A model generated the notes under the pieces. It was given only the letters and a program-made list of their open reading frames with translations. It did not search any database and was not told the origin of the DNA. This document shows, piece by piece, positions 1-64,000 of a stretch of 64,000 nucleotides of DNA. Positions within the stretch are counted from its first letter, which is position 1. Each line of letters starts with the position of its first letter. The DNA comes from Bryobacterales bacterium. Lineage in GTDB: Bacteria; Acidobacteriota; Terriglobia; Bryobacterales; Bryobacteraceae. The stretch covers positions 3,318-67,317 of the forward strand of contig JBBQDH010000002.1 of assembly GCA_038319515.1 (NCBI GenBank), in the 5' to 3' direction. Made by a program: the position numbers and the translations under genes.

Positions 1-269
1 CCCCCGAACGCCCGTTGCAGCAGGTCTCCGGCGAGCTGCTTTTGCGTCCATTCGCGCGGTTTGGTGGCTGCGTAGACATGCGCCCGCTGCTCCTCGTCAC
101 GTTTGACGAGTTGCTTGGTGGCCATTATTTGCAGGGTCTTGAGGACGGTTGTGTACTGCGTTGGTTTACGTTGGGAAACTTCGTCGTGGACTTCGCGGAC
201 GGTAGAGGGTCCGCGAGTCCAGAGGATGGAGAGGAGTTCGAGTTCGGAATCCGTGGGCAGGGCAAGCAT
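1..269 (-). CDS. BlaI/MecI/CopY-family winged-helix transcriptional repressor (C-terminus cut by window edge)
   Basis: Own translation of the minus strand from ATG (complement of 267-269): MLALPTDSELELLSILWTRGPSTVREVHDEVSQRKPTQYTTVLKTLQIMATKQLVKRDEEQRAHVYAATKPREWTQKQLAGDLLQRAFG. This fits the penicillinase-repressor N-terminal DNA-binding pattern. It is absent from the ORF track because it is truncated; plus ORF 15..353 is its antisense shadow. Confidence 0.8.
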   Translation of the reverse strand, partial: MLALPTDSELELLSILWTRGPSTVREVHDEVSQRKPTQYTTVLKTLQIMATKQLVKRDEEQRAHVYAATKPREWTQKQLAGDLLQRAFG

Positions 270-327
270 CTACGAAAACATTACTACGATGGTTTTCGTA
301 TGTCAAGCGGGAGGTTTGGGGCAGAGC

Positions 328-1035
328 TTACACGGTCATGCGCTGCCAGATAGCGCGACCGATGAAGAACGGTCCCATCTCCTGCATGAAGAACGACGTC
401 TGTTTCGTCCTGCGCATGGCCTGGACGCAGGCGGAGAGAGGGAATAGTTCTTTACCGATGAGGCCGATGACGAAGTCGTTATCGTGCTGGTCGATGCCGA
501 AGCTGGCGAGGCGGACGTCTTTGGCAAACCCGGCTTCTCCAAAACTGTGGCCGATTTTGCCGTGTTCGCGAAGGATGACAGACTGCTCTTCGGGCGGCAG
601 GGCATTGAACTCACCCTTACGACGGAGCGGATACCAGACCGCCCAGCGCCAATCAGGATCGGTGACGGATTTGCGGGAGCGGTCGATTAGCCATTCCTGG
701 AGATTGGGCTCGTGGCCGAGTGCATAAGTCCGACCCATCATGGTGTATTCAGGTTTCAGCGTGAGGTCCGCGAAAGGGCCCTGGTTCAGGAAAGGGCGGA
801 CGGTGGTGACGAAGTGATCGGGGTTGTCGCTCCACGTCACGAGGGCCACGCCGCGGGGGTCGTTGGCATCTTCATAGAGCACGGCTTCAAGCGACGAAGC
901 ATCGAGCGCGGCGGTTAGTTTGGCAGTGTCAGGCGCATTACCAAATGCCAGGAGCTGCATGAACAGCCGGCGGTCTGAGGTCTGTTGTTCGCCGGCGCGC
1001 ACGCCGCCTTTTTCTCTGAGATCGAGTTGTTCCAC
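328..1035 (-). CDS. chlorite dismutase (Cld/HemQ-like) family protein
   Basis: 235-aa ORF. Segments such as WAVWYPLRRKGEFNALPPEEQSVILREHGKIGHSFGEAG and FVIGLIGKELFPLSACVQAMRRT resemble Cld-superfamily proteins. Same strand as, and upstream of, the BlaI-like gene. Confidence 0.7.
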   Translation of the reverse strand: MEQLDLREKGGVRAGEQQTSDRRLFMQLLAFGNAPDTAKLTAALDASSLEAVLYEDANDPRGVALVTWSDNPDHFVTTVRPFLNQGPFADLTLKPEYTMMGRTYALGHEPNLQEWLIDRSRKSVTDPDWRWAVWYPLRRKGEFNALPPEEQSVILREHGKIGHSFGEAGFAKDVRLASFGIDQHDNDFVIGLIGKELFPLSACVQAMRRTKQTSFFMQEMGPFFIGRAIWQRMTV

Positions 1036-1039
1036 ACCC

Positions 1040-1726
1040 TCAGGATAAGGCCTGGAGTTTTGTCACGATGATGGGTGTGGTGGTTGGTTGAGCCGAACCG
1101 CCTGAGGGCTCCACGGAAATCGCCATGGCTGCGGCGTTGGCCGCGGGGCCGGGGCGCAGGTGGATGGCGGTGGAATCTGCGAGGGCGCTGAACGTGCCTG
1201 CCGGGATGGGGTTGCCGGATGCGGGGATAATCCACATTTCGAAAGTGCGGCCGGCGTCAAGCTTTGGCAGGTGCGCGGCGATGAAGAGCACGCCTTTCGT
1301 GGGGCTGACGTAGAAGCGGCCGCGGGCGGCGGGATCGCCGAAGGAGGCGTCTCTGGTGACGGGGTCGTTCAGGATGGAAAGAGCTTCTTCGAATTGTGGC
1401 CGGCTCGCGTTTGGCTTCCGCACAGACACGACAAGCAGCGCGATTCCGAGTGTGGCGGCCACCGCCCAGGGGAATGCCACCGCGAACCATTTGCGTGCGG
1501 GCTCCGGACTCACCATGGCGATGATTCGCCTGCGAAGACTCTTCGGTGGATCGACCGGTTGGGCCAGGGCCGCGAGATTCGCGACGGTCAGCATGGCGCT
1601 GCGTACGCCCCTCCTGCAGGCGTCGCAATCACCATCAAGATGCAGGGAAATTTCAGAACGTTCCGGCTCGTCGGCAGTGCCGAGTGCCCAGGCGCCGTAG
1701 TCGTTGCGGAGCTCCTCGCAGGTCAT
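1040..1726 (-). CDS. anti-sigma factor, RskA-like extracytoplasmic domain
   Basis: ORF 1040..1783 trimmed to the ATG at 1726, which overlaps the sigma-factor stop (ATGA, 1723-1726). It has an N-terminal cytoplasmic segment with HLDGDCDAC and one TM helix (WFAVAFPWAVAATLGIALLVV). The C-terminal domain (FEMWIIPASGNPIPAGTF...MAISVEPSGGS) is typical of anti-sigma-K/RskA. Confidence 0.8.
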   Translation of the reverse strand: MTCEELRNDYGAWALGTADEPERSEISLHLDGDCDACRRGVRSAMLTVANLAALAQPVDPPKSLRRRIIAMVSPEPARKWFAVAFPWAVAATLGIALLVVSVRKPNASRPQFEEALSILNDPVTRDASFGDPAARGRFYVSPTKGVLFIAAHLPKLDAGRTFEMWIIPASGNPIPAGTFSALADSTAIHLRPGPAANAAAMAISVEPSGGSAQPTTTPIIVTKLQALS

Positions 1727-2316
1727 GCGGAAGCCTCCTGCCCGAGCTCGTCGCGGAGCGCCTTCAGCGCGCTGCGAACCCACGTCTTCACTGTGCCGAG
1801 AGGCTGGCTCATGCGCTCGGCCATTTCGGTCTGCGAAAGGCCCTCGTAATAGGCGAGTTCGATGACCTTCTGCTGATTCTCATTCAGCTTTGCCATGGCC
1901 TTCCTGATGACGCGGGCGTTGTCGCGGTTGAGGATGCCGCGCTCCATATCGACGAAGAGCGAAGGGTGCTCCCGGACATCGAACTCATACGAGTTGCGCT
2001 GCATGCGCGAACCGGCGGACCGGATGTGATCGATTGCGCGATTGCGCGCGATGGTGAGCAGCCATGGGCCCAGCGCGCCGCGGCCTGCTTCGAAGGCGTG
2101 GGCGCGATTCCAGACGCGCAGGAAAGTCTCCTGAACCAGGTCTTCGGTGAGCGAGGAATCGCGGACCACGGCAAAGATAACGGAATACGCCAGCCTGCCG
2201 AAGCGATCATAGAGATCAGCCATGGCCTGCGGCTCTTTGCGCTGCAGGCGTCGGGCCAGTTCTTCATCGTTCTGGTCGCTCAGTTCAAGCGCAAGTATGA
2301 GGCCTGGAAGGATCAT
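1723..2316 (-). CDS. ECF (sigma-70 family) RNA polymerase sigma factor
   Basis: ORF 1723..2547 trimmed to the ATG at 2316 (MILPGL..., about 197 aa). Region 2 is DLVQETFLRVWNRAHAF...WLLTIARNRAIDHIR. Region 4 is QQKVIELAYYEGLSQTEMAERMSQPLGTVKTWVRSALKALR. Translationally coupled to the downstream anti-sigma gene. Confidence 0.9.
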   Translation of the reverse strand: MILPGLILALELSDQNDEELARRLQRKEPQAMADLYDRFGRLAYSVIFAVVRDSSLTEDLVQETFLRVWNRAHAFEAGRGALGPWLLTIARNRAIDHIRSAGSRMQRNSYEFDVREHPSLFVDMERGILNRDNARVIRKAMAKLNENQQKVIELAYYEGLSQTEMAERMSQPLGTVKTWVRSALKALRDELGQEASA

Positions 2317-2550
2317 GCGGACGGCACAGACTTGAGGATAGCTCTCTGCCTGGAGCCATCTGTCCGGAGGCCGCGAAGGGCGTTCTGCAATGCGCAGGCT
2401 CACACCTGTTGGTACGAGTGGCAGGCCGCAGCGGATGGATGGATTTTTTTTCTTGACATTCGTACGGAGTAACTCTATATATGAATCACACTCCGGTTTT
2501 TCGAAACCGTGACATTTTGATTCGGGAGAATCATTTCGACGAAGCATACA

Positions 2551-2572
2551 GGGGCTCCGGAAACGGAGCCCT
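2551..2572 (-). terminator. GC-rich hairpin downstream of the TIM-barrel gene (possible intrinsic terminator, weak U-tract)
   Basis: ggggctccg-gaaa-cggagccct forms an 8-9 bp stem 26 nt past the stop at 2598. On the minus strand it is followed by TGTATGCTTC, which is only moderately U-rich. Confidence 0.4.
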
Positions 2573-2597
2573 TTCCTATTGCGCTGTGTCAGCCTGG

Positions 2598-3536
2598 CTA
2601 AATCAGTTTGGCCGTGGACATCATGCCGCGCAACGCAGTCAGATCGCGTTTCATGGCGTTCATGATGTCGGCCTGGCTCATGGTGAGGCCGGTGCGGTTG
2701 CCTTTATCGGCACCGCCGAGCGGGTATTCGAAATGCACCTGGAAGGGCCCGTTGAAATGAGCTTCGCGAATCATGTCGAAGAAGCGCGCGAACTTCACCA
2801 TGCCCTCGCCGATGGGCTTCCACTCTGCCTGCCACTGACCCTTCGGATTCTTCTCCCAGAGGAAGTCTTTCACGGCAACACCGCGCAGGTAGTCGCCGGT
2901 GATGCGCAGGCTTTCCATCCAGCCGCCGAAGCCGCCTTCCACGGTGGCGTGACCGATATCGTAATTCACGCCGACCAGCTTCGGATCGAAGCCCCGGAGG
3001 ATCTCATGCAGGTCCCAGATGGACGCGCCGACAAGGTCGATTCCGGAGTGCGTGTGATACATGGCGGAGGCCTGATACCTGCCGTTCAATGCGGCCAGTT
3101 TGGCGACGCGGGGTTTGAAGTCTTCAATCTGATTTGCGAGTGGCTTGTCCTTCGTCCACTTATAGCCGCCCCAGCGGTAGTGATGAATGCCGAGTTCAGT
3201 CATGGTGGCGAGAACATCGTCGGCCCAGGGAGTGTCCGCGTCGCTGATGTCCGTTGTGAGCATGGGCACTTCGAGCCCGTGCTTACGGATGATGGAGACC
3301 AGAGCCGGCAGGTCCTGCCGCACACGCGCGGGTTCGATGTGGCCCTTGGCGCGGACGGCGAGATCGATGCCATCGAAGCCCATTTCTTTGGTCGCTTTCG
3401 CGAGCGCTTCACCTTCGAGGAATTGCAGGTGTTTCGAGAAGACGCAGATTTTCAGTTTCGAGGGCGCGGGCTGCGCGGGCAGGGCGGTGGCAGCGGCCAG
3501 GGTGGCGGCGGATTGCAGAAGGGTACGACGTGTCAT
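2598..3536 (-). CDS. Tat-signal sugar phosphate isomerase/epimerase (xylose isomerase-like TIM barrel) protein
   Basis: 312 aa. Twin-arginine leader MTRRTLLQSAATLAAATALPA. The body (FDGIDLAV..., HYRWGGY..., NYDIGHATVEGG...) fits AP-endonuclease-2/xylose-isomerase-like TIM barrels. Last gene of the ABC operon. Confidence 0.8.
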   Translation of the reverse strand: MTRRTLLQSAATLAAATALPAQPAPSKLKICVFSKHLQFLEGEALAKATKEMGFDGIDLAVRAKGHIEPARVRQDLPALVSIIRKHGLEVPMLTTDISDADTPWADDVLATMTELGIHHYRWGGYKWTKDKPLANQIEDFKPRVAKLAALNGRYQASAMYHTHSGIDLVGASIWDLHEILRGFDPKLVGVNYDIGHATVEGGFGGWMESLRITGDYLRGVAVKDFLWEKNPKGQWQAEWKPIGEGMVKFARFFDMIREAHFNGPFQVHFEYPLGGADKGNRTGLTMSQADIMNAMKRDLTALRGMMSTAKLI

Positions 3537-3561
3537 CTCGCTTCTCAGCTTACAGGGAAAG

Positions 3562-4500
3562 TTATACGGTGCGCCGTTTGCGCACCTCGTCGAGTGTCAC
3601 GGCCAGAATGATGACGGCACCGATAATCACCTGTTGCCAGTAATTGGAAATATTCAACAGATCGGCGCCGTTCGAAAGCAGGCCCATGATGAAGGCTCCG
3701 ATGAGAGTTCCGACGACGCTGCCTTCGCCGCCATTCAGACTGCCTCCGCCGATCACGACGGCAGCAATGGCCTGGAGTTCGTAGCCCTGCCCTGCGGTCG
3801 GTTGCCCGGTCATCAGGCGTGAGGCCTCGATCATGCCTGCTAGGCCCGTGAGCGCGCCGCCAATGGCGTAGACGGCGGTCATGTGGAAGTCCACCGGAAT
3901 GCCTGCGTAGACCGACGCGATCTTGTTGCTGCCGATGGCAAAGGCATAGCGACCGAGCCGGGTGTGTTCCAGCACGATGTGGACGAAGACCGCGCAGATG
4001 ACGAGCATCCAGGCGACGAACGGAATGCCCAGCAGACTGCCTTCGCCGAGGAACGAAAATCCGGCGGGGATTTTATGCACGGGCAGGCCGTTTGAAAAGA
4101 TGAGCGCGAGCCCGCGATAGATGCCCAGCGTGCCCAGGGTGACGACGAACGGCGGGATGCGCAGCCGGGTGATCAGCAGGCCGTTGAGAAAGCCGCAGAG
4201 CATGCCGACCGCGATGCCGATGAAGACGCCGACCACGATGGGATAACCGCGTTCGAGGGCGAGCGTGCCGATGAGGCCGGCGAGGCCCAGGATGGACCCG
4301 ACGGAAAGGTCGATACCGCCCGAGATGATGACGATGGTCATGCCCAGCGCCATGGTGTTGAAGACTGCGGTTTGGCGGAAGACGCTGGTCAGGTTGTTCG
4401 CGGTGAGGAAGTAGGGCGAGGCTATGGAGAGCCCGATGAAGAGAACGATCAGACTGAGGAAGGGGAGCAGGCGCTGCAGCAGAGCGCGGTCGAACTTCAT
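3562..4500 (-). CDS. sugar ABC transporter permease (CUT2, RbsC/AraH-like)
   Basis: 312 aa, polytopic and hydrophobic throughout. ITRLRIPPFVVTLGTLGIYRGLA is typical of ribose-type permeases. 4-nt overlap with the upstream ATPase gene. Confidence 0.85.
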   Translation of the reverse strand: MKFDRALLQRLLPFLSLIVLFIGLSIASPYFLTANNLTSVFRQTAVFNTMALGMTIVIISGGIDLSVGSILGLAGLIGTLALERGYPIVVGVFIGIAVGMLCGFLNGLLITRLRIPPFVVTLGTLGIYRGLALIFSNGLPVHKIPAGFSFLGEGSLLGIPFVAWMLVICAVFVHIVLEHTRLGRYAFAIGSNKIASVYAGIPVDFHMTAVYAIGGALTGLAGMIEASRLMTGQPTAGQGYELQAIAAVVIGGGSLNGGEGSVVGTLIGAFIMGLLSNGADLLNISNYWQQVIIGAVIILAVTLDEVRKRRTV

Positions 4501-5984
4501 GCGGCGGATTCCATAACAGCCAGTTTCATAATTTGTTCCTGTGTACAGCCGCGCGGCAGTTCGCCGGAGAGCCTGCCCTGCCGCATGACGACGATGCGGT
4601 CGGCAACGTGAAGGAGTTCGGGCAGCTCAGAGCTCACCATCAGAATGGCCGCGCCGGCGCGGGCGAGTTCACTCATCAGTTCGAAGACTTCTGATTTTGC
4701 ACCGATATCGATGCCGCGGGTGGGTTCGTCAAAAAGAAAAATGCCGGCCTCACGGAAGAGCCATTTCGCGATGACGACCTTCTGTTGATTGCCGCCGCTG
4801 AGCGTGCCGGCGAGCTGCGCGGGGGACGCTGCTTTGAGGCGCATCTTCGCGCCGAGTTCGGTCGACAGCCTGTTCTGGGCTTTGAGGTCGAGAAAGCCGA
4901 AGCGGCTGATACGCTCCACATTCGCCATGGTGACGTTGGCGCCGATGGGCAGGCGCAGGGCAAGGCCGGAAACCTGGCGGTCTTCGGTGACGAGCGCGAT
5001 GCCCGCTTTCACGGCGTCGCGCGGGGATTTGATTTGGGCAGGTTTGCCGTGGATGAGGATCTGGCCGGAGTCAATCGCGTCCATGCCGAAGATGGCGCGG
5101 CAGAGTTCGGTACGCCCTGCGCCGATGAGGCCCGCCATGCCTGTGATCTCGCCCTTGCGCAGCGTGATGGAAACGTCTTTCAGGTTCGAAGCCGCCACGC
5201 TGATACCGCGCACTTCCAGCGCCGGTGCGCCGGGGGCAAGGTGTTCGCGCTGGTAGATTTGCGCGACCTCGCGGCCCACCATATGGCGGATGAGCAGGTC
5301 GGTCGGAATGTCGGCCAGGTCGCCTGTATGGACCATGCTGCCATCACGCAGAACCGTAACTTTATCTCCGATGGCGCGGAGCTCTTCCATGCGGTGGGTG
5401 ATGTAGATGATGCCCATTTTGCGGGCCTTCAGATCACGCACGATGCGGAAGACCTGTTGCGTTTCTGTGTCCGAAAGAGAGGACGTTGGCTCGTCGAAGA
5501 TCAGCAAGCTGGACCCGTGCTGAATGGCCCGGCAGATTTCCACCATCTGGCGGCCCGCGGGGGTGAGGCGTCCCACGCGCCATTCGGCATTGAGGGGGAA
5601 GTTGTACTGCTCGATGAGGGCGCGCGCTTTTTCGGTGATCTCGCGGCGATTCACCCAGCCGAACGGAGCGCGCGGTTCGCGACCGAGGAAGATGTTCTCA
5701 GCCACCGTCATATGTGGGGCGAGAAGTGACTCCTGGTTGACCATCGCGATGCCCATGGCGGCGGCTTCAGCGGGGGAGCGAAGGAAGACTTCCTGCCCGT
5801 TCCAGAGCATGCGGCCGACGTCGCGCTGCACGATGCCGGCCACGATTTTCATGAGCGTGGATTTGCCGGCGCCATTCTCGCCGAGCAGCAGGTGGACCTC
5901 GCCTGCATTGACGGAGAGGCTCCCCTTGCGGAGAGCGGTGACGCCGCCGAAACGCTTTTCTATGTCCTGGAGTTCAAGCAGCAC
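4497..5984 (-). CDS. sugar ABC transporter ATP-binding protein, duplicated NBD (RbsA-like)
   Basis: 495 aa. Walker A GENGAGKST, Walker B LLIFDEPT, a second NBD with GLIGAGRTE, signature LSGGNQQKV and FLFDEPTRGID. Confidence 0.9.
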   Translation of the reverse strand: MLLELQDIEKRFGGVTALRKGSLSVNAGEVHLLLGENGAGKSTLMKIVAGIVQRDVGRMLWNGQEVFLRSPAEAAAMGIAMVNQESLLAPHMTVAENIFLGREPRAPFGWVNRREITEKARALIEQYNFPLNAEWRVGRLTPAGRQMVEICRAIQHGSSLLIFDEPTSSLSDTETQQVFRIVRDLKARKMGIIYITHRMEELRAIGDKVTVLRDGSMVHTGDLADIPTDLLIRHMVGREVAQIYQREHLAPGAPALEVRGISVAASNLKDVSITLRKGEITGMAGLIGAGRTELCRAIFGMDAIDSGQILIHGKPAQIKSPRDAVKAGIALVTEDRQVSGLALRLPIGANVTMANVERISRFGFLDLKAQNRLSTELGAKMRLKAASPAQLAGTLSGGNQQKVVIAKWLFREAGIFLFDEPTRGIDIGAKSEVFELMSELARAGAAILMVSSELPELLHVADRIVVMRQGRLSGELPRGCTQEQIMKLAVMESAA

Positions 5985-6004
5985 CGAAGCGCTAGTTTAT
6001 CGCA

Positions 6005-6085
6005 CTACTTTGAAACAACCAGCAGCACGAATGAGCCAGGCCTCAGGGTGCGGACCAGAACCTGACGGGGTCGGCGTTGGGCTTC
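6005..6085 (-). pseudogene. ghost 3' end of a YncE-like beta-propeller gene (frameshifted relic)
   Basis: The minus-strand reading gives KPNADP, then a 1-nt deletion, then VRTLRPGSFVLLVVSK-stop. The intact gene 7376..8377 ends KPNADPAKPPVRTMKPGSFVLLVVSQ-stop. No upstream body of the gene is present. Confidence 0.7.
6011..6085. repeat. left copy of imperfect ~75-nt direct repeat
   Basis: Hand alignment with 7382-7457 gives about 65 identical of 76 columns with one 1-nt indel. Shared blocks are tgaaacaaccagcagcacgaatga, ggtgcggacc and gcgttgggcttc. Confidence 0.8.
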
Positions 6086-6235
6086 CCAAGGCGATGGTCG
6101 TGAGCTGTTCCCCAGGCTTTGTGGTTTCTTATACACTTTAATGCAGCTTAATATTGACAGTAAAACCAGTACAAGCTGGTTTCGAAACGGCGACATCACC
6201 TTAATCTGATCAGGTAACGCCAAAGAGTGGTAAAA

Positions 6236-6553
6236 GTGAAACACAAAAGCCAATCTTTACTGGTTCATCTCGCGGCATTAGTAACGTCGTGCGTTTTTGG
6301 CGTGGGTATCGCCAACGCCACCTGTGGCCAAAATACCGGCTACGCATGTACAGGCACATACGGCGCAGGTGATGCTTGTGCGTGGCCCTGGACTTGTTAC
6401 GTGGCGGAATGTCAGTTCTCAGCGAGCACATGCTACAGTTCCCCGGGCGGAGGGATCGGCACTCCCTGCATCGACGGGAATTGCGGTGTAACTCAATGTG
6501 TGATTTTTCAACCTTCTAACCTGGGTAGCTGGTGCGCGTGCGGTAACTGTTAG
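6236..6553 (+). CDS. small secreted cysteine-rich protein (12 Cys in a ~77-aa mature part), unknown family
   Basis: ORF 6227..6553 has only GTG starts (6227, 6236); AGAGTGG lies just upstream of 6236. Sec-type leader KHKSQSLLVHLAALVTSCVFGVGIANA, then TCGQNTGYACTGTYGAGDACAWPWTCYVAECQFSASTCYSSPGGGIGTPCIDGNCGVTQCVIFQPSNLGSWCACGNC. Lies in an AT-rich patch. Confidence 0.6.
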   Translation: MKHKSQSLLVHLAALVTSCVFGVGIANATCGQNTGYACTGTYGAGDACAWPWTCYVAECQFSASTCYSSPGGGIGTPCIDGNCGVTQCVIFQPSNLGSWCACGNC

Positions 6554-6580
6554 CTGACTACGAAGAAGAGGATCTAAGTT

Positions 6581-7372
6581 ATGAAGAAAACGGTAATTTT
6601 TATCGTGGCGATTGGCATGGCTGTTTCGTATCTGGCCACACGTCAAAGTATTGTTTCGGCGCAGTCTCCCGCGGCGTTCACGCAGGTGTACAACATCTCC
6701 TGGAGAAACCTGGAAAATCCTGGAAAGAACAAGGACGACCGGGAAGTTCTCGCTCAGAAGGCTGATGGCTCAACCAGCCACGCGTCAACCTTTGCCGGTT
6801 CACCCGATCTGGTAAACCGGGCCATTGAATTGGCAACGGGAGAAAGGATCGATGTCAACGATCTTCTGAAAATGAAGAGCACACACTACGCGACTCCTGA
6901 TGTTGTCACGGCCCGAAAGGTCAATCGGCTCACGCCGGCTGCGGATTGCAGTAATTTCAAGGAGAGGGAAGACAACAAACCGGGTCGGGTCTTATTGGGA
7001 AATTTCACATTTCTGAATCATCCGGTAAAGAGGTTTACTGTTACTTTTCAGGCAAACAGTGGAGACCGGATACGCGTAACATCCAGTTACGCTTCTGATT
7101 TGAATTGTGCTGAAGTGGATCGGCTGGAGGAAACTCTCGAGCCTGGAACGGAACGGGTTCTTAAGACTCAGTCGCGCTCCGCTTCCGTGATCACGTCGGG
7201 GCCGCCGGATGAGAAGTATTTCAATATTCCTTCTGATTATCTCGAGGTGCCGCCGAGTACGCTCAACATTGCCTGGGGTAAGCACTTCGGCGTTGATGCA
7301 GACCAGCACATGATCGACGGGTGGGTCAATGTGCTGGACAAAAAGTACTACGAGGCGCAAAAGAAGCAGTAG
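6581..7372 (+). CDS. secreted hypothetical protein (263 aa)
   Basis: ATG preceded by GAAGAAGAGGA. Signal peptide MKKTVIFIVAIGMAVSYLATRQSIVSAQS. I recognise no motif. Lower GC than surroundings (line 6961-7020: 28/60 by hand). Starts 27 nt after the Cys-rich ORF. Confidence 0.7.
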   Translation: MKKTVIFIVAIGMAVSYLATRQSIVSAQSPAAFTQVYNISWRNLENPGKNKDDREVLAQKADGSTSHASTFAGSPDLVNRAIELATGERIDVNDLLKMKSTHYATPDVVTARKVNRLTPAADCSNFKEREDNKPGRVLLGNFTFLNHPVKRFTVTFQANSGDRIRVTSSYASDLNCAEVDRLEETLEPGTERVLKTQSRSASVITSGPPDEKYFNIPSDYLEVPPSTLNIAWGKHFGVDADQHMIDGWVNVLDKKYYEAQKKQ

Positions 7373-7375
7373 GTT

Positions 7376-8377
7376 TCACTGTGAAACAACCAGCAGCACG
7401 AATGAACCCGGCTTCATGGTGCGGACCGGGGGCTTGGCGGGGTCTGCGTTGGGCTTCATGTCGTACTCGGCGGCGGGCAGGAAGATCTTCTTCGTCTTCG
7501 GGTCCATTCCCATGGTCTTGGCACCGGCCTGTGTGGTGAGAGCGCCGCCTTCATAGACGTCGGCGGACTTCTGCAGGAACGTGTTCAGAACACCCTGCCC
7601 GGTAGACACGAGGACGGTCTTGGTGGCTGCGTCGAACTCCGCCCAGTCAGCGCCGGTGCCGATGGGGAAGCTGGTGATGACCTTGCCGGACTTCGCGTCC
7701 ATCACGACCATCTTCGGTTCCTTGCGGCAGGCGATGAAGAGCCGACTGGTCTTCGCATCGTAGGCAAGACCGGTGGGGGTCTCGGCAATGCCGATGGGAT
7801 AACGGTGTTTCACTTCGAGCGATTTGGGGTCGAAGGCCACTACTTCAGCGGTGTCTTCGCTGTTGACGTAATAGAGGCCGTCGCTGCCTTTGATGGCCTG
7901 TTCGCCGTCGCCTGCCAGCTTCACGGTTCCTGCCACTTCTCCGGTCTTTGCGTCGATGGCGGTGATGTCGTGCGAGCCATGGTTGTTGGTGAAGACGCGG
8001 TTGGTGGCGGCGTCGTACCAGATGCCATCCGGCCCCTTGCCGACATCAATCTTTTTGATGAGTTTCAGGGATTCCGGCTCGAACATGCTGACTTTGTTTT
8101 CGCGGCCGTTGCTGGTGAAGCCGTGTTTTTCGCCGGGCGCGATGGCTACGCCGTGCACGCCTGGTGTATCCGGGATGGTGCCGATGAGCTTACCGTTATC
8201 GGCGTCGACTACCTCCACTTGTGTGGCGTGTGAGATGTAGACGCGGCGGGCGGCGCTGTCGACAGTCACGTAGTCCCAGCCGCCTGTGCCCGGCAGCGGG
8301 TAGCGTTCAATAATTTTGTAATCTGCTGCGCCTGACAGCGAAACCATTAAAAACAATCCGGTTACAACGCTTTTCAT
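7376..8377 (-). CDS. YncE-like / YVTN-family beta-propeller repeat protein, secreted
   Basis: 333 aa. Signal peptide MKSVVTGLFLMVSLSGAA. Repeated ~40-aa units (GGWDYVTVD..., GVHGVAIAP..., GPDGIWYDA..., PTGLAYDA...) are typical of YVTN/YncE seven-bladed propellers. Confidence 0.8.
   Translation of the reverse strand: MKSVVTGLFLMVSLSGAADYKIIERYPLPGTGGWDYVTVDSAARRVYISHATQVEVVDADNGKLIGTIPDTPGVHGVAIAPGEKHGFTSNGRENKVSMFEPESLKLIKKIDVGKGPDGIWYDAATNRVFTNNHGSHDITAIDAKTGEVAGTVKLAGDGEQAIKGSDGLYYVNSEDTAEVVAFDPKSLEVKHRYPIGIAETPTGLAYDAKTSRLFIACRKEPKMVVMDAKSGKVITSFPIGTGADWAEFDAATKTVLVSTGQGVLNTFLQKSADVYEGGALTTQAGAKTMGMDPKTKKIFLPAAEYDMKPNADPAKPPVRTMKPGSFVLLVVSQ
7382..7457. repeat. right copy of imperfect direct repeat (functional 3' end of the beta-propeller gene)
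   Basis: See 6011-6085; the offset between the two copies is 1371 nt. Confidence 0.8.
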
Positions 8378-8447
8378 ATTCGAATTCTCCAGGTCAAGCG
8401 TGGCAGGCGGAACTGAAATTTCGCTGAATGAACGTTCACCGATCGCT

Positions 8448-9368
8448 TCAGCCCATCAGCTGGATGCTTTGGTCGATGAGCTTGCCGTTTTCTTCCCAGA
8501 CGTCGCCGTCGCCTTCCCATTCGATGGAGAAGTAGCCTTTATAACCCGCATTCTTTGCGATGGCGAAGGTGCGTTTGAGATCGGCATGGTAAGTCTTGCC
8601 GCCGTCGATTTCATCGTCCTTCACGTGCGAAATGTTGTAGGCGCGTTTAAAGAGGCCAGCCATGGCGGCGTAGTTGTAAGGAGCGTCGCCCTTCAGCATG
8701 GTGTTGCAGAAATCGGGCAGGGCGCGCAGCCACGGGTGGCGGGCCTGATCAAGAACTTTGGTGATGAAGAGGGCATCCTCTGTTTTCGGATCGTCATTTT
8801 CCAGATTGATGACGACGCCTTTCGACGCCCCGTATTCGGCGACGGGGAAGAGGGACGTTGTGGTGAGGCTGAGATCAGGAGTGGCTGTCTTATCGCCCTG
8901 AATGTGAATGCGAACGCCGGGGCAATCGACGGCAACCGCGATATCGACCCATTTCTTCGCGTTGTCGATGGCGAGCGTGCGTTTCGCGGGGTCGGGATCG
9001 TACATGCTTGCGCCTACGCTGGTGGGGATGTTCACGATGCGGGACCCCGCGGCTTTCACGGCGTCGCGCAGTTCGTTCAGGTAGGCGGGTTCGGTGGATG
9101 GGAAGTGCTGGCCGAGCAACTCCACGTTGTGAACCTTGTATTTCTCCGCCATGCGCGCGGCGAAGTCTTTCAGGGCGATGAATTTGGCATCCGGATTACG
9201 CTTGCGGTTGTTGGGGGTGTCGATCAGGGAGCGGAAGGAGTAAGAGGCGATCGCGATACGCGCCGGCGGGTCCGTGGGGAAACGGAAGTTCGGGGGCGCC
9301 GGGGCGGCCTGCGCGCTGGTACTGAGGGCGAGAGTGGAGGTGATCAGAAAGTCACGGCGGGTCTGCAT
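8448..9368 (-). CDS. Tat-signal sugar phosphate isomerase/epimerase (xylose isomerase-like TIM barrel) protein
   Basis: 306 aa. Leader MQTRRDFLITSTLALSTSAQA. Body with VHNVELL..., VRIHIQGD..., VINLENDD..., YFSIEWEG is a TIM-barrel sugar isomerase-like pattern. Confidence 0.8.
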   Translation of the reverse strand: MQTRRDFLITSTLALSTSAQAAPAPPNFRFPTDPPARIAIASYSFRSLIDTPNNRKRNPDAKFIALKDFAARMAEKYKVHNVELLGQHFPSTEPAYLNELRDAVKAAGSRIVNIPTSVGASMYDPDPAKRTLAIDNAKKWVDIAVAVDCPGVRIHIQGDKTATPDLSLTTTSLFPVAEYGASKGVVINLENDDPKTEDALFITKVLDQARHPWLRALPDFCNTMLKGDAPYNYAAMAGLFKRAYNISHVKDDEIDGGKTYHADLKRTFAIAKNAGYKGYFSIEWEGDGDVWEENGKLIDQSIQLMG

Positions 9369-9396
9369 GCAGTTTGTAATTTACACTACGGGAACC

Positions 9397-9732
9397 ATGT
9401 CACAATTCGCGAAAACACCCGAACCGCCCTACTATGCGGTGATCTTCACGGCGCAGCGAACACCCGTGGATGGGGGCTACGCGGAGACGGCCGACCGGAT
9501 GGTGGAACTGGCTGCGGCGATGCCAGGGTATCTGGGGATTGAGAGCGCGCGGGGTGCGGACGGGTTCGGGATCACGGTGAGCTACTGGGCCAGCGAAGAG
9601 GCGATAGTGAACTGGAAGCGGGAGGCGGAACACGAGCGGGCGCAGGGCGTGGGGAAGAGCGCCTGGTATGAGCATTACGAACTGCGCGTGGCGAAGGTGG
9701 AGCGGGCTTACAACGGGCCTGCCGGACGGTGA
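9397..9732 (+). CDS. antibiotic biosynthesis monooxygenase (ABM) family protein
   Basis: ORF 9274..9732 trimmed to MSQFAKTPEPPYYAVIFTAQRT...YLGIESARGADGFGITVSYWASEEAIVNWKREAEH. Small ferredoxin-like ABM fold pattern. An alternative ATG at 9367 would overlap the divergent gene start. Confidence 0.7.
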   Translation: MSQFAKTPEPPYYAVIFTAQRTPVDGGYAETADRMVELAAAMPGYLGIESARGADGFGITVSYWASEEAIVNWKREAEHERAQGVGKSAWYEHYELRVAKVERAYNGPAGR

Positions 9733-10353
9733 CTACTTAAGTTCCGGTTTGGCGCTGAAGCGGGCTCCCAGCGCGCCGCCTGCCGTGCAGACTCCCACCA
9801 CTGCTACGAACGCGAGCAGGAGGGTAAACAGCATGCCTGCGGCCAGCATGGGTGGATCGTTCACCACCTGGGCCATGCGGGGATCCTGTTGCACAAGCAG
9901 TTCCATGAATTGCTTGCCGGTGAAGGCGATGGTCAGTGTGAAAATGATCGCCATGCTGACGAAGGCGAGCACGCCGGTGATGGAGCCCAAACGCGCGCCT
10001 GCTTTGATGCTGAGCGTTTTGCCTGTGAGTCGGCGGTAGAGCAGAACGCCGCACCAGCCGGCGCCCAGCCACCAGAACACAAAGAAGAAATTCAGGCCCG
10101 GAATCATGTCGAGAAACATGATCGCGAGAGACATCAGAAATCCAACGCGCAGTGCAACCGGGTTGCTGAAACTGACCGGCATCTGTGAAAGCGTCGCCAG
10201 CAATTCGGCTTGCGGGGTCAGCGTGGGTGCAGGTGTCTGCACTGCAACAATCAGCTCCGGCTCTTCAGACATCTCAAACGTGGGTCTGCCGCAGCGATGG
10301 CAGAACCGGGCATCTTCAACGAGCTGTGTTCCGCAGGTGCAGTAGGCTGGCAC
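9733..10353 (-). CDS. zinc-ribbon domain membrane protein
   Basis: 206 aa. N-terminal CTCGTQLVEDARFCHRCG (CxC...CxxC zinc ribbon) followed by about 4 hydrophobic helices. Confidence 0.6.
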   Translation of the reverse strand: MPAYCTCGTQLVEDARFCHRCGRPTFEMSEEPELIVAVQTPAPTLTPQAELLATLSQMPVSFSNPVALRVGFLMSLAIMFLDMIPGLNFFFVFWWLGAGWCGVLLYRRLTGKTLSIKAGARLGSITGVLAFVSMAIIFTLTIAFTGKQFMELLVQQDPRMAQVVNDPPMLAAGMLFTLLLAFVAVVGVCTAGGALGARFSAKPELK

Positions 10354-10358
10354 AACTT

Positions 10359-10919
10359 CTAGTTTGACGCAGGGTCGCCGATGGAGGCAATTCCGATGTG
10401 CGTGCCGTCGTTCTTCCCGCGAATTCCGACGATCCGTTTGTGGCCGCCTTCCCTGAGCTCAAAGCGGACAGCGCCGTCCCGATCCGTGACCACCAGCCAG
10501 TTGGGCAGCTGGGTCCGGTACCAGGCGAGCACCTTCAAAGGCGAGTCCTGTGTGAACAGTTCCGCGGCTGCGAAGGCGACACTCCTGTCAGCCTTGCCGT
10601 CGGCAGAGACCCACTCGAAAGAGGCAACGCCGGAGTTCTTTTGGCGGGTGGCGCCGGGATAGACGGGCAGCCCGATGGTGGCGGGGTCCAGATCTTCGTG
10701 CGCGCGGATGCTGACGTTGCCGGCGGGTGTGGCAATGGAAAAGTCGGAAAAGTCATCGCCACCATGGCGGTGGGTGGTTTGCACGCGTACATTATTGGCG
10801 ATATAGAAGGCTGTGCCGACCGACACAATCACAATGGACACAAAGATAAAAAGTAGTACGCCCAACACACCGCCCCTGTTTGCGTTCCGGGTGGGTCGCG
10901 AATCTGAAGAAACTCTCAT
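10359..10919 (-). CDS. membrane-anchored hypothetical protein
   Basis: Lower part of the 657-aa track ORF, trimmed to ATG at 10919 (MRVSSDSRPTRNANRGGVLGVLLFIFVSIVIVSVGTAFYI...). One TM anchor and a soluble domain. Ends 5 nt upstream of the zinc-ribbon gene. The rest of the track ORF is antisense to the dehydrogenase gene. Confidence 0.6.
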   Translation of the reverse strand: MRVSSDSRPTRNANRGGVLGVLLFIFVSIVIVSVGTAFYIANNVRVQTTHRHGGDDFSDFSIATPAGNVSIRAHEDLDPATIGLPVYPGATRQKNSGVASFEWVSADGKADRSVAFAAAELFTQDSPLKVLAWYRTQLPNWLVVTDRDGAVRFELREGGHKRIVGIRGKNDGTHIGIASIGDPASN

Positions 10920-10994
10920 GAGCCGACCTCCAAAATTATTGTTACGCAATTCCGGCGGCGCGGGTTCGGGCAGGTTTGTGATAGCTTGCTCCTG

Positions 10995-11963
10995 ATGGAC
11001 CAAATTACCGTTGTTGTTCTGGGCGACCCGGCAGAGCCCGAGTTGCAGAAGCTGGAGGCGCTGCGCCCCGGGGTGAATTTCACCATATCGAAGACCGCCG
11101 ACGGACTGGGCGATGCGGTGCGGGATGCGCGCGTGCTGTTCACCACCATGGGCAACCGGAAGGAGGTCGGGCTGGTGCTGGAACGCGGGGCGAAGCTCGA
11201 ATGGATCCAGTCGCGCAGTGCGGGCCTGGACGGATTTCTGAGCCCGGAATTGATTGAGAGTCCGATTCCGCTCACCAATGGCAGCGGTGTGTTCAGCCAG
11301 TCTCTGGGAGAGTTCGTGTTGTTTGGCGCGTTGTATTTCGCGAAGGATATTCCGCGCATGCTGCGGGCTAAAGCGGCGCACAAGTGGGATGTCTTCGACG
11401 TGTGTGAGCTGAGCACGCAGACCATGGGCATTGTGGGCCATGGGGACATTGGGCGCGCCGCGGCGAAACGCGCGAAGGCGATGGGGATGAAGGTGCTGGC
11501 GTTGCGCCGTACTGTTACGCCGCGCCCGGGCGATGAGGATGTGGATCGCGTTTACGCAACGGCGGAGTTGCATGACATGCTGCCGGAGTGCGACTACGTG
11601 GTGGCCGCGGCCCCGTTGACGCCTGCGACGAAGCATATGCTGAGCACGGCGGAGTTTGGCCGGATGAAGCCTTCGGCGGTGGTGATGAATGTGGGGCGCG
11701 GTCCCGTGATTGACGAGGCTGCCCTGGCGGAAGCCTTGCGGAGCGGCGTGATTCGCGGTGCGGTGCTGGATGTGTTTGAAGTGGAACCGCTGGGCGGGGA
11801 CAGCCCGCTTTGGGATATGGACAATGTGCTGATTTCGGCGCATACGGCCGACCACACGCAAACGTGGCTCGAAGATTCGGTTGATTTTTTTATGGCGCAG
11901 TTTGCGCGTTGGCGCAGCGGGGAAGCGCTGCAGAATCTGGTGGATAAGCGCGCGGGGTATTAA
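10995..11963 (+). CDS. D-2-hydroxyacid dehydrogenase family (NAD-binding) protein
   Basis: MDQITVVVLGD... Rossmann motif GIVGHGDIGRAAAKRAKAMGMKV, plus VMNVGRGPVIDEAAL and LDVFEVEPL...NVLISAHTA, the catalytic pattern of D-isomer-specific 2-hydroxyacid dehydrogenases. Confidence 0.85.
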   Translation: MDQITVVVLGDPAEPELQKLEALRPGVNFTISKTADGLGDAVRDARVLFTTMGNRKEVGLVLERGAKLEWIQSRSAGLDGFLSPELIESPIPLTNGSGVFSQSLGEFVLFGALYFAKDIPRMLRAKAAHKWDVFDVCELSTQTMGIVGHGDIGRAAAKRAKAMGMKVLALRRTVTPRPGDEDVDRVYATAELHDMLPECDYVVAAAPLTPATKHMLSTAEFGRMKPSAVVMNVGRGPVIDEAALAEALRSGVIRGAVLDVFEVEPLGGDSPLWDMDNVLISAHTADHTQTWLEDSVDFFMAQFARWRSGEALQNLVDKRAGY

Positions 11964-12000
11964 GGCCGGCGACAGGATCGCCGCCGCCACGCGCCACGCT

Positions 12001-14409
12001 TTACGCGACCAACAGCAGTTTCTTGCTGCGCTTCGCATCGTACATGCGCTCGTCGGCTTTTTCGAGCAGTGCTTCGGCGTCGGAACCGTCGTCCGGATAG
12101 CGGGAGACGCCGGCGCTGATGGTGATGCGTGCAGGGCACTGCGATTCGGCGGGCAGGTTCCTGCCGATCTGGTCGAGGCGGGCGAGAATTTCCGGCAGGC
12201 TTTGGGTGGCATCCGGCATGATGAGCACGAACTCATCACCGCCCAGCCGTGCCGCGAAATCCCCGGCTCGGCAACTGCGGCGCAGAGCGCGACCAACGCA
12301 TTCCAGGATGCGGTTTCCGGCAATGTGACCATACTCGTCGTTGGCTTTCTTGAAGCCGTCCAGGTCCATCACGACAACGGTGAAATTCCCCTCCCGCCGC
12401 GCCGTGTTTGAGACCTCGGCTTCCAGGTGCCTGAAGAGCGAACGCGCATTATGGAGGCCGGTCAGTTCATCCGTATCGGCCGCGCTGTTGGCGCGTTCAA
12501 AGCGCACGGAGTTTTGAATCGCGATACCTGCCTTCGGCGCAATGGCAAGCAGAATTCGTCGGTCATCCTGACTGAAAGCCTCAGCCTTCAGGTGGTAGAG
12601 GGTGAGCACGGCGATGACGCCGTCACGGCCGCGAATCGGGACTGCAATAGCGGACCGGAGCGGCGTGACCATGCGGGGGTCATTGAGATAGCCGGGCTCC
12701 ACGGCAGGGTTGCCGTTGACGACAGGCAGATCGTTTTCCGCCACCCAGCCGGACAACCCCTGGCCCAGGGGAATTTCCAGAGAGCTGAGGAGCCTGAAGC
12801 TCTCACCCTTGACGAACTTTGGCACCAGTTTGTCGCCATCCAGCAGGTAGACGGCAATGGCATCATGGTTTACAATTTTGCCCAGGCGCACGGCAAGCAG
12901 GGCGAGGGTTTCTTCAAGGCTGAGTGAACTACCCAGATCGTTGGTGAGTTCCAGGAGCAACTGAAACTCGCGGCGTGCGCCGGAGATTGCCAGGCTGAAG
13001 TGTGCGGTGGCGGAGGGCGCACTCACCGGAGCGGATTCCGCGAAGCCGGTGGCGGGAGCCAGCCCGCGCTCCACTTTCACGTTGGAAGACAGCTTCACAT
13101 AATCCGCGGTCTCATCCCTTGCCTTCTGTTCGAGTTCCCGGAAACGGCGGTCGAGAATTGCCACAACAATGGGGTCGAACGCCTTGCCTGCTTCATCGCG
13201 GATGATCTGCATGGCGGCTTCCAGCGGCATGGCGGTGCGGTACTGGCGATTGGACGCAAGCGCATCCAGGCAATCCACGGCGGAGAGAATACGGGCTCCG
13301 ATGGGGATTTGCTCACCGATCAGGCCATCGGGATAGCCGGTGCCATCGTACTTTTCGTGGTGCGAGCGAACGATGGGGACGACGGGATAAGGGAAGTGAA
13401 CGCGTTCCAGAATTTCCGCGCCCACCACCGGATGGACCTTCATCTTTTCGAACTCATCCGGCGTCAGCTTGCCGGGTTTGGAGATGATGTACTCGGGCAC
13501 GGCGAGTTTGCCCACGTCATGCAGAAGAGCGGCGGCTTCGAGCGCCTGCATCTCAAGAGCGGACAGGTGCAGCTCTTTGCCGATTTCTGAAGCGTAGACC
13601 TGCACGCGGCGCAGGTGAGCGGCCGTGGTGTCGTCCTTGGCGTCAATCGCCAGGGCGAGGGTTTCGATGGTCCGAAGATGCAGTTGAGCCATCTCTGTAA
13701 TGTGCTTGCGCTGCTCTTCAAACCGGCCGAGGTAGACGCTGTAAGAACGGTAGACCAGGTAGAGCGGCGGAATCGCCACAATGAGCGCAGGCCAGCCCAT
13801 GTAGCGGTTCATGAAGTGCAGGCCGCCCGCAATCAGGCCGCCCACCAGGTACTGCGGGGAGGTCCACAGATAAGAGTCCCGCCAAATTGTCAGCAGGCCC
13901 GTGGATGAGGTCACGCTGATGATGCCGGCGACCGTGACGGTGTTCATGATGAAGTACAGCAGCGACGCCATGAGCAGGCTGAGCGCACCGGTGGGGTCGA
14001 CGTAGTTCAGCGTCTGCGACTGGAGCGCAAGGTCCGCAGCCATCACGGGAAAGGCCATGGCGAACATGTTGAACAGTAAGTGGTACCACTTCGGCCGCTG
14101 ATCCGCATGAATGAAGCACTGGCCGAGTGCGCTGGCCACGCCAACGATCATGCCGGATGCCCGCCCCAGATTCATCAGTGCCGCGAGGATCACAACATAG
14201 TTCATGGAAAGAGTAACGAAGATGCCGGGCAGGCGAATTTTGAGTCGGGACGCGAGGATTGCCGCGACGATGTAAAAGAACGTGCGACGCACGTTGTCAA
14301 TCGCCAGATCAGTGGAAGCGATAGAAGTGATGCTGAACCATGCCCCGCCCAGAACAATCAGAGCCCAGTAAAAATGGGCTTTGCGGGGCATTTGAATAAA
14401 TTCCGTCAT
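12001..14409 (-). CDS. membrane-bound HD-GYP / GAF / GGDEF multidomain c-di-GMP signalling protein
   Basis: Start chosen at ATG 14409, 7 nt after GGAGGT. N-terminal polytopic membrane domain. HD-GYP motifs LLHDVGK and HHEKYDGTGYPDGL. GAF-like segment. GGDEF domain with RLGGDEFVLI and an RAGD (RxxD) I-site five residues upstream. Confidence 0.9.
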   Translation of the reverse strand: MTEFIQMPRKAHFYWALIVLGGAWFSITSIASTDLAIDNVRRTFFYIVAAILASRLKIRLPGIFVTLSMNYVVILAALMNLGRASGMIVGVASALGQCFIHADQRPKWYHLLFNMFAMAFPVMAADLALQSQTLNYVDPTGALSLLMASLLYFIMNTVTVAGIISVTSSTGLLTIWRDSYLWTSPQYLVGGLIAGGLHFMNRYMGWPALIVAIPPLYLVYRSYSVYLGRFEEQRKHITEMAQLHLRTIETLALAIDAKDDTTAAHLRRVQVYASEIGKELHLSALEMQALEAAALLHDVGKLAVPEYIISKPGKLTPDEFEKMKVHPVVGAEILERVHFPYPVVPIVRSHHEKYDGTGYPDGLIGEQIPIGARILSAVDCLDALASNRQYRTAMPLEAAMQIIRDEAGKAFDPIVVAILDRRFRELEQKARDETADYVKLSSNVKVERGLAPATGFAESAPVSAPSATAHFSLAISGARREFQLLLELTNDLGSSLSLEETLALLAVRLGKIVNHDAIAVYLLDGDKLVPKFVKGESFRLLSSLEIPLGQGLSGWVAENDLPVVNGNPAVEPGYLNDPRMVTPLRSAIAVPIRGRDGVIAVLTLYHLKAEAFSQDDRRILLAIAPKAGIAIQNSVRFERANSAADTDELTGLHNARSLFRHLEAEVSNTARREGNFTVVVMDLDGFKKANDEYGHIAGNRILECVGRALRRSCRAGDFAARLGGDEFVLIMPDATQSLPEILARLDQIGRNLPAESQCPARITISAGVSRYPDDGSDAEALLEKADERMYDAKRSKKLLLVA

Positions 14410-14802
14410 GATCATTACCTCCGGGATGCGCTCTGGAAGGCGCCGCACCGGTACAAGGCGAGTGTGGCATCAATGGAGTGTAAGGAATAGTTATCTACTG
14501 TTAACCGGGGGTCACATACGGTACCCGTTACTGATGCGCGGGTTCCGCGAACAGGGTCATGGTACCGGAAGATCAATGCCGTCAATAGTCCCTGGTTATA
14601 TACGGGGAAAGGACTCCGGGTTTGGGCGTTGTCCAGCGTTTTCAATAAGGTTTTAAGTCAAGGTCGGGCCGGGAGCCTTCAAAGTGGAGTCCCGGCAGTA
14701 CTGCCTTCGTTCATCACCACGCTAACTGACGGCATCATATTCAAAGTCTGTTTGGCGTGCAAGACTCGCAACAGATCAAAAAAAGGAAGTCCCGGTGATC
14801 GT

Positions 14803-16434
14803 ATGAACTGGTACAAAAGCACGAAGAATCTGATTTATTGGCTGAGACCGCTGTGTCTCGTGTCATGCCTGACGTTGTTCGGGCTCAATTCCATGAATGC
14901 CGCGCAGGGGAGCGAGAAGCTGGCGCAGGAGCTTCGAAGGCCGGGCCAGGCTGGTCTGGTGGACGTGATTGTCACTTATAAAGTGGCGCCGGTTGCCAGG
15001 CACCACGACCGGGCACGACAGCTGGGCGGCAGTGTAATACATCAGTTCGAGGCGACGCGCGGGGCTCACTATCGGATGCCTGCGGGCGCGCTGGAGGCTC
15101 TGGCGGAAGACCCCGACGTGGACTTCGTTTCGCCGGACCGGCAGGTGCAGGGTTTGCTGAACTATACCAGGGCGGCGGTGGGTGCGGATGTTGCGCACGC
15201 CTCCGGGCATGACGGTGGGGGTGTTGGCGTTGCCGTCATCGACAGCGGCATCGCGGACATTGCCGATTTTAAGAATGGCAAGAACAGCCGGATCGTTTAT
15301 AGCCAGAGTTTTGTGGGGGGCACGGCGGACGACGAGTACGGGCACGGGACGCATGTGGCGGGAATCCTGGGGGCCTCCGGCGCAGGTGGCTACGGAGTCT
15401 ATGAGGGTGTTGCTCCCGCGGTCTCGATCATCAACCTTAAGGCGCTGGATAAGAATGGCACGGGCTCCGACAGCGCGGTGATCGCGGCCATCAATCGCGC
15501 GATTCAGCTCAAATCGAAGTACAACATCCGGGTGATCAATCTTTCGCTGGGCAGGCCCGTTTACTCCAGCTATACGCAGGATCCGTTATGTCAGGCGGCG
15601 GAAGCGGCGTGGAACGCAGGCATTGTGGTTGTCGTGGCAGCGGGTAATGACGGGCGCAACAACTCGAAGGGAACCAACGGCTATGCCACCATTACCGCGC
15701 CGGGGAACGACCCTTACGTGATTACCGTGGGCGCCATGAAAACGATGGGCACCATGGGCACCCTGGACGACAGGATCGCCAGCTACAGTTCCAAGGGTCC
15801 GACCATCCTCGATCATGTGGTGAAGCCGGATCTGGTGGCCCCGGGAAACCGCGTTGTTTCGGTTTTGCCCGCGGGTATGACCCTGTCGAAACAATACCCG
15901 ACTAACAGCTATGCCGGCGGGCATTTCCAGCTCAGCGGCACCAGCATGGCCGCGCCTGTTGTAAGCGCTGCCGCCGCCATGCTGATTGAAGACGATGACT
16001 CGCTGCGACCGGATGATGTGAAGGCGATTCTGATGACGACTGCTTCCAGGTCCTTTCCCACTTCGAGCTCGATCTGGGACGCTGCTACTAATACGACTTA
16101 CACCAGCTACTACGACCTGTTCACGGTTGGCGCGGGGTATCTGGATATTGTGTCGGCGCTGGTGAACGGCAGCCGGTCGTTGGGCTCAGCGAAATCTCCG
16201 ACAGCCTCCTGGGATGCGCTGAGTGGCAGGGTGGTTCTGTCGGGCATCTCGGGCGCGAATGTGGTTTGGGGATCCAACGTGGTGTGGGGCAGCAACGTCG
16301 TGTGGGGCAGCAACGTGGTTTGGGGTTCCGCCACGATGGCCGGGTTCAACGTGGTTTGGGGATCCAACGTGGTTTGGGGCAGTTCGCAGGAATCCGGGGA
16401 GGCCAACAAACTGGTGATCGCCGGCGAGAATTAG
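14803..16434 (+). CDS. secreted S8 (subtilisin-family) serine peptidase with C-terminal NVVWGS repeats
   Basis: ATG 14803 preceded by AAAGGAAG. Signal peptide and I9-like propeptide. Catalytic triad contexts VAVIDSGI, HGTHVAGI and GTSMAAP. The C-terminus carries six NVVWGS hexapeptides. Confidence 0.9.
   Translation: MNWYKSTKNLIYWLRPLCLVSCLTLFGLNSMNAAQGSEKLAQELRRPGQAGLVDVIVTYKVAPVARHHDRARQLGGSVIHQFEATRGAHYRMPAGALEALAEDPDVDFVSPDRQVQGLLNYTRAAVGADVAHASGHDGGGVGVAVIDSGIADIADFKNGKNSRIVYSQSFVGGTADDEYGHGTHVAGILGASGAGGYGVYEGVAPAVSIINLKALDKNGTGSDSAVIAAINRAIQLKSKYNIRVINLSLGRPVYSSYTQDPLCQAAEAAWNAGIVVVVAAGNDGRNNSKGTNGYATITAPGNDPYVITVGAMKTMGTMGTLDDRIASYSSKGPTILDHVVKPDLVAPGNRVVSVLPAGMTLSKQYPTNSYAGGHFQLSGTSMAAPVVSAAAAMLIEDDDSLRPDDVKAILMTTASRSFPTSSSIWDAATNTTYTSYYDLFTVGAGYLDIVSALVNGSRSLGSAKSPTASWDALSGRVVLSGISGANVVWGSNVVWGSNVVWGSNVVWGSATMAGFNVVWGSNVVWGSSQESGEANKLVIAGEN
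16258..16383 (+). repeat. in-frame 18-bp tandem repeats (4 + 2 copies) encoding NVVWGS
   Basis: aatgtggtttggggatcc, aacgtggtgtggggcagc, aacgtcgtgtggggcagc, aacgtggtttggggttcc, an 18-nt spacer (ATMAGF), then aacgtggtttggggatcc and aacgtggtttggggcagt. Copies differ mostly at synonymous positions. Confidence 0.9.
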
Positions 16435-16442
16435 AGCCGGCT

Positions 16443-17117
16443 TCAGGTTCCGCGCCTGTTGCCGTAAAGGTGAACGTGCAGGCGCGGGCTGAAGCGGTAG
16501 CCGTGCTGTTTGCAGAGCTCCCCCACCCACGCCCCGCGTTCGTTCAGAACCTCAGCGCTAATCCCTTCGGGCATCAGAATTACTTTTTCCGCAGGCGCGC
16601 CAATGGATGCGATCACCTGCTGCGCTTCGGCCAGGTCGGCTTCCTGAGCGATCACGAATTTCAGCTGGTAGTCGTATTCCGTCGTGAGGCGTTTCAGAAC
16701 TTCCGGTTGTAAACGCAGGCGTTCGTGCTGATTGCGAAACGGGCCTTCCGGCGTGGAATTCGAAAGCTTCGGGCTGATGCTCATCAGATCGCAGGCGACA
16801 GGCGCGAATACCGTGCCGGCGGTTTCGAAAGTGATGTGCAGGCCGCGTTCTTTGAAGCGCTCCGCGAGTTCGGCAATGCCAGGCGCAATCATCGGCTCGC
16901 CGCCCGTAATCACCACGTGCCGGGAGGCGGAATACTCAGCGGTTCGGGTCATGATCTCGTCGATGGTCATGTCGTCGCCCACGGGGTTCCACGAAGTGTA
17001 AGGCGTGTCGCACCAGGAGCAGCGCAGATTGCAGCCTGTGGTGCGGACGAAGATGGAGGGCACTCCCACCAGACTGCCTTCGCCCTGCACGGAATAGAAG
17101 ATCTCAGAGATTCGCAT
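16443..17117 (-). CDS. queE: 7-carboxy-7-deazaguanine synthase (radical SAM)
   Basis: MRISEIFYSVQGEGSLVGVPSIFVRTTGCNLRCSWCDT... matches the QueE N-terminus and its CxxxCxxC cluster. Starts 1 nt after queC. Confidence 0.9.
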   Translation of the reverse strand: MRISEIFYSVQGEGSLVGVPSIFVRTTGCNLRCSWCDTPYTSWNPVGDDMTIDEIMTRTAEYSASRHVVITGGEPMIAPGIAELAERFKERGLHITFETAGTVFAPVACDLMSISPKLSNSTPEGPFRNQHERLRLQPEVLKRLTTEYDYQLKFVIAQEADLAEAQQVIASIGAPAEKVILMPEGISAEVLNERGAWVGELCKQHGYRFSPRLHVHLYGNRRGT

Positions 17118-17118
17118 A

Positions 17119-17793
17119 TCAGAGTGCGGAGTCGATCACGCCGGCCTCGCGGAAGCCTTTGGCGCGCAGCAGGCAGGAATCGCAGGCTCCGCAGGGCCGG
17201 CCGTCGGCGTCCGGATCGTAGCAACTCCAGGTGAGTTCGAAGGGGACTTCCAGCTTCACGCCGAATTGCACAATCTCCGCCTTTGAAAGACTGATGAGCG
17301 GGGTGTGGATTTTCAGGCGCGTGACGCCCTCCACGCCGACGCGCGTGGCGAGATTCGCCATCTTCTCGAAGGCTTCGATGAATTCCGGGCGGCAATCGGG
17401 GTAGCCGGAATAATCCAGCGCGTTTACGCCGATGAAGATATCGGCAGCTTCCAGCACTTCGGCCCAGGCGAGGGCGAAGGAAAGAAAAATCGTGTTGCGC
17501 GCGGGGACGTAGGTGACGGGGATGTCGTGCGTCATCTGCGCTTCATTACGGCCCTTGGGCACGTCGATATCATCCGTCAGAGCGGAGTGCCCGAAGACGC
17601 GCAGATCAATCTTCGCGACACGGTGCACGGCGGCACCCAGGGCTTCAGAAATCCGGTTGGCCGCCTCCAGCTCCACGCGGTGCCGCTGACCGTAATCGAA
17701 TGACAGGGCGTAGCATTCATATCCGAGCGTTCGGGCGTACGCGAGGCACGTTGCCGAATCGAGACCACCGCTGAGTAAACAAACTGCCTTCAT
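17119..17793 (-). CDS. queC: 7-cyano-7-deazaguanine synthase
   Basis: [20 protein letters not shown] (PP-loop SGGxDS). C-terminal zinc Cys cluster [20 protein letters not shown]. Confidence 0.9.
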
Positions 17794-17882
17794 CTATAAC
17801 TTAGAATCGTTAAATCACACCTCAAAACGCAATCCCTGATTCACCGGAAGCACCCGCAAGGCCGGCGTGGCTCTGGCCGTGC

Positions 17883-19151
17883 GTGGCGGCGGCGGCCATC
17901 TTCATCGCGTTTTGTGCCCTGAATTACCGGGTTTACGACGGTTTCTTTCAGGATGACGAACTCGATACACTTTCCTGGGCGCCTTTGCTGGGCTGGCACA
18001 ATTACGTGCCCGCGCTGCTGAAACCGACGTTCGATGTGGCAAATTTCCGACCGACGGGGCATTTCTACTTCACTCTGGCGGGCAAAGCCTTCGGGCTGGA
18101 CTACCCGCCGTACGTGACACCGATTTTGGCGATTCATCTGTTCAATGTGATCCTGTTGTGGCTGGTGCTGCGAAAGTTGCGAATTCCTGTGTGGAGCGCG
18201 ATGGCGGGCGTGGCGTTTTTCGCTCTGAGCGCCACGGCAATGGACGCGTATTGGAAGCCTATGTACGTTTTCGACCTGCTCTGCGCCACGTTTTGCCTCA
18301 CCAGCCTGCTTCTTTGGATGCATGGGCGGTGGGTGCTGAGCTTCGTGGCTTTCTGGCTGGCGTACAAGTCGAAAGAACTGGCGGTGATGTTGCCGCTGGT
18401 GCTGCTGGCGTATGAATTCCTGCCGGGGAAAAGGCGGTGGCTGCCGCTGCTGCCGTTCTTTGCCGCGTCGCTCTCGTTCGGGCTGCAGGGGATTTTTCTC
18501 AATCCCAACAATGACAACGACTACACGTTCCGGTTCACCTTTGCGGCGCTGCAGAAGACAGTCCCGTTCTATGCGCGGCGGCTTTTGTTCCTGCCGTTCA
18601 GTGGATTTCTTCTGTTGCCGCTTGCCTTCGTGCGGGACCGTCGGGTGTGGTTCGGGCTCGCCTCCATGGCATGCTTCCTCTTCACACTGCTGTTCCTGCC
18701 GGGGCGCCTGTTTGAGGCGTACACTTATCTGCCGCTGGCGGGTGCCGTGATTGCCGTGGCTGCCGCGGCGTCCACCGTGAATCCACGCTGGCTCGCACTG
18801 GGGATTCTGATCTGGCTGCCGTGGAATTATCGGCAACTGCACCGGGAGCAACGTTCGCAACTGGATCGCGATGATCAGGCTTTCGCGTTCGTGGACCAGC
18901 TGGACCGGTGGGCTACCAAGAACCCTGGTGTGAAGACCCTGATTTACAACGCGCCTCCGGGCGTTTACCACCACTGGGGTGTGACCGGCGCGTGGAATAT
19001 CGTGCACCACAGTAGCGGTCTGAAGGCGCTTTTCAAAGGCTGGCCGGAGGCCTCAGAAGTCAGGGCTGATGAGACGTTCGCGAACGCCACGTGGGACGCG
19101 GCCCGGCGCACGCTGACGATTCAGATAGAATCTCCCAAGCGCACCAATTAA
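17883..19151 (+). CDS. polytopic membrane protein, GT-C (PMT/ArnT)-like glycosyltransferase fold suspected
   Basis: 422 aa with about 10 hydrophobic helices. Acidic DDELD motif in the first loop after TM1. C-terminal soluble domain. GTG start, so the 5' end is uncertain. Confidence 0.6.
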   Translation: MAAAAIFIAFCALNYRVYDGFFQDDELDTLSWAPLLGWHNYVPALLKPTFDVANFRPTGHFYFTLAGKAFGLDYPPYVTPILAIHLFNVILLWLVLRKLRIPVWSAMAGVAFFALSATAMDAYWKPMYVFDLLCATFCLTSLLLWMHGRWVLSFVAFWLAYKSKELAVMLPLVLLAYEFLPGKRRWLPLLPFFAASLSFGLQGIFLNPNNDNDYTFRFTFAALQKTVPFYARRLLFLPFSGFLLLPLAFVRDRRVWFGLASMACFLFTLLFLPGRLFEAYTYLPLAGAVIAVAAAASTVNPRWLALGILIWLPWNYRQLHREQRSQLDRDDQAFAFVDQLDRWATKNPGVKTLIYNAPPGVYHHWGVTGAWNIVHHSSGLKALFKGWPEASEVRADETFANATWDAARRTLTIQIESPKRTN

Positions 19152-19160
19152 ACCGCCTCA

Positions 19161-20450
19161 ATGAAAATTCCTCATATCCGCTGGATCATCGCCGCGATGC
19201 TGTTCCTCGCCACGGCGGTGAATTATGCCGACCGGCAGGCTCTGGCCGTGGTTTCCGACCGCATCCGCCTGCAGTTTTCCATGACCGAGATCGACTACTC
19301 GCGGATTTTGGCGGGCTTCTTTCTGGCCTACGCGATCATGTACGCGGGCTCGGGTCACATTGTGGACAAGCTCGGGACTAAGAAGAGTTTTTCCCTGTTC
19401 ATCGGGGTTTGGTCACTGGCCTCCATGCTGCACGCTTTTGCCACCGGAGTCTGGTCGTTCGCGGCATGCCGGTTCCTGTTGGGGCTGAGCGAGCCGGGCA
19501 ACTGGCCCGCTGCGACGAAGGCCGTTTCCGAATGGTTTTCGCCAAAGCAGCGGGCTTTGGGCGTCGGCATTTTTAATGCGGGATCATCGGCGGGTTCGGC
19601 GCTTTCCGGACCCCTGATTTCTTTCCTCACCATTCGATACGGCTGGCAGTTCGCGTTTATTTCCGTCGCCATGTTCGGATTCGTCTGGCTGATTTTCTGG
19701 TGGATCCTCTATGATTCGCCGCACACCAACCGCTGGCTGAAACACAGCGAATACATCCAGTTCAAAGACGATGTGCTGCCGCTTGAAAAGCCAGGCACGA
19801 AGGAGGCTCCGTCCGCTCCCAGGGCTGCCTGGGGAAACATCGTGCGGCGGCCGGAGGCGGTTGCCCTGTGCCTGGCGCGCACCTTCACTGATCCGGTGAT
19901 TTACTTCGTCATCTTCTGGCTGCCTGCTTACCTGGTGAAGGAACGGCATTTCAATCAGAAGGAAATCGGGCAATACTCGTGGGTGCCGTTTGTGTTCGGG
20001 GGCATTGCCTATATGCTGGGCGGTTATTTGTCGGGCATGCTGATGCACAAGGGCTGGTCACTGCCGCGTGCGCGGAAACGAATTATGCTGCTGGGGGCGA
20101 TGTGCCTGCCCATCGCCATGCTGGCGCCCTTCGCGCCGAATGCGGGGCTGGCTATTGCGGCGATTTGCTTCATCACGTTTGGGCATGGCTTCTGGACGGC
20201 CAATCTGCAAACACTGCCGGCCGATTTGTTCCCTGGTGCGGAGGTTGGAACGGTTTCGGGCTTCAGCGGCATGGGCGGAGCGATTGGCGGCATGCTGGCG
20301 CAGCTGGGAACCGGGTATGTGGTTTCGAAGTTCTCTTACGCCCCGATTTTTTTGATTGCGGGCCTGATGCATCCGATGAGCATGGTGATTATTTTCAAAA
20401 TGCTGCCGGATTCGCAGTTTAAGTCGCATGGCCCGGTGGCCACGGCCTAA
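19161..20450 (+). CDS. MFS transporter (hexuronate/ExuT-like)
   Basis: 429 aa. RWIIAAMLFLATAVNYADRQALAVV and GHIVDKLGTKKSF are typical of the anion:cation symporter (ExuT) MFS group. 12 predicted helices. Confidence 0.85.
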   Translation: MKIPHIRWIIAAMLFLATAVNYADRQALAVVSDRIRLQFSMTEIDYSRILAGFFLAYAIMYAGSGHIVDKLGTKKSFSLFIGVWSLASMLHAFATGVWSFAACRFLLGLSEPGNWPAATKAVSEWFSPKQRALGVGIFNAGSSAGSALSGPLISFLTIRYGWQFAFISVAMFGFVWLIFWWILYDSPHTNRWLKHSEYIQFKDDVLPLEKPGTKEAPSAPRAAWGNIVRRPEAVALCLARTFTDPVIYFVIFWLPAYLVKERHFNQKEIGQYSWVPFVFGGIAYMLGGYLSGMLMHKGWSLPRARKRIMLLGAMCLPIAMLAPFAPNAGLAIAAICFITFGHGFWTANLQTLPADLFPGAEVGTVSGFSGMGGAIGGMLAQLGTGYVVSKFSYAPIFLIAGLMHPMSMVIIFKMLPDSQFKSHGPVATA

Positions 20451-21697
20451 GTAACTGAGACTGAGCTGCAGTGCAGCCGCAGGTAGCCGCGTTCGGGAGG
20501 TCCTGACGCCTGAATCACCACGGCGTCTTCCACGTAGTCGCATACGTCGAACTCTTCCAGGCCACCGTCACTCACGGCGACGGAGACCGCATACTGGCCG
20601 GCGGTGAGCGACGGCAGCACCCAATGGAAATCGACGCGGTGTATTTCGCCGGGCTGCATGGGGGCCAACGGGTAATTTTCACGGGCGGTGTTCGATCCGA
20701 ATATGGTCTCGCCCTTTGAATTGCGGACCAGAAAGCCCGCCAGCGGAGTGGCCAGCGGCGCGCAGACGCGAAAGCTGATGCGAAGCATGGAAGCCGCACC
20801 TCCCACCCACGTCATCATTGGCTCGCCCGCGGGCGTTGTCAGTTCCACACCGCAGATCTCCGCGTGGCGGTTCCCATACCGGTGAATGCCCGAAACGACG
20901 GGCCGGACTGCGGGAACTACCTCCTGTACCGCAACACTGCGCGGACGGTCCTCAACATCACTGACCTGCTCGCGCTGCACCGTGGCGCTGAGGTATCCGG
21001 CGATCACTTCATCGGCGCCGCCCACCGCGCGGACCTTGCCCTTTTCCAGCCAGATACACCGCTCGCAGAATGCCTTCACATCCCCGGTTTCATGGGATAC
21101 GAACAGGATGGTGGTGCCCCCGGCGCGCAGGTCATGAATGCGGCGCATGCAGCGCTGGCGAAACGCGATATCGCCTACGGCCAGTGCCTCGTCGACGATC
21201 AGAATTTCCGGGTCCACGTGGGCCACCACCGCGAACGCCAGGCGCAACACCATGCCTGTCGAGTACGTCCGGATCGGCTGATCGATGAAGTTGCCGATGG
21301 AGGCAAAATGTTCGATGGTTTCGAAGCGCGCGTCCACTTCTTCGGTGGAGAGGCCCAGAATGGACGCGTTCATGTACACGTTTTGGCGACCGGTGAATTC
21401 CGGGGAAAATCCGGACCCGAGTTCCAGCAGTGCTGAGAGGCGTCCGTTGACATGAGCGCTGCCGGAGGTGGGTTGCAGAATGCCCGCGATGATCTGCAGC
21501 AGCGTACTCTTGCCGGAACCATTCGCGCCGACGACGCCGAACGCCTCGCCACGTGCCACGGTGAAGCTGACGTCCTGCAGTGCCCACAGGCCCTTCTCAG
21601 GATGCGCATGGCCGGCGAAGACGTGACGAAAGCGACTCCACTGGGAGTTGCTCAGCGGATAGCTTTTCGAAACGTTCCGAACCTCAATGGCAGTCAC
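20447..21697 (-). CDS. Wzt/TagH-type polysaccharide-export ABC ATPase with C-terminal beta-sandwich (glycan-binding-like) domain
   Basis: 416 aa. Walker A GANGSGKST, signature YSTGMVLRLAFA, Walker B ILIVDEALAVGD. The ~170-aa C-terminal extension (GNRHAEICGVELT...HRVDFHWVLPSLTAGQYAVSVAVSDG) resembles Wzt C-domains. Confidence 0.8.
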   Translation of the reverse strand: MTAIEVRNVSKSYPLSNSQWSRFRHVFAGHAHPEKGLWALQDVSFTVARGEAFGVVGANGSGKSTLLQIIAGILQPTSGSAHVNGRLSALLELGSGFSPEFTGRQNVYMNASILGLSTEEVDARFETIEHFASIGNFIDQPIRTYSTGMVLRLAFAVVAHVDPEILIVDEALAVGDIAFRQRCMRRIHDLRAGGTTILFVSHETGDVKAFCERCIWLEKGKVRAVGGADEVIAGYLSATVQREQVSDVEDRPRSVAVQEVVPAVRPVVSGIHRYGNRHAEICGVELTTPAGEPMMTWVGGAASMLRISFRVCAPLATPLAGFLVRNSKGETIFGSNTARENYPLAPMQPGEIHRVDFHWVLPSLTAGQYAVSVAVSDGGLEEFDVCDYVEDAVVIQASGPPERGYLRLHCSSVSVT

Positions 21698-21701
21698 GGA
21701 T

Positions 21702-22562
21702 TTACTTTTGCGCTTTGATGACGACGCGTTCGAATTCCCAGCCGGAAGGGTTCAGCGCGCCGCGGTGAAAGCCGACCTGCTCCACCTGGGCGAAGCCGAG
21801 CTTACTGAGCATTTGCGTCAGGCAGCTGAGGTTGGGGTGCCACCATGCGACTTCGTCATCGGCTGCGTTGGCGCCCCCGATGTACATCATGGCAGGCGGT
21901 TCCTGCGGACCTTCCGGCAGTACTCCGGCGAAGACCAGCGTGCCGCGACAGAGCGCCGCGAGCGAGGCCAGCGCTTTGAGCGGGTAGAGCGTATGGATGA
22001 GAACGTCGCCGAAGAACACCAGGTCGAAGCCTTCGCGGACGCCGGTGCGTTCCAGCGTGAGGTCGTAAATAGTGGAATAGCAGCGTTCCACGCGGGAGCC
22101 AAGCCTGTCACGGCAGAAGCGGAACGGCCCTTCGAGCAGGTACCAGTAGAGGTCGCGCTCGCCGTGGCCGTGGCGGACGAACTTCTCCAGATCCAGCACG
22201 TCGGGAAAGATCATCGCTTCAATCTTGCGCAGGGAGCCATCGACGTCCTGGCCAGGGAAGCGGTCCAGATCGCGCAGGGAGGGCAGTTCCACAGACACCA
22301 CGCGTGCGCCGCGCCGTTCGAATTCAAAGGCGAAGAAACCGGTGGCAGAGCCGACATCCAGCACGGTCATGCCGGTCATGTCCTCGGGGAAACCGAAGCT
22401 TGCGATGGTCTCCCGGTAGTCGTACATGCCGGGCGTGACCAGGCCATCGCCCAGGTCCACTGTGTGATACCAGTAGTAGCGGTTGGCATCCGCCAGGCCC
22501 AGGGCCGTGGCGCGCTCTGCAAACTCGCGCGATCTTTCAAGGAAGCGTTCGGCGTGCGTCAT
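21702..22562 (-). CDS. class I SAM-dependent methyltransferase (DUF1698/CmoB-like)
   Basis: ORF 21702..22598; ATG at 22562 (MTHAERF) preferred, with alternatives at 22589 and 22598. YWYHTVDLGDGLVTPG and SAM motif VLDVGSATGFFAFEFERRGA. Confidence 0.8.
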   Translation of the reverse strand: MTHAERFLERSREFAERATALGLADANRYYWYHTVDLGDGLVTPGMYDYRETIASFGFPEDMTGMTVLDVGSATGFFAFEFERRGARVVSVELPSLRDLDRFPGQDVDGSLRKIEAMIFPDVLDLEKFVRHGHGERDLYWYLLEGPFRFCRDRLGSRVERCYSTIYDLTLERTGVREGFDLVFFGDVLIHTLYPLKALASLAALCRGTLVFAGVLPEGPQEPPAMMYIGGANAADDEVAWWHPNLSCLTQMLSKLGFAQVEQVGFHRGALNPSGWEFERVVIKAQK

Positions 22563-22579
22563 TTCTTGATTTCCAGACA

Positions 22580-23347
22580 CTATTTCCATGCCGCGCACAC
22601 CACCCGCTTACCGCGCGCATGCTGTTCGTAAGCGCCCGGGGGAGGCGTCAGGATTTCTGCGCGCGCAAACCCGGCCTGCCGCAACATAAAGAGCAGTGCC
22701 TTCGGTGACGGGCATGTGGCCATCGGGGTGACGCCTGTTTCGCGGTTCCCGGCATGGAATTCGCCGGACTCGTCCACCAGCGCGAGAATTCCTTTGTAGC
22801 TGCGGGTCCATTCCTGCGCGCCCCATTCGGTGTAGCCTTCCACTTCGTCCACCACCTGCGTTTCAATCAGACAGAGTTCACTGGTGACTGCCGCTACCTG
22901 ACGCAGGCACAACATGGGATCTTCCACGTGATAGAGCACGCCGAGGAACAGCGTGAGATTGTAGGCGCGGCCTTCGGTATGCGCCAGAGTCTCCACGCGG
23001 CCCAAATGAAACCGTATGTCGCGGAAGCCCGAAGCATCGGCCACGAACCGGGCGCGGCGCAGGTTCTCTTCGCGGGCATCCAGACCTGTAACACGCATGC
23101 CGCGGCGCGCCATGGCTACCGAGTAGAAGCCTTCATGACAACCGATATCCAGGCAATCGAGAGAGGCGGCGCGATCACCGAAATGCTCTGAAACGGCGCT
23201 TTCCACCATGGCGAGGCGGGTGTCATGGATGCCGACGACCTGCGGGGGGATGAGCGGTGTTGTCTTCAGGCCTTGGCCAAAGTCATGAGCGTAAAACCAG
23301 GGGCCGAGCTCTTTTATCCCCATGCGAATCTGTTGCGGGTCCAACAT
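22580..23347 (-). CDS. class I SAM-dependent methyltransferase (DUF1698/CmoB-like)
   Basis: 255 aa. GPWFYAHDFGQGLKTTP and SAM motif CLDIGCHEGFYSVAMARRG; LFLGVLYHVEDP. Confidence 0.8.
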   Translation of the reverse strand: MLDPQQIRMGIKELGPWFYAHDFGQGLKTTPLIPPQVVGIHDTRLAMVESAVSEHFGDRAASLDCLDIGCHEGFYSVAMARRGMRVTGLDAREENLRRARFVADASGFRDIRFHLGRVETLAHTEGRAYNLTLFLGVLYHVEDPMLCLRQVAAVTSELCLIETQVVDEVEGYTEWGAQEWTRSYKGILALVDESGEFHAGNRETGVTPMATCPSPKALLFMLRQAGFARAEILTPPPGAYEQHARGKRVVCAAWK

Positions 23348-23505
23348 TCAGAATAGACGGACCGAAGACCCGGCCGCTATTTTCTTCATGCCCGTAACGG
23401 CGGGATTCCCGTTCCCCTTGTGAAGCACCGACAGCAACCCCGACGAAACACACCCGGGAAGCGCAAAAAATGACTCACCTGATCGGCGTGAGGCATATCC
23501 GGCAT

Positions 23506-25050
23506 ATGGCCATTCGGAAACTCGTCATCGTCCTGGGCGATCAACTCGACTGTGAATCTGCGGCGTTCGATGGGTTTGACCCCGATCACGACCTGGTTTG
23601 GATGGCCGAAGTGGAGGAGGAGTCAAAGCACGTTCCCAGCCACAAGGCCAGGACTGTTTTGTTCCTTTCCGCCATGCGTCATTTTGCCCGGAATTTGACG
23701 GGCCGGGGCTGGCGGTGCGACTACATCCACCTCGACAACAAGAACAACACACAGTCGTTGTCTGGTGAATTGAAGCGCGCCCTCGACCGCCATCGGCCCG
23801 GGGCAGTGATCATGGTGCAGCCTGGGGAGTGGCGGGTGCAGCAGTCTCTGCTCGAAGTAGTTCAGGAGCAGGGGATGACGGTCGAGGTGAGGGATGACCG
23901 GCATTTCTACTGCTCAATCGATTGGTTCCGGCGCTATGCAGCGAACCGGAAACAGCTGCGGCTGGAATTTTTCTATCGCGAGATGCGACGTCTGCATGGC
24001 GTGTTGCTCGATGGTGATGCGCCGGTCGGCGGCCAATGGAATTTTGACGCGGAGAACCGGGGATCGTTTGGCAAGAAAGGTCCGGGGCTCATCCCCGCGC
24101 CCTGCTCGTTTCCGCCTGACGGGATCACACGGGACGTGATGGGTTTAGTGGATTCGCGGCTGCCTCAGAATCCCGGTCTGCTCGAAACGTTCGATTTTCC
24201 AGTAACCAGCGAGGAGGCCGAACTCGCCCTGCAAGACTTCGTTGCGCACAGGCTGGCCGACTTTGGCCAGTTTCAGGACGCGATCTGGAGCGGGGAGCCC
24301 TACCTGTTTCATTCGCGCCTGTCGGCAGCGATGAATCTTAAGTTGCTGTCCCCGCGCCGCGTGGTCAATGCCGTCGAGAAGGCGTATCGCGACGGTGCCG
24401 TGCCGCTGGCCGCAGCGGAGGGCTTTATTCGCCAGGTGCTCGGTTGGCGCGAGTACGTCCGCGGCGTCTACTGGACGGAAATGCCAGGCTACGCCGACGG
24501 TAACGCTCTCGACGCGAATGTCCCGCTTCCGGCATTCTACTGGACGGCCGAGACCCCCATGCAGTGCCTCCGCGATGCCATCGGCCAAACAATCAAACAC
24601 GGCTATGCTCACCACATCCAGCGGCTTATGGTGACGGGTCTCTATGCGCTGCTGCTCGGCGTGCGTCCCCGCGAGGTGCATGAATGGTATCTGGCTATGT
24701 ATGTCGACGCGGTGGAGTGGGTGGAACTGCCCAACGTGATCGGGATGTCGCAATTCGCCGACGGTGGTCGCATGGCGTCAAAACCATATGCCGCCACCGG
24801 GAAATATATCCAGAGGATGAGCAATTGCTGTGCTGGCTGCCAGTTCGATCCGGCGGAATCGACGGGAGAACGGGCCTGTCCGTTCACCACGCTGTATTGG
24901 GACTTCCTGCTGAGAAATCAACCGGTGCTGGCCGCTGTTCCCCGCATGGAACTGCAACTCCGCAATCTGGCGCGCCTCTCGACATCGAAACGGGAGGCCA
25001 TCGTCAACCAGGCAGCGAAACTGCGAACTCCAGACGCAGATCGCCATTGA
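23506..25050 (+). CDS. cryptochrome/photolyase family protein, FeS-BCP / (6-4) photolyase PhrB-like
   Basis: ORF 23470..25050, ATG 23506 preferred (MAIRKLVIVLGDQL). COG3046-type N-terminus. C-terminal Cys set (MSNCCAGCQF...ACPFTTLYWDF) is consistent with the 4Fe-4S cluster of bacterial FeS cryptochrome/photolyases. Confidence 0.8.
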   Translation: MAIRKLVIVLGDQLDCESAAFDGFDPDHDLVWMAEVEEESKHVPSHKARTVLFLSAMRHFARNLTGRGWRCDYIHLDNKNNTQSLSGELKRALDRHRPGAVIMVQPGEWRVQQSLLEVVQEQGMTVEVRDDRHFYCSIDWFRRYAANRKQLRLEFFYREMRRLHGVLLDGDAPVGGQWNFDAENRGSFGKKGPGLIPAPCSFPPDGITRDVMGLVDSRLPQNPGLLETFDFPVTSEEAELALQDFVAHRLADFGQFQDAIWSGEPYLFHSRLSAAMNLKLLSPRRVVNAVEKAYRDGAVPLAAAEGFIRQVLGWREYVRGVYWTEMPGYADGNALDANVPLPAFYWTAETPMQCLRDAIGQTIKHGYAHHIQRLMVTGLYALLLGVRPREVHEWYLAMYVDAVEWVELPNVIGMSQFADGGRMASKPYAATGKYIQRMSNCCAGCQFDPAESTGERACPFTTLYWDFLLRNQPVLAAVPRMELQLRNLARLSTSKREAIVNQAAKLRTPDADRH

Positions 25051-25106
25051 AAGACCGTTACAGCACTTCCTCTCTGCAACGGTCACCTTCAACCATGCGG
25101 GGCTCT

Positions 25107-28100
25107 TTAGAACCTCACCATCAGCGTCAGATTCATTAGCGGCTGGCCACCCAGTGAAGCGGTGGTCGGGTCGCTGGAAACCTTGCCGAACTGCGCAATG
25201 TTGCCGGTGCGGAAATCGACTGTTGTGGTGGGCGGGTTGAAGTTGTAGGTCTTGAAGATATTCTGCATGTCCCAACGCAGCTGCACGTTGTACTTTTCCC
25301 TGATGGTGAAGTTCTTCTGCGCAGAAGCCTGCGACCAGCGGAGCGGCAGACCGTCGATGATGTTGCGGCCCGCCGTGCCGATGCGGAAATCGCATTTGGT
25401 GCGGTCGAAGCCTGCCGGGATCACCGCCGGGCAACCGCCGGGGTAGGCGAAATTCGCCAGACCATTCTGCCCGCCGCTGAAAACAGAATTGATGTTGGCG
25501 TTCACGAAGCGGTCGCCGCCCAGGTCATACCAGCCATCGCGGATGGCGATGGGCCCGGTGACGTCCGGTCGGCCGTTGCCCGCGAAGCCAGGGTAGTAGT
25601 TATAGGGGCTGCCGGTATAGCCGAAGGTGAGCGGGTTGCCACTCTCCTGCGTCTGGATCCAGGAGAGTTCGAAGCCGCCCAGCAGCCATTTCGAGATGCC
25701 GCCGGTGGCCCATTTCTTACCGGCGCCGAAGGGAAGTTCGTAGTTCAGCACGCCAATGAAACGGTGTTTGCGGTCATACCCGGCGCGACCTTTTTCCAGC
25801 CTGCGGTTCTGGATGGGTGCCACGCCCGTGCCATCGTTGTCATTATCCTGCGAGTCGATCGCCTTGGCCAGCGTGTAGAAGGTCTGGAAATACAGACCGT
25901 CCGACATGCGCTTTTCCAGCTTGATGGTGCCTGAGTGGAAGGTGCTGTGACCGAAGTTGGAGCGGAACCGGATATCGCCAAACTGGGGGAACGGGCGATA
26001 GTTCTGGGCCGCGCCATTGACGACGTTCTGCTGCGTGGTGTTGCCCGCGAAATAGTCAACGGGGAAGGTATTCGCCTGCCACCGTTCCAGCAGGCCAACG
26101 CCACTGGACCCCTGATAGCTGAGTTCCAGAAGGTAGTTGCGGCGGAACTCATACTGCGCGCCGGCATTGAAGTTCAGCACGTAGGGATTGCGAAGATTCT
26201 TATCCCACCACTCCACGCTGCGGGAACCGTAGTTGGTGCCGACGAAGGGCGAGGTGCCGTTGGGGCGCTTGATGAAGCTCACCGGGTCCGGGCCACGGCT
26301 GATGCGATAGATCGGGGTCGGATCGCCGGTGGCTGCCTGCTGGTTGGCGATGGCGGTGTACTCATCGAACTGGCCGCGCCCCTGCGGGAATTTGATGTCC
26401 ACCGTGTTCATGCCGAAGCCGCCGCGGAGCACCATCTTCTGCAGCGGATGCCACGCAAGACCGATGCGCGGGTTGAAGTTATTGTTATCGCGATTCGCCA
26501 GGCTGGCGGGGTGAATGATGGCACCGCGGCCACCCGTCAGGTCGTCTTTGCCGGTGGGGTCGAAGCTGCTCAGCGCGCCGTATTTCGTATGGAACGGGCT
26601 TTCGTTGGAATAGCGAACGCCAAGGTTCGCGGTCAGCGTCGGAGTGATCTTCCAGTCGTCCTGCACGTAGAAGCTATGGATGTTGGAGCGTGGCAGCCAA
26701 CTGGTGAGTTCGCTGTTGAATGTGGCCTGCCGAACATAGCCGGTCAGGAAGCCCGCGAAGGTGATGCCGGTGTTCGGAACCGAGGTGCCGTTGGCCTGCA
26801 GGCCGGAAGTAACGCCGTCAAACGCGAAGCTGGAGAAGCGTGCGAAGTTGGCGGAATTCAGTTTGTAGTAGAGGATTTCATAGCCTGCTTTGATGGCGTG
26901 CGCCCCTTTCACCCAGGTAGTGTCGTTGCGGAATGAGAACGTCTCATTCACGGTTTTACTGGGCGTGGCGCCGGTGATGTTGAAGATGCCGAAGGACGGC
27001 ATCAACGCGTTGTCCACGTTCGGAATCCCCAGCTGTGTCGGCCAGTTGCCGCCATAGGATGGCACGGTCGTATCGTTGCGGCGCCGGAAATATCCTACGC
27101 GCGAATCGTTCACCAGGGTGGCACTTTTCAGCCATGTATACCCGACCGAAGAGTTGTTCTGCGTGAACGGGCTGTAATTGCCCTGGGACGCATCAAACGG
27201 CAGGCGGCTTTCCTTAATCGCAACCGGGCGGCCAAAGCCGCTTTGGTCGTTCTCCGTGAAGCTGCCGTAGATCTTGAAAGCGCTGGAAAACTGATGGTCC
27301 ATGCGCACGTTGTAATCGTTGAAGAAGGTGCGGGCGAACTCGTTGGCCAGCACGTTATTGGTGGGGCCGGAGGTGTTGAAGGAGTTCGTGGTGGGGTCCA
27401 CCCAGGGGGCAAAACTGAGCACTTTGTTGGCGACAGGATCGAAGCGGCTTAACGGGATTCTGTTGCCGGCGAACGCATCGCGCGCCCAGCTGCCATCGGC
27501 ATTCCTGCGCGTGGTGGCGGGGTCGTAGATCGCGTTCGCGTTGACGCCGGGGAAGTTGAAATCACCGCCCAGCATGCCCGCGGTGGGCACGGTGGTGAAT
27601 ACCTGCGCGACTTTCTTTTCGTGCAGGCGTTGGTAGCCGAAGAAGAAGAATGTCTTGTTCTTGCCGTTGTAGATGTGGGGCAGAATCACGGGGCCGCTGA
27701 TGTTCGAATCCGGCTGCATGAAGAAGACCGGCAGACCGTTAGGGCGACCGGGATAGGCGTCGGAAGTATGCTTCAGATCGAAGTAGCGCCGGTGCTGCAT
27801 GGAGCGTGTGCGCCCGAACCAGGAACCCATGCCGTGCAGCTCATTCGTACCGCTCTTCTTCACCACGCTGATCACGCCGCCGGCTGAGTGGCCGTATTCG
27901 GCGGGAGCGACCGTAGTGATCACATTCACTTCGGCGACCGAGTTCTGCAGAGGCTTGATAGTGCCGGTGCCCGAGCCCTGATCGTTACCGTTCACGCCGT
28001 CTTCAAAGATGCCGATGGCACCGTTCCGCTGGCCGGCCAGGTGATAGGAGCCGAGGTCGCCACCGTAGGCAAAGCCGCCGCTCGACATGCCGGGCACAAG

Positions 28101-28556
28101 GTTCAGCGTGGCGTTGACGTAGCGCTGGTAGAGCGGGAGTTCGTAGAGAACGTTGCCGCTCATCACCGTGCCGGTGGAAGAGGTCTCGGTATCGAGCAAC
28201 TGGCCCGTGCCCTTCACTTCGATGGAGTCAGAGAGTTGGCCCACCTGCATGGTCATATCCACGGCGAGCGTGTCGCCGGTGTGCAGATCAATGTCGTCGC
28301 GAACCGATTTCTTGAAGCCCGGCGATTCGAAAGTGACGCGATATTCCCCTGGCTGCAGGGATGGCACGCGGTACAGTCCGTCTGAATTGGTGACGGCGTT
28401 ATAGGTGAAATTGGTCGATTTCTGCACGATGTCTACCTTCACCCCGGCGACAACGGCGCTGGAGGGATCGCTGACACGACCGGTGATGGTGGAGGTGCCG
28501 ATCTGCGACCAGGCGGTGATACTGAAGGCACACAGGGCCAGAACTAGTTTGCGCAC
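25107..28556 (-). CDS. TonB-dependent receptor-like outer-membrane protein with N-terminal carboxypeptidase-regulatory-like domain
   Basis: 1149 aa. Signal peptide MRKLVLALCAFSITAWSQ. ITGRVSDPSSAVVAGVKVDI...SDGLYRVPSLQPGEYRVTFESPGFK (CarboxypepD_reg). Long beta-barrel-like body and terminal ...LTLMVRF. Confidence 0.9.
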   Translation of the reverse strand: MRKLVLALCAFSITAWSQIGTSTITGRVSDPSSAVVAGVKVDIVQKSTNFTYNAVTNSDGLYRVPSLQPGEYRVTFESPGFKKSVRDDIDLHTGDTLAVDMTMQVGQLSDSIEVKGTGQLLDTETSSTGTVMSGNVLYELPLYQRYVNATLNLVPGMSSGGFAYGGDLGSYHLAGQRNGAIGIFEDGVNGNDQGSGTGTIKPLQNSVAEVNVITTVAPAEYGHSAGGVISVVKKSGTNELHGMGSWFGRTRSMQHRRYFDLKHTSDAYPGRPNGLPVFFMQPDSNISGPVILPHIYNGKNKTFFFFGYQRLHEKKVAQVFTTVPTAGMLGGDFNFPGVNANAIYDPATTRRNADGSWARDAFAGNRIPLSRFDPVANKVLSFAPWVDPTTNSFNTSGPTNNVLANEFARTFFNDYNVRMDHQFSSAFKIYGSFTENDQSGFGRPVAIKESRLPFDASQGNYSPFTQNNSSVGYTWLKSATLVNDSRVGYFRRRNDTTVPSYGGNWPTQLGIPNVDNALMPSFGIFNITGATPSKTVNETFSFRNDTTWVKGAHAIKAGYEILYYKLNSANFARFSSFAFDGVTSGLQANGTSVPNTGITFAGFLTGYVRQATFNSELTSWLPRSNIHSFYVQDDWKITPTLTANLGVRYSNESPFHTKYGALSSFDPTGKDDLTGGRGAIIHPASLANRDNNNFNPRIGLAWHPLQKMVLRGGFGMNTVDIKFPQGRGQFDEYTAIANQQAATGDPTPIYRISRGPDPVSFIKRPNGTSPFVGTNYGSRSVEWWDKNLRNPYVLNFNAGAQYEFRRNYLLELSYQGSSGVGLLERWQANTFPVDYFAGNTTQQNVVNGAAQNYRPFPQFGDIRFRSNFGHSTFHSGTIKLEKRMSDGLYFQTFYTLAKAIDSQDNDNDGTGVAPIQNRRLEKGRAGYDRKHRFIGVLNYELPFGAGKKWATGGISKWLLGGFELSWIQTQESGNPLTFGYTGSPYNYYPGFAGNGRPDVTGPIAIRDGWYDLGGDRFVNANINSVFSGGQNGLANFAYPGGCPAVIPAGFDRTKCDFRIGTAGRNIIDGLPLRWSQASAQKNFTIREKYNVQLRWDMQNIFKTYNFNPPTTTVDFRTGNIAQFGKVSSDPTTASLGGQPLMNLTLMVRF

Positions 28557-28636
28557 GTAGATTCCTTACCGGGGGGACGAGAAACCCGGTTTGGTAGATG
28601 ATATATCACTCAGGAGACGGTGTCGAGGGGCAGCGT

Positions 28637-29425
28637 TTAATTTGGCGTTGGCTTTCTCTCGATATGGTCGATATTCAGCATCTTCAGGGTCACGCGCTGT
28701 TTCGTGAACTGCAGGCCGACGGAATCACCGACCAGCTTGAGCATTCGCGAATCCGCTTGTGGCTCCGTGATCGCTGGGCCGTCGGGATCGACCGGCCATT
28801 CCAGTTCAAATGTGTAGGAACCGGAAATGCCGGTTCGGTCTTCAATAGGCGCGCCGATCACGTTGTAGCTGAATGCGTTGACAAACCTGCTGAAAGGCAC
28901 GGCAGTGGCGCCAAATTTCCCTCCCCGCAGATTCACGTGGACCGCATATCTGCCAGGAACAGGCGTGATTGGTTTGGGTTTAAAGCCCTCGGGCGCGATT
29001 GTGAGGAGGTAGCCGTCGACCTGCTTGTCGCTCCAGTGGAACTGCAGGCTAAACCTCTCGGCCAGCAGCGCCCGTAACATGGCCATGGCTCCATCGAGTG
29101 TCGTACCTGGGGTCGTGACAGCATCTATTTCAAACCTGTCAAACAGAATCCAGTCGGGACCCGCGATCTCACGCGCCTCAATTTTATATGCATGCTGGAG
29201 AAATTCCGAAATCGGTCCGACGCCGCTAACCCTGTCGCCTGTGAGGGTCGGTGTCTTTGATCGCAGGTTGGCGGTGACGGGAACAGGCTTTACGGAAGCG
29301 ACTTCAAATTTCAAATCGCCACCGGGGACAGATTGTCCTTCGCTGAGTTGGGCGAAGAACATCCCCTGTACAAAAAGAACATGAAGAACAGCTAAATGTG
29401 TGGAGCGTATCTTTGAATCCCTCAT
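28637..29425 (-). CDS. TIGR03435-family (soil-associated, Acidobacteria-type) secreted protein
   Basis: 262 aa. Signal peptide, then FEVASVKPV...ISEFLQHAYKIEAREIAGPDWILFDRFEIDA...LLAERFSLQFHWSDKQVDGYLLTIA...LVGDSVGLQFTKQRVTLKMLNIDHIERKPTPN. From memory this matches the TIGR03435 pattern. Confidence 0.75.
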   Translation of the reverse strand: MRDSKIRSTHLAVLHVLFVQGMFFAQLSEGQSVPGGDLKFEVASVKPVPVTANLRSKTPTLTGDRVSGVGPISEFLQHAYKIEAREIAGPDWILFDRFEIDAVTTPGTTLDGAMAMLRALLAERFSLQFHWSDKQVDGYLLTIAPEGFKPKPITPVPGRYAVHVNLRGGKFGATAVPFSRFVNAFSYNVIGAPIEDRTGISGSYTFELEWPVDPDGPAITEPQADSRMLKLVGDSVGLQFTKQRVTLKMLNIDHIERKPTPN

Positions 29426-29562
29426 TGTCTGCCAAAACCTATTATGTTAGCTATCGAAGCTGGCACTTTGCATGACCTGCCCGAGGCGCTCCTGCCTGCC
29501 AGCGCAGTCACACCTCGGGCGTAGTAACCCGGCTTTCGGCGAACACCTTGCTGCTCGTTAGA

Positions 29563-29793
29563 TCACACGATCACGCAAAGCTCATCAGACGATCCGTCAC
29601 ATTGCCCTATGAGTTCGCACTGCTGTGCATTTGTAACCCAGCCGCACACTTCGCGATACTCGTTCGGGCAGCAGATAGTTTTACAAATATATGTATTACC
29701 CCACAGCGCTTGCGCCGTCAACAGCCCGCTGACCGCTGTCAAAAAAGCGAGGCGCAACCGCCGCCCATGTTTCTGTAACTGTCTTGCTTTCAT
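29563..29793 (-). CDS. small secreted cysteine-rich peptide (76-aa precursor, 7 Cys in a ~46-aa mature part), unknown family
   Basis: ATG 29793 sits 10 nt after GGAGG of a perfect AAGGAGGTGA and 7 nt after the thioredoxin stop. MKARQLQKHGRRLRLAFLTAVSGLLTAQA / LWGNTYICKTICCPNEYREVCGWVTNAQQCELIGQCDGSSDELCVIV. Confidence 0.75.
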   Translation of the reverse strand: MKARQLQKHGRRLRLAFLTAVSGLLTAQALWGNTYICKTICCPNEYREVCGWVTNAQQCELIGQCDGSSDELCVIV

Positions 29794-29800
29794 CTTCTCC

Positions 29801-29810
29801 TCACCTCCTT
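29801..29810 (-). promoter_or_regulatory. Shine-Dalgarno AAGGAGGTGA for the Cys-rich peptide gene, embedded in the last codons and stop of the thioredoxin gene
   Basis: The minus strand reads ...gaa agg agg tga ggagaag ATG. This is a 9-10 nt complement to the canonical 16S 3' end. Confidence 0.7.
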
Positions 29811-30313
29811 TCAGTTGTGCCTTCAAACGCTTTCAATACCGCCGCTTCCCGGCGTGAGTCCAGAGCGCCAACAAACGAATTACTCACCAGCCCGGTGCGA
29901 TCAGCGATCAAGATCGTTGGGGTTCCGCTTAACGGGAGCAGAGAGCGGTCGAGAGGGTACACTCCGTCAACGGAAACTTGATGCTCTGCCAGATATCGAC
30001 GAATATTGTCAGGCGGGTCCAGCGATACAACCCGCAAGGCAACTCCAGCCGGCCTCAAGCTGCGCGCCTCTGAAAGCCGCCTGTAAAATGGGAGGCTCTC
30101 GGCACAGAACTTGCAATGAGTGGAGATAAAGAGCACGGCGTTCACTGGAGAAGATTTCCAGTCAACTCCCGCAATAGCTATATGTTGGCCCGCGAGTTGT
30201 TCTTGATGGGCGGAGACAGCCCTTCGCGCGAAACGCTGCTCAAGGAGTGTGCCGGAGGACACCAACGCGGCTGAGATAACAGCAACATAAGCAGCTTTCT
30301 CCAGAATATGCAT
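29801..30313 (-). CDS. membrane-anchored TlpA/ResA-like thioredoxin-fold thiol-disulfide oxidoreductase
   Basis: ORF 29801..30328; ATG 30313 preferred (GGAGAAGG upstream). TM anchor AAYVAVISAALVSSGTLL, CxxC motif FISTHCKFCAES, and a cis-Pro context (LSGTPTILIAD). Confidence 0.8.
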   Translation of the reverse strand: MHILEKAAYVAVISAALVSSGTLLEQRFARRAVSAHQEQLAGQHIAIAGVDWKSSPVNAVLFISTHCKFCAESLPFYRRLSEARSLRPAGVALRVVSLDPPDNIRRYLAEHQVSVDGVYPLDRSLLPLSGTPTILIADRTGLVSNSFVGALDSRREAAVLKAFEGTTERR

Positions 30314-30480
30314 ACCTGCCTTCTCCACCTCGTGATTTTTACCGAACCGACGAACCCGCTGACGAATGTTGGTCAGGTGCCGCTCAATTGACAGAGGGAT
30401 TGTGGAGGCTGAATCTTACACTTTGATAAAAAAATTCCCCACCATCACCTAAGTTTGCGTTTTCGCGTAATGTGAATGCA

Positions 30481-31043
30481 TTATTGTTGATCTCGTCGAC
30501 GGGGCACCTCACCGGTGAGGTGCCTGAGCCGATCCAGCGCACGCCGTTTTACGACGGAAACACGGTCGGCAGGGATGCCAAGACACTTCGCAATATCCTG
30601 CATGCCAAGTTCCTCAAAGAAATACATCCGGATAACGTCTCGGTCGCGCTTGCTGCTTAAACCGCGAATGAGACGAGCTGCGTCTTCCCTTATCCACCTC
30701 TGTTCAAGACCGCCAATAGTACAGAAAGATACATGTTCAGGGGGGGCTGACAGCGGGAATATTTCAGTTTCCCGACCGCCGTTCGCCTGGCAATAACTGC
30801 AAGCCAGTTCTCCAACGGACCTTCTCCCCTCCACTTGTTCAGTTGTTGCCATTCGCTCTCCAAAAAATTCACAAATATCTCATTCACCAGATCCTGGTCC
30901 TGAAATCGTTTGGTCGCAGGGGTGGCTGCTTTCTGAAGTAGCTCGTGGAAAGCTGTAATAGCATCCGAGTTTCCCTCGCGCACTCGGAGGATGAGGTCAC
31001 GCTGGTCAGCTATAGTCATCATCGCGGGCTTCATTAGCTGCAT
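30481..31043 (-). pseudogene. ECF sigma factor interrupted by a frameshift (candidate site: G7/C7 homopolymer at 30740-30746)
   Basis: Track ORF 30690..31043 carries region 2 (DLVNEIFVNFLES...ENWLAVIARRTAVGKLK). Overlapping ORF 30481..30852, in another frame, carries region 4 (KRDRDVIRMYFFEELGMQDIAKCLGIPADRVSVVKRRALDRLRHL). Adding one C to the C7 run joins them into a ~187-aa ECF-sized protein. Confidence 0.75.
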
Positions 31044-31218
31044 AATATCCTAAAAAAAATGCCCTTGAATACAGCCGTAGTGAACAACACACTAATACTA
31101 TTGTCCGAAGTTGCCCATTTCTCATACAACCGGGAGACATCTGCGCCAAAGTAGTCAACTCGTGTTGTTCGGCGCTGTTCGAGAAGATACTCATCCAGGA
31201 ACTAGAATCAGGTATCGG

Positions 31219-34059
31219 TTACCTGAGTAAATTGTGGACGAAAACGGCGGGATGCAAACCTTTCGTGCCCTGGAGTTCGGCTACCTGGTGCCGACATGAG
31301 GTTCCTGTCGCAATCAGCGTATCGCCCGGTTCCATCTTGCGCACCGCAGGCAGCAGGCGCCGTTCGGCAATGGCGACCGAAACGTCGTAGTGCTGACGCG
31401 TGTATCCGAATGACCCGGCCATGCCGCAGCAGCCGGCGTCGAGGTCCACCACCTTCGCATTCGGAATGCGGTTCAGCAGGGCGATTGATGCCGAGAGCAG
31501 GCCCAGCGACTTCTGATGGCAGTGGGCGTGCAGCAGAATGCGGCCCGGGGCTTCGCGCAGGGGCAGATCCAGCGTGGCCGCAAATTCATCGAAGAAGTAA
31601 CAGGCTTTGGCAACTTCACGCGCCTTCTGTTGTTGCTCGCCCCGCAGCAGATCGATGGCGTCGTCCTTCAGCGCAGAGAGGCAGCTCGGTTCGCAGAAAA
31701 GGATCGCTTCACCCCGCGCCGCGATGGGGTGCAGGGCTTCCACAAGGCGCGCGGCGTGGGCGCGGGCATCGCTCAGCAGGCCTTGTGAGATGAGCGGACG
31801 ACCGCAGCAGCCGGGGCGAACCACATTGACCTGGCAGCCTCCGCGTTCCAGCACTTCCACGGCGGCGATGCCGATTTCCGGGTCGTAGTGATTTGTGAAG
31901 GTGTCGTTGAAGAGCGTGACGGCGCGGCCTGTTTTGGCTGTGTGCTTTTTAGTCCATCGTTCGAACGTGTCGGCACGCCACGCAGGCAGCGTGCGGCGCG
32001 GATCGATATCCAGTAGCTTTTCGTTGATCCAGCGGGCGGGCTTGCTCGCTGCAATCTTATTCGCGATGGGCGCGAAGCGGCTGCCCCACACCGCAGCCTT
32101 GTGGACGTTGCCGAGGGCGCGGGCTTTGGCCGGGATGCCGTGGCGCGTGTAGTAATCCGAAAGGAACTCGCTCTTGAACCGGGCGACATCAACACCCACC
32201 GGACATTCCGCTTTGCACGCGCGGCATTCAAGGCAAAGATCCAGCGCCTGATAGACGCCTTCGTCGCCCAGGCCGGCTTCTTCCAGCTTGCCCGTCATGG
32301 CCAGACGCAGCACGTTGGCGCGGCCCCGCGTGGAGGCCGATTCCTCGCGCGTCACCATGTAGGAAGGGCACATGGTGCCGGAGAGCTTCTTGCGGCAGGC
32401 ACCCACGCCGCTGCACATTTCAACGGCCCCGGCCATGCCGCCGTGTTCGGAATAATCGAACCAGGTGAACGGGTTAGGGGTCTGGTATTTCGCGCCGTAG
32501 CGCAGGTTCGCGGTCAGCGGCGGAGCATCAGTGATCTTGCCGGGGTTGAGCAGATTGTGGGGGTCAAACGCCCGCTTCACCTCACGAAACGCCTCGTAAA
32601 GAACCGGCCCGAACATTTGTTTCATGAAAGGGCTGCGAACAAGTCCGTCGCCGTGTTCGCCGGATAGAGCGCCGCCGAATTCGAGCACCAGATCCGCCAC
32701 ATCATTCGCGATGGCCTCGAATTTACGAATGCCGTCAGCGGTCTTCATGTTGATCACCGGGCGCACGTGCAGGCAGCCCACTGAAGCATGGGCGTAGATA
32801 CCGGCGGTGGTGCCGTGGCCGTGAATGATAGTAAGAAAGCGTCCGATGAAGGTGCTAAGTTTTTCCGGAGCGACGGCTGTGTCTTCGACGAATGAGATAG
32901 ACTTCGCGTCGCCCCGCGTGGCCATGGAAAGCCCGAGTGCAGCTTCGCGCAAACTCCAGATGCGCGTTTGCGAGGCGGGGTCGGTTTCGGAGTGGTAGTG
33001 GTAGCCCAGGTTGCGGGCGCGCAGGTCGGCTTCCAGCGCTGCCAGGCGCGGGGGCAGATCTTCTTTATGGTCGGCGTAGAACTCAATGCAAAGGATCGCG
33101 GCGGGGTCACCTTTTACAAATCCTGACCGGATGTTTTCAAGGCCGGCGTTCTGGCGCGTATTGTCGAGAATCGCCTTGTCCATCACCTCCACGGCGGAGG
33201 GTTTGTGGGTCAGGATGACCGGGGTGGCAGAGAGAGATTCCAGCAGATCGCCGAACAGGACCGCCATCAGCGCTTTGAATTTTGGCAGCGGGACCAGGCG
33301 CAGTTTTGCTTCAAGCACGATGCCGAGGGTGCCTTCCGAGCCGACCATGAGGCGGACCAGGTTGACGGGCGTGGCGGGGTCTGTGAACGCGTCCAGATTG
33401 TAGCCGCCCACGCGGCGCAGAATCTTCGGGAAGCGCCGGTCGATTTCATCAGCGTGTTCCGCCGCGAGGCGCAGCACCGTACGGTAGCAATTGGCCTCGA
33501 ACGTGTCGCCAGAGGGAATCTCCGCGCGCGGAATGTCACGGAACTCAACAATGCTGCCGTCGGCAAGCAACACGGTTTGCTCCAGCACATGGTCGATGGT
33601 GATGCCGTAAAGTACGCTGCGGGCACCGCTCGAATTGTTCGCCATCATGCCGCCGATGGTCGCGCGGCTGGCGGTGGAGATATCCGGGGCGAAACGCATG
33701 CCTATCGGGACGAGGTGGGCGTTCAGTTCATCCAGCACAATCCCCGGCTCCACCCGCACCCAGCCTTCTTCGGCGTTTACTTCCAGTACCCGGCTGTAGT
33801 ACTTCGAGAGGTCAATCTGGAGGCCCTCACCGATGGCCTGCCCCGCCTGCGCGGTGCCGCCGCCACGCATCGTGATGGAGGTGTTGTGCCTGCGGCAGAT
33901 GGCCGCGGCGCGAATGATGTCTTCCCGTGTTTTAGGGATGACAACGCCCACCGGCTCAATCTGGTAAACGCTCGCGTCGGTTGAGTAGAGGGCCCGGCTG
34001 ATCTTGTCAAAACGGACTTCGCCCGTAAGCTCAAGTTCGAGTTCCTGCTGCAGCGTCAA
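31219..34059 (-). CDS. FAD-linked oxidase fused to Fe-S/CCG domain (GlcD-GlcF-like, YdiJ-type 2-hydroxyacid dehydrogenase)
   Basis: 946 aa. N-terminal FAD_binding_4 pattern (VVIPKTREDIIRAAAICRRHNTSITMRGGGTAQAGQAIG). Ferredoxin-type clusters CPSYMVTRE and CLECRACKAECPVGVD. C-terminal Cys-rich (CCG) repeats CCGRPL and CCGMAGSFG. Confidence 0.85.
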   Translation of the reverse strand: MTLQQELELELTGEVRFDKISRALYSTDASVYQIEPVGVVIPKTREDIIRAAAICRRHNTSITMRGGGTAQAGQAIGEGLQIDLSKYYSRVLEVNAEEGWVRVEPGIVLDELNAHLVPIGMRFAPDISTASRATIGGMMANNSSGARSVLYGITIDHVLEQTVLLADGSIVEFRDIPRAEIPSGDTFEANCYRTVLRLAAEHADEIDRRFPKILRRVGGYNLDAFTDPATPVNLVRLMVGSEGTLGIVLEAKLRLVPLPKFKALMAVLFGDLLESLSATPVILTHKPSAVEVMDKAILDNTRQNAGLENIRSGFVKGDPAAILCIEFYADHKEDLPPRLAALEADLRARNLGYHYHSETDPASQTRIWSLREAALGLSMATRGDAKSISFVEDTAVAPEKLSTFIGRFLTIIHGHGTTAGIYAHASVGCLHVRPVINMKTADGIRKFEAIANDVADLVLEFGGALSGEHGDGLVRSPFMKQMFGPVLYEAFREVKRAFDPHNLLNPGKITDAPPLTANLRYGAKYQTPNPFTWFDYSEHGGMAGAVEMCSGVGACRKKLSGTMCPSYMVTREESASTRGRANVLRLAMTGKLEEAGLGDEGVYQALDLCLECRACKAECPVGVDVARFKSEFLSDYYTRHGIPAKARALGNVHKAAVWGSRFAPIANKIAASKPARWINEKLLDIDPRRTLPAWRADTFERWTKKHTAKTGRAVTLFNDTFTNHYDPEIGIAAVEVLERGGCQVNVVRPGCCGRPLISQGLLSDARAHAARLVEALHPIAARGEAILFCEPSCLSALKDDAIDLLRGEQQQKAREVAKACYFFDEFAATLDLPLREAPGRILLHAHCHQKSLGLLSASIALLNRIPNAKVVDLDAGCCGMAGSFGYTRQHYDVSVAIAERRLLPAVRKMEPGDTLIATGTSCRHQVAELQGTKGLHPAVFVHNLLR

Positions 34060-35201
34060 CGCAAGCCTCCCCGCAGACGCTCCAGGCCATTGCGCAGCGT
34101 CTCGCCGCCACTGGCGAAGCTCACCCGCAGCGTGCCTTCTCCGGCGCGGCCGTAAGCCGCCCCGTGCACCACAACAACGCCGTGAGCTTCCAGGAGGTTC
34201 CTGCGGATCTGGTCCGATGTTTCATGCCGATCCCGCACATCCACCATCGCGAAGAAGCCGCCTTCGGGGGCAAGGGCGCTCTCCAGCGAATTCAGCACAA
34301 TATCGCGGCGCTCGGCGTATACGCGCTGCATGTCAGCCACGCATTGCTGGGAACCCGCGAGTGCTTCGGCTGCCGCATCCTGAATGAACGTGGCGGGGCC
34401 GCGGCTCGATTGCGCCAGGATCATGAACATCCGCTGGATCACGTCTTTCGGCCCCGCGCAATAGCCAACTCTCCAGCCTGTCATCGAATAAGTTTTCGAC
34501 AGGCTGTTGATGTGCAGGTAGTGGCTGCGCAGGCTCGGCAGCGCGGCCAGCGGAGAGACATGGTGGTGCTCACCATACGTGATGGTTTCGTAAATCTCAT
34601 CGCTGATCAGCATGACATTGCGTCGCTCACAGAAATGCCCGATCTGTTCGAGCTCGGTCCGCGTGAAGACCGTGCCCACGGGATTCCACGGATTGTTGAG
34701 GATCAGTGCTTTGCAGGAAGGCGTCCAGGCGCGTTCGAGAGAGTCCATCGGGATGGAAAAACGACCATTCTCAATGATGGCCCCGACCGGGCGAATCACG
34801 CCGCCTGCCAGGCGGATGGGTGATTGGTAGGCGTCGTAAATCGGGTCGGGCAGCAGGACCTCATCGCCTTCCGAAAGCAACGCCATCAGCGCGGCATAGA
34901 TGCCGAAGGTGGCCCCGGAAGTGGCCAGAATTTCCGTGCCTGCGTCATACCGGAGGTGGTTATCGCGCTCCAGCTTCAAGGCCACTGCCTCGCGAAACGC
35001 TTTCTCTCCGCGGTTGTCGGGATACCCGGTGCGGCCGTTTTGCAGCGCCCGCGTGCAGGCTTCCACAATGTGGGCCGGGGTGGGCAGATCGGGCTCGCCG
35101 CGCATGAGCGAAACGAGCTTCCTGCCCTGCGCCTGCAACTCGCGAACTTCCGCGAGAATGGCGTTGACTGCGGTTGGTTGAAGAGCTGCGATACGATCCA
35201 A
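34056..35201 (-). CDS. pyridoxal-phosphate-dependent aminotransferase (class I/II)
   Basis: 381 aa. NPWNPVGTVF, the PLP-lysine context SLSKTYSMTGWRVGY and the C-terminal RVSFA pattern. 4-nt overlap with the downstream oxidase gene. Confidence 0.85.
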   Translation of the reverse strand: MDRIAALQPTAVNAILAEVRELQAQGRKLVSLMRGEPDLPTPAHIVEACTRALQNGRTGYPDNRGEKAFREAVALKLERDNHLRYDAGTEILATSGATFGIYAALMALLSEGDEVLLPDPIYDAYQSPIRLAGGVIRPVGAIIENGRFSIPMDSLERAWTPSCKALILNNPWNPVGTVFTRTELEQIGHFCERRNVMLISDEIYETITYGEHHHVSPLAALPSLRSHYLHINSLSKTYSMTGWRVGYCAGPKDVIQRMFMILAQSSRGPATFIQDAAAEALAGSQQCVADMQRVYAERRDIVLNSLESALAPEGGFFAMVDVRDRHETSDQIRRNLLEAHGVVVVHGAAYGRAGEGTLRVSFASGGETLRNGLERLRGGLR

Positions 35202-36268
35202 GGTTAATCAGAGAATATCAATTGCTCAACAAGACTGAGATCCCTACCCCCGCGCTTCTGGTTGATCTCGATTTATTCGAGGGAAATCTGACGCGCATGG
35301 CGCAGGCTGCGAAAGCGGCGGGCAAGCAGTTGCGACCGCATGTGAAGGCGCACAAGTGCGTGGAGATTGCCCGGCGGCAGATCGCACTGGGAGCCTGTGG
35401 TGTTTGTGTCGCGACGGTTTCAGAAGCGGAGATGATGGTGCGTGCCGGAGTGAGCGGATTGCTGCTCACCTCGCCGGTGGCCGATGCCGTGAAGATGGTC
35501 CGCATTGTGGCCACCGGCGCGATGGTGGTGGTGGATGACCTTCGCCAGGTGCGCTGGTATCAGGAAGCCGCCTGCGCGGCCAACGTGCAGGTGGACGTGC
35601 TGGTGGATCTCGATGTGGGCGATCACCGCACCGGCGCGGCGTCGCTGGAGCAGGCGGTCGATATTGCGCTGGCGGTTGACCAGGCCGGGCACCTCGCGCT
35701 GCGCGGCGTGCAGGCGTATTCGGTGAGTGGCTCGCACGGTCAGGAAGCGGGGCCCACCTGGAAGATCGCGGCGGACGCCCGCAAAGCGTTCGCGTCGCAT
35801 GGCCTGCATACCGATATCGTTTCGGGCGGCAGCACGGGCACGTGGAATGTCGATCTTGCGGTGGATGGTGTGACTGAGATCCAGGCCGGGTCCTATCCGC
35901 TGATGGATCTGGCGTATCGGAAAATCGGTGTGGATTTTGCGAATGCCATGACGGTGCTGACCACCGTGATCAGCGCCAATCATGCGGAGTTCGTGACCGT
36001 GGATGGCGGCTTCAAAGCGTTCTCCACGGATCGTGCTTTCGGGCCGGAAGTTGTGGGGCTCGCGAACACCGGCTATCGGTGGGGCGGCGATGAGTTTGGC
36101 TATGTTGACGGATCGAAAGCGAAGCTGGGCAGCAGGGTTGAACTGATTCCGCCGCACTGCGATCCGACCGTGAATTTGTATGACAGAATCTACGCGTGCC
36201 GGGGCAATCAGGTGGAAGAGATCTGGCCTGTGATGGAAAGGATCGTCGTGGAAAGGGCAAAGCTATGA
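35174..36268 (+). CDS. DSD1-family PLP enzyme (D-serine dehydratase / D-threonine aldolase-like, alanine racemase N-domain)
   Basis: TPALLVDLDLFEGNLTRM...LRPHVKAHKCVEIARRQI (PLP Lys context)...ELIPPHCDPTVNLYD. TTG start at 35174 overlaps the divergent aminotransferase start; the in-frame TTG at 35222 is an equally plausible start. Confidence 0.8.
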   Translation: MVEELRYDPRLIREYQLLNKTEIPTPALLVDLDLFEGNLTRMAQAAKAAGKQLRPHVKAHKCVEIARRQIALGACGVCVATVSEAEMMVRAGVSGLLLTSPVADAVKMVRIVATGAMVVVDDLRQVRWYQEAACAANVQVDVLVDLDVGDHRTGAASLEQAVDIALAVDQAGHLALRGVQAYSVSGSHGQEAGPTWKIAADARKAFASHGLHTDIVSGGSTGTWNVDLAVDGVTEIQAGSYPLMDLAYRKIGVDFANAMTVLTTVISANHAEFVTVDGGFKAFSTDRAFGPEVVGLANTGYRWGGDEFGYVDGSKAKLGSRVELIPPHCDPTVNLYDRIYACRGNQVEEIWPVMERIVVERAKL

Positions 36269-37137
36269 AACTCGTTGCCTTATTGTTGGCGGCGGCACCG
36301 GTGTTTGCGCAGCTGAATGGCGTGATCGATATCCATGCGCACAGCGGTCCGGACAGCGTGGCGCGTTCGATTGACGCGGTGGATCTGGCGAAGCTTGCGA
36401 AGGCTCGCGGGATGCGCGGGCTGGTGTTGAAGAACCACTATGAACCGACGGCGTCGCTGGCCTATGTGGTGCGGCAACTGGTGCCGGGGCTGGAGGTATT
36501 CGGCGGCATCGATCTGAACCTTTCAGTGGGGGGTGTGAACCCCGCGGCCATTGAACGAATGGTGTTGATGAAGGGCGGTTACGGGCGTGTGGTCTGGCTG
36601 CCGACTTTCGACGCGGAAAATCAGGTGAAGTTCTCAAAAGAATCGAGGCCCTTTGTTTCCGTTTCGCGCAATGGTGATTTGCTGCCGGAGACGAAGGCTG
36701 TCATTGCTTTGGCCGCGAAGCATCATCTGATGCTGGAGACCGGACATTCCTCGGCAACCGAGGGCCTGATGATCATCCGCGAAGCGAAGCGCCAGGGCGT
36801 AGAGCACATCGTCGTGACGCATGGAATGATAGCGCCGGTCTCCATGAGCATTGCGCAGATGCGTGAGGCGGCGGGGCTGGGCGCTTATATCGAATTCGTC
36901 TATAACGGGCTCATCGGCAAGGGCAAGGAGTTTGAGATGCGGGACTACGCCCGGGCCATTCGCGAAGTGGGGGCGAAGAGCTGCATTCTTTCGAGCGATA
37001 TGGGGCAGGTGGGGAACCCGCTGCATCCCGATGGTCTGGAAGCTTTCTTCGCGGGCCTGCGCAAGGAAGGCATTTCGCAGCAGGATATTGCGTTGATGTC
37101 GGTCACGAACCCGGCCATCGCATTAGGGGTGAAATAG
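36265..37137 (+). CDS. amidohydrolase-fold metal-hydrolase-like protein (DUF6282-like), signal peptide
   Basis: ORF 36196..37137 trimmed to ATG 36265, which overlaps the upstream stop (ATGA). MKLVALLLAAAPVFAQ, then GVIDIHAHSGPD...LVLKNHYEPT...VWLPTFDAEN...ETGHSS...VVTHG. Confidence 0.6.
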   Translation: MKLVALLLAAAPVFAQLNGVIDIHAHSGPDSVARSIDAVDLAKLAKARGMRGLVLKNHYEPTASLAYVVRQLVPGLEVFGGIDLNLSVGGVNPAAIERMVLMKGGYGRVVWLPTFDAENQVKFSKESRPFVSVSRNGDLLPETKAVIALAAKHHLMLETGHSSATEGLMIIREAKRQGVEHIVVTHGMIAPVSMSIAQMREAAGLGAYIEFVYNGLIGKGKEFEMRDYARAIREVGAKSCILSSDMGQVGNPLHPDGLEAFFAGLRKEGISQQDIALMSVTNPAIALGVK

Positions 37138-37139
37138 AG

Positions 37140-38036
37140 ATGCTGAACAGGCGCGCTTTCCTGGCCGCACCGCTGCTGACCCCACTGCTGAACACACCCG
37201 TGCTGCGCGCCGCCACGCCGCTGCTCATCGATTCCCACGTGCACGTCTGGAAGCACGATCCGAAATTCCCGTTTGCGGCGGGCGCGAAGCCTCCGGCGGA
37301 AGACGCTTCCCCGGAGATGCTGCTCGACCTGATGAAAGCCAACGGCGTGTCACGCACCGTGATCATTCAGGTGATCCATTACAAGTGGGACAATAGCTAC
37401 CTGGCAGACGTTCTGAAGCGCTACCCGCAGCAGTTTCGCGGTGTCTGCCGGGTGAATCCGGAAGACCCCGCCGCGCCGGATCATCTGAGCAAACTCACTG
37501 AAGAGCAGGGGTTCCGCGGCGTTCGCCTGAGCCCCTCTGCAAACCCCGACGGCGACTGGATCAAAGGCCCTCTGATGCCGCCTCTGTGGAAACGCTGCGC
37601 ACATCTGAAGGTGCCCATGACGGTGCTGGCGCCCGTGACGCGGTTGCCGGAGATCATGCCGCTGATCGAGCAGAATCCTGAGCTCACGGTGGTGATCGAC
37701 CACATGGCTGACTCGCCCCTCGCGCAGCCGGAAAAGCTGGATTTATTGCTCGCGCTGGCGAAGTATCCGAAGGTCTACGTCAAGCTTTCCCACATGTGGT
37801 CCATCTCGAAGCAGGCGTACCCATTCGCGGATTCGGCGGCGCAGGTGAAACGGCTGTGTGACAAGTTCGGTGCGAAGCGTCTGATGTGGGGCACTGACTG
37901 GCCGATTTCTCAGCGTAAGGTGACCTATCCGCAGGCCGTGGAACTGTTCCGGGATCACCTGGATGTTTTCCAGGGTGAGGACCGGGATTGGATGCTGGGA
38001 AAGACTGTGCAGCAGGTCTGGCCGTTCGGGATTTAA
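37140..38036 (+). CDS. amidohydrolase family protein (COG3618-like TIM-barrel hydrolase), Tat-like leader
   Basis: MLNRRAFLAAPLL...LIDSHVHVW...VVIDHMA...YVKLSHMW...WGTDWP. The HxH, His and Asp metal-ligand pattern fits amidohydrolase_2. Confidence 0.75.
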   Translation: MLNRRAFLAAPLLTPLLNTPVLRAATPLLIDSHVHVWKHDPKFPFAAGAKPPAEDASPEMLLDLMKANGVSRTVIIQVIHYKWDNSYLADVLKRYPQQFRGVCRVNPEDPAAPDHLSKLTEEQGFRGVRLSPSANPDGDWIKGPLMPPLWKRCAHLKVPMTVLAPVTRLPEIMPLIEQNPELTVVIDHMADSPLAQPEKLDLLLALAKYPKVYVKLSHMWSISKQAYPFADSAAQVKRLCDKFGAKRLMWGTDWPISQRKVTYPQAVELFRDHLDVFQGEDRDWMLGKTVQQVWPFGI

Positions 38037-38437
38037 GAGATCAGTATCGCGTCTTTATGAACGGCGGCGAGCCCCTGATCGAGCGTCACCAGCCTTCCGC
38101 CCTGAGTTCTCGCCAAAAGAACCAGGTACGCGTCAGTTGGCTGTCGATGCCCGACCACTCCCTTTTCGGGAAGATCGAGGTATGAGGCAGTATCGGCCCA
38201 GAATTCATGGGAAGGCAAAGCACAGATCCGCCTCAGCAAAGACTTTGCGGCCTGCACCGAAGGTTGTGCCGTCCAGCGCAAATGGAAACGGATCAACGCT
38301 CCCTGCGTGATCGGGCAGGTTGCAAAGCCCTGGCAGTTTGCAAACCATCGCGACGCCCGGACGTGCTCCGTATGGTCCGGCGTGGCCATGGCAATCAGGA
38401 CATTGGAATCGAGGAGAAAGACCTCACCCTTCGTCAT
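38033..38437 (-). CDS. vapC: type II toxin-antitoxin system VapC-family toxin (PIN domain)
   Basis: ORF trimmed to ATG 38437. MTKGEVFLLDSNVLIAM...TDAYLVLLARTQGGRLVTLD shows PIN acidic residues in the expected contexts. 14-nt overlap with the upstream antitoxin gene. Confidence 0.8.
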   Translation of the reverse strand: MTKGEVFLLDSNVLIAMATPDHTEHVRASRWFANCQGFATCPITQGALIRFHLRWTAQPSVQAAKSLLRRICALPSHEFWADTASYLDLPEKGVVGHRQPTDAYLVLLARTQGGRLVTLDQGLAAVHKDAILIS

Positions 38438-38651
38438 CAAGAGTCCTGATATCTTCCGATGTGACCCTGCGGGTGCAGCGAAAAGTCGGGAAGGCCGAAT
38501 CCGCATCTGCTGGATTGTGACCATCGCCCACGGCGCTGCCGGAGCGGGAAATGAATTCGCTGATCACCTTGCCCATACTCAGTTTGCGCTCATGCGCGAG
38601 AGTTCTGGCAATCTGCCAGGCGTCTTCGTCCAGATCTATGGTTGTGCGCAC
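38424..38651 (-). CDS. vapB: type II antitoxin (VapB-like, MRTTIDLDE-type)
   Basis: 75 aa. MRTTIDLDEDAWQIARTLAHERKLSMGKVISEFI is the common N-terminus of DUF2191-type VapB antitoxins. Sits upstream of and overlaps vapC. Confidence 0.75.
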   Translation of the reverse strand: MRTTIDLDEDAWQIARTLAHERKLSMGKVISEFISRSGSAVGDGHNPADADSAFPTFRCTRRVTSEDIRTLDDEG

Positions 38652-38712
38652 AAAAGCATCATATCATCAAGGTGCCGACGTTCACTTGCGGCAGGTCTGC
38701 TACGCTGATTTC

Positions 38713-38892
38713 GTGACCACGTCGATTACCCTCACTTTGCCCGAAGAACTCCTGAACCGGTTGCGCGAAGATGCAACGAAGGCAAATACTTCCGTCTCGC
38801 GCCTGGTGGGCCGAGTCATGGCAGAAGAGATGCGCCGTGACCTTGAAACTGTGAACCTTCGGAGCAGGGACGAGTCTGACAAACGCGAGTAG
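38713..38892 (+). CDS. possible ribbon-helix-helix (CopG-like) small protein, orphan
   Basis: GTG 38713. VTTSITLTLPEELLNRLREDATKANTSVSRLVGRVMAEEMRR shows an RHH beta-alpha-alpha pattern. No recognisable partner toxin downstream. Confidence 0.35.
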   Translation: MTTSITLTLPEELLNRLREDATKANTSVSRLVGRVMAEEMRRDLETVNLRSRDESDKRE

Positions 38893-39255
38893 CCATGCTG
38901 GAAGAACTCGGGCGAGCCTTGCCGATTGTCATCGCACTCTTTCTCGTCCGCTTTGCGGTCAGCTACAAGATGCTGGAGCAGGATGGGAGCGCCGTCAACT
39001 CAGCGCTCGCCGTGATTGCTGTCCTGCTCGCACTCGGGGGCTCTTCCAGCCCGGTGAGATCCTTACGAACGATATCGGCATTACTCAGAAATCGCTCTTC
39101 GGGCTGCGTAACCGGCAAGTGACGTGGTCTGACGCCGGAGTCCTGTATAGGCCAGGCGTGCGCGAACTGGTGATTTCGGCAGGCAGGGGAGTTTCCATCA
39201 CCCACACGCAGTATCACGCCGGCAGGTTAGTAAGCCCTTCTTTTGAGCAGTCGAC

Positions 39256-40230
39256 CTACGCCTTCGGCTGGCTTGCCTCGCGGTGCACCCACTTATACGC
39301 AGCCACCGAATTCTTCCAGAAATATTTCTCTGAAGCCGCCTGGCCCTTGGTCGCGAAATACGCCTTCACAATCTTCAGCTCCACCGGATATTCCGCCCAC
39401 AAATCGCTGTTCGGCCAGTCGCTGCCATAGAGCAGGCGGTCTTCGCCGAAGACTTCCCACATCTCGTCAATGGTGGCCTTGTAGGGAGCCAGATCTTCCG
39501 GAACCACTACCTTGCCGGAGGGGCCATTGACCGTCTTCGCGACCCCGGAAACCTTCGCAAACACCTGCTTCCGCTTACCCAGCTCATACAGGTTCGTCTC
39601 GTAAGCCTTCAGCGCCGCCGCAGCCGTCGGGCGCTCAATGCGCGGCAGGTGATCCAGCACAATCCGCAGTGTCGGGATCTTATCGGTCAACCGCAGCAGG
39701 TCTTCAATCAGTTTTGGGTTCGGATTTGCGGAGTCCATCACCAGGTCCGCATCGGCCATCGCCTTCAGCCCGGCAATGAACTCCGGCTTGCCGATCATGG
39801 CCGTAAAATCGCGCCCCCAGAGGTTGCCGTAACGAATGCCACGGAACAGCGGGTTCTTGTGCAGATTATCCAGCTGCTTGCGGAACTCCGGTTTTTCGGG
39901 CTCCATATCGCCGATGGTGCCCACCAGCATCTTGTCTTTCGCGGCGAGATCCAGCACCCACTGGTTGTCGTCAAACCAGGGGCTGGCTTCCACCTCAATG
40001 GCCCCCACGATGCCCAGACCGGCACTTACCTTACGGTAGCGGTCCATGAAGGCAGGCTTGTAAAGAACCGTGTCCTTCTTCTCCGGCCACACCAAACCCT
40101 GTGACCGATTGGTATCGAAGAGGTGGATGTGGCAATCGATGATCGGAATGGCAGGCGCGGCGTCGGCTTGCGGCAGAGCCATGGCGGCGGTGGCGGCTAC
40201 TGTGGATGTGACAAAAGTTCGGCGATTCAT
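39256..40230 (-). CDS. Tat-signal amidohydrolase family protein
   Basis: ORF trimmed to ATG 40230, which overlaps the response-regulator stop (ATGA). MNRRTFVTSTVAATAAMALPQADA, then IIDCHIHLF...VLDHLP...YGSDWP. Confidence 0.75.
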   Translation of the reverse strand: MNRRTFVTSTVAATAAMALPQADAAPAIPIIDCHIHLFDTNRSQGLVWPEKKDTVLYKPAFMDRYRKVSAGLGIVGAIEVEASPWFDDNQWVLDLAAKDKMLVGTIGDMEPEKPEFRKQLDNLHKNPLFRGIRYGNLWGRDFTAMIGKPEFIAGLKAMADADLVMDSANPNPKLIEDLLRLTDKIPTLRIVLDHLPRIERPTAAAALKAYETNLYELGKRKQVFAKVSGVAKTVNGPSGKVVVPEDLAPYKATIDEMWEVFGEDRLLYGSDWPNSDLWAEYPVELKIVKAYFATKGQAASEKYFWKNSVAAYKWVHREASQPKA

Positions 40231-40874
40231 AGCTGGACGATTCCTCTGTTCAGAGCCGCTACTGCGGCCTGCGTGCGGTCGCTGACGTTCAGGCGGCCGA
40301 GTATCGAATTCACATGCCACTTTACAGTACCTTCCGTGATCCCCAGCCGGTCGCCAATCTGCTTGTTGCTCATGCCTTTGACGATGAGTTCCAGAATCTG
40401 CAATTCACGCGGGCTGAGGTCCGGGCCGGGCGGGCGGCTGGCAAGGCTCTCGCGCACCGCACCGGGCAGATACCGCGAACCGGAATGAACACGGCGGATG
40501 GCATCCAGAAGCTCACCGTGAGGCATGCCTTTCAGCAGATACCCCTGCGCGCCGGCGTTCAGGGCGCGGTGGATATCCTCATCGCCCTGGTAGGTAGTCA
40601 GCACAATGAAACAGGCAGTGGGGTGGGACTCGCGGATATCGCGAATAGCATCAAGGCCGCTCATCTCCGGCATGCGCAGGTCAATGAGCGTGACGTCCGG
40701 CTGGTGCTGCAGGAAAAGTTTTACGGCTTCGCGGCCATTGCAGGCCTGCGCGACCACGGTCATGTCCGGCTGCGAATCGATCATGGTGGCGAGGCCGAGA
40801 CAGACCACCGGGTGGTCGTCTGCAAGCATTACGCGAATGGGAGTAACGGGGCCGGTTTCTGCGGGGCTGGTCAT
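40227..40874 (-). CDS. NarL/LuxR-family response regulator
   Basis: 215 aa. Receiver domain (VMLADDHP...LIDLRMPEMSG...). LuxR HTH LSPRELQILELIVKGMSNKQIGDRLGITEGTVKWHVNSIL. ATGA overlap with the kinase gene. Confidence 0.9.
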   Translation of the reverse strand: MTSPAETGPVTPIRVMLADDHPVVCLGLATMIDSQPDMTVVAQACNGREAVKLFLQHQPDVTLIDLRMPEMSGLDAIRDIRESHPTACFIVLTTYQGDEDIHRALNAGAQGYLLKGMPHGELLDAIRRVHSGSRYLPGAVRESLASRPPGPDLSPRELQILELIVKGMSNKQIGDRLGITEGTVKWHVNSILGRLNVSDRTQAAVAALNRGIVQL

Positions 40875-43873
40875 GGTTTTTTCCTTGCCGGTAAGGTGGC
40901 CCGAACGCGGGTTCCCTGCCCGGGGCTACTAATCATCTGGAACACTCCGCCGGATTGCTCCACTCTCTCGCGCATTCCAATGATTCCATAGTGGCCGTTG
41001 TCGCGTGACGCAGATGGGTTAAATCCCTTGCCGTCGTCTGAGACTTCGAGTCGCACCTCGGTCGGGTCAAAGTGCAATCGCAGCTGAATGCCCGCAGCGT
41101 GCGCGTGCGTCACGGCATTGCGAATCGCCTCACGCGCCACCAGCAGCAGATTCCGGTCGCCGGTGTTGCCAAGGCTGGCCGGTGGACCGTCGAACTCCGT
41201 GCTGACAGGAATGCCCTCGTTCGACTCCACCTGCCGGGCGAAGCTTTCGAGTGTGTTCACCAGGTCGGTGGGCTGCTCGTCGGCATGACCGCCGTACTGA
41301 CCAATGCCGCTGTTCCTCAAATCCCACACCGCATCGCGGGCCTCATTGACTGTCAGACGCACCTGCACGGCTGCCCGCTCCACCAGTTCAGCGGCTTTTT
41401 CCTTCGCGGCCGGTGGCATGCTGCGGGCGGCTTCCAGCAACGTGGAGACGCCGACGCAACCCTGGATCACGGTGTCGTGCATCTCACGAGCCAGCCGCGT
41501 ACGTTCCGCCAGCACCAGGGCGTAGCGGGCCCGGGTCTGCCGTGCATAAAGCCGAAACACGGCCCAGATTCCGAGGCCTGTCAGCAAGGCCAGCAGCGCG
41601 AAGAACCATGCGGATTCGTAAAAATGCGCCTGCCAGACAATCGGGATGACAGCCTCTGAAGTTTGCTGCGGCCGCGCCGCGTCCCGCGCAACTACATGGA
41701 AGCGATAGCGGCCAGGCGGGAGGTTCGTGAAGTAAGCGACACGGCCTTTCGGCGAGGGCGTCCAGTTCTCGTCAAAACCCTCCAGACGGTATCGGAACGT
41801 CACCCGGTCCGGTGAGAGCATGTCCGGGGAAGTGAAGCCGATCTCCAGTTTGCCTCGCCCCGGCGGGATGATGACTTCTCCGGAAACAGGCACGGGCCTG
41901 TCGTCCGCAAGAACGGACTCAATCAGCACCGGCGACGCGGGAGAAACCCGTCTTTGCGCCGGATCGATCCGTACCGCACCTTTCACACTGGGAAACCAAA
42001 GAATGCCCGCACGCGTGCGGCAGCCGGCGAACTGTGTGCCACCGTTCATCTGGCTGGACCGCAGCCCGCTGTCGGTGCCAAACGGAACGGCGGCGATGGC
42101 GCTGGCCCGGCCCTCAGCGACTGCGTCCAGTTCGCTCCTGTCAACGGCAAACACGCCGGCGGGGCTGCTCATCCAAAACTGGTCGCCATCCGCCAGAATC
42201 TGATAAATCGAATTACTTAGAAGGCCGTTGCGCGTGGTGAGGCGTGCGATCCTGCCGTTCCGGATGCGGACCAGCCCGTTCCCGCGTGTGCCCAGCCAGA
42301 GCGAGCCGCCCGAGTCGATATGGATAGCCCAGATCCGTTCATTTCCCAGTTTCGCGAACACGGGATCCGGCACGAATACGCCCTCATGGACGCGGTTCAA
42401 TCCGCCTTCAGTACCGACCAGAATGTCGCCATTTAGATCCTCCGCCAGCACATGCAGGCTGCCGTAGGACAAGCCGTCTTCCAGATAGTAGGTCTTGAGC
42501 GCAGCGTGCGCAGACCACCGGCTGAGGCCGCTGCCCGTGGCGATCCAGACATCGCCCTTGCGGTCTTCGAGGAAAAACCTGGTGTTATTGGAGCGCAGGC
42601 CGTCCCGCATGTTGAAGTTCTGCGCGCGACCCCCGGAAACCCGCAGGAAACCCTGTCCGACGCTGGCAAACCATTGGTTACCTGCACGGTCTGTAAACAC
42701 GCTCCGTGCACGGAATTTGGGTGCGCCGGGCGGGAGAAAAGGCGTGATACGCGCCCCTTGCGGCTTGTCTTCCACAGTGTAGAGGTGCCCGCCCGAGGTA
42801 CCAATCCAAAGGCGGCCGACCGGATCTTCCGACACGGAGACGACGTTGTCTTCGGCCAGGCCGTCTGCTGCGGAGATGGTTCGAACCGTGCTCTTCGTCA
42901 GTCGCAGCAGGCCGTCCAGTGTTCCCACCCACATGTTTTGTTCACGGTCTTCGAAAAGGGAAAGAACTCCGTTGTCAGGCAAGGTCTCGCCGTCGAAACC
43001 GGCAGAGGTTCCGTTCGGGGCAATACGGACCACGCCGGCGCCTGGCAGACTCACCCACAAATTGCCCTCATGGTCCCGGCAGAGTATCCGCGGGTTCCCG
43101 GGGTCAGAGGGGCGCGCCGGTTCCGGGCGGCCATCACGCATTCGGCGAAGCCCGGATTCGGAACTCAGCCAAAGTGTGCCGTCAGCCTCTTCGAGGATGG
43201 AGCGAATGGCGCCCAGCGGCTGGAACGATTCATCCGTTGTCAGTTGGTCGCCCTGCAGCCGGTAGAGGCGCGTTGTCGTGCCGACCCAAGTGACACCGGT
43301 GTGGTCCTGCAGGATAGAGGATCCGGCCAGGATAGGCACGCCCGCATTGGTTCCGGCCGGTCCGTCCAGGCGTACAAAGTGCCCATTATGCGCGGTATTC
43401 AGCCGAAAGATCCCACGGTCCGTGCCAGTCCACACCTCGCCGTTGCGGCCTTCGGCTATCGTTCGAACAAAGAGGTTGGTCAGGCCCTGGGCGGCACCGA
43501 ATGAATGGAAGACACCGGACTTCATACGCACCAGACCGCCGCCCTCCGTGCCGATCCACAAGCCACCGTCGTGCGCGGCGCAAAGGGTCAGGATGCTGTC
43601 GTCGCCAAGCGCGGGCGTAGTGGAGCGGTCAAAGACCACGAAGCGAATTCCGTCAAAGCGGACAAGCCCTCCCGACGTGCCGATCCAGAGGTAACCGTCA
43701 GGGGTCTGCGTGATCGCCTGAATACGGTTCTGCGGCAGGCCGTCGTCGCTCTGCCAGATGCGCCGGGAATAGTCTGCGCCCACGGCCGTCCCCGCGAAAG
43801 CCGTCCCCGGGAAAGCGGTGGCAATCATCAGCGTGGAGGAGAGAAACGCGGTAGTGAAGCAGCACGCGGCCAT
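40871..43873 (-). CDS. sensor histidine kinase with periplasmic two-component-regulator-propeller / Y_Y_Y domains
   Basis: 1000 aa. N-terminal repeated GLWIGT/GxLW beta-propeller units, a Y_Y_Y-like segment (FRYRLEGFDENWT), one TM helix, HisKA_3 H-box (LAREMHDTVIQG) and HATPase (EAIRNAVTHAHA...DDGKGF...GIIGMRERV). Confidence 0.9.
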   Translation of the reverse strand: MAACCFTTAFLSSTLMIATAFPGTAFAGTAVGADYSRRIWQSDDGLPQNRIQAITQTPDGYLWIGTSGGLVRFDGIRFVVFDRSTTPALGDDSILTLCAAHDGGLWIGTEGGGLVRMKSGVFHSFGAAQGLTNLFVRTIAEGRNGEVWTGTDRGIFRLNTAHNGHFVRLDGPAGTNAGVPILAGSSILQDHTGVTWVGTTTRLYRLQGDQLTTDESFQPLGAIRSILEEADGTLWLSSESGLRRMRDGRPEPARPSDPGNPRILCRDHEGNLWVSLPGAGVVRIAPNGTSAGFDGETLPDNGVLSLFEDREQNMWVGTLDGLLRLTKSTVRTISAADGLAEDNVVSVSEDPVGRLWIGTSGGHLYTVEDKPQGARITPFLPPGAPKFRARSVFTDRAGNQWFASVGQGFLRVSGGRAQNFNMRDGLRSNNTRFFLEDRKGDVWIATGSGLSRWSAHAALKTYYLEDGLSYGSLHVLAEDLNGDILVGTEGGLNRVHEGVFVPDPVFAKLGNERIWAIHIDSGGSLWLGTRGNGLVRIRNGRIARLTTRNGLLSNSIYQILADGDQFWMSSPAGVFAVDRSELDAVAEGRASAIAAVPFGTDSGLRSSQMNGGTQFAGCRTRAGILWFPSVKGAVRIDPAQRRVSPASPVLIESVLADDRPVPVSGEVIIPPGRGKLEIGFTSPDMLSPDRVTFRYRLEGFDENWTPSPKGRVAYFTNLPPGRYRFHVVARDAARPQQTSEAVIPIVWQAHFYESAWFFALLALLTGLGIWAVFRLYARQTRARYALVLAERTRLAREMHDTVIQGCVGVSTLLEAARSMPPAAKEKAAELVERAAVQVRLTVNEARDAVWDLRNSGIGQYGGHADEQPTDLVNTLESFARQVESNEGIPVSTEFDGPPASLGNTGDRNLLLVAREAIRNAVTHAHAAGIQLRLHFDPTEVRLEVSDDGKGFNPSASRDNGHYGIIGMRERVEQSGGVFQMISSPGQGTRVRATLPARKKP

Positions 43874-44000
43874 TCGCTTGTAAGTTTATGACAGTGCGCC
43901 CTGGCGGCGAATGCCATCGACCATTCCGGGAAGTCGCGTCCTTCCGCCGGGCGGCTCTGCAGCACCGTCACGTCACTATGCCGCGGAAATCGGGAAACTG

Positions 44001-45938
44001 CTACTCGTTTATCTTCGCGGCAATTTCCGCGAGGATGATGGCCGTAAATTCCGAGGTCGGAATCGCGCCCAGATCGCCGCGTTTGCGATGCCGCACGGCC
44101 ACCTGACCTGCTTCGGCCTCGCGCCCGCCAATCACCAGCATGTACGGAACCTTCTGCATTTGCGCATCGCGAATCTTCAGATTCACCTTTTCATTGCGGT
44201 CATCCACGGTCACGCGTACGCCGTGAGCCTTCAGGCTCTCCGCAATCTCACTCGCGTAGGCCTGCTGTTTATCGGTAATGGGCAGCACTGTCACCTGCAC
44301 CGGGGCCAGCCAGGTGGGGAACGCGCCGGCGTAGTGCTCGATCAGAATGCCGAAGAACCGTTCCACCGATCCAAACAGCGCGCGGTGCACCATCAGCGGG
44401 CGATGCTTCTTGCCGTCTTCCGCGATGTATTCCAGTTCAAAACGGCGCGGCAGCGTGAAATCGAACTGCACGGTGGAAAGCTGCCAGAGGCGCCCGATGG
44501 CATCGACCAGCTTTATGTCGATCTTCGGACCGTAGAACGCCGCTTCATCGGGAATCACCTTTGCGTCGATTCCCAGGCGGTCGCAGGCCTTGCGAAGCGC
44601 GCCTTCCGCGAGCGCCCAGTTTTCCGGTTCGCCATCATATTTACCGCTCACGCCGCCGTCCCAGGTGGAGATCTCGGCCTTGTAGGAATGGAAACCGAAA
44701 GTCTTCAGTGTGTCGGTGGCGAAGTCGAGACAGGCGACAATTTCGTCTTCGATCTGTTCCGGGGTACAGAAGATGTGGGCGTCATCCTGTGTGAAACCGC
44801 GCACGCGAAGCAGGCCGTGCATGGTGCCGGAGCGCTCATAGCGATACACGGTACCCAGTTCGCCCAGACGCACGGGCAGGTCCCGATAGCTGTGCTGTTT
44901 GTCACGGTAGATCAGGATGTGCCCCGGGCAGTTCATGGGCTTCAGCTGATACTCGGCGTCGTCCAGCTCCATCGGCTTGAACATGTTTTCCGAGTAGAAC
45001 CCGGCATGGCCGCTGACCTTCCAGAGGTCGCGCCGCATCACGTGCGGGGTGTAGACCAGATAGTAGCCACGCTTAAGATAGGCGTCGCGCATCCAGTCTT
45101 CCAGCTGTTTGCGGATGATGCCGCCCTTTGGATGGAAGAAGATCAGGCCGGGGCCGGCAAGTTCCTGAATGCTGAACAGGTCCAGTTCCTGGCCGAGTTT
45201 GCGGTGGTCGCGCTTCTTTGCTTCTTCCAGCTTGTTGAGGTACTCGTCCAGTTCCTTCTTGCTGAACCAGGCAGTGCCGTAAATACGCTGCAGTTGCTTG
45301 TTCTTTTCGTCGCCCTTCCAGTAGGCACCGGCGATGCTGAGCAGCTTAAAAGCTTTGATCCGGGAAGTATCCGGCACATGCGGCCCGCGGCAGAAATCAA
45401 TGAAGTGGGGCCCGAGCGTGTATTCAGAAAAGATGGCATCCGCGCGCTCTTCAATGAGTTCCACCTTCATCGGCTCATTCATGGCGCGATACTTCGCCAG
45501 ACCTTCCGGTTTGGCAATCAGGCTGCGGTCGAAGGCCAGGTTTTTCGCCTGCAACTCCCACATTTTGGCCTCGATCTTTTCGAGGTCTTGCGGGGTGAAG
45601 GGCTCCGGGCGGTCAAAGTCGTAGTAGAAGCCGGTATCGATGGGCGGCCCGATCCCGAGTTTGGTTTCCGGGAACAGTTCCAGCACGGCGGCTGCGCACA
45701 GGTGTGCGGTCGAGTGGCGATAGACTTCCAGCGCTTCTGCATCTTTATTGGTAAGAATCTGCAGGGTGGAATCCGCTTCAAAGGGGCGCTTCAGGTCGTA
45801 CAGCTTACCGTTGACTTTGGCGACAATGGCGGCGTCAGCAAGACGGGGGCTGATTTTCTGCGCGATATCGAAGGCGCTGGTTCCTGCCGGAACCTGCTGT
45901 ACACTTCCGTCCGGCAAGGTGATTTGGAGGCTGCTCAT
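44001..45938 (-). CDS. thrS: threonine--tRNA ligase
   Basis: ORF trimmed to MSSLQITLPDGS (TGS domain). HSTAHLCAAAV, class II motifs FRxE-like (RVRGFTQDDAHIF) and GAFPTWLAPVQV, and an anticodon-binding C-terminus. Confidence 0.95.
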   Translation of the reverse strand: MSSLQITLPDGSVQQVPAGTSAFDIAQKISPRLADAAIVAKVNGKLYDLKRPFEADSTLQILTNKDAEALEVYRHSTAHLCAAAVLELFPETKLGIGPPIDTGFYYDFDRPEPFTPQDLEKIEAKMWELQAKNLAFDRSLIAKPEGLAKYRAMNEPMKVELIEERADAIFSEYTLGPHFIDFCRGPHVPDTSRIKAFKLLSIAGAYWKGDEKNKQLQRIYGTAWFSKKELDEYLNKLEEAKKRDHRKLGQELDLFSIQELAGPGLIFFHPKGGIIRKQLEDWMRDAYLKRGYYLVYTPHVMRRDLWKVSGHAGFYSENMFKPMELDDAEYQLKPMNCPGHILIYRDKQHSYRDLPVRLGELGTVYRYERSGTMHGLLRVRGFTQDDAHIFCTPEQIEDEIVACLDFATDTLKTFGFHSYKAEISTWDGGVSGKYDGEPENWALAEGALRKACDRLGIDAKVIPDEAAFYGPKIDIKLVDAIGRLWQLSTVQFDFTLPRRFELEYIAEDGKKHRPLMVHRALFGSVERFFGILIEHYAGAFPTWLAPVQVTVLPITDKQQAYASEIAESLKAHGVRVTVDDRNEKVNLKIRDAQMQKVPYMLVIGGREAEAGQVAVRHRKRGDLGAIPTSEFTAIILAEIAAKINE

Positions 45939-46121
45939 AGTTTTACGGGGAATTTTCAGGTTATCACCCGCCGAAGCAGTTTCTTTGGTTAACGGTCCCG
46001 CTGGTACTGCCACTGTTGATTTGGCTGCAACAGATTAGTTACCCTGATAAGGATCAAAAGAGACCGCGCTTGCCACGAGGTCCCCCTCACTTTCAGCTCT
46101 GCTGCCCCGGAGAATTTTTGC

Positions 46122-47096
46122 GTGCATATCTTTGAAAAACTGTGTCTCACAGCGCCCCTGCTGCTGCTTTTGTCCGGTTCGCCGGCATGCGCCAATCTGA
46201 TCATTAACGCGACCTTCGATTCAGCCACGTTTTCGACGCTGAGCCAGTCCGACCGCACCGCAACGCAGAACACCATCAATTCGGTGATCCAGGCCTACCA
46301 GAACGAGATTCTGAATTCCATCACGGTCAATATCAGCTTCAAGGTGGACCAGAGCGTACTGGGCTCCACCCTTTTCACCGCGTACGCCGTGCCCTACGAC
46401 ACCTTCCGCACCAACCTGACCAGTCACGCGGTGAGCGCGGATGACTTCACGGCGCTGGCGCACCTGGCACCCGGGGCAACACTCGACCCCATTACGAGCC
46501 AAAACAAAATCGAGGTCAAGGGACCGCTGGCACGCGCCCTCGCGCTGGGAAATTTCCAGGCGGACAACGCCAATTCCGACGGCACCATCAGCCTGGGCAC
46601 CAACAGCATGAATTTGTCCCGCACGGGCACTCAGGTGGGCACGAATTACGATCTGCAATCGGTCGTCTCGCATGAGATCAATGAAGTCCTCGGCCTTGGT
46701 TCTTCCATGGGAGTCGGCTTCCCGTTCGTCTCGCCGGAGGATTTATTCCGGTACCATGGCACCAGTTCCACCTGCGCCGCGGTGAGCAGTCGCTCCTACA
46801 CTTCGTCCGCTGCGGAGACCTCGTGCTTTTCGATTGACGGCAGCACCGGACTCGCCCGCTTCAACCAGAGCAGCCCGGGCGACTATGGTGACTGGTTGAG
46901 CGTGAACGGTTCACCCAAGGTTCAGGATGCGTTCGCGACCCCCGGAACTCAGGCCAACAACGGCATCGAATGGAAAGCGCTTGACGTAATGGGCTACAAC
47001 CTGGCTCCCGCTGCCGTGCCCGAACCCGCAACGGGCGCTTTGTTTGCAGTCACTCTCGGGGTTGCCGGGTTCTGGCGGCGGAAGCGAACGGTTTAA
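46122..47096 (+). CDS. PEP-CTERM-anchored secreted protein, putative metalloprotease-like domain
   Basis: 324 aa. Signal peptide. SHEINEVLGLG motif. C-terminal VPEPATGALFAVTLGVAGFWRRKR is a PEP-CTERM sorting signal (PEP, TM helix, basic tail). Confidence 0.8.
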   Translation: MHIFEKLCLTAPLLLLLSGSPACANLIINATFDSATFSTLSQSDRTATQNTINSVIQAYQNEILNSITVNISFKVDQSVLGSTLFTAYAVPYDTFRTNLTSHAVSADDFTALAHLAPGATLDPITSQNKIEVKGPLARALALGNFQADNANSDGTISLGTNSMNLSRTGTQVGTNYDLQSVVSHEINEVLGLGSSMGVGFPFVSPEDLFRYHGTSSTCAAVSSRSYTSSAAETSCFSIDGSTGLARFNQSSPGDYGDWLSVNGSPKVQDAFATPGTQANNGIEWKALDVMGYNLAPAAVPEPATGALFAVTLGVAGFWRRKRTV

Positions 47097-48007
47097 CCCC
47101 GATACAGAGGGCGGCCCTGGCGCTCCGTGTGTGCCCGGAACAGAAAGCCCTCGATGGTGGTTACATAGAGGACCGAAAGATCATTGCCTCCGAACGCGCA
47201 GTTCGTCGGTCGGGTGCAGGGGACCGCGTGCGTCTCCAGCACTTCACCGGAGGGCGAGAACACGTACATCATCGGCCCCGGGCCGCTCACTTCCCAACCA
47301 CAACAGGCGATGATGTTGCCTTCCGTATCGAGTCGCATACCATCGATTCCGCGATGAGCGCCGAAGTCGTGCAGGATTTCCGGTTGGCCAAGAGATCTGT
47401 CATCGTTGACCGGATAGGCCCGCAACTGGCGCGCCTCGGTGGGCTCCCGGCCACTCTGCGCGACGTAGAGCGTCTTGTAGTCGAGTGAAAACAGGAGGCC
47501 GTTCGGGCGCGTGGTTTCGAAAGTAACGCGGGCAATGCTCCAGGTCCCGTCTGCCTGTGGATCCAGCCGATAGACGGACTCATGTACCAGGTCTTTGTGG
47601 GTGCGGTCGGCACTCCAGGGTCCGGCGGCGCCTTCGTAGAACGGATCAGTGAACCAGACGCTTCCTTGCCGGTCGACCACCAGATCGTTCGGGATATTAA
47701 GTCGTTTCCCCTCGAACCTGTCGGCCAGAACCGTCACCGAACCATCCGTCTCATAGCGGACAACCCGGCGGTGGTTCTCATCTGCCCCGCCCTCGCACGC
47801 ATACAACCGGCCTTGGGCGTCGAACGTCAGGCCGTTGGCGTAGTTCGTGTTTTCACGCCAGACGGAGACCTCGTTTGTGCCGGGGTCGTATCGCATGATC
47901 CGGCTCTGGAAAATTCGGGTGAACAGCATTCCCGATCCGTCCCATGCATTTCCTTCAGAGACCTTCCCGTAGGCCGGGTCGAGTGTTTCAAATTTCCATT
48001 CGGTCAT
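47093..48007 (-). CDS. SMP-30/gluconolactonase/LRE family protein
   Basis: 304 aa. [52 protein letters not shown] and [13 protein letters not shown] are six-bladed propeller lactonase motifs. Confidence 0.8.
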
Positions 48008-49488
48008 GATCTGGCGGCTGAGAGGCCATGATATCCAACTCTGCCTCGGGAAGCTCTGAAACCCTGATTCCCTTCGCCCAACATGCCGGTCAGCCTGGCA
48101 AGGATTCCCTGCAGCGCTGAGGCCTGTGAATTGAGTTCCTGAGCGGCTGCGGCGCTCTGTTCCGCGCCGGCGGCCGAGCGCTGTGTGACCTGCTCAATCT
48201 GAACCAGCGCGCCGCTGATGGAGTCGAGGCCTTTGACCTGTTCCTGGCTGCCGGCGCTGACCTCGTGAACCAGGCTCTTCACCCTTTCCGAGTCCGTCGC
48301 AATACTGCGGATGGCGGAAGCAACCTCATTCACTTTCACGGACCCTGACTGTGAAGCGGAGATGGAGCCTTCGATCAACCCGGCGGTATCCCGCGCGGCG
48401 GTAGCGCTTCGCTGCGCCAGATTTCGCACTTCATCGGCGACCACGGCAAATCCCATTCCGGCCTCACCAGCGCGCGCCGCTTCAACCGCCGCGTTGAGCG
48501 CCAGAATGTTGGTCTGGAAAGCGATCTCATCGATCACCCGGATGATCTTCGAGATCTTATCGCCCGACGAACAGATCTCACCCATGGCGGCCACCATCTC
48601 ATCCAGCGCCACGATGGTGCGGGCAAATTTCACCTGTGAGGAGTTCACCAGTTCAGCCGCACGGACCGCACTCCCCGTGTTCTTTCCGGCCGTTGTCTGG
48701 ATCTCTTTGCCCGCTGCAGCGGTCTCTTCGAGCGAGGCGGCCTGCTGAGACGCTCCCTGGGCCACCGCCTGACTGACGGAGGATACCTGGACGGAAGCCT
48801 GAGCTACTTCGTTTGCTCCCACGCGGAGCTCAGTCACCGCTTTGCGAAGCGACGCCACGATGCCGCGTATCTGAAACAACGTAGCGCTGCCCAGCAGAAG
48901 ACAAAGCGTCAGCGCCACGGCGGTGGAAATCAGGACACTTTGGTGCGTGTCTTCCAAAGCAGCTTTACTCTCGCCCATAATCTCCACCTGAATTGCGGAG
49001 AGGCGCTCAGCGTCCTCAATGACTTTTGCTGTAAGAGGCGTAATCTGCCTTCGGAGTGTATTGGCAGCATCGGCATCGCCGCCGGTCGCGCTTCGTAAGA
49101 GGCCTTCAAAAAGGGTATTCCATTGCTCAGATAGGGAGACAAGGTCGGCAAGCCGCACTTTGGCCTCCTCCTTAACCAACAAGGGGACGATCTCCTTAGT
49201 TGCTTTTCTTAGCAGATCCAGACTGCTTCTGAACTTCCTTTCATTCGTCGCCAGTTCCGCCTGATCCTTCGCGTAAGCCGCCAACACCACGCCCCGCTGA
49301 GCCGTCATCATTGCAGGCGCCGCATTCTCCAGAGCATTCGCAAGTTCGATCTTGTGGGCCACTGGTCCGGTCACCAGATCAAACCCCTTCTTAAACGACT
49401 CAATTCCACGCAGCGCAACGCCACCGAGAATCGCCGTAAAAACAAACATGGAAACCGTGCCCGCCATCAATTTCGTTCCAATCGTCAT
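48004..49488 (-). CDS. methyl-accepting chemotaxis protein
   Basis: ORF trimmed to ATG 49488 (MTIGTKL). Two TM helices flank a 4HB-like sensor. HAMP domain. Conserved signalling hairpin ([40 protein letters not shown]). Confidence 0.9.
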
Positions 49489-49584
49489 ACTTCTGCTTTG
49501 CCCCTTTGATGGATCTCGCCCCACAGGCGTTTATCGGCGGGAAGCGATCAGAACTTTACGGAGCCCCCGGACAAGATACGAGCA

Positions 49585-49616
49585 AACAAAAAAAGGCCCC
49601 GGAAACTCCGGGGCCT
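49585..49616 (-). terminator. rho-independent terminator after rpoD
   Basis: The minus strand reads GGCCCCGG-AGTTT-CCGGGGCC (8 GC pairs, 49595-49602 with 49608-49615) followed by TTTTTTTGTTTG (A-run 49588-49594 on the plus strand). Lies 27 nt downstream of the rpoD stop. Confidence 0.85.
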
Positions 49617-49642
49617 TTCTGGTTTGAGGATATGCGGAAATC

Positions 49643-51166
<1,524 letters not shown>

Positions 51167-51383
51167 GAGCTCAATACCTTCCCGGCGAATAAGAGCGCAA
51201 GCACAGGCGCACGCCAATAACAGCTAAATAGTTTCTTTTGTAAATGTTAGGATCGGCGAAACGCCTCAAACAGCCGCACTAGCGGGAAGGGAGCAATAGT
51301 TGGCGCAGAGGCACAGAGCTCCCGAGTTTCAGGTTAACACAAATGAAGCGGAACGTGTCCTGTTTCTTTGGATGCAGGAAGCA

Positions 51384-51416
51384 GGGGTTGGTTCCGAAGA
51401 ATTCGGCCCCAACCCC
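51384..51416 (-). terminator. hairpin 10 nt downstream of the TIM-barrel gene stop (possible terminator/insulator before the rpoD promoter region)
   Basis: ggggttgg-tt-ccgaa gaa ttcgg-cc-ccaacccc: 8 bp, a 2x2 internal loop, then 5 bp. No clear U-tract. Confidence 0.35.
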
Positions 51417-51426
51417 GAGGAGCGCG

Positions 51427-52461
51427 TTATCCCAGCAAGACGTCGCGGCAATATTGCAGGCATTTCGCCACTTCGATCACCGAATCGGTACCCTGGTACT
51501 CGTATTCGATATTGGCCGGGAAGGGGTATTTCTCTTTTTGGAGGAGGTGTAGCACTTCCTTGATTGGGGTCGTACCATCGCCCCAGCGCAGGTTGCCGCC
51601 GCGCCCGCCGCCTGCCGGATTGCGCACGCGATCTTTCAGATGGAGGTTAGAAATCCGCGCATGGTTCTCCTTAATGTAAGCAACCGCGTCATAACCCGCC
51701 GCCGTAAAGTGGCCAATATCGAGGTTCACGCCGATGTATTTGCTGAACGACATGATTTTTGCGTAGCTTTCCAGCGTGGCAAACTGTTCGGGATCGTCCA
51801 CTGCATCGTGACCATGGCCGGCCCAGAGCATTTTGTACTTTTCGGCAAAGGGGGCCACGCGTTTTGCGATGGTGACGGTGGAACTGGAAGAAATGCCCTT
51901 CACGCCCAGCGCTTCCGCCATGCGGAAAGAGTAGTCAAGCTCCTCGTCCTTCACGTTGCCATTCAGGTTGTAGCAAAGGATACGGAGGTCAATACCGGCG
52001 TCGTCGAACTGCTTCCGGACGTCCTTATAGGAATCCATGGAGACACCGGCGCGCCATTTTTCGAGTTCAGCGCGGGCGGCATCCTGAGCCGCGCGGGCAG
52101 CCGTTGCGGCAGCCTGCTGTTCGGGTGTCAAGGGCTGCTGGCCACCGCGTCCGCGCCCTCCTCCGCCAAAAGCCGGGGGAGCAGGTGCGCCCGCCAGGGC
52201 CTCGGCGTGGTTGCTCATCAGTTCCACGGAGTTGATGCCCAGCTTTGTGATCGTCGGGATGAGGTCTTTAGCCGTCACACCCTGGCGAAAACTATAGGTA
52301 ATGACGCCAATCTGCACGCCCGCGAAGTTGGAATTGGGTTTGGCTGGCGGGCCTCCGCGACCGAAACCACCCGGTCCGCCGGCCGGGGGCGGTGTTTGTG
52401 CCGCCGCTGAGGCCGACACGGCCGCGAGCGCTGTCTTTCCGAAATTCCGTCTTGAAACCAC
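51427..52461 (-). CDS. Tat-signal sugar phosphate isomerase/epimerase (xylose isomerase-like TIM barrel) with Gly/Arg-rich insertions
   Basis: 344 aa. MVSRRNFGKTALAAVSASAAAQ. TIM-barrel body (INSVELM..., NLDIGHFTAAG..., ANIEYEYQG). Low-complexity PPPAGGPGGFGRGGPPAKP and FGGGGRGRGGQQ segments. Confidence 0.8.
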   Translation of the reverse strand: MVSRRNFGKTALAAVSASAAAQTPPPAGGPGGFGRGGPPAKPNSNFAGVQIGVITYSFRQGVTAKDLIPTITKLGINSVELMSNHAEALAGAPAPPAFGGGGRGRGGQQPLTPEQQAAATAARAAQDAARAELEKWRAGVSMDSYKDVRKQFDDAGIDLRILCYNLNGNVKDEELDYSFRMAEALGVKGISSSSTVTIAKRVAPFAEKYKMLWAGHGHDAVDDPEQFATLESYAKIMSFSKYIGVNLDIGHFTAAGYDAVAYIKENHARISNLHLKDRVRNPAGGGRGGNLRWGDGTTPIKEVLHLLQKEKYPFPANIEYEYQGTDSVIEVAKCLQYCRDVLLG

Positions 52462-52667
52462 GTGGTATCTCCTTCGGGGCGCACCTCAGCAAGAGTGGCG
52501 GCCTCCTGTCAGTGTGGCGACATTGGCAGGGCTTGCGGTAACTGCCCGTGTAGTTTTTACAAGAAATTGCGCAGGGTACGTGCCGCCGGTACCTCCACAC
52601 CTGGGCTTTTGACATTTTTCGTGGCCCGCACCATTCAGGCAGGCGGAACCGCCTGGTACCGCCAAAC

Positions 52668-53426
52668 CTACAATTTTTCTGCGGCCTCGGCGTCCAGGAA
52701 CATGGTCGCGTCGGAGTGCCGGCGCAGGGCGGAGGCCGGGCACGCCTCGGCGATCGGACCCTCAATCGCAGCTTTTACCGCCGCGCTCTTGTGGTGTCCG
52801 TTGACGAAGACGAGCGCACGCGGCACGCTCAGGAAGAACGGGACCGTCAGAGAAAGCGCCTGTTTCGGCACGTCTTCCAGGGTCGCAAAAGCGCCGTCAT
52901 GCACCTGTTGCATCCGGCAGACCTCGTCCAGTTCCACGGGCCGCACGGTGCGGGGGTCATGGAAATCGCAAACCGGCGGGTCGATGAATGCCAGGTGGCC
53001 ATTCTCTCCAACGCCCATGATGATCAGCGATGGGTTCGCTTTTTCAAGCAGTGCCGCGTAGCGCGCGCACTCGGCGTCGGGGTCCGCAGCTTCCCCGTCC
53101 AGCTGATGGAAGGCCGCCACCGGAACATGGTCCAGCAGCCGTTCCCTGAGAAAGCGCCGGAACGACGCGGGATGTTCGCCGCTCATGCCGGCGTACTCAT
53201 CCATATGGAATGCCGTGATTTTCTCCCAGGCGATGCCGGACTGCGCGCGCAGGGCGGCAAGAAACGGATCTTGGGAGACGGCAGACGCGAACACGATTGC
53301 CATTTTCCCGTCGCGATCAATTGTCTCGCGGATTCGGGCAGCGGCGATTTCGGCCCCCTGTGCGCCGGCCTCCGCGCGCGTCGGGAAAATCCGGACTTCC
53401 AGTTGGTCTTTACTGAACGTTCTCAT
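52668..53426 (-). CDS. glucosamine-6-phosphate deaminase / 6-phosphogluconolactonase (NagB/SOL) family protein
   Basis: 252 aa. IVFASAVSQDPFL, FHMDEYAG and IMGVGENGHLAFIDPP are hallmark NagB-family motifs. Confidence 0.8.
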   Translation of the reverse strand: MRTFSKDQLEVRIFPTRAEAGAQGAEIAAARIRETIDRDGKMAIVFASAVSQDPFLAALRAQSGIAWEKITAFHMDEYAGMSGEHPASFRRFLRERLLDHVPVAAFHQLDGEAADPDAECARYAALLEKANPSLIIMGVGENGHLAFIDPPVCDFHDPRTVRPVELDEVCRMQQVHDGAFATLEDVPKQALSLTVPFFLSVPRALVFVNGHHKSAAVKAAIEGPIAEACPASALRRHSDATMFLDAEAAEKL

Positions 53427-54325
53427 TGCTTTGGTGTCGATACGGTGATGTCGCGGAACTTCAGGCCACCGGTGTGGTCGCCCTGAATGTAGAACGGTCC
53501 CGGCTCGGATTCATTGGCGTCCAGCGCGCCACCGGTAATCCCTTCGATCTCCTTGTGGTCGACAGTCGTCACCCCGTTGCGGACGATGGTGACGGTGCGG
53601 CCCACCAGCATGATGTCGAAGGTATCCCACTCGCCCGGTTTCCGGGGCAGGTCGACTGCCGGGGCGATGCGGCCATAAATCGCCCCGATACGGCGCTCCG
53701 GAGGATTCTTCGCCAACGGCTCATACTCCAGCTGCATTTCATAACGCCCACGCAGGTAAAATCCGCTGTTGGCGTGGTCGGGGCAGTTGGCCTCGAAGTG
53801 CACTTTGAAGTCCTGAAAGGTCCGTTTGGTTTTCAGATTCGCGCCGTGGTCTTCGTTGGTGAGCAGGCCATCTTTCACCAGCCAATGGCTGTTTGCCGCC
53901 ATCGGCTCCCAGCCTTCGAGCGTCTTGCCATCGAAAAGGGCGACCGGCTTGTTCCAGCTCTTCGGCTCGGCGCGTTTCAGTTCCGGCTCCCGAAAGCCTG
54001 ATAGCGGGGTCGAGGTCGCGCCGGATTTCTGGGGGCCCGTCAGCTTGTCGCCGGCTGCGTCGAGTTCCCACGTCACAGTGGAAACAGTGAGCGTCAGGTG
54101 CTTGCCGTCAGCCTTGAAGTCCTTGATTTGCCGGACGTTGCCGCCGGTGGGCTGCAGCCAGACTTCGAGGGTTCCGTTTTTCTCAGTGACGCCCAGCCAG
54201 GCGGCTTCGTGCGCGCCATTCGCAGCGGTCAAGTTGAAGCCCCAGCGGCCCGCCAACGGGCTTTGCGCGAAGGCAAGCGGGGCAAATGTCACAAACACCG
54301 CCACAAGAGACGACAATACTTTCAT
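53423..54325 (-). CDS. secreted DUF1080 (3-keto-disaccharide hydrolase-like) domain protein
   Basis: 300 aa. Signal peptide MKVLSSLVAVFVTFAPLAFAQS. C-terminal LFDGKTLEGWEP...FQDFKVHFEA...NSGFYLRGRYEMQLE...GEWDTFDIMLVGRTVTIVRNG...FYIQGDHTGGLKFRDI. 4-nt overlap with the downstream gene. Confidence 0.8.
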   Translation of the reverse strand: MKVLSSLVAVFVTFAPLAFAQSPLAGRWGFNLTAANGAHEAAWLGVTEKNGTLEVWLQPTGGNVRQIKDFKADGKHLTLTVSTVTWELDAAGDKLTGPQKSGATSTPLSGFREPELKRAEPKSWNKPVALFDGKTLEGWEPMAANSHWLVKDGLLTNEDHGANLKTKRTFQDFKVHFEANCPDHANSGFYLRGRYEMQLEYEPLAKNPPERRIGAIYGRIAPAVDLPRKPGEWDTFDIMLVGRTVTIVRNGVTTVDHKEIEGITGGALDANESEPGPFYIQGDHTGGLKFRDITVSTPKQ

Positions 54326-55346
54326 GAAGGCAGTTTATTACACGCTCCTGGGTCTTACCGCGACGGCATTCGGCCAAAGCTGGCTCCCGCAGGTGAGCGA
54401 CGTCACCGCCGGGCTGCGCGGTGTCAGCGCCGTCAGTGAACAGATTGTCTGGGCCAGCGGAACCGACGGCACGTGGCTTCGGACCACCGATGGCGGCAAA
54501 ATCTGGAAATCGGGCGTCGTCCCCGGGGCATCGGCTTTGGATTTTCGGGGCGTGTGGGCGGTGAGCCAGTTGACTGCGTGGCTGATGAGCAGCGGCGAGG
54601 GCGAGAAATCCCGCATCTACAAAACAACTGACGCCGGAGCTACCTGGAACCTGCAATTCACGAATCCCGACCCGAAGGGTTTTTGGGATGCAATTGCATT
54701 TTGGGATGTGCGCCACGGCATCGTCGCGGGCGACCCGGTGGACGGCCGGATGACCGTTTTCACAACCTCCGATGGCGGCCAGCACTGGGATCGTCAGCAA
54801 CTCCCTCCGATCACCGGCGAAGAAGGTGCATTCGCGGCCAGCAATTCATCCCTGCGGCTGGCGGGCAAGGCTGAGGCCTGGCTCGGCACGGGGGGAAAGG
54901 GCGCGGCCCGCGTGCTGCATACAAAGGACGGCTGCAAGACCTGGACTGCCGTCGCCACGCCGCTCCGGAACGATGGCCCTGCCGCAGGGATTTTCTCTCT
55001 GGCGTTCCGCGACACGAAACACGGCATCGCGGTGGGAGGCGACTACGGGAAAGACAATGAAACCAAGCAGAATATCGCCGCGACCTCAGACGGCGGACTC
55101 ACCTGGACCGCGCTTGCTACCGGAGCGGCCACCGGACCTGCCGGGTTTCGTTCCGCGGCGGCGTATGTCCCGAAACTTCGGCTCTGGGTAGTGACAGGAA
55201 CTTCGGGTTCAGACGCTTCAACGGACGATGGCCGCACCTGGAAGCTCTTCGACGAAGGGAGTTATAACGCTCTCGCCGTCGCCGGTGGTCGTTCGATCTG
55301 GGCCGTCGGCGCGAAGGGCCGGATCGCCCGCCTGGCTATACCGTAG
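54324..55346 (+). CDS. secreted BNR/Ycf48-like beta-propeller protein
   Basis: ORF 53826..55346 trimmed to ATG 54324 (MKAVYYTLLGLTATAFGQS). Repeated TxDGGxxW motifs (TTDGGKIW, TTDAGATW, TSDGGQHW, TKDGCKTW, TSDGGLTW, TDDGRTW). Confidence 0.8.
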   Translation: MKAVYYTLLGLTATAFGQSWLPQVSDVTAGLRGVSAVSEQIVWASGTDGTWLRTTDGGKIWKSGVVPGASALDFRGVWAVSQLTAWLMSSGEGEKSRIYKTTDAGATWNLQFTNPDPKGFWDAIAFWDVRHGIVAGDPVDGRMTVFTTSDGGQHWDRQQLPPITGEEGAFAASNSSLRLAGKAEAWLGTGGKGAARVLHTKDGCKTWTAVATPLRNDGPAAGIFSLAFRDTKHGIAVGGDYGKDNETKQNIAATSDGGLTWTALATGAATGPAGFRSAAAYVPKLRLWVVTGTSGSDASTDDGRTWKLFDEGSYNALAVAGGRSIWAVGAKGRIARLAIP

Positions 55347-56073
55347 CCCGAACCCACACGGCCGGTTCGTCGTCAGCCGGAAGGCCCAGCAGAATCTCAT
55401 GGGGGGTGAAGCGCGATTTATACGCCAGCGACTGGCAGTCCTTCACCCAGTACCCGAAATAGGCGTATTCCAGGCCCGCCGCCTTCGCGTAGAGTAACTG
55501 GTTCAGGATGGAGAAAGTCCCCGGTGACTGGCCGCGCCATGCCGGATCGTAATAGAAATAGACCAGCGAAATCGCGCCGGGCACTTCGTCCATCAGCGCC
55601 ACGCCCACCAGCCTGTCGCCATTTTCTTCATCGAAATACAGCCACTGGCGGCCTGTTCTGGCGGGGTCCAGCACGAAATCCCGGTGGTACGTTTCGGCGT
55701 CGACATGCTGCACCGCCCAGCCTCGATGACTGCCCATGAACTCGTGGTAAATGTTGAACAACTCCACGTGCCCGGCGGTCACATAAGCGCCATGCAGTTC
55801 GGCGCGAATGTGCTGGTTCTGGCGCAGAACACGCCGCTGGCTGCCGGTCGGCGAAAATTCCTGGACCGGAATCCGCATGCTGCGGCATTCAATACAGGTC
55901 CCGCAGGCAGGACGGAAAACCTGCATGCCGAAACGCCGGTAGCCGCGTTCCATCTGGCTGCCGTGTTCCTCCGTGGTCATGCTGGAAATCAGACTGATTT
56001 GCAGGGTAGCAAGAACATCGGGCAGGTAGGAACATTCCCGCGGGTCTTCGAGAATTCGGAAAAGTTCCTGCAT
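55336..56073 (-). CDS. bpt: arginyl/leucyl-tRNA--protein transferase (bacterial ATE/Bpt family)
   Basis: 245 aa. CSYLPD..., GYRRFGMQVFRPAC..C..C, LVYFYYDP and YAYFGYWVKDCQSLAYKSRF are Bpt/ATE family motifs. Confidence 0.85.
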   Translation of the reverse strand: MQELFRILEDPRECSYLPDVLATLQISLISSMTTEEHGSQMERGYRRFGMQVFRPACGTCIECRSMRIPVQEFSPTGSQRRVLRQNQHIRAELHGAYVTAGHVELFNIYHEFMGSHRGWAVQHVDAETYHRDFVLDPARTGRQWLYFDEENGDRLVGVALMDEVPGAISLVYFYYDPAWRGQSPGTFSILNQLLYAKAAGLEYAYFGYWVKDCQSLAYKSRFTPHEILLGLPADDEPAVWVRATV

Positions 56074-56118
56074 CGCCGTCCTAAGAGAATTGTAGACAAC
56101 GATGCAGTGAGCATCTGT

Positions 56119-56420
56119 TTAGAACAGTAATTTTAGCGTGATCTGCAAGCGGCGCGGGTAGTTCGCCTGGGTGGAGCCGGTCACCGTGCCGAACCGGGAC
56201 GAAGTCGGTGTAACGTCCGGGCCGGGAAGCAGCGGGTGGTGCGCTGGTCGGCGGGCAGCAGGATCTGCCCGGATTTGGTGGTCAACTGCTCGGCTTCTGT
56301 CGTAATTGTGATGGATTGATCGGTCGAGCCGATCTCCAGCTTGACGTTCACTTCCAGGCGAGCACCCACGCGGAGTTCGATTGCATCCCTTAGCAAAACC
56401 TGCAAGCCTGATAAAAAGTT
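56119..56420 (-). pseudogene. relic of a CarboxypepD_reg/TonB-dependent receptor gene (internal deletion plus frameshift)
   Basis: One frame reads ...LLRDAIELRVGARLEVNVKLEIGSTDQSITITTEAEQLTTKSGQILLPADQ; compare SVRDDIDLHTGDTLAVDMTMQVGQLSDSIEVKGTGQLLDTE in gene 25107..28556. A different frame ends FGTVTGSTQANYPRRLQITLKLLF-stop (stop at 56119-56121); compare FGKVSS...LMNLTLMVRF. The ~1000 residues in between are missing. Confidence 0.6.
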
Positions 56421-56522
56421 TACAGGTGGTTGCGGCCCCTGATTATTCAGCAAAACTGAACAACCTGTTCAGGAAAGCAGACGAAACCGGCCAACCAACC
56501 ACCATCCGCTACACTCGATTTA

Positions 56523-58754
56523 GTGCGCCGCGTTTTGTTTGTGGTGAACGTCCTGATCGCGATCGCTGTCATCGCGGCGGGCGGCATCTTCTATCGGATC
56601 TTTTACCGGGCATTGCCCCAGACCTCCGGGACAATTGAGGCCCGTGTCACCCGACCTGTTGAGGTCAGCCGGGACGCCCTTGGCGTTCCTCACATTAAAG
56701 CCCAAAATCTGGAAGACGCGCTTTTTACCCAAGGCTTCGTCACCGCGGAAGACCGCATGTGGCAGATGGATACCCTGCGGCGCCTGGCGGCGGGAGACCT
56801 CTCGGAAGCGGTTGGAGTGGCGGGCCTGGAGATTGATCGGGAGTCGCGCCGCCTGCGGATGCGAAGGATGGCGGAGAACATCTATTCCCAGCTTCCCGAC
56901 GAGGATCGGATAAACATTTCTGCCTATTCCCGTGGCGTGAATGCCTGGATTGAATCGCACCGCGGCAGGTATGGCATGGAGTTTCAGCTTCTTGGATATG
57001 ATCCGCAGCTGTGGAGTGGCGTCGACAGTATCCTCGTGGGGTTGAACATGTTCCGGAGTCTAACCAGCGATTGGCGGACCAAGCTGACGAAAGAGCAGAT
57101 GCTGGCCACCGGCGAACCGGAGAAGGTCAACTACCTGTTTCCAGGCCGGTCCGGACTGGAATTCTCGCCAGGCGGCGACGTGCACCCTGGTTCCAACGCC
57201 TGGGCCGTTTCCGGTGCGCATACCGCCAGCGGTAAACCGTTGCTTTCCAACGACGCGCATCTGGAATTCAGCATGCCGGGAATCTGGTATATGGTGCATT
57301 TGCAGGCGCCGGGAATGAATGTCGAAGGCGTCGAACTGCCGGGTTTGCCAGGTATCCTGATGGGCCACAACGACCGTATTGCCTGGGGTGTGACCAACCT
57401 CGGGTTCGACGTGCAGGAACTGTACCTCGAAAGAATGGACCTTCGGACTGGCCGGTATCTCTTCGCCGGTAAGGTGGAGCAGGCGAGGCAGGAACGCGAA
57501 GTGATTCGGATCAAGGGTCGCGCGCCGGAGGAAATGCCGGTTTGGGTCACCCGGCACGGCCCGATTCTCCAGCAGACCGCGAACCGGGTTGTGGCGCTGA
57601 AATGGACTGCGGCGGACCCCTCGGTCTTCCATAATGTGTTTCTGGATATCGACCGGGCCCGCAACTGGGAAGAGTTCCGCAAGGCGCTCGAAACCTTCGG
57701 CGGTCCCGGGCAGAACTTTGTCTACGCGGATGTGGACGGGAATATCGGCTACCAGGCGGCCGGCAAGTTGCCGCTTCGCAGGAACTTCAATGGAGATGTA
57801 CCGGTCGACGGCTCCACCGGCGAAAACGAGTGGGACGGCTATATCCCATTCGATCAACTCCCCACTGCGTTCAATCCGAAGAGTGGCTATGTGGTGACAG
57901 CGAACCAGAACCCGTTTCCAACCGACTTTCCTTACCGCGTGAACGGGACTTTTGCGTCCCACTACCGTTCCCGGCAGATTCTGGATATGCTGACGGCATC
58001 CGGAAATAAACTGAAGCCGGAAGATGGTTTGCGGATTGAGAAGGATGTTTACAGCGGGTTTAGCCGGTTTCTGGGACGGCAACTGGTCGCGGCTTATGAG
58101 AAGCGTGCCGCAACCAACCCCCTGTTTACTGATGCTGTGCGGATGCTGAAGGTTTGGGACGGGCAAATGGATAAGGACGCCGCCGAGCCTCTGGTTGTGA
58201 CGCTGGCGTATCAGTATGTCCGCAAAGCCATCGCTGACCGGGCCGCGCCCGGTGGCGGGTCTCTCTACGACACTCAGATTGGCATCGCCGTGGTGGAAAA
58301 ACTGCTGCGCGAGCGTCCTGCCGGCTGGTTTGCCGACTATAACGAGTTGCTGCTGCGCTGTTTCGCCGATGGCATGGAAGAAGGCCAGAAGTTACAGGGA
58401 AATGATCCAAAGCGCTGGAAGTGGGGCAAGTATATGTACCTTGATGCCAAACACCCGGTGGTCAGCCAGATTCCGTTGGTGGGCAAGTACTTCAACATCG
58501 GCCTGGTGCCCATGAGCGGCAGCACGACGACCGTGAAGCAGACCACACGGAAGCTGATCCCTTCGGAGCGGATCAACATTTCATTGGGTAACTGGGAAGA
58601 CTCGCTTTGGAATCTGCCGGTGGGGCAATCGGGAAATGTGGCCTCCCGGCACTACAAAGACCAGTGGGAATCGTACTATTCGGGCCGCAGCTTCCCGATG
58701 CAGTTCGGGAAGCTGGACGCGAAGAGTTCCGTTACTTTCGTGCCGGTTCAGTAA
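56523..58754 (+). CDS. penicillin acylase (S45 Ntn-hydrolase) family protein
   Basis: 743 aa, GTG start. TM/signal anchor, VSRDALGVPHIKA, QGFVTAEDRMWQMD, the nucleophile context GSNAWAVSG and NDRIAWGVTN. Confidence 0.85.
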   Translation: MRRVLFVVNVLIAIAVIAAGGIFYRIFYRALPQTSGTIEARVTRPVEVSRDALGVPHIKAQNLEDALFTQGFVTAEDRMWQMDTLRRLAAGDLSEAVGVAGLEIDRESRRLRMRRMAENIYSQLPDEDRINISAYSRGVNAWIESHRGRYGMEFQLLGYDPQLWSGVDSILVGLNMFRSLTSDWRTKLTKEQMLATGEPEKVNYLFPGRSGLEFSPGGDVHPGSNAWAVSGAHTASGKPLLSNDAHLEFSMPGIWYMVHLQAPGMNVEGVELPGLPGILMGHNDRIAWGVTNLGFDVQELYLERMDLRTGRYLFAGKVEQARQEREVIRIKGRAPEEMPVWVTRHGPILQQTANRVVALKWTAADPSVFHNVFLDIDRARNWEEFRKALETFGGPGQNFVYADVDGNIGYQAAGKLPLRRNFNGDVPVDGSTGENEWDGYIPFDQLPTAFNPKSGYVVTANQNPFPTDFPYRVNGTFASHYRSRQILDMLTASGNKLKPEDGLRIEKDVYSGFSRFLGRQLVAAYEKRAATNPLFTDAVRMLKVWDGQMDKDAAEPLVVTLAYQYVRKAIADRAAPGGGSLYDTQIGIAVVEKLLRERPAGWFADYNELLLRCFADGMEEGQKLQGNDPKRWKWGKYMYLDAKHPVVSQIPLVGKYFNIGLVPMSGSTTTVKQTTRKLIPSERINISLGNWEDSLWNLPVGQSGNVASRHYKDQWESYYSGRSFPMQFGKLDAKSSVTFVPVQ

Positions 58755-58756
58755 GC

Positions 58757-59428
58757 TCAGGGTTTGGCGGGCGGAGGCATGACGCGAAAACCATACTCGT
58801 GCAGCAGCTTCCCGCCGTTGTCGTAAAGCCTGAGAAAGTAGACGCCTGCCGTAACCGGCTTGTTGATTCTCGCCGAGAGGACCTGCGAGGCGGCTGGTTG
58901 CCCGGTCCAGACTGGTGAACCCGTGTCGCTGACCAGCTCCAGCCGAAACGGCGCGCCGGTTTCCGGGGCGTCGCCCAGTTGCAGTTCCAGTTCACGGGCC
59001 GGAGGCACGGACGGCATTTCTCCGCGCATGGCCGTCAATTGCAGAGACGCGACAGCCGGGAGCGTCATGCTCCCGTCGGTCTTGCTGACCTGCCAGACGC
59101 CGACCGAGAGGACCACCGCCGCAAAGGCGCCAGCCAGGGCCATTTGAGGCCTCCAGTTGCCCGGAGAGAAGACGGACCATGTCGATTGAAGCCGGTCCAG
59201 CCACGATGGTGCCGCGTCAGCGGCGGGGACGGGGTGCTGTTTCAGCACATCCCGCACGGTGAAAGCGAACGCCGCAACCTGCTCAAGCTTTTCACGGCAG
59301 GCCTCGCACACCATTAGATGTTCTTCCAGCGGAATGATCTCTGTTTCAGACAGCCGATCCAGAGCGTAGAGCTCCAGCTGGTCGTCGGAACCATGAGGCG
59401 ATCCGTCCAGCGCTAAATGATTCTGCAC
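58757..59428 (-). CDS. anti-sigma factor with HxxxCxxC (ZAS-type) motif, single-pass membrane protein
   Basis: 223 aa. EEHLMVCEAC (H-x3-C-x2-C), TM helix MALAGAFAAVVLSVGVWQV and a ~110-aa extracytoplasmic domain. Starts 46 nt after the ECF sigma gene. Confidence 0.75.
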   Translation of the reverse strand: MQNHLALDGSPHGSDDQLELYALDRLSETEIIPLEEHLMVCEACREKLEQVAAFAFTVRDVLKQHPVPAADAAPSWLDRLQSTWSVFSPGNWRPQMALAGAFAAVVLSVGVWQVSKTDGSMTLPAVASLQLTAMRGEMPSVPPARELELQLGDAPETGAPFRLELVSDTGSPVWTGQPAASQVLSARINKPVTAGVYFLRLYDNGGKLLHEYGFRVMPPPAKP

Positions 59429-59474
59429 AAAATGCTCCTGTATGCAGAGTAAGTGTGACGCCGAAACTTATTTC

Positions 59475-60206
59475 TCAGATTTTTTCGGATCTCGCTTTTT
59501 CGGGTTTGATGGAGCCGCCCAGGCCGGCGGCGGTCAAACGCTTTCCCAGTTCGCCAAAGCGGGCTTTGGCCCGGGATTTCAGCAACCGGAACTGGTTATA
59601 ACTGAGGCTCATCTCCTCGCAGATCTGCTCCTGCGGCTGCTCCTGCACATAAAACCGGTCGAGTATTTCGCGATCCCGGCGGGATATCCCGTTCAGAACG
59701 CGCCGGGCGATGTCGGTCCGCTGTTGTTGCAGAAGACTGTGTTCGGGGTCGTCTTTCCAGTCGGTGAGGGTAAAAAGGGTCTCTTCGTAGTCCACCTGGT
59801 TGCGGCGACGGCTTACGGCCAGATCGATAGTGGCGGCAATCTGGCGTTTCACAACGGTACGGACGAAGCCCATCAGGCGGGCCGGGTCGCGAAGTTCACC
59901 TTGCTGAATCGCCTGGGCGACGATCACGAAGCAATCGTGAACCCTGTCGTCCAACTCGTCCGCACCCAGATTCCGCAGCAGAAAGTAGCGAATGCCTTTG
60001 GCGAATATCGCGTACAGTTCTTCCATGGCGGCGGGGTCGCGATCATGGATTCGTTCGACAAGCCGGGTCCAGTCCTGGATGTGGAACTCATCCGGCGGCA
60101 CGCCTGCGGTACCTGAGGTCTGTTCCTCCGCCACTGGAACTGATGTTAGCAACGTCACGTTTACCGTTGTCGGACGAACGTCCTTCTGAGGACCAGATCC
60201 CGGCAT
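59475..60206 (-). CDS. ECF sigma factor with N- and C-terminal extensions
   Basis: ORF 59475..60443 trimmed to ATG 60206; earlier in-frame starts would overlap the CHAT gene. Region 2 AAMEELYAIFAKGIRYFLLRNLG...HDCFVIVAQAI...FVRTVVKRQI. Region 4 RDREILDRFYVQEQPQEQICEEMSLSYNQFRLLKSRAKARF. Confidence 0.85.
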   Translation of the reverse strand: MPGSGPQKDVRPTTVNVTLLTSVPVAEEQTSGTAGVPPDEFHIQDWTRLVERIHDRDPAAMEELYAIFAKGIRYFLLRNLGADELDDRVHDCFVIVAQAIQQGELRDPARLMGFVRTVVKRQIAATIDLAVSRRRNQVDYEETLFTLTDWKDDPEHSLLQQQRTDIARRVLNGISRRDREILDRFYVQEQPQEQICEEMSLSYNQFRLLKSRAKARFGELGKRLTAAGLGGSIKPEKARSEKI

Positions 60207-60256
60207 ATTCTGTTCCAAAAAGGGACTCGTTAAGGTCGCGGTCACAAAGGTCGCGG

Positions 60257-62782
60257 TCACAGCATTCTGCTCAAAAGGAAGTATCCTGCCCATTGTTGGG
60301 GGTGTTGCCGGGCGCCCGGCATGTTCAGGGCTGCCAGTTGCGCATGCCGGAGGGCTCCTGCGGTTCCCCCGTCGGGAGAAGTCTTCAGGGAGCGATAGAA
60401 ATCGGTCAGCAGGGACTGCGCGGAATCGTCGGGGATATCCCAATGAGTCGCCATCACGGACATGGCTCCGGCGCCGATCCAGGCGCGCGTCAGGCCCATC
60501 AGGCCGACACTTGGCAGCGCTTCACCCTGCGCGGAATGGCAACCGTTCATCACCACCAGCTTGCAGTTGACGGCTCTTGCCACAATTTCTTTCGGGCCCA
60601 GAAGGCCCACGGCTCCGCCCGAGTCGAGACTGAGGGCGATCAGGCCGGACTGGAATTCGTCCTTCGCCGGGATAACGTGAGTCGCGAAGTGGATGATCGC
60701 AGGATTGGATTGCAACGCGGGTCGCACGCTGTCGATCTGTGCTTCGGGGCCGGTAAGCAGCCTGCGCGCCAATGGATTCCAGGCTTGTGAACAAGTCTCC
60801 AGTTCCGCGGCGGTATTCGGCAGTCTTGCAAGCGAGAGTCCAGCGGCGCCCTTTGCTCCCCGGTAACGGCTGTCCGCAGCGTTATAGACGGGATCGCCAA
60901 TACCCAGAAATGTACCCGTGGCCGGGATGGCATCCCTGGTGGCCAGCAGCGCGCCAGGAATGGTTTCCAGATCCGCTTTTTCGATCAGGTATACGGGACC
61001 GTGCGAGTCTTCGCCGACGGTCAAAGCGGCGAAGGGGAGTTCATACAGGGGTCCGTCCAGCTCCAGGCGCCAGTGCTTCCGGTCGAGAAAGGCGGCGGGT
61101 ATGGAACCAAACAGGTCCCGATACAAGCCTGCGCCGATGGATGAGGAGGGCTTGCCATCACGGAGGGCGGCGGCAAACTTCCGCACAGCGGTCTGGATTT
61201 GTTTTGCCGGGGCAAGGGGGAAGGCGACCACATGCCTGCGGTCAACCGCCCAGACCCATGAGCTGTGGGCCGAAATATGGAAGCTAAAAAGTGCCGTATC
61301 ATCCGGCAGCACCCGCCGGATATGACTCAGAGGCGGCTCCCGCGATTCCGTCGCCGGTCCGGCTGCATTCGCTTCATACCGGGCCAGTTCCACGCGAAGT
61401 GCTGTGGTCTGCGCATCCGCTTCTGAGGAACACGACCGCTTTTCGGTCGCCGGCGGCGACAGAGGACAGGGTTCCTCCACTCTTGCTGTAGCCACCGACC
61501 GACGGGCTTCTGAAGCGCCCCGAGCTACGGCGCTTCGCTCCAGCGTCTGGTATCGCGCCAGGCGTTCCCAGTATTCTGTCGGAAGCCTGGAGCGCCAGTC
61601 GTGGGTGCCCGGCAAAAGCGCGCGCAGGCTCCAGAGACGGTCCTGTTCGGCGGCATCGAATGTTTCCTGAAGGATCGAATTGTCGCCTGTTTTTTGCGCC
61701 AGCCGGTTACCCGCATCGACAAGCCCCTCGAAAACCATGCTCAGGCCGCTTTCGAATGCAACCCGGTCGCGGTCGGCAGGGACCATGTCGACCCGCATTT
61801 GCGACGCGATACGGCGCGAGTCCCGAAAATCGGCAAGGGCTCCTGTCAGGTCACCGCAGTCGAGTCGAAACTGCCCGCGATCAGCCAGAATCATCCAACG
61901 CGGAGTGCGACCCTGTTGTGCGGACAGCGCGGCGTCAAAGTATTCAGCGGCGGCGACCGGGTCGTTCTGTTTTGCCTTGAGTTTGGCAAGGCCCGAGAAA
62001 ATATTTGCGGAGGCGTTTAGTTTGTGCGCACGGACCAGCCGGAGCCCTTCATTGAGAGCCTGCTCCGCCTGGGGGAGGCGATTCGCTCTCAGGTAGGCCG
62101 TACCGAGCAGGCCGTAAATCATGGCTGTCTCCGTATAATTTTTTTCGCTTGTCAACTCAGCCAGAGCCATCCGGAAGTACGGCTCGGCCTCATCCATCCG
62201 CCCCAGCTTCGCCAGTGAAACTGCCAGTTGAAACCGCAACTTCGAGTGTGCCTCCGGCTCGAAATCCACTGCATTGCGGGCCAGTCCTTCTTTCGCGACG
62301 CGCATGGCCTGCTCATATTGCCCGATTTGCACGTAGAGGCTGGCAACATTATTGAGAGTCGCAGCCAGGGCTTTTCCGTCGTGGGCGCTCTCAGCGAGTT
62401 TTCGCGCCCGGGCGAACTCGTCAAACGCGGTCCGGAACTGCGCGGTGAGGATTGAGCAGGCACCAGCGCTGTTCCAGTCTCTTGCAGCTTCTCCTGGTAC
62501 TCCGGTTTGTTCAGCACGCCCGGCCGCGCGCAGGAAGACAGTCCGGGCATCTCCGTACCGGCCTGCCAAAAAACTGACCATAGCCTCATTCTTCAAGGCG
62601 ATGAGTTCTTTGGGGATAGCGGGCGCGGAGTTAGCAGAAGTTGCTGCGATTCGCGGTGAACCAGTCAGCAGAAGCGCCATCAGAGTCGAACCAATGATTG
62701 CGCTAACGGTCAGCGGATTTGCTGGCACCAGTACCTCAGGTAAGACCGGTGGTAGCCACAGGATTTCCTTATGGACTACCAC
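60257..62782 (-). CDS. TPR-repeat + CHAT (caspase-like peptidase) domain protein, probable N-terminal signal/anchor
   Basis: 841 aa, GTG start. Hydrophobic N-terminus (LTVSAIIGSTLMALLLTG). Several TPR-like units (GRYGDARTVFLRA..., IGQYEQAMRVAKEG..., LGRMDEAEPYFRMA...). C-terminal CHAT with His context IIHFATHV and Cys context VVMNGCHSAQG. Confidence 0.85.
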   Translation of the reverse strand: MVVHKEILWLPPVLPEVLVPANPLTVSAIIGSTLMALLLTGSPRIAATSANSAPAIPKELIALKNEAMVSFLAGRYGDARTVFLRAAGRAEQTGVPGEAARDWNSAGACSILTAQFRTAFDEFARARKLAESAHDGKALAATLNNVASLYVQIGQYEQAMRVAKEGLARNAVDFEPEAHSKLRFQLAVSLAKLGRMDEAEPYFRMALAELTSEKNYTETAMIYGLLGTAYLRANRLPQAEQALNEGLRLVRAHKLNASANIFSGLAKLKAKQNDPVAAAEYFDAALSAQQGRTPRWMILADRGQFRLDCGDLTGALADFRDSRRIASQMRVDMVPADRDRVAFESGLSMVFEGLVDAGNRLAQKTGDNSILQETFDAAEQDRLWSLRALLPGTHDWRSRLPTEYWERLARYQTLERSAVARGASEARRSVATARVEEPCPLSPPATEKRSCSSEADAQTTALRVELARYEANAAGPATESREPPLSHIRRVLPDDTALFSFHISAHSSWVWAVDRRHVVAFPLAPAKQIQTAVRKFAAALRDGKPSSSIGAGLYRDLFGSIPAAFLDRKHWRLELDGPLYELPFAALTVGEDSHGPVYLIEKADLETIPGALLATRDAIPATGTFLGIGDPVYNAADSRYRGAKGAAGLSLARLPNTAAELETCSQAWNPLARRLLTGPEAQIDSVRPALQSNPAIIHFATHVIPAKDEFQSGLIALSLDSGGAVGLLGPKEIVARAVNCKLVVMNGCHSAQGEALPSVGLMGLTRAWIGAGAMSVMATHWDIPDDSAQSLLTDFYRSLKTSPDGGTAGALRHAQLAALNMPGARQHPQQWAGYFLLSRML

Positions 62783-63085
62783 CAGAGTCTACCAGAAATT
62801 GAGCCGCGACTGGCGGCAACCGGGAAGTGCCGGTTCTGAAAGCCATGTGCTGCGCCATCCCATGCGCAGAGGGAATTACAGGGCGACTACCAGCCCAGAA
62901 GGAACATGAAGAACTGCCCAACGATAACGATCGGATCTCCGCCCATTGTGTTTTCCTTTCAATGCATTTCGTCTGCCGCACTGCGGCTCGCGACCAAGGT
63001 TTCCCACGATGCCGTTTCCGGGTGGTGCAAGCGACGTCCGTAAAGTGCTGAATCTAATAGGGAAAAATATGCGAAAATAACGTGA

Positions 63086-63622
63086 ATGAAATTTGCTCTA
63101 CTCGCAGCCGGCTTTTTTACACTCACTTTGAGCGCCCAGGAACCCCGAATTCCGCGCAAAGCGTCCGATATTGGAATCCAAATCGGAACAGAGAAGTACC
63201 TGTGGCTGAGCGAGCAGAGCGGGAAGACCGTAGTGGTGGCCTTCATTCTGACCACTTGCCCCCACTGCCAGTTCACTGTCGGACTACTCAGCAAAATCCA
63301 GAAAGACTATGCAGACAAAGGAGTTCTGGTGATGGCCACCGCCATTGAGCCCATGTCTTCACTCCACATTCCGGACTTTGTGAAGACCTTCAAACCGCAA
63401 TTCCCAATTGGGTACAACGAGCAAAGCTACGTGCAGAAGTTCCTCGGCCGCGCCGATAATGACCCCATGTTCATGCCGCAACTGGTTTTTGTGGACCGAA
63501 ATGGGATTATCCAGACGCAGTATGCGGGCGATGATCCGGCCCTGGCGAAAGACATTCAGGAAAAGAGCCTGCGCGATGCGGTGGAAAAAGCTTTGAAAGC
63601 GGGCGCCGCGAAAAAACCGTGA
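63086..63622 (+). CDS. secreted TlpA-like thioredoxin-fold thiol-disulfide oxidoreductase
   Basis: 178 aa. Signal peptide MKFALLAAGFFTLTLSAQ and a CxxC motif FILTTCPHCQF. Divergent from the CHAT operon. Confidence 0.8.
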   Translation: MKFALLAAGFFTLTLSAQEPRIPRKASDIGIQIGTEKYLWLSEQSGKTVVVAFILTTCPHCQFTVGLLSKIQKDYADKGVLVMATAIEPMSSLHIPDFVKTFKPQFPIGYNEQSYVQKFLGRADNDPMFMPQLVFVDRNGIIQTQYAGDDPALAKDIQEKSLRDAVEKALKAGAAKKP

Positions 63623-63660
63623 ACCTCCGGATGTGAGACAGTTATTCTGGAGTCCTTTAA

Positions 63661-64000
63661 ATGCCTGAAGCAGTCATCGTCGATTGCCTTCGTACCGCCG
63701 TCGGGAAAGCCGGACGCGGCACATTACGAAATACCCGCCCGGACGACCTGGCCGCGTTCGTCATCCGCGCGCTGCTGGAAAAGTACCCGCAAGTTCCCCC
63801 CGAAGACATTGAAGACGTGATTCTGGGTTGCGCCATGCCGGAAGGCGAATCAGGCAGTAACATGGCCCGCATCGCTGCGCTTCGCGCCGGTTTGCCGGTC
63901 ACCACCACCGGGGTGACCATCAATCGCTTTTGCAGTTCGGGCCTGCAATCGATCGCCATGGCCGCGGATCAGATCCGCAGCGGCAGCGCGCAGATTCTGC
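63661..64000 (+). CDS. acetyl-CoA C-acyltransferase (thiolase), N-terminal part; continues beyond the window
   Basis: Own translation from ATG 63661: MPEAVIVDCLRTAVGKAGRGTLRNTRPDDLAAFVIRALLEKYPQV...GVTINRFCSSGLQSIAMAADQIRSG. This contains the thiolase active-site Cys context. Confidence 0.9.
   Translation, partial: MPEAVIVDCLRTAVGKAGRGTLRNTRPDDLAAFVIRALLEKYPQVPPEDIEDVILGCAMPEGESGSNMARIAALRAGLPVTTTGVTINRFCSSGLQSIAMAADQIRSGSAQIL

Follow-up and report, generated by a model that had tools for sequence, protein, structure and literature searches.

How does a small piece of foreign-looking DNA come to lie between two copies of the 3' end of a single gene, with no integrase at hand? The question is raised by a locus in a stretch of 64,000 nucleotides of bacterial DNA (hereafter the window), where the tail of a beta-propeller gene occurs twice and two open reading frames lie in between. 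The duplicated tail, the corresponding locus in related contigs, the genes of the islet and the possible routes of insertion were analyzed.

The duplicated gene tail and the islet between its copies

The target of the insertion is a gene for a YncE-like 7-bladed beta-propeller, and the next gene is that of a sugar-type ABC transporter ATPase (4497-5984, minus strand, GTG start), which in relatives without the islet follows the propeller gene directly. The two tail copies form a direct repeat of 82 nt (6005-6085 and 7376-7457) with 68 of 82 columns identical and one 1-nt indel; a repeat search returned them as two segments offset by one base, 6007-6056 against 7378-7427 (50 nt, 90%) and 6063-6085 against 7435-7457 (23 nt, 91%). 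The original prediction had aligned 6011-6085 with 7382-7457 by hand at 65 of 76 columns with one 1-nt indel, and recomputation gave the same 65/76. The local alignment score of the two copies (98) is far above the shuffled control (17.0±2.3 in 500 shuffles, maximum 30), so the similarity that had been proposed holds. Past either end of the repeat no similarity was detected (p = 0.43 and 0.10), and within the 64-kb window there is no other long direct repeat of the tail-duplication type.

The right copy (R; 7376-7457, minus strand) is contiguous with the propeller CDS of 333 aa (7376-8377, minus strand), encodes ...KPNADPAKPPVRTMKPGSFVLLVVSQ and ends with a TGA stop; it is the true 3' end of the gene, as had been stated, and is identical in L021, a second islet-bearing contig. 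The left copy (G; 6005-6085, minus strand) carries a 1-nt deletion that shifts the frame and ends with ..VVSK and TAG, resembling the alleles without the islet. It had been described as a frameshifted ghost 20 nt upstream of the ABC ATPase gene, which was likewise confirmed. These 20 nt (5985-6004, minus strand), kept beside the ghost, are the original spacer that separated the propeller stop codon from the ATPase start, and they are identical to that of 12 of the 12 empty-site alleles.

Three further readings of the repeat were discarded. A longer ghost, or the relic of a duplicate of the whole gene, was ruled out because an end-similarity test and tblastn found no homology beyond the repeat. 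That the islet contributed the final 6 nt of the real tail was ruled out because the ghost of L021 also has C at the last codon. An 82-aa ORF that runs through the ghost (6005-6253, minus strand), possibly maintained to couple its translation with that of the ABC gene, is interrupted in L021.

The islet itself (6086-7375, plus strand) comprises 1,290 bp that are absent from 12 related contigs, and its DNA is compositionally foreign. Its GC content of 0.509 is the lowest of all 1,290-nt windows (mean 0.599, sd 0.023, z = -3.9), its tetranucleotide distance is high (z = 4.3), and the GC3 of its genes is 0.54-0.59 against 0.76-0.82 in host genes. The drop in GC content that had been predicted is thus seen in a windowed analysis as well; of the two hand counts behind it, the 21/60 for 6121-6180 is right and the 42/60 for 5881-5940 should read 41/60. 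The left end of the islet (6086-6226, 141 bp) is AT-rich (GC 0.447) and non-coding, presumably holds the promoter of the first islet gene and possibly supplies a replacement promoter for the ABC genes. L021 differs from the window at 6 positions in this segment against 3 in 1.1 kb of coding islet. Neither a sigma-70 consensus nor a flanking terminator was found at the islet, and searches for Rfam families and tRNA genes in it were negative.

Empty sites and the history of the ghost

An empty site was found in 12 contigs of close relatives (L001, L002 and L023-L032, 94-97% identical), where the order is propeller stop codon, 20-nt spacer and ABC ATPase. Tail and spacer are identical across all 12 alleles, and none of these tails carries any of the ghost mutations. 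By blastn, positions 4758-4837 of L001 match both 7457-7378 and 6085-6006 of the window, and L002 and L023-L032 give the same pattern. Ghost, spacer and ABC start are colinear with their empty-site counterparts; the empty-site sequence is fully recoverable from the two junctions, and no recipient base was lost or added besides the duplication. The same islet is present in two more contigs, L021 and L022 (98.4% identical), and all three islet-bearing contigs have the same minimal content of 1.29 kb. Since the islet occurs in three independent assemblies and relatives have empty sites, it represents a polymorphic insertion rather than an assembly artefact. The view that foreign DNA had been inserted here is therefore supported by synteny, the propeller gene abutting the ABC ATPase in the 12 empty alleles. 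The left copy is the displaced original gene tail, and the insertion site is exactly the propeller stop codon, with ORF108 and ORF263 as the cassette.

More distant sequences gave no further version of the locus. A scan of genome contigs with the propeller protein returned two distant relatives (37-41%) without synteny, a metagenome scan with the same protein returned six loci, none of them orthologous, and a metagenome scan with ORF263 returned no match. The propeller homologs P0003, P0004 and P0007 (72-75%) lie in unrelated contexts and thus provide no outgroup for this locus.

The ghosts of the window, L021 and L022 have several derived changes in common in their proximal part (GTC, the 1-nt deletion, TTCT, CCCTG and AGG), which points to a single insertion event. 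Compared with the empty allele, the ghost of L021 differs at 21 columns in the range 6000-6085 of the window, and in our reading of the alignment about 11 of these are ghost-specific substitutions and 2 are indels; this divergence is comparable with the dS of 0.305 of the propeller gene. By these comparisons, the ghost decays neutrally and the insertion event is fairly old.

The ghost of the window has a more complicated history, being closer to the empty allele of L001 (73/82) than to R (68/82). Over an approximate tract from 5640 to 6040, hardly any differences separate the window from the islet-free alleles, whereas L021 and L022 are strongly diverged at the right end of this tract (about 5967-6040), which takes in the initial ABC codons together with the spacer and the distal part of the ghost. 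Codons 1-100 of the ABC gene have a dS of 0.04 against 0.2-0.3 further on. The distal half of the window's ghost was probably overwritten by homologous recombination with an islet-free allele, the right end of the tract lying inside the ghost. The islet is polymorphic in a strongly recombining population.

The lineage of the two tails can be traced at a few positions. R and the ghost of L021 share G49, G64 and C77 against the empty alleles; R has a TGA stop where the empty alleles have TAG, and its last residue also differs, the consensus of the propeller family at this residue being K. This three-way comparison of very few sites suggests that the incoming and the resident tail came from the same lineage, a pattern that gene conversion between the tail copies after insertion could mimic. 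Three-way distances, computed to see if the real tail is derived from the donor, reduce with so few sites to an unrooted star.

Routes of insertion

A recombinase domain was found neither in ORF108 nor in ORF263 (Pfam, NCBIfam, PHROG and PADLOC, and Foldseek for ORF263), nor was a recombinase found in the flanks, which are syntenic with islet-free contigs and cover at least 6 kb to the left and 8 kb to the right. A crude search for the box-II motif of tyrosine recombinases in the whole 64-kb window was also negative, and the prediction that the islet carries no integrase is borne out by its two ORFs. The islet ends have no terminal inverted repeats, no transposase domain was found, and the duplication of 82 bp differs from the short target duplication (2-15 bp) of transposons, IS elements and MITEs. 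Searches of phages, plasmids, viral contigs and BFVD gave no link, the core sequence of the islet being absent from the viral contigs. The search for the cassette at other loci, which had been proposed together with the islet, gave no second locus (the ORF263 cluster consists of this locus only), and a ghost tail was found at 0 of 13 other propeller loci. The islet had been regarded as a scar of site-specific integration, of which the duplication of a gene tail around foreign DNA stands and nothing marks the event as site-specific. A decayed, CIME-like element is possible, without positive support. The unrecognised mechanism that had been offered instead is not needed, because a plain homologous single crossover with circular DNA leaves an identical scar (PMC3240628).

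Our best explanation, which we put forward tentatively and at rather less than an even chance, is a single, fairly old insertion-duplication by a Campbell-type crossover through the host RecA. A small circular DNA, a hypothetical donor, would have carried the cassette beside an 82-bp copy of the propeller tail, and one reciprocal crossover between the chromosomal tail and the copy on the circle would have placed a tail on both sides of the cassette, most likely by host homologous recombination and not by an element-encoded recombinase. The copy joined to the gene is the functional one and the copy beside the spacer and the ABC gene is the decaying, displaced tail; the islet would now be a passive passenger that is spread or removed only via flanking homologous recombination. 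This explanation agrees with a direct duplication around the insert without loss of recipient bases and with the sharp boundaries, the distal one being the stop codon, where homology between loci with different downstream neighbours would end. It also agrees with the lineage-specific states shared by the tail copies, with the lack of dedicated machinery in the islet, the syntenic flanks and the window motif search, and with a tail of 82 bp that is competent for homologous recombination, as the conversion tract ending inside the window's ghost indicates. RecA needs a minimum of a few tens of bp of homology, and 82 bp is short and hence an inefficient substrate. In experiments with a circular plasmid that carried a truncated gene end, 56 of 60 integrations were duplications of 109-950 bp by single crossover, and homology-facilitated illegitimate recombination (HFIR) gave deletions (PMC3240628). 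However, no circular intermediate, donor locus or native junction between tail and cassette was found, and the explanation does not account for an 82-bp tail lying beside a foreign cassette. A recombinase encoded outside the 64 kb may also have acted in trans.

The closest rival is an integrative element (prophage, ICE or IME) that carried a surrogate propeller 3' end at its attP and later lost its integrase by deletion, leaving a CIME-like remnant with attL and attR, or that was served by a recombinase in trans. Its layout would be the classical one, in which the gene extends into the insert and a C-terminal pseudogene remains at the far end, as for e14 with icd and icdC (PMC13626634), and elements without integration genes that keep attL and attR are documented (PMC5704250). 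The foreign composition, the unoccupied site in the 12 empty contigs, and the TGA stop and different last residue of the gene-joined copy fit this route too. Against it, neither a recombinase gene nor a fragment of one was seen in the 1,290 bp or the syntenic flanks, the content is equally minimal in all three islet contigs, the cassette was not found elsewhere and no ghost at 13 other propeller loci, and no match was obtained in viral contigs, phages or plasmids. Moreover, ghost and real tail share lineage-specific states, so that the supposed surrogate tail does not come from a different host. We regard this route as possible though on the unlikely side; the RecA-mediated crossover is somewhat favoured over it, and the sequence does not separate the two kinds of crossover, since both give hybrid repeats. 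Repair or replication in situ, in which foreign DNA was captured at a break or a stalled fork and the 82 bp were duplicated by fill-in of a staggered break during end-joining, or by a template switch that resumed 82 nt back, is unlikely, even though it would account for two copies traced to the tail of one lineage, for recipient bases unchanged apart from the duplication and for the missing recombinase. A distal boundary exactly at the stop codon would then be a coincidence, partly excused by selection for an intact gene, and microhomology at the junctions cannot be scored without the donor. We also count against it that, to our knowledge, no documented bacterial process typically yields target duplications of 82 bp.

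Less probable again is one-sided HFIR of a linear donor that contained the 3' part of the propeller gene and the cassette, with an illegitimate joint 82 nt upstream of the recipient stop. For T6SS effector and Rhs loci, HFIR has been put forward as the source of displaced 3' ends (PMC5361080), and divergence in the region peaks in the propeller block beside the islet, where dS is 0.305 and reaches up to 0.43 in the neighbouring gene's 3' end, as would fit a donor tract. But mosaic blocks of high divergence also occur without the islet, for example in ABC codons 100-450, and HFIR typically removes a length of recipient DNA similar to that of the insert, whereas here 0 nt were deleted and 82 nt duplicated (PMC3240628). 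The most improbable account is that there was no insertion, the arrangement being either ancestral or what is left of a tandem propeller paralog, with loss in the relatives, or else an assembly artefact. In its favour, a precise deletion of the islet by recombination of the 82-bp repeats is possible in principle, but no propeller similarity extends beyond the 82 nt, the empty-allele tails are free of ghost mutations, and three independent assemblies carry the islet with diverged ghosts. In addition, the degenerate ghost is followed by spacer and ABC start in exactly the empty-site order, which indicates that the order of tail, spacer and ABC gene is older than the islet.

The insertion-duplication by Campbell-type crossover admits a more far-reaching version, in which the cassette is a recombinase-free mobile unit that captured the 82-bp tail of a widely distributed and conserved host gene as a portable homology arm; we consider this doubtful in the extreme, if a little less so than an absence of insertion. 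If it were true, RecA acting between the tail copies would excise a circle of 1.37 kb that could re-enter any related genome at the same tail by single crossover, so that a 'homology-arm cassette' would travel passively in a soil population that recombines naturally. The junction of such a circle is predicted as ...CATCGCCTTGG / GAAGCCC...TTTCACAGTGA / AACCTACTG.

Among known systems, e14 and phage 21 at E. coli icd are alike in having the functional 3' end at one edge of the insert and the displaced tail as a pseudogene, icdC, at the other (PMC13626634). However, e14 is 15 kb long, has its own integrase and excisionase and excises on SOS induction, whereas the islet has 1.29 kb, two genes for secreted proteins and no recombinase, and neither excision nor a second integration site was seen. 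CIMEs, the cis-mobilizable elements, are decayed ICEs or IMEs that retain attL and attR after loss of the genes for integration and transfer; the layout of the islet, with repeats and no recombinase found, would fit them if its repeats were att sites. They are recognised by functional ICE or IME kin at the same att site, and neither such kin nor an accretion partner or integrase is known for the islet. In Rhs, CdiA and T6SS effector loci an incoming module joins via shared sequence and the old 3' end persists downstream as a fragment (PMC5361080); the displaced tails there are different toxin domains with immunity genes, whereas the tail displaced here simply duplicates the one still in use, and the cargo is transcribed convergently instead of forming a gene tip. 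Campbell insertion-duplication shares with the islet a segment duplicated around an insert without recipient loss (PMC3240628) but is known mainly from laboratory constructs and episomes, whereas here the event would be natural, with 82 bp of homology and a hypothetical circle. The islet is a real but fairly ordinary insertion scar that reveals no new mobility mechanism. It offers a clean case from nature of a tiny accessory islet entering a compact operon and leaving both neighbours undamaged, as the tail duplication keeps the propeller ORF whole and the upstream context of the ABC gene in place. Its unusual part is the population data, with empty sites, two diverged islet haplotypes and a partly overwritten ghost, and the discovery of circular forms or of further cassettes flanked by gene tails would raise its interest.

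The cargo genes ORF108 and ORF263

The two plus-strand genes that had been predicted between the tail copies were recovered as ORFs of 108 and 263 aa. ORF108 (6227-6553) has a signal-peptide-like N-terminus, an alternative GTG start at 6236 and a predicted mature part of about 78 aa with 12 Cys, and is probably a small secreted cysteine-rich protein. Searches with it gave no homolog at E ≤ 1, no PDB match and no match in Pfam, NCBIfam, PHROG or PADLOC. It is conserved in L021 with one substitution and was not called as a gene there.

ORF263 (6581-7372) is convergent with the propeller gene, the stop codons being 3 nt apart, and encodes a secreted-type protein. The family to which it belongs has no name; its members are about 260 aa long, 95 relatives were retrieved (the best at 39% identity), and G63, C123, C176 and P209 are invariant. 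The AF2 model built from the alignment reached a pLDDT of 90.6 and a pTM of 0.83, against a pLDDT of only 32 in a single-sequence run. Foldseek with this model returned LolA, LolB, LprG, RseB and MucB (E 1e-7 to 1e-3), the best matches being LolA and LolB with E of about 1e-7 and probability 1.0 at a TM of only 0.38-0.55. The predicted fold is a LolA/LolB/LprG/RseB-like open beta-barrel with a helical plug. ORF263 resembles the LolA superfamily in this barrel and in an N-terminal signal-like helix, and differs from it in two invariant cysteines and an additional helical region at the C-terminus. At the sequence level it matched no LolA-type model of Pfam or NCBIfam and no PDB entry, and DUF4412 was matched by 1 of 41 relatives.

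The ghost offers a built-in neutral clock for these genes. At its rate of decay, about 27 indels would be expected over 1,119 coding nt by our arithmetic, and both ORFs are open; as they stayed intact while the ghost decayed, both cargo genes are real and kept intact by selection. In L020, a Cys-rich ORF upstream of a member of the ORF263 family showed no sequence similarity to ORF108, and L017 contains a frameshifted look-alike of the two-gene arrangement, without flanking repeats. With no homolog of ORF108 and a dissimilar ORF in L020, the idea of a two-gene module is one of analogy and of the look-alike in L017. An uncharacterised family of secreted proteins with a predicted LolA fold is hereby flagged as accessory genes in Acidobacteria-like soil bacteria and, by analogy between these loci, may sometimes be paired with a small cysteine-rich secreted protein.

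Layout of the islet and its bordering repeat

The islet is located between the genes for a sugar-type ABC ATPase (4497-5984, minus strand) and a 333-aa YncE-like beta-propeller (7376-8377, minus strand), and an ABC permease gene (3562-4500) and a xylose-isomerase-like TIM-barrel gene (8448-9368), both on the minus strand, lie further out. It carries two plus-strand genes, ORF108 (108 aa, 6227-6553) and ORF263 (263 aa, 6581-7372), the second of which is convergent with the propeller gene, with 3 nt separating their stop codons. No canonical solute-binding protein gene is adjacent to the ABC ATPase and permease genes within 2598-9368, and their flanks contain the signal-peptide YncE-like propeller and two xylose-isomerase-like TIM-barrel genes, of which one carries a TAT signal. 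The propeller matched the 'PQQ-dependent catabolism-associated beta-propeller' model, known from ABC-linked systems, at a weak 58.8 bits, far under the cutoff.

The original prediction described an imperfect direct repeat formed by the real propeller tail on the right and a frameshifted ghost of it on the left, and this was confirmed. The right copy (7376-7457) is the genuine 3' end of the propeller gene. Its counterpart on the left (6005-6085) is frameshifted and ends 20 nt short of the ATPase start. The whole tails are identical in 68 of 82 columns with one 1-nt gap, and aligned locally they score 98, compared with 17.0±2.3 for 500 shuffles. The repeat search recovered 6007-6056 versus 7378-7427 (90%) and 6063-6085 versus 7435-7457 (91%), with the register shifted by one base, and found no second repeat comparable to the 82-nt tail pair in the 64-kb window. 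The duplicated segment runs from GAAGCCC (third base of the Met307 codon) through the stop codon, and no homology was detected outside either repeat end (upstream p = 0.43, downstream p = 0.10). A 21-nt inverted repeat (5779-5799 and 7474-7494, 81% complementary) has its arms in the ABC ATPase and propeller coding sequences, a little beyond the duplication, and is probably a chance match.

The predicted drop in composition was upheld in windowed analysis, and the underlying hand counts of GC were correct within one base. The GC content of the 1,290-bp islet (6086-7375) is 0.509, below that of every other 1,290-nt window of the 64 kb (z = -3.9), its tetranucleotide distance is likewise extreme (z = 4.3), and the two islet ORFs have GC3 values of 0.54 and 0.59, compared with 0.76-0.82 in six host genes.

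Empty sites and history of the ghost

In L001, an 11.8-kb JGI contig, 20 nt lie between the stop codon of a 96% identical propeller homolog and the ABC ATPase gene. By blastn, L001 1-4837 corresponds to window 12221-7378 and L001 4758-7285 to window 6085-3559; 80 nt of L001 thus align to both repeat copies, and the window equals L001 plus a clean 1,372-bp insertion. The same empty site, in which the propeller directly abuts the ABC ATPase gene as the synteny comparison had been proposed to reveal, was found in 11 further contigs (L002 and L023-L032), with tail and spacer identical across 12 of 12. Along the ghost, the 20-nt spacer and the ATPase start, the window is colinear with the empty site, and the ghost ends in ..SK and TAG as the empty alleles do, while the functional copy ends in ..SQ and TGA; the tail-spacer-ABC arrangement is therefore older than the islet. 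The islet is an insertion, and the ghost is the original propeller tail. Apart from the islet, the 12-kb syntenic block differs in length from L001 only by intergenic indels of ~37 nt at 3574-3611 and ~20 nt at 8407-8471, and by 7 nt near 11922-12071.

A protein-cluster look-up yielded a second copy of ORF263 with two amino-acid differences, on the 8.5-kb JGI contig L021 and the Logan contig L022. L021 matches window 4902-13466 at 98.4%, islet included, and since the repeat-flanked islet occurs in three independent assemblies it is not an artefact. All three ghosts share the proximal derived changes (GTC, a 1-nt deletion, TTCT, CCCTG and AGG), which means that the insertion happened once. The distal ghost, spacer and first ATPase codons of L021 and L022 are far more decayed than those of the window, with a 3-nt insertion, a TAA stop and 21 columns differing from the empty allele in 6000-6085. 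From ~6040 leftwards to ~5640 the window is virtually identical to the empty alleles, and ATPase dS between window and L001 is 0.04 in codons 1-100 versus 0.2-0.3 deeper in the gene. This is most simply explained if the left flank of the window was overwritten by an islet-free allele through homologous recombination, with a crossover within the ghost.

Mosaic divergence extends over the whole neighbourhood. Relative to L001, dS of the window runs from 0.03 for the permease gene to 0.305 for the propeller gene; from L021 the window departs at 3 sites within 6225-8411 and at 68 within 4902-6224, and three-way comparisons resolved tracts of differing ancestry. This mosaicism indicates frequent homologous recombination among co-occurring populations. 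Among close relatives (window 1-13466 against L001, L021 and L023-L032), dS in 100-codon windows was 0.03-0.49; differences from L021 also cluster sharply at 8564-8659 and 10716-10905, with a 15-nt indel at 11970-11984. In the unconverted L021 ghost, reading of the alignment gives ~11 ghost-specific substitutions and 2 indels in 82 nt, a level of decay similar to dS in the neighbouring propeller gene. The insertion therefore dates from roughly the time at which islet-bearing and islet-free haplotypes of the locus separated.

Route of insertion

When direct copies of a shared segment flank an insert and the recipient has lost no bases, the structure bears the mark of a single reciprocal crossover with a circle. 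Here, one such crossover would have joined the chromosome to a circular molecule carrying a single copy of the shared segment. We tentatively favour a homologous, non-site-specific crossover, at somewhat below even probability, because site-specific features are absent: the islet has neither a recombinase or transposase nor terminal inverted repeats, a tRNA or a known RNA, and synteny with islet-free contigs holds across at least 6 kb of its left flank and 8 kb of its right. The distal boundary is also the exact point where homology between two propeller loci would stop, a recombination tract ends within the ghost in the same population, and both tails are of the same lineage. The last point follows from G49, G64 and C77, common to the functional tail and the L021 ghost while all empty alleles differ, and from the family consensus, which like the empty alleles has K as its last residue; both copies thus appear to derive from one lineage's tail rather than a distant host's. 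In experiments, plain homologous single crossovers gave 109-950-bp duplications in 56 of 60 integrations (PMC3240628). Among the 8,000 candidates scored, 7,167 matched the propeller, the named homologs being from Bryobacterales and Bryobacteraceae; gene contexts of homologs P0001-P0120 are unrelated, yet the C-terminal tail (..RTMKPGSFVVLVVGK[S]) is highly conserved, in principle a common homology target in many genomes.

Integration driven by an integrase, or a cis-mobilizable element keeping attL/attR (CIME, PMC5704250), is rather doubtful. It has a counterpart in e14 at icd, where an integrase-driven event left the icdC pseudogene and, as at the islet, a segment is directly duplicated around the insert (PMC13626634). 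The cassette was found at no other locus in the collections searched, and the ghost tail at none of 13 other propeller loci; viral contigs lack the repeat core, and neither the islet nor ORF263 matched plasmids or phages. Of the predicted integration scar, the insertion, duplication and displaced tail stand, and site-specificity is without positive support, as is an unrecognised mechanism. In-situ repair or template switching is unlikely, homology-facilitated illegitimate recombination more so, having produced deletions experimentally (PMC3240628), and readings without insertion have at best a marginal probability. The weak point common to all models is the source of the junction between host-like tail and foreign-composition cassette. 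The event is of an already known type, made more instructive by the population data and by the ghost as a neutral clock.

Cargo genes and probable consequences

At the ghost decay rate, an arithmetic estimate predicts ~27 indels and several stop codons over the islet's 1,119 coding nt, and ~3 indels even at the lower confidence bound of the indel rate. That both ORFs are nevertheless open implies that they are under purifying selection. ORF263 is independently supported as a real gene by its 95 relatives (found at E ≤ 1e-3 in a search of 1.84 billion representatives; each ~250-280 aa long and aligned over its full length), by invariant G63, C123, C176 and P209 in the family alignment, and by a confident AlphaFold model built with that alignment (pLDDT 90.6, pTM 0.83). 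The model resembles LolA, LolB, LprG, RseB and MucB (E 1e-7 to 1e-3, TM 0.38-0.55), and no curated family matched ORF263 by sequence.

ORF108 begins with a signal-peptide-like segment, and its mature part of ~78 aa contains 12 cysteines; it has no detectable homolog and is absent from the gene calls on L021. On contig L020, a 97-aa signal-peptide protein with 10 Cys precedes a LolA-fold ORF263 relative (P0131), and on L017 a Cys-rich frame (170-345), apparently split by a 1-nt frameshift, lies directly upstream of the closest relative (P0122, 39% identity); this frame may represent either a decayed partner gene or an error of assembly. The L017 frame and ORF108 have similar ends (..DWCACNAD and ..SWCACGNC, each before a stop), and sequence similarity of ORF108 to the L017 and L020 readings is not significant. 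The L020 arrangement hints that Cys-rich and LolA-fold genes may recur as a paired module, perhaps one linked to sigma factors. Around P0131 (L020 770-4029), a PemK toxin and DUF2281 antitoxin-like pair and an ECF-type sigma factor (Sigma70_r4_2) precede the two genes.

A gap of 20 nt lies between the propeller gene and the ABC genes in islet-free relatives, where they are presumably transcribed together. The oppositely transcribed islet separates them, and the ABC genes would then need a promoter in or near its AT-rich left end, where no consensus promoter was found. An 82-aa ORF through the ghost was considered and, not being conserved in L021, was assigned no function.

A second stretch of atypical composition lies at 28600-31200 (GC 0.53-0.55), with a tetranucleotide distance as extreme as that of the islet and no recombinase seen. 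Its minus-strand genes encode a DUF3738 protein (28637-29425), an ORF without family (29801-30328) and a 123-aa protein with sigma-70 region 4 only (30481-30852); a DUF3738 fragment also occurs near an ORF263 relative on contig L018. A GC dip at 14.1-15.0 kb is accounted for by a divergent intergenic region and the N-termini on its two sides, those of a membrane protein with GGDEF/HD domains (12001-14448, minus strand) and of a 601-aa subtilase-like ORF (14629-16434, plus strand), the C-terminus of which contains NVVWGS repeats encoded by an 18-nt tandem repeat at 16258-16382.

Follow-up and report, generated by a model that had tools for sequence, protein, structure and literature searches.

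The ORF at 6236-6553 of the analysed DNA is, judged by its conservation, a real protein-coding gene that gene callers overlooked. The window, that is, the whole stretch of DNA analysed, comprises 64,000 nt of a Bryobacterales bacterium (GCA_038319515.1, contig JBBQDH010000002.1, positions 3,318 to 67,317). As far as its sequence tells, the product is a new sequence family within the secreted disulfide-rich mini-proteins, unusual in composition and tied to an obligate partner. By gene order, the small gene forms a conserved two-gene cassette with the 263-aa gene behind it, because on contig L004 a partner homolog comes next after the gene for P0003, the relative of the small protein.

Small gene and its product

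6236..6553, plus strand: small gene ORF; GTG start, TAG stop at 6551-6553; 105-aa precursor
6236..6319, plus strand: Sec-type signal peptide, 28 aa; n-region MKHKSQS, hydrophobic core LLVHLAALVTSCVFGVGI, cleavage between ANA and T (by inspection)
6320..6553, plus strand: mature mini-protein and stop codon; 77 aa, 7.8 kDa, pI 4.05, 12 Cys

The precursor read from GTG 6236 begins with MKHKSQSLLVHLAALVTSCVFGVGIANA, followed by 77 mature residues. The first-pass annotation had described 12 Cys with a particular spacing after a Sec-type leader, and translation reproduced this exactly (spacings of 7, 9, 5, 4, 6, 11, 4, 4, 11, 1, and 2 residues). The spacing showed no internal repeat regularity. The mature protein contains 13 Gly, 12 Cys (15.6%), 8 Thr, 7 Ala, and 6 Ser. 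Its charged residues are 2 Asp and 1 Glu; Lys, Arg, and His are absent, and the C-terminus is CACGNC. The earlier description of a Gly/Thr/Ser-rich, weakly charged protein with this end matched the computed composition. The C-terminal end of the window copy carries CxC (C100-A-C102) and CxxC motifs. Lys, Arg, and His are missing from both mature small proteins, the window copy and P0003, and each of the two has a pI of about 4. The probability of such an absence by chance is about 1e-5 per protein at ordinary residue frequencies. No CC doublet was found in either family member.

An alternative in-frame GTG is located at 6227. The start at GTG 6236 is supported because codons 1-4 parallel those of the L004 copy (GTG-AAA-CAC-AAA in the window, TTG-AAA-CAG-AAG in L004) and the sequence AAAGAG lies 8-9 nt upstream.

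Conservation of the small gene

ORF length was uninformative in this GC-rich window, where 89 ORFs of at least 50 aa were found within the first 14 kb. A phmmer search of 1.84 billion representative proteins returned one match only, P0003 (94 aa, E 8.2e-18), with about 46-51% identity to the window protein depending on the method. All 10 Cys of P0003 aligned with Cys of the window copy, and 28 of the 59 non-Cys columns were identical. The two Cys absent from P0003 are C38 and the C-terminal C105. Both proteins share the leader end GV(G/T)(I/A)ANA, and residues Y36, W50, P51, Y55, P77, P93, and W99 are kept in P0003. The conserved block of the small protein reads GDAC-WP-TCYV-EC. The first-pass annotation would have given up the ORF if neither it nor its Cys pattern was conserved; the relative found has 10 of 10 Cys aligned.

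The comparison of the window gene with the P0003 gene gave a pN of 0.37 and a pS of 0.72 (Nei-Gojobori; pS saturated), and the mature part alone gave 0.33 and 0.74. Two metagenome contigs, L002 (JGI 3300056749) and L003 (Logan SRR35815336), represent a strain 98.4% identical in nucleotides to the window. The small ORF is unbroken in both (1339-1656 in L002, about 300-617 in L003), and the sole change, A63V, is non-synonymous. The ORF is thus beyond chance, since the homolog keeps the frame, the leader, and the shared Cys, pN is about half of the saturated pS, and the ORF is intact in the 98.4% identical strain. By these ratios the small gene and the partner gene are both under purifying selection. 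The family consists of two distinct members only, each from an uncultured or poorly assembled source.

The NCBI, JGI, and Logan pipelines left the ORF uncalled in all three copies of the species, whereas P0003 was called on L004. A word-indexed search of 5.8 billion clusters with the small ORF gave zero matches, the query itself included; the profile form of the same search recovered P0003 alone. A scan of metagenome contigs gave one match, L001, which was discarded, as its GAGDACAWP segment is read in an alternative frame of a gene for 271 aa that runs on the opposite strand. The idea that the ORF arose by chance, or is a pseudogene decaying within foreign DNA, would fit the silence of the three pipelines, the GTG start, and the non-synonymous A63V, but is hardly credible against a homolog with conserved frame, leader, and Cys that was itself called as a gene, a pN far below pS, and an ORF whole in 3 of 3 copies of the species.

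Partner gene

6554..6580, plus strand: intergenic spacer, 27 nt, with the purine-rich ribosome-binding stretch GAAGAAGAGGA for the partner gene
6581..7372, plus strand: partner gene, ATG at 6581; 263-aa precursor with a Sec leader ending IVSA, cleavage before QS

The coordinates bear out the 27-nt gap to a co-oriented 263-aa ORF that had been described. The mature partner has 236 aa, a mass of 26.4 kDa, a pI of 6.3, and 2 Cys. The precursor has a single hydrophobic segment, at its N-terminus; beyond residue 30, the Kyte-Doolittle mean over 19 residues does not exceed 0.51. Among 5.8 billion clusters, the partner matched only near-identical copies of itself (P0001 from NCBI and P0002 from JGI).

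Contig L004 (NCBI GCA_040384425.1; 1,394 bp) carries the P0003 gene, with a DNA polymerase III delta-prime-like gene upstream of it. At 40 nt past the P0003 stop, an ORF starting with MKKVLFACTLVALGGLAFQMRKTQIVSAQS begins. It is 45% identical to the window partner over 126 aa, all that precedes the contig end (tblastn 7e-25). The IVSA/QS cleavage motif and C123 of the partner are conserved in this homolog, and the partner genes of the window and L004 gave a pN of 0.41 and a pS of 0.71. The public call of the homolog, at 937-1392, overlaps the end of the small gene. Its start is probably some 26 codons too early, because ATG 1015 yields a normal signal peptide and aligns with residue 1 of the window partner.

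Candidate promoter

6184..6210, plus strand: candidate ECF/sigma-E-like promoter GAAAC-N16-TCTGAT, 26 nt upstream of the GTG; a lead only

We liken this pattern to sigma-E/ECF promoters. It occurs once in the window, against an expectation of 0.05 chance matches, for a pattern picked after the sequence had been viewed. It is kept in L002, and GGAACTT-N16-CGTGTA occurs upstream of the L004 copy at about 605-633. A generic sigma-70 promoter scan returned nothing in this region. At 1040-2547 on the minus strand, about 4 kb from the islet that holds the cassette, a gene for an ECF sigma factor (Sigma70_r2/r4) precedes one for an RskA-type anti-sigma factor.

Export and processing

By inspection, the small precursor has the basic n-region, the h-region, and the small residues at -3 and -1 of Sec/signal peptidase I substrates. 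Its sole hydrophobic segment is the leader (Kyte-Doolittle 19-residue mean 2.19), and the ANA site is kept in P0003. One of the proteins encoded in the window, of 1,149 aa, combines a carboxypeptidase-regulatory-like domain with an outer-membrane beta-barrel, so the host has an outer membrane, and the Sec leader alone would deliver the mini-protein to the periplasm. The secretion proposed in the first-pass annotation therefore stands for export through the Sec leader; release to the medium does not follow, as such a leader guarantees the periplasm only.

The leader also contains a lipobox-like segment, LVHLAALVTS followed by C19 (residues 9-19, window 6260-6292), with K2 and K4 in the n-region. 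The rule used (PROSITE PS51257) requires [LIV][ASTVI][GAS]C behind a short h-region. The protein could then be a lipoprotein in this host, cut by Lsp before C19 (LVTS/C) into a lipid-anchored form of 87 aa with 12 further Cys. We consider this unlikely: although the PROSITE-style rule fits the window copy and the strain variant retains C19, P0003 has Val at the position of C19 and no lipobox, and the VFGVGIANA segment after C19 is a conserved signal peptide end.

Genomic context and mobility

6005..6090, minus strand: decayed end copy of the beta-propeller gene, last ~29 codons; left repeat arm, about 85% identical to 7380-7465
7376..8377, minus strand: YncE/PQQ-like beta-propeller gene, exported; convergent native neighbour with Pfam and NCBIfam matches, GC3 0.76; outside the cassette

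The cassette lies in an islet (6091-7375) of 50.9% GC in a window of 59.7% GC. The GC3 values of the small ORF (0.55) and the partner gene (0.59) are below those of both flanking genes (0.76), in line with the foreign look noted in the first pass. Across the window and L004, the cassette has 51-54% GC and a GC3 of 0.55-0.62, whereas the L004 flank has a GC3 of 0.39 and the neighbour gene there has 43% GC. In composition the cassette is thus foreign to either host. This points to horizontal transfer of the cassette between unrelated bacteria, because its 51-54% GC differs both from the 60% GC of the host and from the 43% GC of the gene in L004.

The islet is flanked by the two arms of an imperfect direct repeat, each about 88 bp long and about 85% identical to the other. 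The right arm (7380-7465) is the intact 3′ end of the beta-propeller gene. The left arm translates as ...VRTLRPGSFVLLVVSK and the C-terminus of the propeller as ...VRTMKPGSFVLLVVSQ. Judged by this repeat structure, the cassette entered at the end of the beta-propeller gene, either by insertion there or by recombination through that end. The ORFs beside the islet encode an ABC sugar-type ATPase (4902-5984), a permease-like protein, and the beta-propeller, and no integrase was found at the islet. The tRNA and Rfam scans of the window were empty, so the islet has no tRNA integration site or known riboswitch.

No propeller gene was found upstream of the cassette on L004, a contig that stops within the partner gene. 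The family is very rare: a scan of the contigs of 185,579 species-representative genomes with the family alignment gave no match. Both proteins were also without a match in viral contigs, phage records, and plasmid records. The propeller protein had relatives of only 37-41% identity among the genome contigs, in one Bacteroidetes MAG and one Acidobacteria MAG, and the cassette is absent from both.

The divergence between the window and L002 over 4902-13466 was very uneven. Only 3 differences were found in 6236-8411, which covers the cassette and the propeller gene. Divergence reaches 4.2% in the ABC ATPase gene (4902-5984) and is fastest, at 8.8%, in the segment 5985-6235, and 16 differences are clustered in the 250-bp bin from 11902. 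This unevenness suggests a recent recombination or sweep block spanning the cassette. The strain substitutions were dropped as a selection signal, as 3 non-synonymous and 0 synonymous changes (probability about 0.4 under neutrality) are too few. Elsewhere in the window, an 841-aa TPR and CHAT-domain (caspase-like) protein (60257-62782, minus strand) and a 601-aa subtilase (14629-16434, plus strand) are encoded; neither gene adjoins the cassette.

Family and structure searches

The first-pass annotation recognised no known family, and sequence searches against Pfam, NCBIfam, PHROGs, PADLOC, and PDB agreed, each ending without a match. Pfam returned no family for either mature small sequence at E up to 10 or for the precursor at E up to 1. 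For both cassette proteins, NCBIfam, PHROGs, and PADLOC gave empty or non-significant results and the PDB sequence profiles only chance-level matches (E 0.23 or worse for the small protein). The Cys-rich domains of Pfam-A (knottin-type inhibitors, granulin, hevein/CBM18, CBM1, TIL, Kazal, EGF, and WAP, among others) did not match. No homology to a toxin, immunity protein, inhibitor, or binding domain was detected in the Pfam, NCBIfam, PHROGs, PADLOC, and PDB searches. The label "novel" holds at the family level, as membership in a described family was not detected.

AlphaFold2 gave a pLDDT of 46 for the small protein (2-sequence alignment) and 32 for the partner alone, and both models were unusable. 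Foldseek found no match for the pLDDT-46 model, which is too poor for a fold search to inform. The Cys patterns of hevein, CBM1, EGF, and Kazal domains did not match the small protein. The Cys frameworks of granulin, snakin, hevein, hydrophobin, and Bowman-Birk proteins are characterised by CC doublets and were excluded, as neither member has one.

Comparison with known systems

Class II microcins are Gly-rich and often anionic, and some have disulfides. They are unmodified Gram-negative bacteriocins below 10 kDa, such as MccV and MccL; their double-glycine leader is removed by a PCAT/MFP/TolC exporter, and the cognate immunity protein usually spans the inner membrane (PMC12219008). The cassette resembles them in small size, a cognate second gene (the immunity gene in microcins), and mobile DNA. 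Microcin identity was rejected, as the leader is of the Sec type and ends in ANA and no PCAT or MFP gene is present in the islet or the adjacent ORFs. Immunity of the microcin type was also rejected, as the mature partner has no hydrophobic segment and is predicted to be soluble and exported.

Cis-defensins (CS-alpha-beta, e.g., xanthusin-1) have 3-4 disulfides, with an obligatory CxxxC paired with CxC, and follow the regex C-X(2,18)-C-X(3)-C-X(2,12)-C-X(4,17)-C-X-C; one of them comes from an unidentified Acidobacteria bacterium (PMC11561630). Like the mini-protein, they are small and carry a Sec signal; they are stabilised by disulfides, as is predicted for the mini-protein, and a C-terminal CxC (C100-A-C102) is shared. 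The mini-protein differs in having 10-12 Cys in 70-77 residues, no CxxxC, and no basic residues. Cis-defensin identity was rejected, as the regex matched neither member and no CxxxC occurs anywhere in them.

Enterocin P and lactococcin 972 are Sec-dependent bacteriocins of Gram-positive bacteria. They share with the cassette a Sec leader on a small protein, antagonistic in their case, and a small operon. They differ in having few or no Cys, a cationic nature, monoderm producers, and immunity of the membrane or ABC type. No search showed sequence similarity to Sec-dependent Gram-positive bacteriocins.

The actinomycete inhibitors tendamistat and SSI are secreted, acidic, disulfide-stabilised, beta-rich proteins of 70-110 aa that bind tightly. 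The mini-protein resembles them in Sec export, acidic nature, and size range. However, they have only 2 disulfides and no conserved 26-kDa partner, and neither a Pfam nor a PDB sequence match was found here. The granulin and snakin/GASA families of eukaryotes have 12 Cys, paired in six disulfides over a length of about 60-80 residues. The number of Cys in a similar length is the same, but their CC doublets are lacking here and there was no Pfam match. The 1.84 billion representatives contained no eukaryotic relative.

Proposed function

We infer with fair confidence that the Cys of the mini-protein form disulfides, five shared by the family plus C38-C105, because the Cys counts are even (12 and 10), the extra Cys are paired, conserved aromatic residues and Pro are interleaved as they would be in a folded core, and the periplasm is oxidising. 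The six disulfides suggested in the first pass from the even Cys count thereby gain indirect support. The function can be inferred only with low confidence. A tight binder in a protease-rich extracytoplasmic space is favoured because the mini-protein, presumably rigid, is acidic and free of Lys, Arg, and His.

The following model is proposed. The segment 6236..7372 would be a horizontally acquired two-gene operon. Its first gene would encode the 105-aa precursor, which would be exported by Sec and cleaved after ANA to give the acidic 77-aa product free of Lys, Arg, and His. In the oxidising periplasm, the product may fold compactly with the five family-wide disulfides and the C38-C105 bond of this lineage. 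The second gene would provide a co-exported soluble 26-kDa protein, the companion of the first in both known loci. The mini-protein may then be a rigid, protease-resistant binder outside the cytoplasm that acts with its partner.

Our favoured but tentative reading of this pair is an accessory antagonism module, in which the mini-protein would be the active component, as a binder or toxin, while the 26-kDa protein would serve in the periplasm as an immunity or helper factor. It is favoured because of the obligate pairing with a soluble exported protein, the patchy distribution, and the foreign composition. No outer-membrane export route is encoded in the islet, and this weighs against the antagonism model, since a toxin in the producer's own periplasm would need such a route. 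The mini-protein is also anionic, unlike most membrane-active antimicrobial peptides, which counts against the model as well. It is doubtful, though conceivable, that the pair founds an undescribed class of mobile, Sec-exported binary systems of bacteria with an outer membrane, with an anionic six-disulfide toxin or high-affinity blocker of new fold and a dedicated 26-kDa neutralising or delivering partner in the periplasm, unrelated to microcins, defensins, knottins, and any known bacteriocin.

The roles may be reversed: the 26-kDa partner would then be the active exported enzyme or toxin, which the mini-protein would bind tightly in the periplasm as an inhibitor or immunity protein. Taken by itself this is also doubtful, and it is nearly as plausible as the reading of the mini-protein as the toxin. 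The pair is strictly conserved and predicted to be co-transcribed. A Sec leader with no outer-membrane route fits a protector resident in the periplasm, and the composition free of Lys, Arg, and His fits protease resistance. Small rigid disulfide-rich proteins are typical inhibitors, and AprA/AprI, in which an exported hydrolase is encoded beside a small inhibitor, offers an analogue. However, the profiles of Pfam, NCBIfam, PHROGs, PADLOC, and PDB revealed no recognisable catalytic domain or motif in the partner. Immunity genes usually follow their toxin genes; in this cassette the small gene is the first of the two.

Two further readings are less likely than either the toxin or the inhibitor reading of the pair. 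The cassette might be a surface-binding or structural module without antagonism, attaching to polysaccharide, cell wall, ice, or mineral through a flat, uncharged face of aromatic residues, Thr, and Gly, with the partner as an accessory or anchor. The richness in Gly, Thr, Ser, Ala, and Cys, the conserved Y36, W50, Y55, and W99, and the near absence of charge agree with this, and fungal CBM1, hevein, and insect antifreeze proteins are similar in composition. We regard it as improbable, as the Pfam models of those modules gave no match at E values as high as 10, patterns for CBM1 and hevein in the style of PROSITE were unmatched, and the Cys spacing is irregular. A periplasmic metallothionein-like protein chelating Cu, Cd, or Zn with its Cys thiolates would account for the high Cys content, the lack of His, and the CxC and CxxC end of the window copy, but is very unlikely given the even Cys count with the extra Cys gained as a pair, the W, Y, and P conserved between Cys, the oxidising compartment, the absence of CxxC from P0003, and the absence of adjacent metal-resistance genes.

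Significance

Three public gene-calling pipelines overlooked a conserved gene, under purifying selection, with a GTG start and an atypical composition. It is rare for a bacterial protein to have five or six disulfides within fewer than 80 residues. If the fold of the mini-protein is new, it would add a stable, protease-resistant bacterial scaffold. Should the pair serve antagonism, bacteria with an outer membrane would have in it an alternative to the microcin route that depends on Sec.

Follow-up and report, generated by a model that had tools for sequence, protein, structure and literature searches.

The window, a 64,000-nt stretch of a Bryobacterales genome, carries on its reverse strand a gene for a putatively membrane-anchored oxidoreductase of the thioredoxin fold, followed directly by a gene for a small, cysteine-rich peptide with a putative secretion leader (Table 1). 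The junction between the two genes is compact. The reverse complement of positions 29791–29819 reads ...ACA ACT GAA AGG AGG TGA GGAGAAG ATG, with a spacer of 7 nt (29794–29800, GGAGAAG) separating the TGA of the enzyme from the ATG of the peptide (29791–29793). The initial annotation had described this arrangement, with GAA AGG AGG TGA as the end of the enzyme gene, the ATG 7 nt on and the ribosome-binding site inside the last codons, and it can be read directly from the DNA. Scanning for promoters and terminators gave counts no higher than in shuffled sequence. The enzyme start used here is an ATG (MHILEK...); a GTG at 30328 could serve as the start instead.

Table 1 Features of the enzyme–peptide locus and its immediate neighbours in the window
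Feature	Coordinates	Strand	Basis or remark
TIGR03435/DUF3738 family protein, 262 aa	28637..29425	-	Pfam DUF3738 4e-31; NCBIfam TIGR03435 6.6e-42
Small secreted peptide precursor, 76 aa + stop	29563..29793	-	ORF; best codon score of six frames
Predicted mature peptide LWGNTYICKTICCPNEYREVCGWVTNAQQCELIGQCDGSSDELCVIV, 47 aa, 7 Cys, net charge -4	29566..29706	-	
Putative Sec-type leader MKARQLQKHGRRLRLAFLTAVSGLLTAQA, residues 1-29	29707..29793	-	Basic n-region, hydrophobic core, A-Q-A
Shine-Dalgarno AAGGAGGTGA	29801..29810	-	Overlaps the enzyme's last two codons and TGA stop
Thioredoxin-fold oxidoreductase gene, putatively membrane-anchored, TlpA/ResA/DsbE-like	29801..30313	-	ORF, 170 aa
T-P-T loop, residues 131-133, the cis-proline loop of the thioredoxin fold	29915..29923	-	Invariant columns
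Active site CKFC, residues 67-70	30104..30115	-	Invariant alignment columns
N-terminal hydrophobic helix AAYVAVISAALVSSGTLL, about residues 6-25, putative membrane anchor	30239..30298	-	Hydropathy window
ECF-type sigma factor gene, frameshifted	30481..31043	-	Region 2 and region 4 in two overlapping ORFs

The reading frame of the peptide scored -0.12 for codon usage, compared with -0.28 or worse for the other five frames and -0.13 for the enzyme gene; the ORFs on the opposite strand had no NCBIfam match that would compete for this region, and no Rfam family was found there. Six Lys or Arg residues make up the charge of the leader n-region, and the cleavage site was assigned by eye. The seven cysteines, the CCP motif among them and the AQA at the end of the leader are as initially annotated, but the mature part is 47 rather than about 46 residues long, with gaps of 3, 0, 7, 8, 5 and 7 residues between successive cysteines. 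Among 5.8 billion protein clusters, the only homologue of the peptide was the peptide itself, and it matched nothing in Pfam, NCBIfam or PDB sequences. A single-sequence AlphaFold2 model was uninformative (pLDDT 50). The C-terminal CVIV resembles a CaaX box, which we take to be coincidence; we know of no CaaX-like system for Sec-exported bacterial peptides.

Relatives of the enzyme are present in many Acidobacteriota, and the family comprises 3,686 cluster representatives at E≤1e-10. Their active site has the form C-[H/R/K]-[F/Y]-C; the second X is aromatic in 203 of 205 members, and GTPT is present in 155 of the 205. The window enzyme (CKFCAESLPFY plus GTPT) fits the family signature, C-[H/R/K]-[F/Y]-C...S-x-P-F-Y with a (G)TPT loop on an N-terminal helix, and alignments show that it retains every residue invariant in its family. 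It stays under every Pfam threshold, with AhpC-TSA at 16.2 bits (cut-off, 26), and its sole NCBIfam match was TrbB (E=0.043); some relatives pass the Redoxin cut-off of 26.6 bits (32.3 for P0009 and 36.1 for P0010). The thioredoxin fold, which had been proposed from the outset, is assigned from a sequence profile, a structural model and a fold search. Compared with the PDB, the enzyme profile matched DsbE-like 3gl3 (E=7.8e-5), followed by ResA and StoA, with a weak partial match to DsbC (4fyb, E=0.28). The AlphaFold2 model (pLDDT 81), in which the N-terminal helix is unbroken over residues 2–40, gave 3gl3, 3kcm, DsbE, ResA, CcmG and TlpA as the best Foldseek matches (E 3e-7 to 3e-5; TM-score 0.57–0.69, normalised by target length), and the TlpA–ScoI complex 4txo was also among the matches. 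The predicted fold is a thioredoxin fold of the TlpA/ResA/DsbE type, with the CXXC at a helix N-terminus and a cis-Pro loop. Lys and Arg average 2.06 before the helix and 2.49 after it across the family, a weak charge bias that leaves the positive-inside rule ambiguous. Longer family members (P0032, P0030, P0068 and P0076) have no Cys-rich extension that would mark a fusion protein.

Neighbourhood mining bore out the proposal that the enzyme belongs in one unit with a small, secreted, Cys-rich ORF. Peptides were called by a crude heuristic of our own, not a trained signal-peptide predictor, as same-strand ORFs no more than 400 nt from the enzyme gene that combine a leader with at least four cysteines. 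Such an ORF, with 4–37 cysteines, occurred at 53 of 84 genome loci. Rule-fitting ORFs reached 0.83 per kb in this zone (same strand, ≤400 nt) compared with 0.054 per kb at distances above 1.5 kb (both strands), a roughly 30-fold higher density per strand. Independent JGI metagenome contigs revealed a peptide neighbour at 44 of 80 loci, and at 26 of the 39 that were fully flanked; about one-third of loci have no adjacent peptide under the heuristic rule. Four of the closest relatives of the window enzyme are intact with usable flanks, and all four have an adjacent peptide gene, located 3 nt upstream of the enzyme gene (L001), overlapping the stop codon (L002 and L086) or 2 nt downstream (L167). 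The window pair, 7 nt apart, is adjacent by the same measure, and in a further close relative (L084) the peptide gene lies about 1 kb upstream. Overall, adjacency of the enzyme and a Cys-rich secreted ORF is conserved across Acidobacteriota, and the two genes seem to constitute a widespread and, as far as we can tell, undescribed unit for making disulfide-bonded secreted peptides. As the initial annotation had suspected, no Pfam or NCBIfam family describes the pair, and our literature search found no paper on it.

That annotation had also tied its proposal to conservation of the small ORF and its cysteines beside the enzyme gene. The class of neighbour is conserved, whereas the sequence and Cys positions of the window peptide are not. 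A profile of 57 other peptides scored the window peptide at E=0.009 among 917 window ORFs and a leader-only profile at E=0.6; neither score is significant, and we therefore claim no sequence homology between it and the others, although by eye its leader resembles the 'RRLxxLAVLVxGL' leaders of many related-locus peptides. Those peptides matched no Pfam or NCBIfam family either, and a profile of all of them hit neurotoxin B-IV alone in the PDB (E=0.15, not significant). They contain 6–20 cysteines each (up to 37 in neighbouring proteins), at spacings that vary widely between loci. CX3C...CX3C occurs in 40 of 58 and CX6C...CX6C in 37 of 58; neither spacing is present in the window peptide. Net charge is negative in 54 of the 58, as it is in the window. 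After the leader, the cysteine count is even in 57 of 60 peptides (binomial p=6e-14, with some of the 60 being close homologues and the independent count consequently lower), and this evenness points to full disulfide pairing. With its odd count, the window peptide is one of only three exceptions. The initial annotation had read the odd number as leaving one free thiol, for an intermolecular disulfide or a thioether, but an odd count is exceptional in the class and hence not a design feature, and nothing nearby points to thioether chemistry.

Peptides evolve apart faster than the enzyme does, with identities of 96% for the enzyme versus 43% for the peptide in one pair of loci (L080/L081), 82% versus 52% in a second (L057/L062) and 65% versus 10% in a third (L043/L071). 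Tat substrates fold prior to export. Twin-arginine export was considered because many leaders contain RR; the frequent RK, KR and QK variants, together with this folding order, led us to drop it. Some leaders contain L-x-G-C, as in a lipoprotein signal, but the Cys at that position is not conserved.

Beyond the pair itself, no conserved third gene emerged when the 138 nearest neighbours of enzyme genes were clustered and scanned against Pfam, the commonest family being VWA, in five cases. No electron partner (DsbB/VKOR or CcdA/DsbD) recurred among these neighbours, and ccm, ccs, CcdA/DsbD, Sco and cytochrome genes were all absent from their 25 commonest Pfam families. This context bears on whether the enzyme could be a housekeeping protein for maturation of cytochrome c or copper centres, next to which the small ORF would be incidental. 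TlpA, ResA, CcmG (DsbE) and StoA share with the window enzyme the fold, the N-terminal membrane anchor, the CXXC at a helix start and the cis-Pro loop, and its best structure and sequence matches are ResA, CcmG, DsbE and TlpA. These proteins reduce specific clients (apocytochrome c, Sco/CoxB and spore cortex proteins), and the TlpA, ResA and CcmG types are mostly reductants that work in or with ccm/ccs/CcdA systems. In the acidobacterial loci, by contrast, the context is a Cys-rich secreted peptide, as the enrichment and the recurrence in two independent sets attest, and the dipeptide within the CXXC is [H/R/K][F/Y], unlike the usually Pro-containing one of ResA, CcmG and TlpA. Several genomes, moreover, carry two or more enzyme copies (for example, L018/L027, L025/L026 and L006/L074). 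We consider the housekeeping role very improbable; by its context the enzyme is not a cytochrome-maturation orthologue, in agreement with the first reading of the locus. Because the fold is TlpA/ResA-like and mostly reducing in known cases, it does not establish the window enzyme as an oxidase.

In the window, the pair is surrounded by genes for a sigma factor, a TIGR03435 protein and an outer-membrane barrel. The sigma gene is split into two frames (30690–31043 and 30481–30852) at a run of seven C (G7 on the plus strand, 30740–30746), and adding one C restores a 187-aa protein that matches TIGR02937 at 52.9 bits (cut-off, 42.9); lying in a homopolymer, the frameshift may be an assembly error. 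The sigma gene, some 150 nt upstream in the same orientation and with no classical anti-sigma gene present, would suit an ECF signalling module in which the membrane protein or the peptide served as the missing anti-sigma factor or sensor. Such a module is hard to reconcile with the cytoplasmic N-terminal stub of the enzyme, which at about five residues would be too short for sigma binding, with the frameshift itself and with the related loci, where sigma genes adjoin the enzyme in only 2 of 138 neighbour cases and none resembles that of the window. The ECF gene reported initially is thus present, but it is a neighbour rather than a conserved partner, and we regard a signalling module as highly unlikely.

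The same surroundings raise the question of whether the unit is decaying or silent here, with the small ORF a degraded or non-expressed remnant in a low-GC accessory island and the class real elsewhere. The block from 28.6 to 31.2 kb has a GC content of 0.51–0.55, compared with 0.59–0.64 in its flanks, and a lower GC3 as well; Rfam gave nothing relevant. Decay would also be in keeping with the orphan status and atypical odd cysteine count of the peptide, with the frameshift in the adjoining sigma gene and with degenerate enzyme copies at two other loci (L003, beside an IS1595 transposase, and L168). We nevertheless think this explanation improbable: the enzyme keeps all family-invariant residues, the peptide ORF and leader are intact behind a strong ribosome-binding site, its frame has the best codon score of the six, and the sigma frameshift could be the assembly artifact mentioned above.

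The nearest precedents are PedC, BlpG(St) and BdbA/B, thiol-disulfide oxidoreductases that are encoded in bacteriocin loci and are needed, or helpful, for correct disulfides (PMC4919988). In the loci for pediocin PA-1 (PedC), thermophilin 9 (BlpG(St)) and sublancin 168 (BdbA/BdbB), as in the window, a CXXC thioredoxin-fold gene stands beside a gene for a small exported Cys peptide, and the logic proposed for the window pair is that of these loci. There are also differences. Those systems belong to Firmicutes, whereas the window host is a diderm acidobacterium; PedC and Blp loci use a double-glycine leader with an ABC transporter/C39 peptidase, in contrast to the Sec-type leader found here; and the bacteriocin peptides contain 2–5 cysteines versus 6–20 in the acidobacterial ones. 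The sublancin system has a DsbB-like partner and a glycosyltransferase, whereas no transporter, immunity or modifying gene recurs among the 138 neighbours. Models of the PedC/BrcD type (bacteriocin transport accessory) gave no NCBIfam or Pfam match to the window enzyme at E≤0.1. The suggestion of bacteriocin-like activity accordingly finds no support, there being no immunity gene, exporter or C39 peptidase and the peptides being acidic.

Two further groups of peptides invite comparison. Glycocins (sublancin, glycocin F, pallidocin and enterocin F4-9) form a helix-loop-helix with nested CX6C disulfides, a spacing shared by the 37 of 58 acidobacterial peptides noted above but without a regex match in the window peptide, and their loci likewise carry thiol-disulfide oxidoreductases; the glycocin glycosyltransferase was found neither in the window block nor among recurrent neighbour families of the enzyme genes. 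The cysteine count of sublancin, like that of the window peptide, is odd. Bacterial cis-defensins (CS-alpha-beta) are also small, Sec-secreted and disulfide-rich, and the published survey includes one Acidobacteria member and makes no mention of thioredoxin or oxidoreductase (PMC11561630). Their pattern, CX(2,18)CX3CX(2,12)CX(4,17)CXC (PMC11561630), fits 1 of 58 related-locus peptides and not that of the window.

We propose, with a probability of about 60%, that the two genes encode a periplasmic oxidoreductase or isomerase and the secreted, multi-disulfide client to which that enzyme is dedicated. The enzyme would be held at the inner membrane by its single N-terminal helix, with the catalytic domain (CKFC and cis-Pro loop) most likely in the periplasm. 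The peptide would be translated from the mRNA of the enzyme, probably in a coupled manner given the ribosome-binding site inside the end of the enzyme gene, and exported through Sec, after which its cysteines would be paired into disulfides once across the membrane. The enzyme may then be dedicated to catalysing or proof-reading this pairing. It could do so by oxidation, although isomerisation is the likelier route where the client has many disulfides. In the isomerases DsbC (CGYC) and DsbG (CPYC) the second X of the CXXC is aromatic, as in the acidobacterial family, and the job expected of the window enzyme, correcting pairings in clients with many cysteines, would be theirs too. In architecture they differ from it: DsbC and DsbG are soluble, V-shaped and dimeric through an N-terminal domain, whereas the window enzyme has just one thioredoxin domain, attached to a membrane helix. 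The product might be a folded, acidic, fast-evolving peptide that serves as an antagonistic peptide, an inhibitor or a signal.

The enzyme might instead act on the peptide as a reductase, keeping it reduced in the periplasm of the producer, whether for self-protection against an active disulfide peptide or to supply free thiols for a metal-binding or oxidant-scavenging buffer. Most members of the ResA, CcmG, TlpA and StoA fold family are reductants, and some of them are linked to copper (compare the 4txo match); the gene adjoining a toxin gene in bacteriocin loci is typically an immunity gene; and the peptides are very rich in Cys (14.7% of mature residues). Thiolate metal sites, though, would not be expected to produce even cysteine counts in 57 of 60 peptides, which full disulfide pairing would. 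His and Met are scarce in the peptides of related loci (1.4% and 1.1%), arguing against metal-binding Cys-rich proteins of the metallothionein or Csp kind, the cysteine spacing is too variable between loci to favour such a role, and neither a CcdA/DsbD-type electron donor nor metal-resistance genes recur among the neighbours. We judge a reductase unlikely and favour the folding catalyst.

A broader version of the folding-catalyst proposal is more tentative, and we hold it to be somewhat less probable than even odds. It envisages an undescribed, Acidobacteriota-wide system for making peptides and small proteins that are hypervariable, secreted through Sec and held by 3 to more than 15 disulfides, in which each gene or tandem set would have its own membrane-anchored, TlpA-like foldase with the site C-[H/R]-[F/Y]-C. 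Conotoxins and fungal effectors follow a pattern of 'conserved helper, fast-evolving Cys-rich effector', of which such a system would be the bacterial equivalent, and it would dispense with RiPP enzymes, ABC exporters and immunity genes. Acidobacteriota rank with the most abundant bacteria in soil, and their secreted products are little known. Approximately two-thirds of the sampled loci encode disulfide-rich secreted peptides that have no annotated family, and the enzyme family has thousands of representatives (3,686). If the units make stable, disulfide-stapled peptides, they would constitute a large pool of scaffolds and of candidate antimicrobials, inhibitors or signals, for which the enzyme gene is a genomic marker: the peptide genes are otherwise orphans and often not called at all. 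The unit also offers a defined enzyme–client test case, one where a fold of the TlpA type may have been turned from reduction to oxidative folding or isomerisation.

Finally, the TIGR03435 gene downstream is separated from the peptide gene by a 137-nt gap, and a gene of this family adjoins the enzyme gene in only three other loci (L059, L068 and L070). It is a possible, loosely linked, extra member of the operon.

Beyond the window, the thioredoxin-fold gene (CKFC active site; hereafter the enzyme) and the small secreted Cys-rich ORF 3' of it (the peptide) belong to a recurrent pair. Scanning one genome per species with a single motif pattern, FC[SAT][EKN]S[MLA]PFY, gave 104 loci, of which 80 were kept. 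The 80 all belong to Acidobacteriota (Pyrinomonadaceae, Blastocatellia, Terriglobia, Bryobacterales, Luteitalea, Holophagales and Acidiferrales), which no more than suggests a restriction to this phylum, since the scan relied on one motif pattern. We applied our own rule (basic N-terminus, hydrophobic stretch, and 4 or more Cys) to every ORF, with signal peptides and genes also called by our own heuristics. ORFs passing the rule clustered on the same strand and directly beside the enzyme gene, with one at most 400 nt away in 53 of 84 loci. Their density there was 0.83 per kb, counted on the same strand, versus 0.054 per kb over both strands more than 1.5 kb off. JGI metagenome contigs repeated the pairing in 44 of 80 loci; 39 of these loci are flanked on each side by 650 nt or more, and 26 of the 39 have the pair. 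The neighbourhood mining suggested by the initial annotation, which had proposed a disulfide-peptide system, thus recovered the same arrangement repeatedly. The sequence of the peptide is not conserved, but its pairing with the enzyme is.

Individual loci (L numbers denote contig stretches carrying relatives of the enzyme) illustrate how tight the arrangement can be. Among the three first-found relatives, a leader-bearing 91-aa ORF with 8 Cys ends 3 nt ahead of the enzyme gene (L001) and a leader-bearing 66-aa ORF with 6 Cys overlaps the enzyme stop codon (L002). Relatives found later include a 91-aa ORF with 12 Cys overlapping the enzyme stop (L086), a 67-aa ORF with 6 Cys 2 nt downstream (L167) and an 83-aa ORF with 8 Cys about 1 kb upstream (L084). 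Some loci (L007, L061 and L081) carry two or three tandem peptide genes.

Features of the window and of related loci (unprefixed coordinates are window positions)
Feature	Coordinates	Strand	Remark
ECF-type sigma factor gene	30481-31043	-	Transcribed first of block; gap to next gene ~150 nt
Homopolymer run in sigma gene	30740-30746	-	C7 (G7 on + strand)
Thioredoxin-like gene, 170 aa	29801-30313	-	Alternative GTG start 30328
Peptide ORF, 76 aa	29563-29793	-	Gap to next gene 137 nt
C-V-I-V of peptide	29566-29577	-	C-terminal
TIGR03435/DUF3738 gene	28637-29425	-	After peptide ORF
Outer-membrane barrel protein, 1149 aa	25107-28556	-	CarboxypepD_reg domain; last of block
Low-GC island	~28600-31200		Sigma, enzyme, peptide, TIGR03435
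Second secreted Cys-rich ORF, 108 aa	6227-6553	+	12 Cys past leader; Gly/Thr-rich
Secreted protein, 263 aa	6581-7372	+	After second Cys-rich ORF
Two tandem enzyme paralogues, then two peptide genes	L007:3959-5791
Three tandem peptide genes	L081:4546-5514
Enzyme gene flanked on both sides by peptide genes	L061:3624-5260
Enzyme relatives, degenerate C-termini	L003:438-1028; L168:2040-2534
Secreted neighbours, 230-350 aa, 28-37 Cys	L015:4344-5042; L026:4413-5162; L030:5309-6352		Also L128, L131, L132, L136 (273 aa)
TIGR03435/DUF3738 genes adjoining enzyme gene	L059:4535-5359; L068:2874-3635; L070:2964-3929		L059 Acidobacteriota only; L068 Acidobacteriia; L070 Solibacteraceae

Searched against Pfam and NCBIfam, 58 peptides of this class gave no convincing match, with three marginal hits (best E = 0.0014). 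The number of Cys past the leader (6 to 20) was even in 57 of 60 peptides (binomial P = 6e-14, with an independent count below 60 because some peptides are close homologues), as expected if all cysteines pair. CX3C and CX6C were the commonest gaps, and their repetition as CX3C...CX3C (40/58) and CX6C...CX6C (37/58) suggests that the peptides may fold as disulfide-stapled helical hairpins. Mature parts contained 14.7% Cys, 11.3% D+E and 4.0% K+R, and 54 of 58 peptides were net negative, an acidity that argues against classical cationic membrane-active peptides. Peptides also diverge faster than their enzymes (identities of 43%, 52% and 10% where enzymes share 96%, 82% and 65%, respectively); this rapid divergence and the tandem duplication would fit antagonistic or interaction-type molecules.

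Only three distant relatives of the window enzyme turned up among 5.8 billion protein clusters. A profile of these four proteins matched 6,026 of 1.84 billion cluster representatives at E ≤ 0.001 (3,686 at E ≤ 1e-10), almost all with lengths of 160-190 aa. Among solved structures, the profile best matched DsbE-like 3gl3 (E = 7.8e-5), followed by ResA and StoA. An AlphaFold2 model from 9 sequences (pLDDT 81) showed a single long N-terminal helix ahead of a thioredoxin fold, with DsbE, ResA, CcmG and TlpA as Foldseek neighbours (TM-score 0.57-0.69, target-length normalised). The initial thioredoxin assignment therefore holds at the level of fold, while the window protein falls below the Pfam threshold. 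Across the family the active site takes the form C-[H/R/K]-[F/Y]-C, with an aromatic second X in 203 of 205 sequences, continuing as S-x-P-F-Y with a GTPT cis-Pro loop; the window CKFC is consistent with this pattern. Charge across the N-terminal helix is only weakly biased (K+R 2.06 before versus 2.49 after), so we infer the probable periplasmic orientation from fold family and context. Two close relatives of the window enzyme, L003 (adjoining IS1595-type transposase genes) and L168, have degenerate C-termini past the TPT loop, a sign that such units turn over and decay.

When all neighbours were clustered, the groups were small and no other partner was conserved. No Pfam family had more than 5 members among the 138 nearest neighbours that are not Cys-rich, and genes of the ccm/ccs/CcdA, ABC/C39, glycosyltransferase or radical-SAM kinds did not recur there. 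The cytochrome-maturation context that the initial annotation had named as telling against its proposal was thus not recurrent, and both genomic context and copy number speak against a housekeeping role of the enzyme in cytochrome or copper maturation. Larger secreted proteins with 28-37 Cys take the place of a small peptide in some loci, and some of them contain Gly runs or (GDPCC)n repeats. At L092 the upstream ORF, which ends 19 nt from the enzyme gene, encodes a secreted protein of 113 aa with 19 Cys and a (GGCY)n repeat. In some loci, two families of low-Cys secreted proteins (250-275 aa; L010, L012, L042 and L022, L033, L064), with leaders resembling those of the Cys-rich peptides, lie directly 3' of the enzyme gene.

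Judged from sequence, the pair is most economically read as a two-gene unit in which a membrane-tethered periplasmic thiol-disulfide oxidoreductase would be produced together with a Sec-exported Cys-rich client, whose disulfide pairing it would catalyse or correct; clients that carry 3 to 10 disulfides, or more, would need mispairing to be corrected. In the isomerases DsbC (CGYC) and DsbG (CPYC) the second X of CXXC is likewise aromatic, and the aromatic residue of the enzyme would fit an isomerase-like role. The TlpA/ResA/DsbE-like fold family is mostly reducing, so that an oxidase or isomerase direction is putative. Alternatively, the enzyme might reduce the peptide, for self-protection or the upkeep of a thiol or metal buffer, but the bias towards even Cys counts and the scarcity of His and Met count against metal thiolate sites. 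The principle of a dedicated oxidoreductase adjoining its disulfide peptide is already known from Firmicutes bacteriocin loci (PedC, BlpG(St) and BdbA/B; PMC4919988). The acidobacterial unit differs from these in host phylum, fold sub-type, Sec leaders and Cys load of the clients, and no gene for export, immunity or modification recurs beside it. Only one acidobacterial peptide is listed in a survey of bacterial defensins (PMC11561630), and the defensin Cys pattern does not fit the peptides described here. We found no family model or published description of the enzyme-peptide pairing, and the family-level pattern appears to be undescribed.

The window unit is a divergent, slightly atypical member, with an orphan 7-Cys peptide in a low-GC block. 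Its junction reads ...GAA AGG AGG TGA GGAGAAG ATG, placing the peptide ATG 7 nt past the enzyme TGA as originally described, and AAGGAGGTGA (29801-29810) accordingly covers the enzyme gene's last codons and stop. In the peptide, MKARQLQKHGRRLRLAFLTAVSGLLTAQA precedes a 47-aa part that contains 7 Cys; the peptide is one of the three odd exceptions, and has a net charge of -4 and neither CX3C...CX3C nor CX6C...CX6C. Its frame has the top codon-usage score of all six, and no competing RNA family over the stretch or protein family on the opposite strand was found. The peptide matched only itself among the 5.8 billion clusters and nothing in Pfam, NCBIfam or PDB, and its single-sequence structure model was unusable. 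The leader resembles the RRLxxLAVLVxGL pattern common to many class leaders; profile scores for the window peptide were not significant. The C-terminal C-V-I-V recalls the CaaX prenylation box of eukaryotes; we know of no CaaX-type system for Sec-exported bacterial peptides, and so the resemblance is probably coincidental.

GC content in the island is 0.51-0.55 versus 0.59-0.64 in its flanks (GC3 0.55-0.61 versus 0.72-0.80 in genes around), suggesting an accessory or recently acquired segment. The sigma gene noted upstream of the enzyme is present but not intact, being split into two overlapping frames at the C7 run. One added C restores a 187-aa protein matching TIGR02937 positions 6-163 of 165 (52.9 bits; cut-off 42.9), and the frameshift could be a homopolymer assembly error, a pseudogene or phase variation. 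This frameshift, the odd Cys count, the orphan peptide and the low-GC block would all favour a decaying copy of the unit, but enzyme and peptide genes are both intact and the enzyme keeps every family-invariant residue. A sigma/anti-sigma module formed by the window genes is disfavoured, as the sigma link is not conserved and the enzyme's predicted cytoplasmic stub is too short. The window's second Cys-rich ORF has no thioredoxin-like gene beside it. The TIGR03435 gene may be a lineage-specific third component, or may recur beside the enzyme by chance through the many paralogues of its family.
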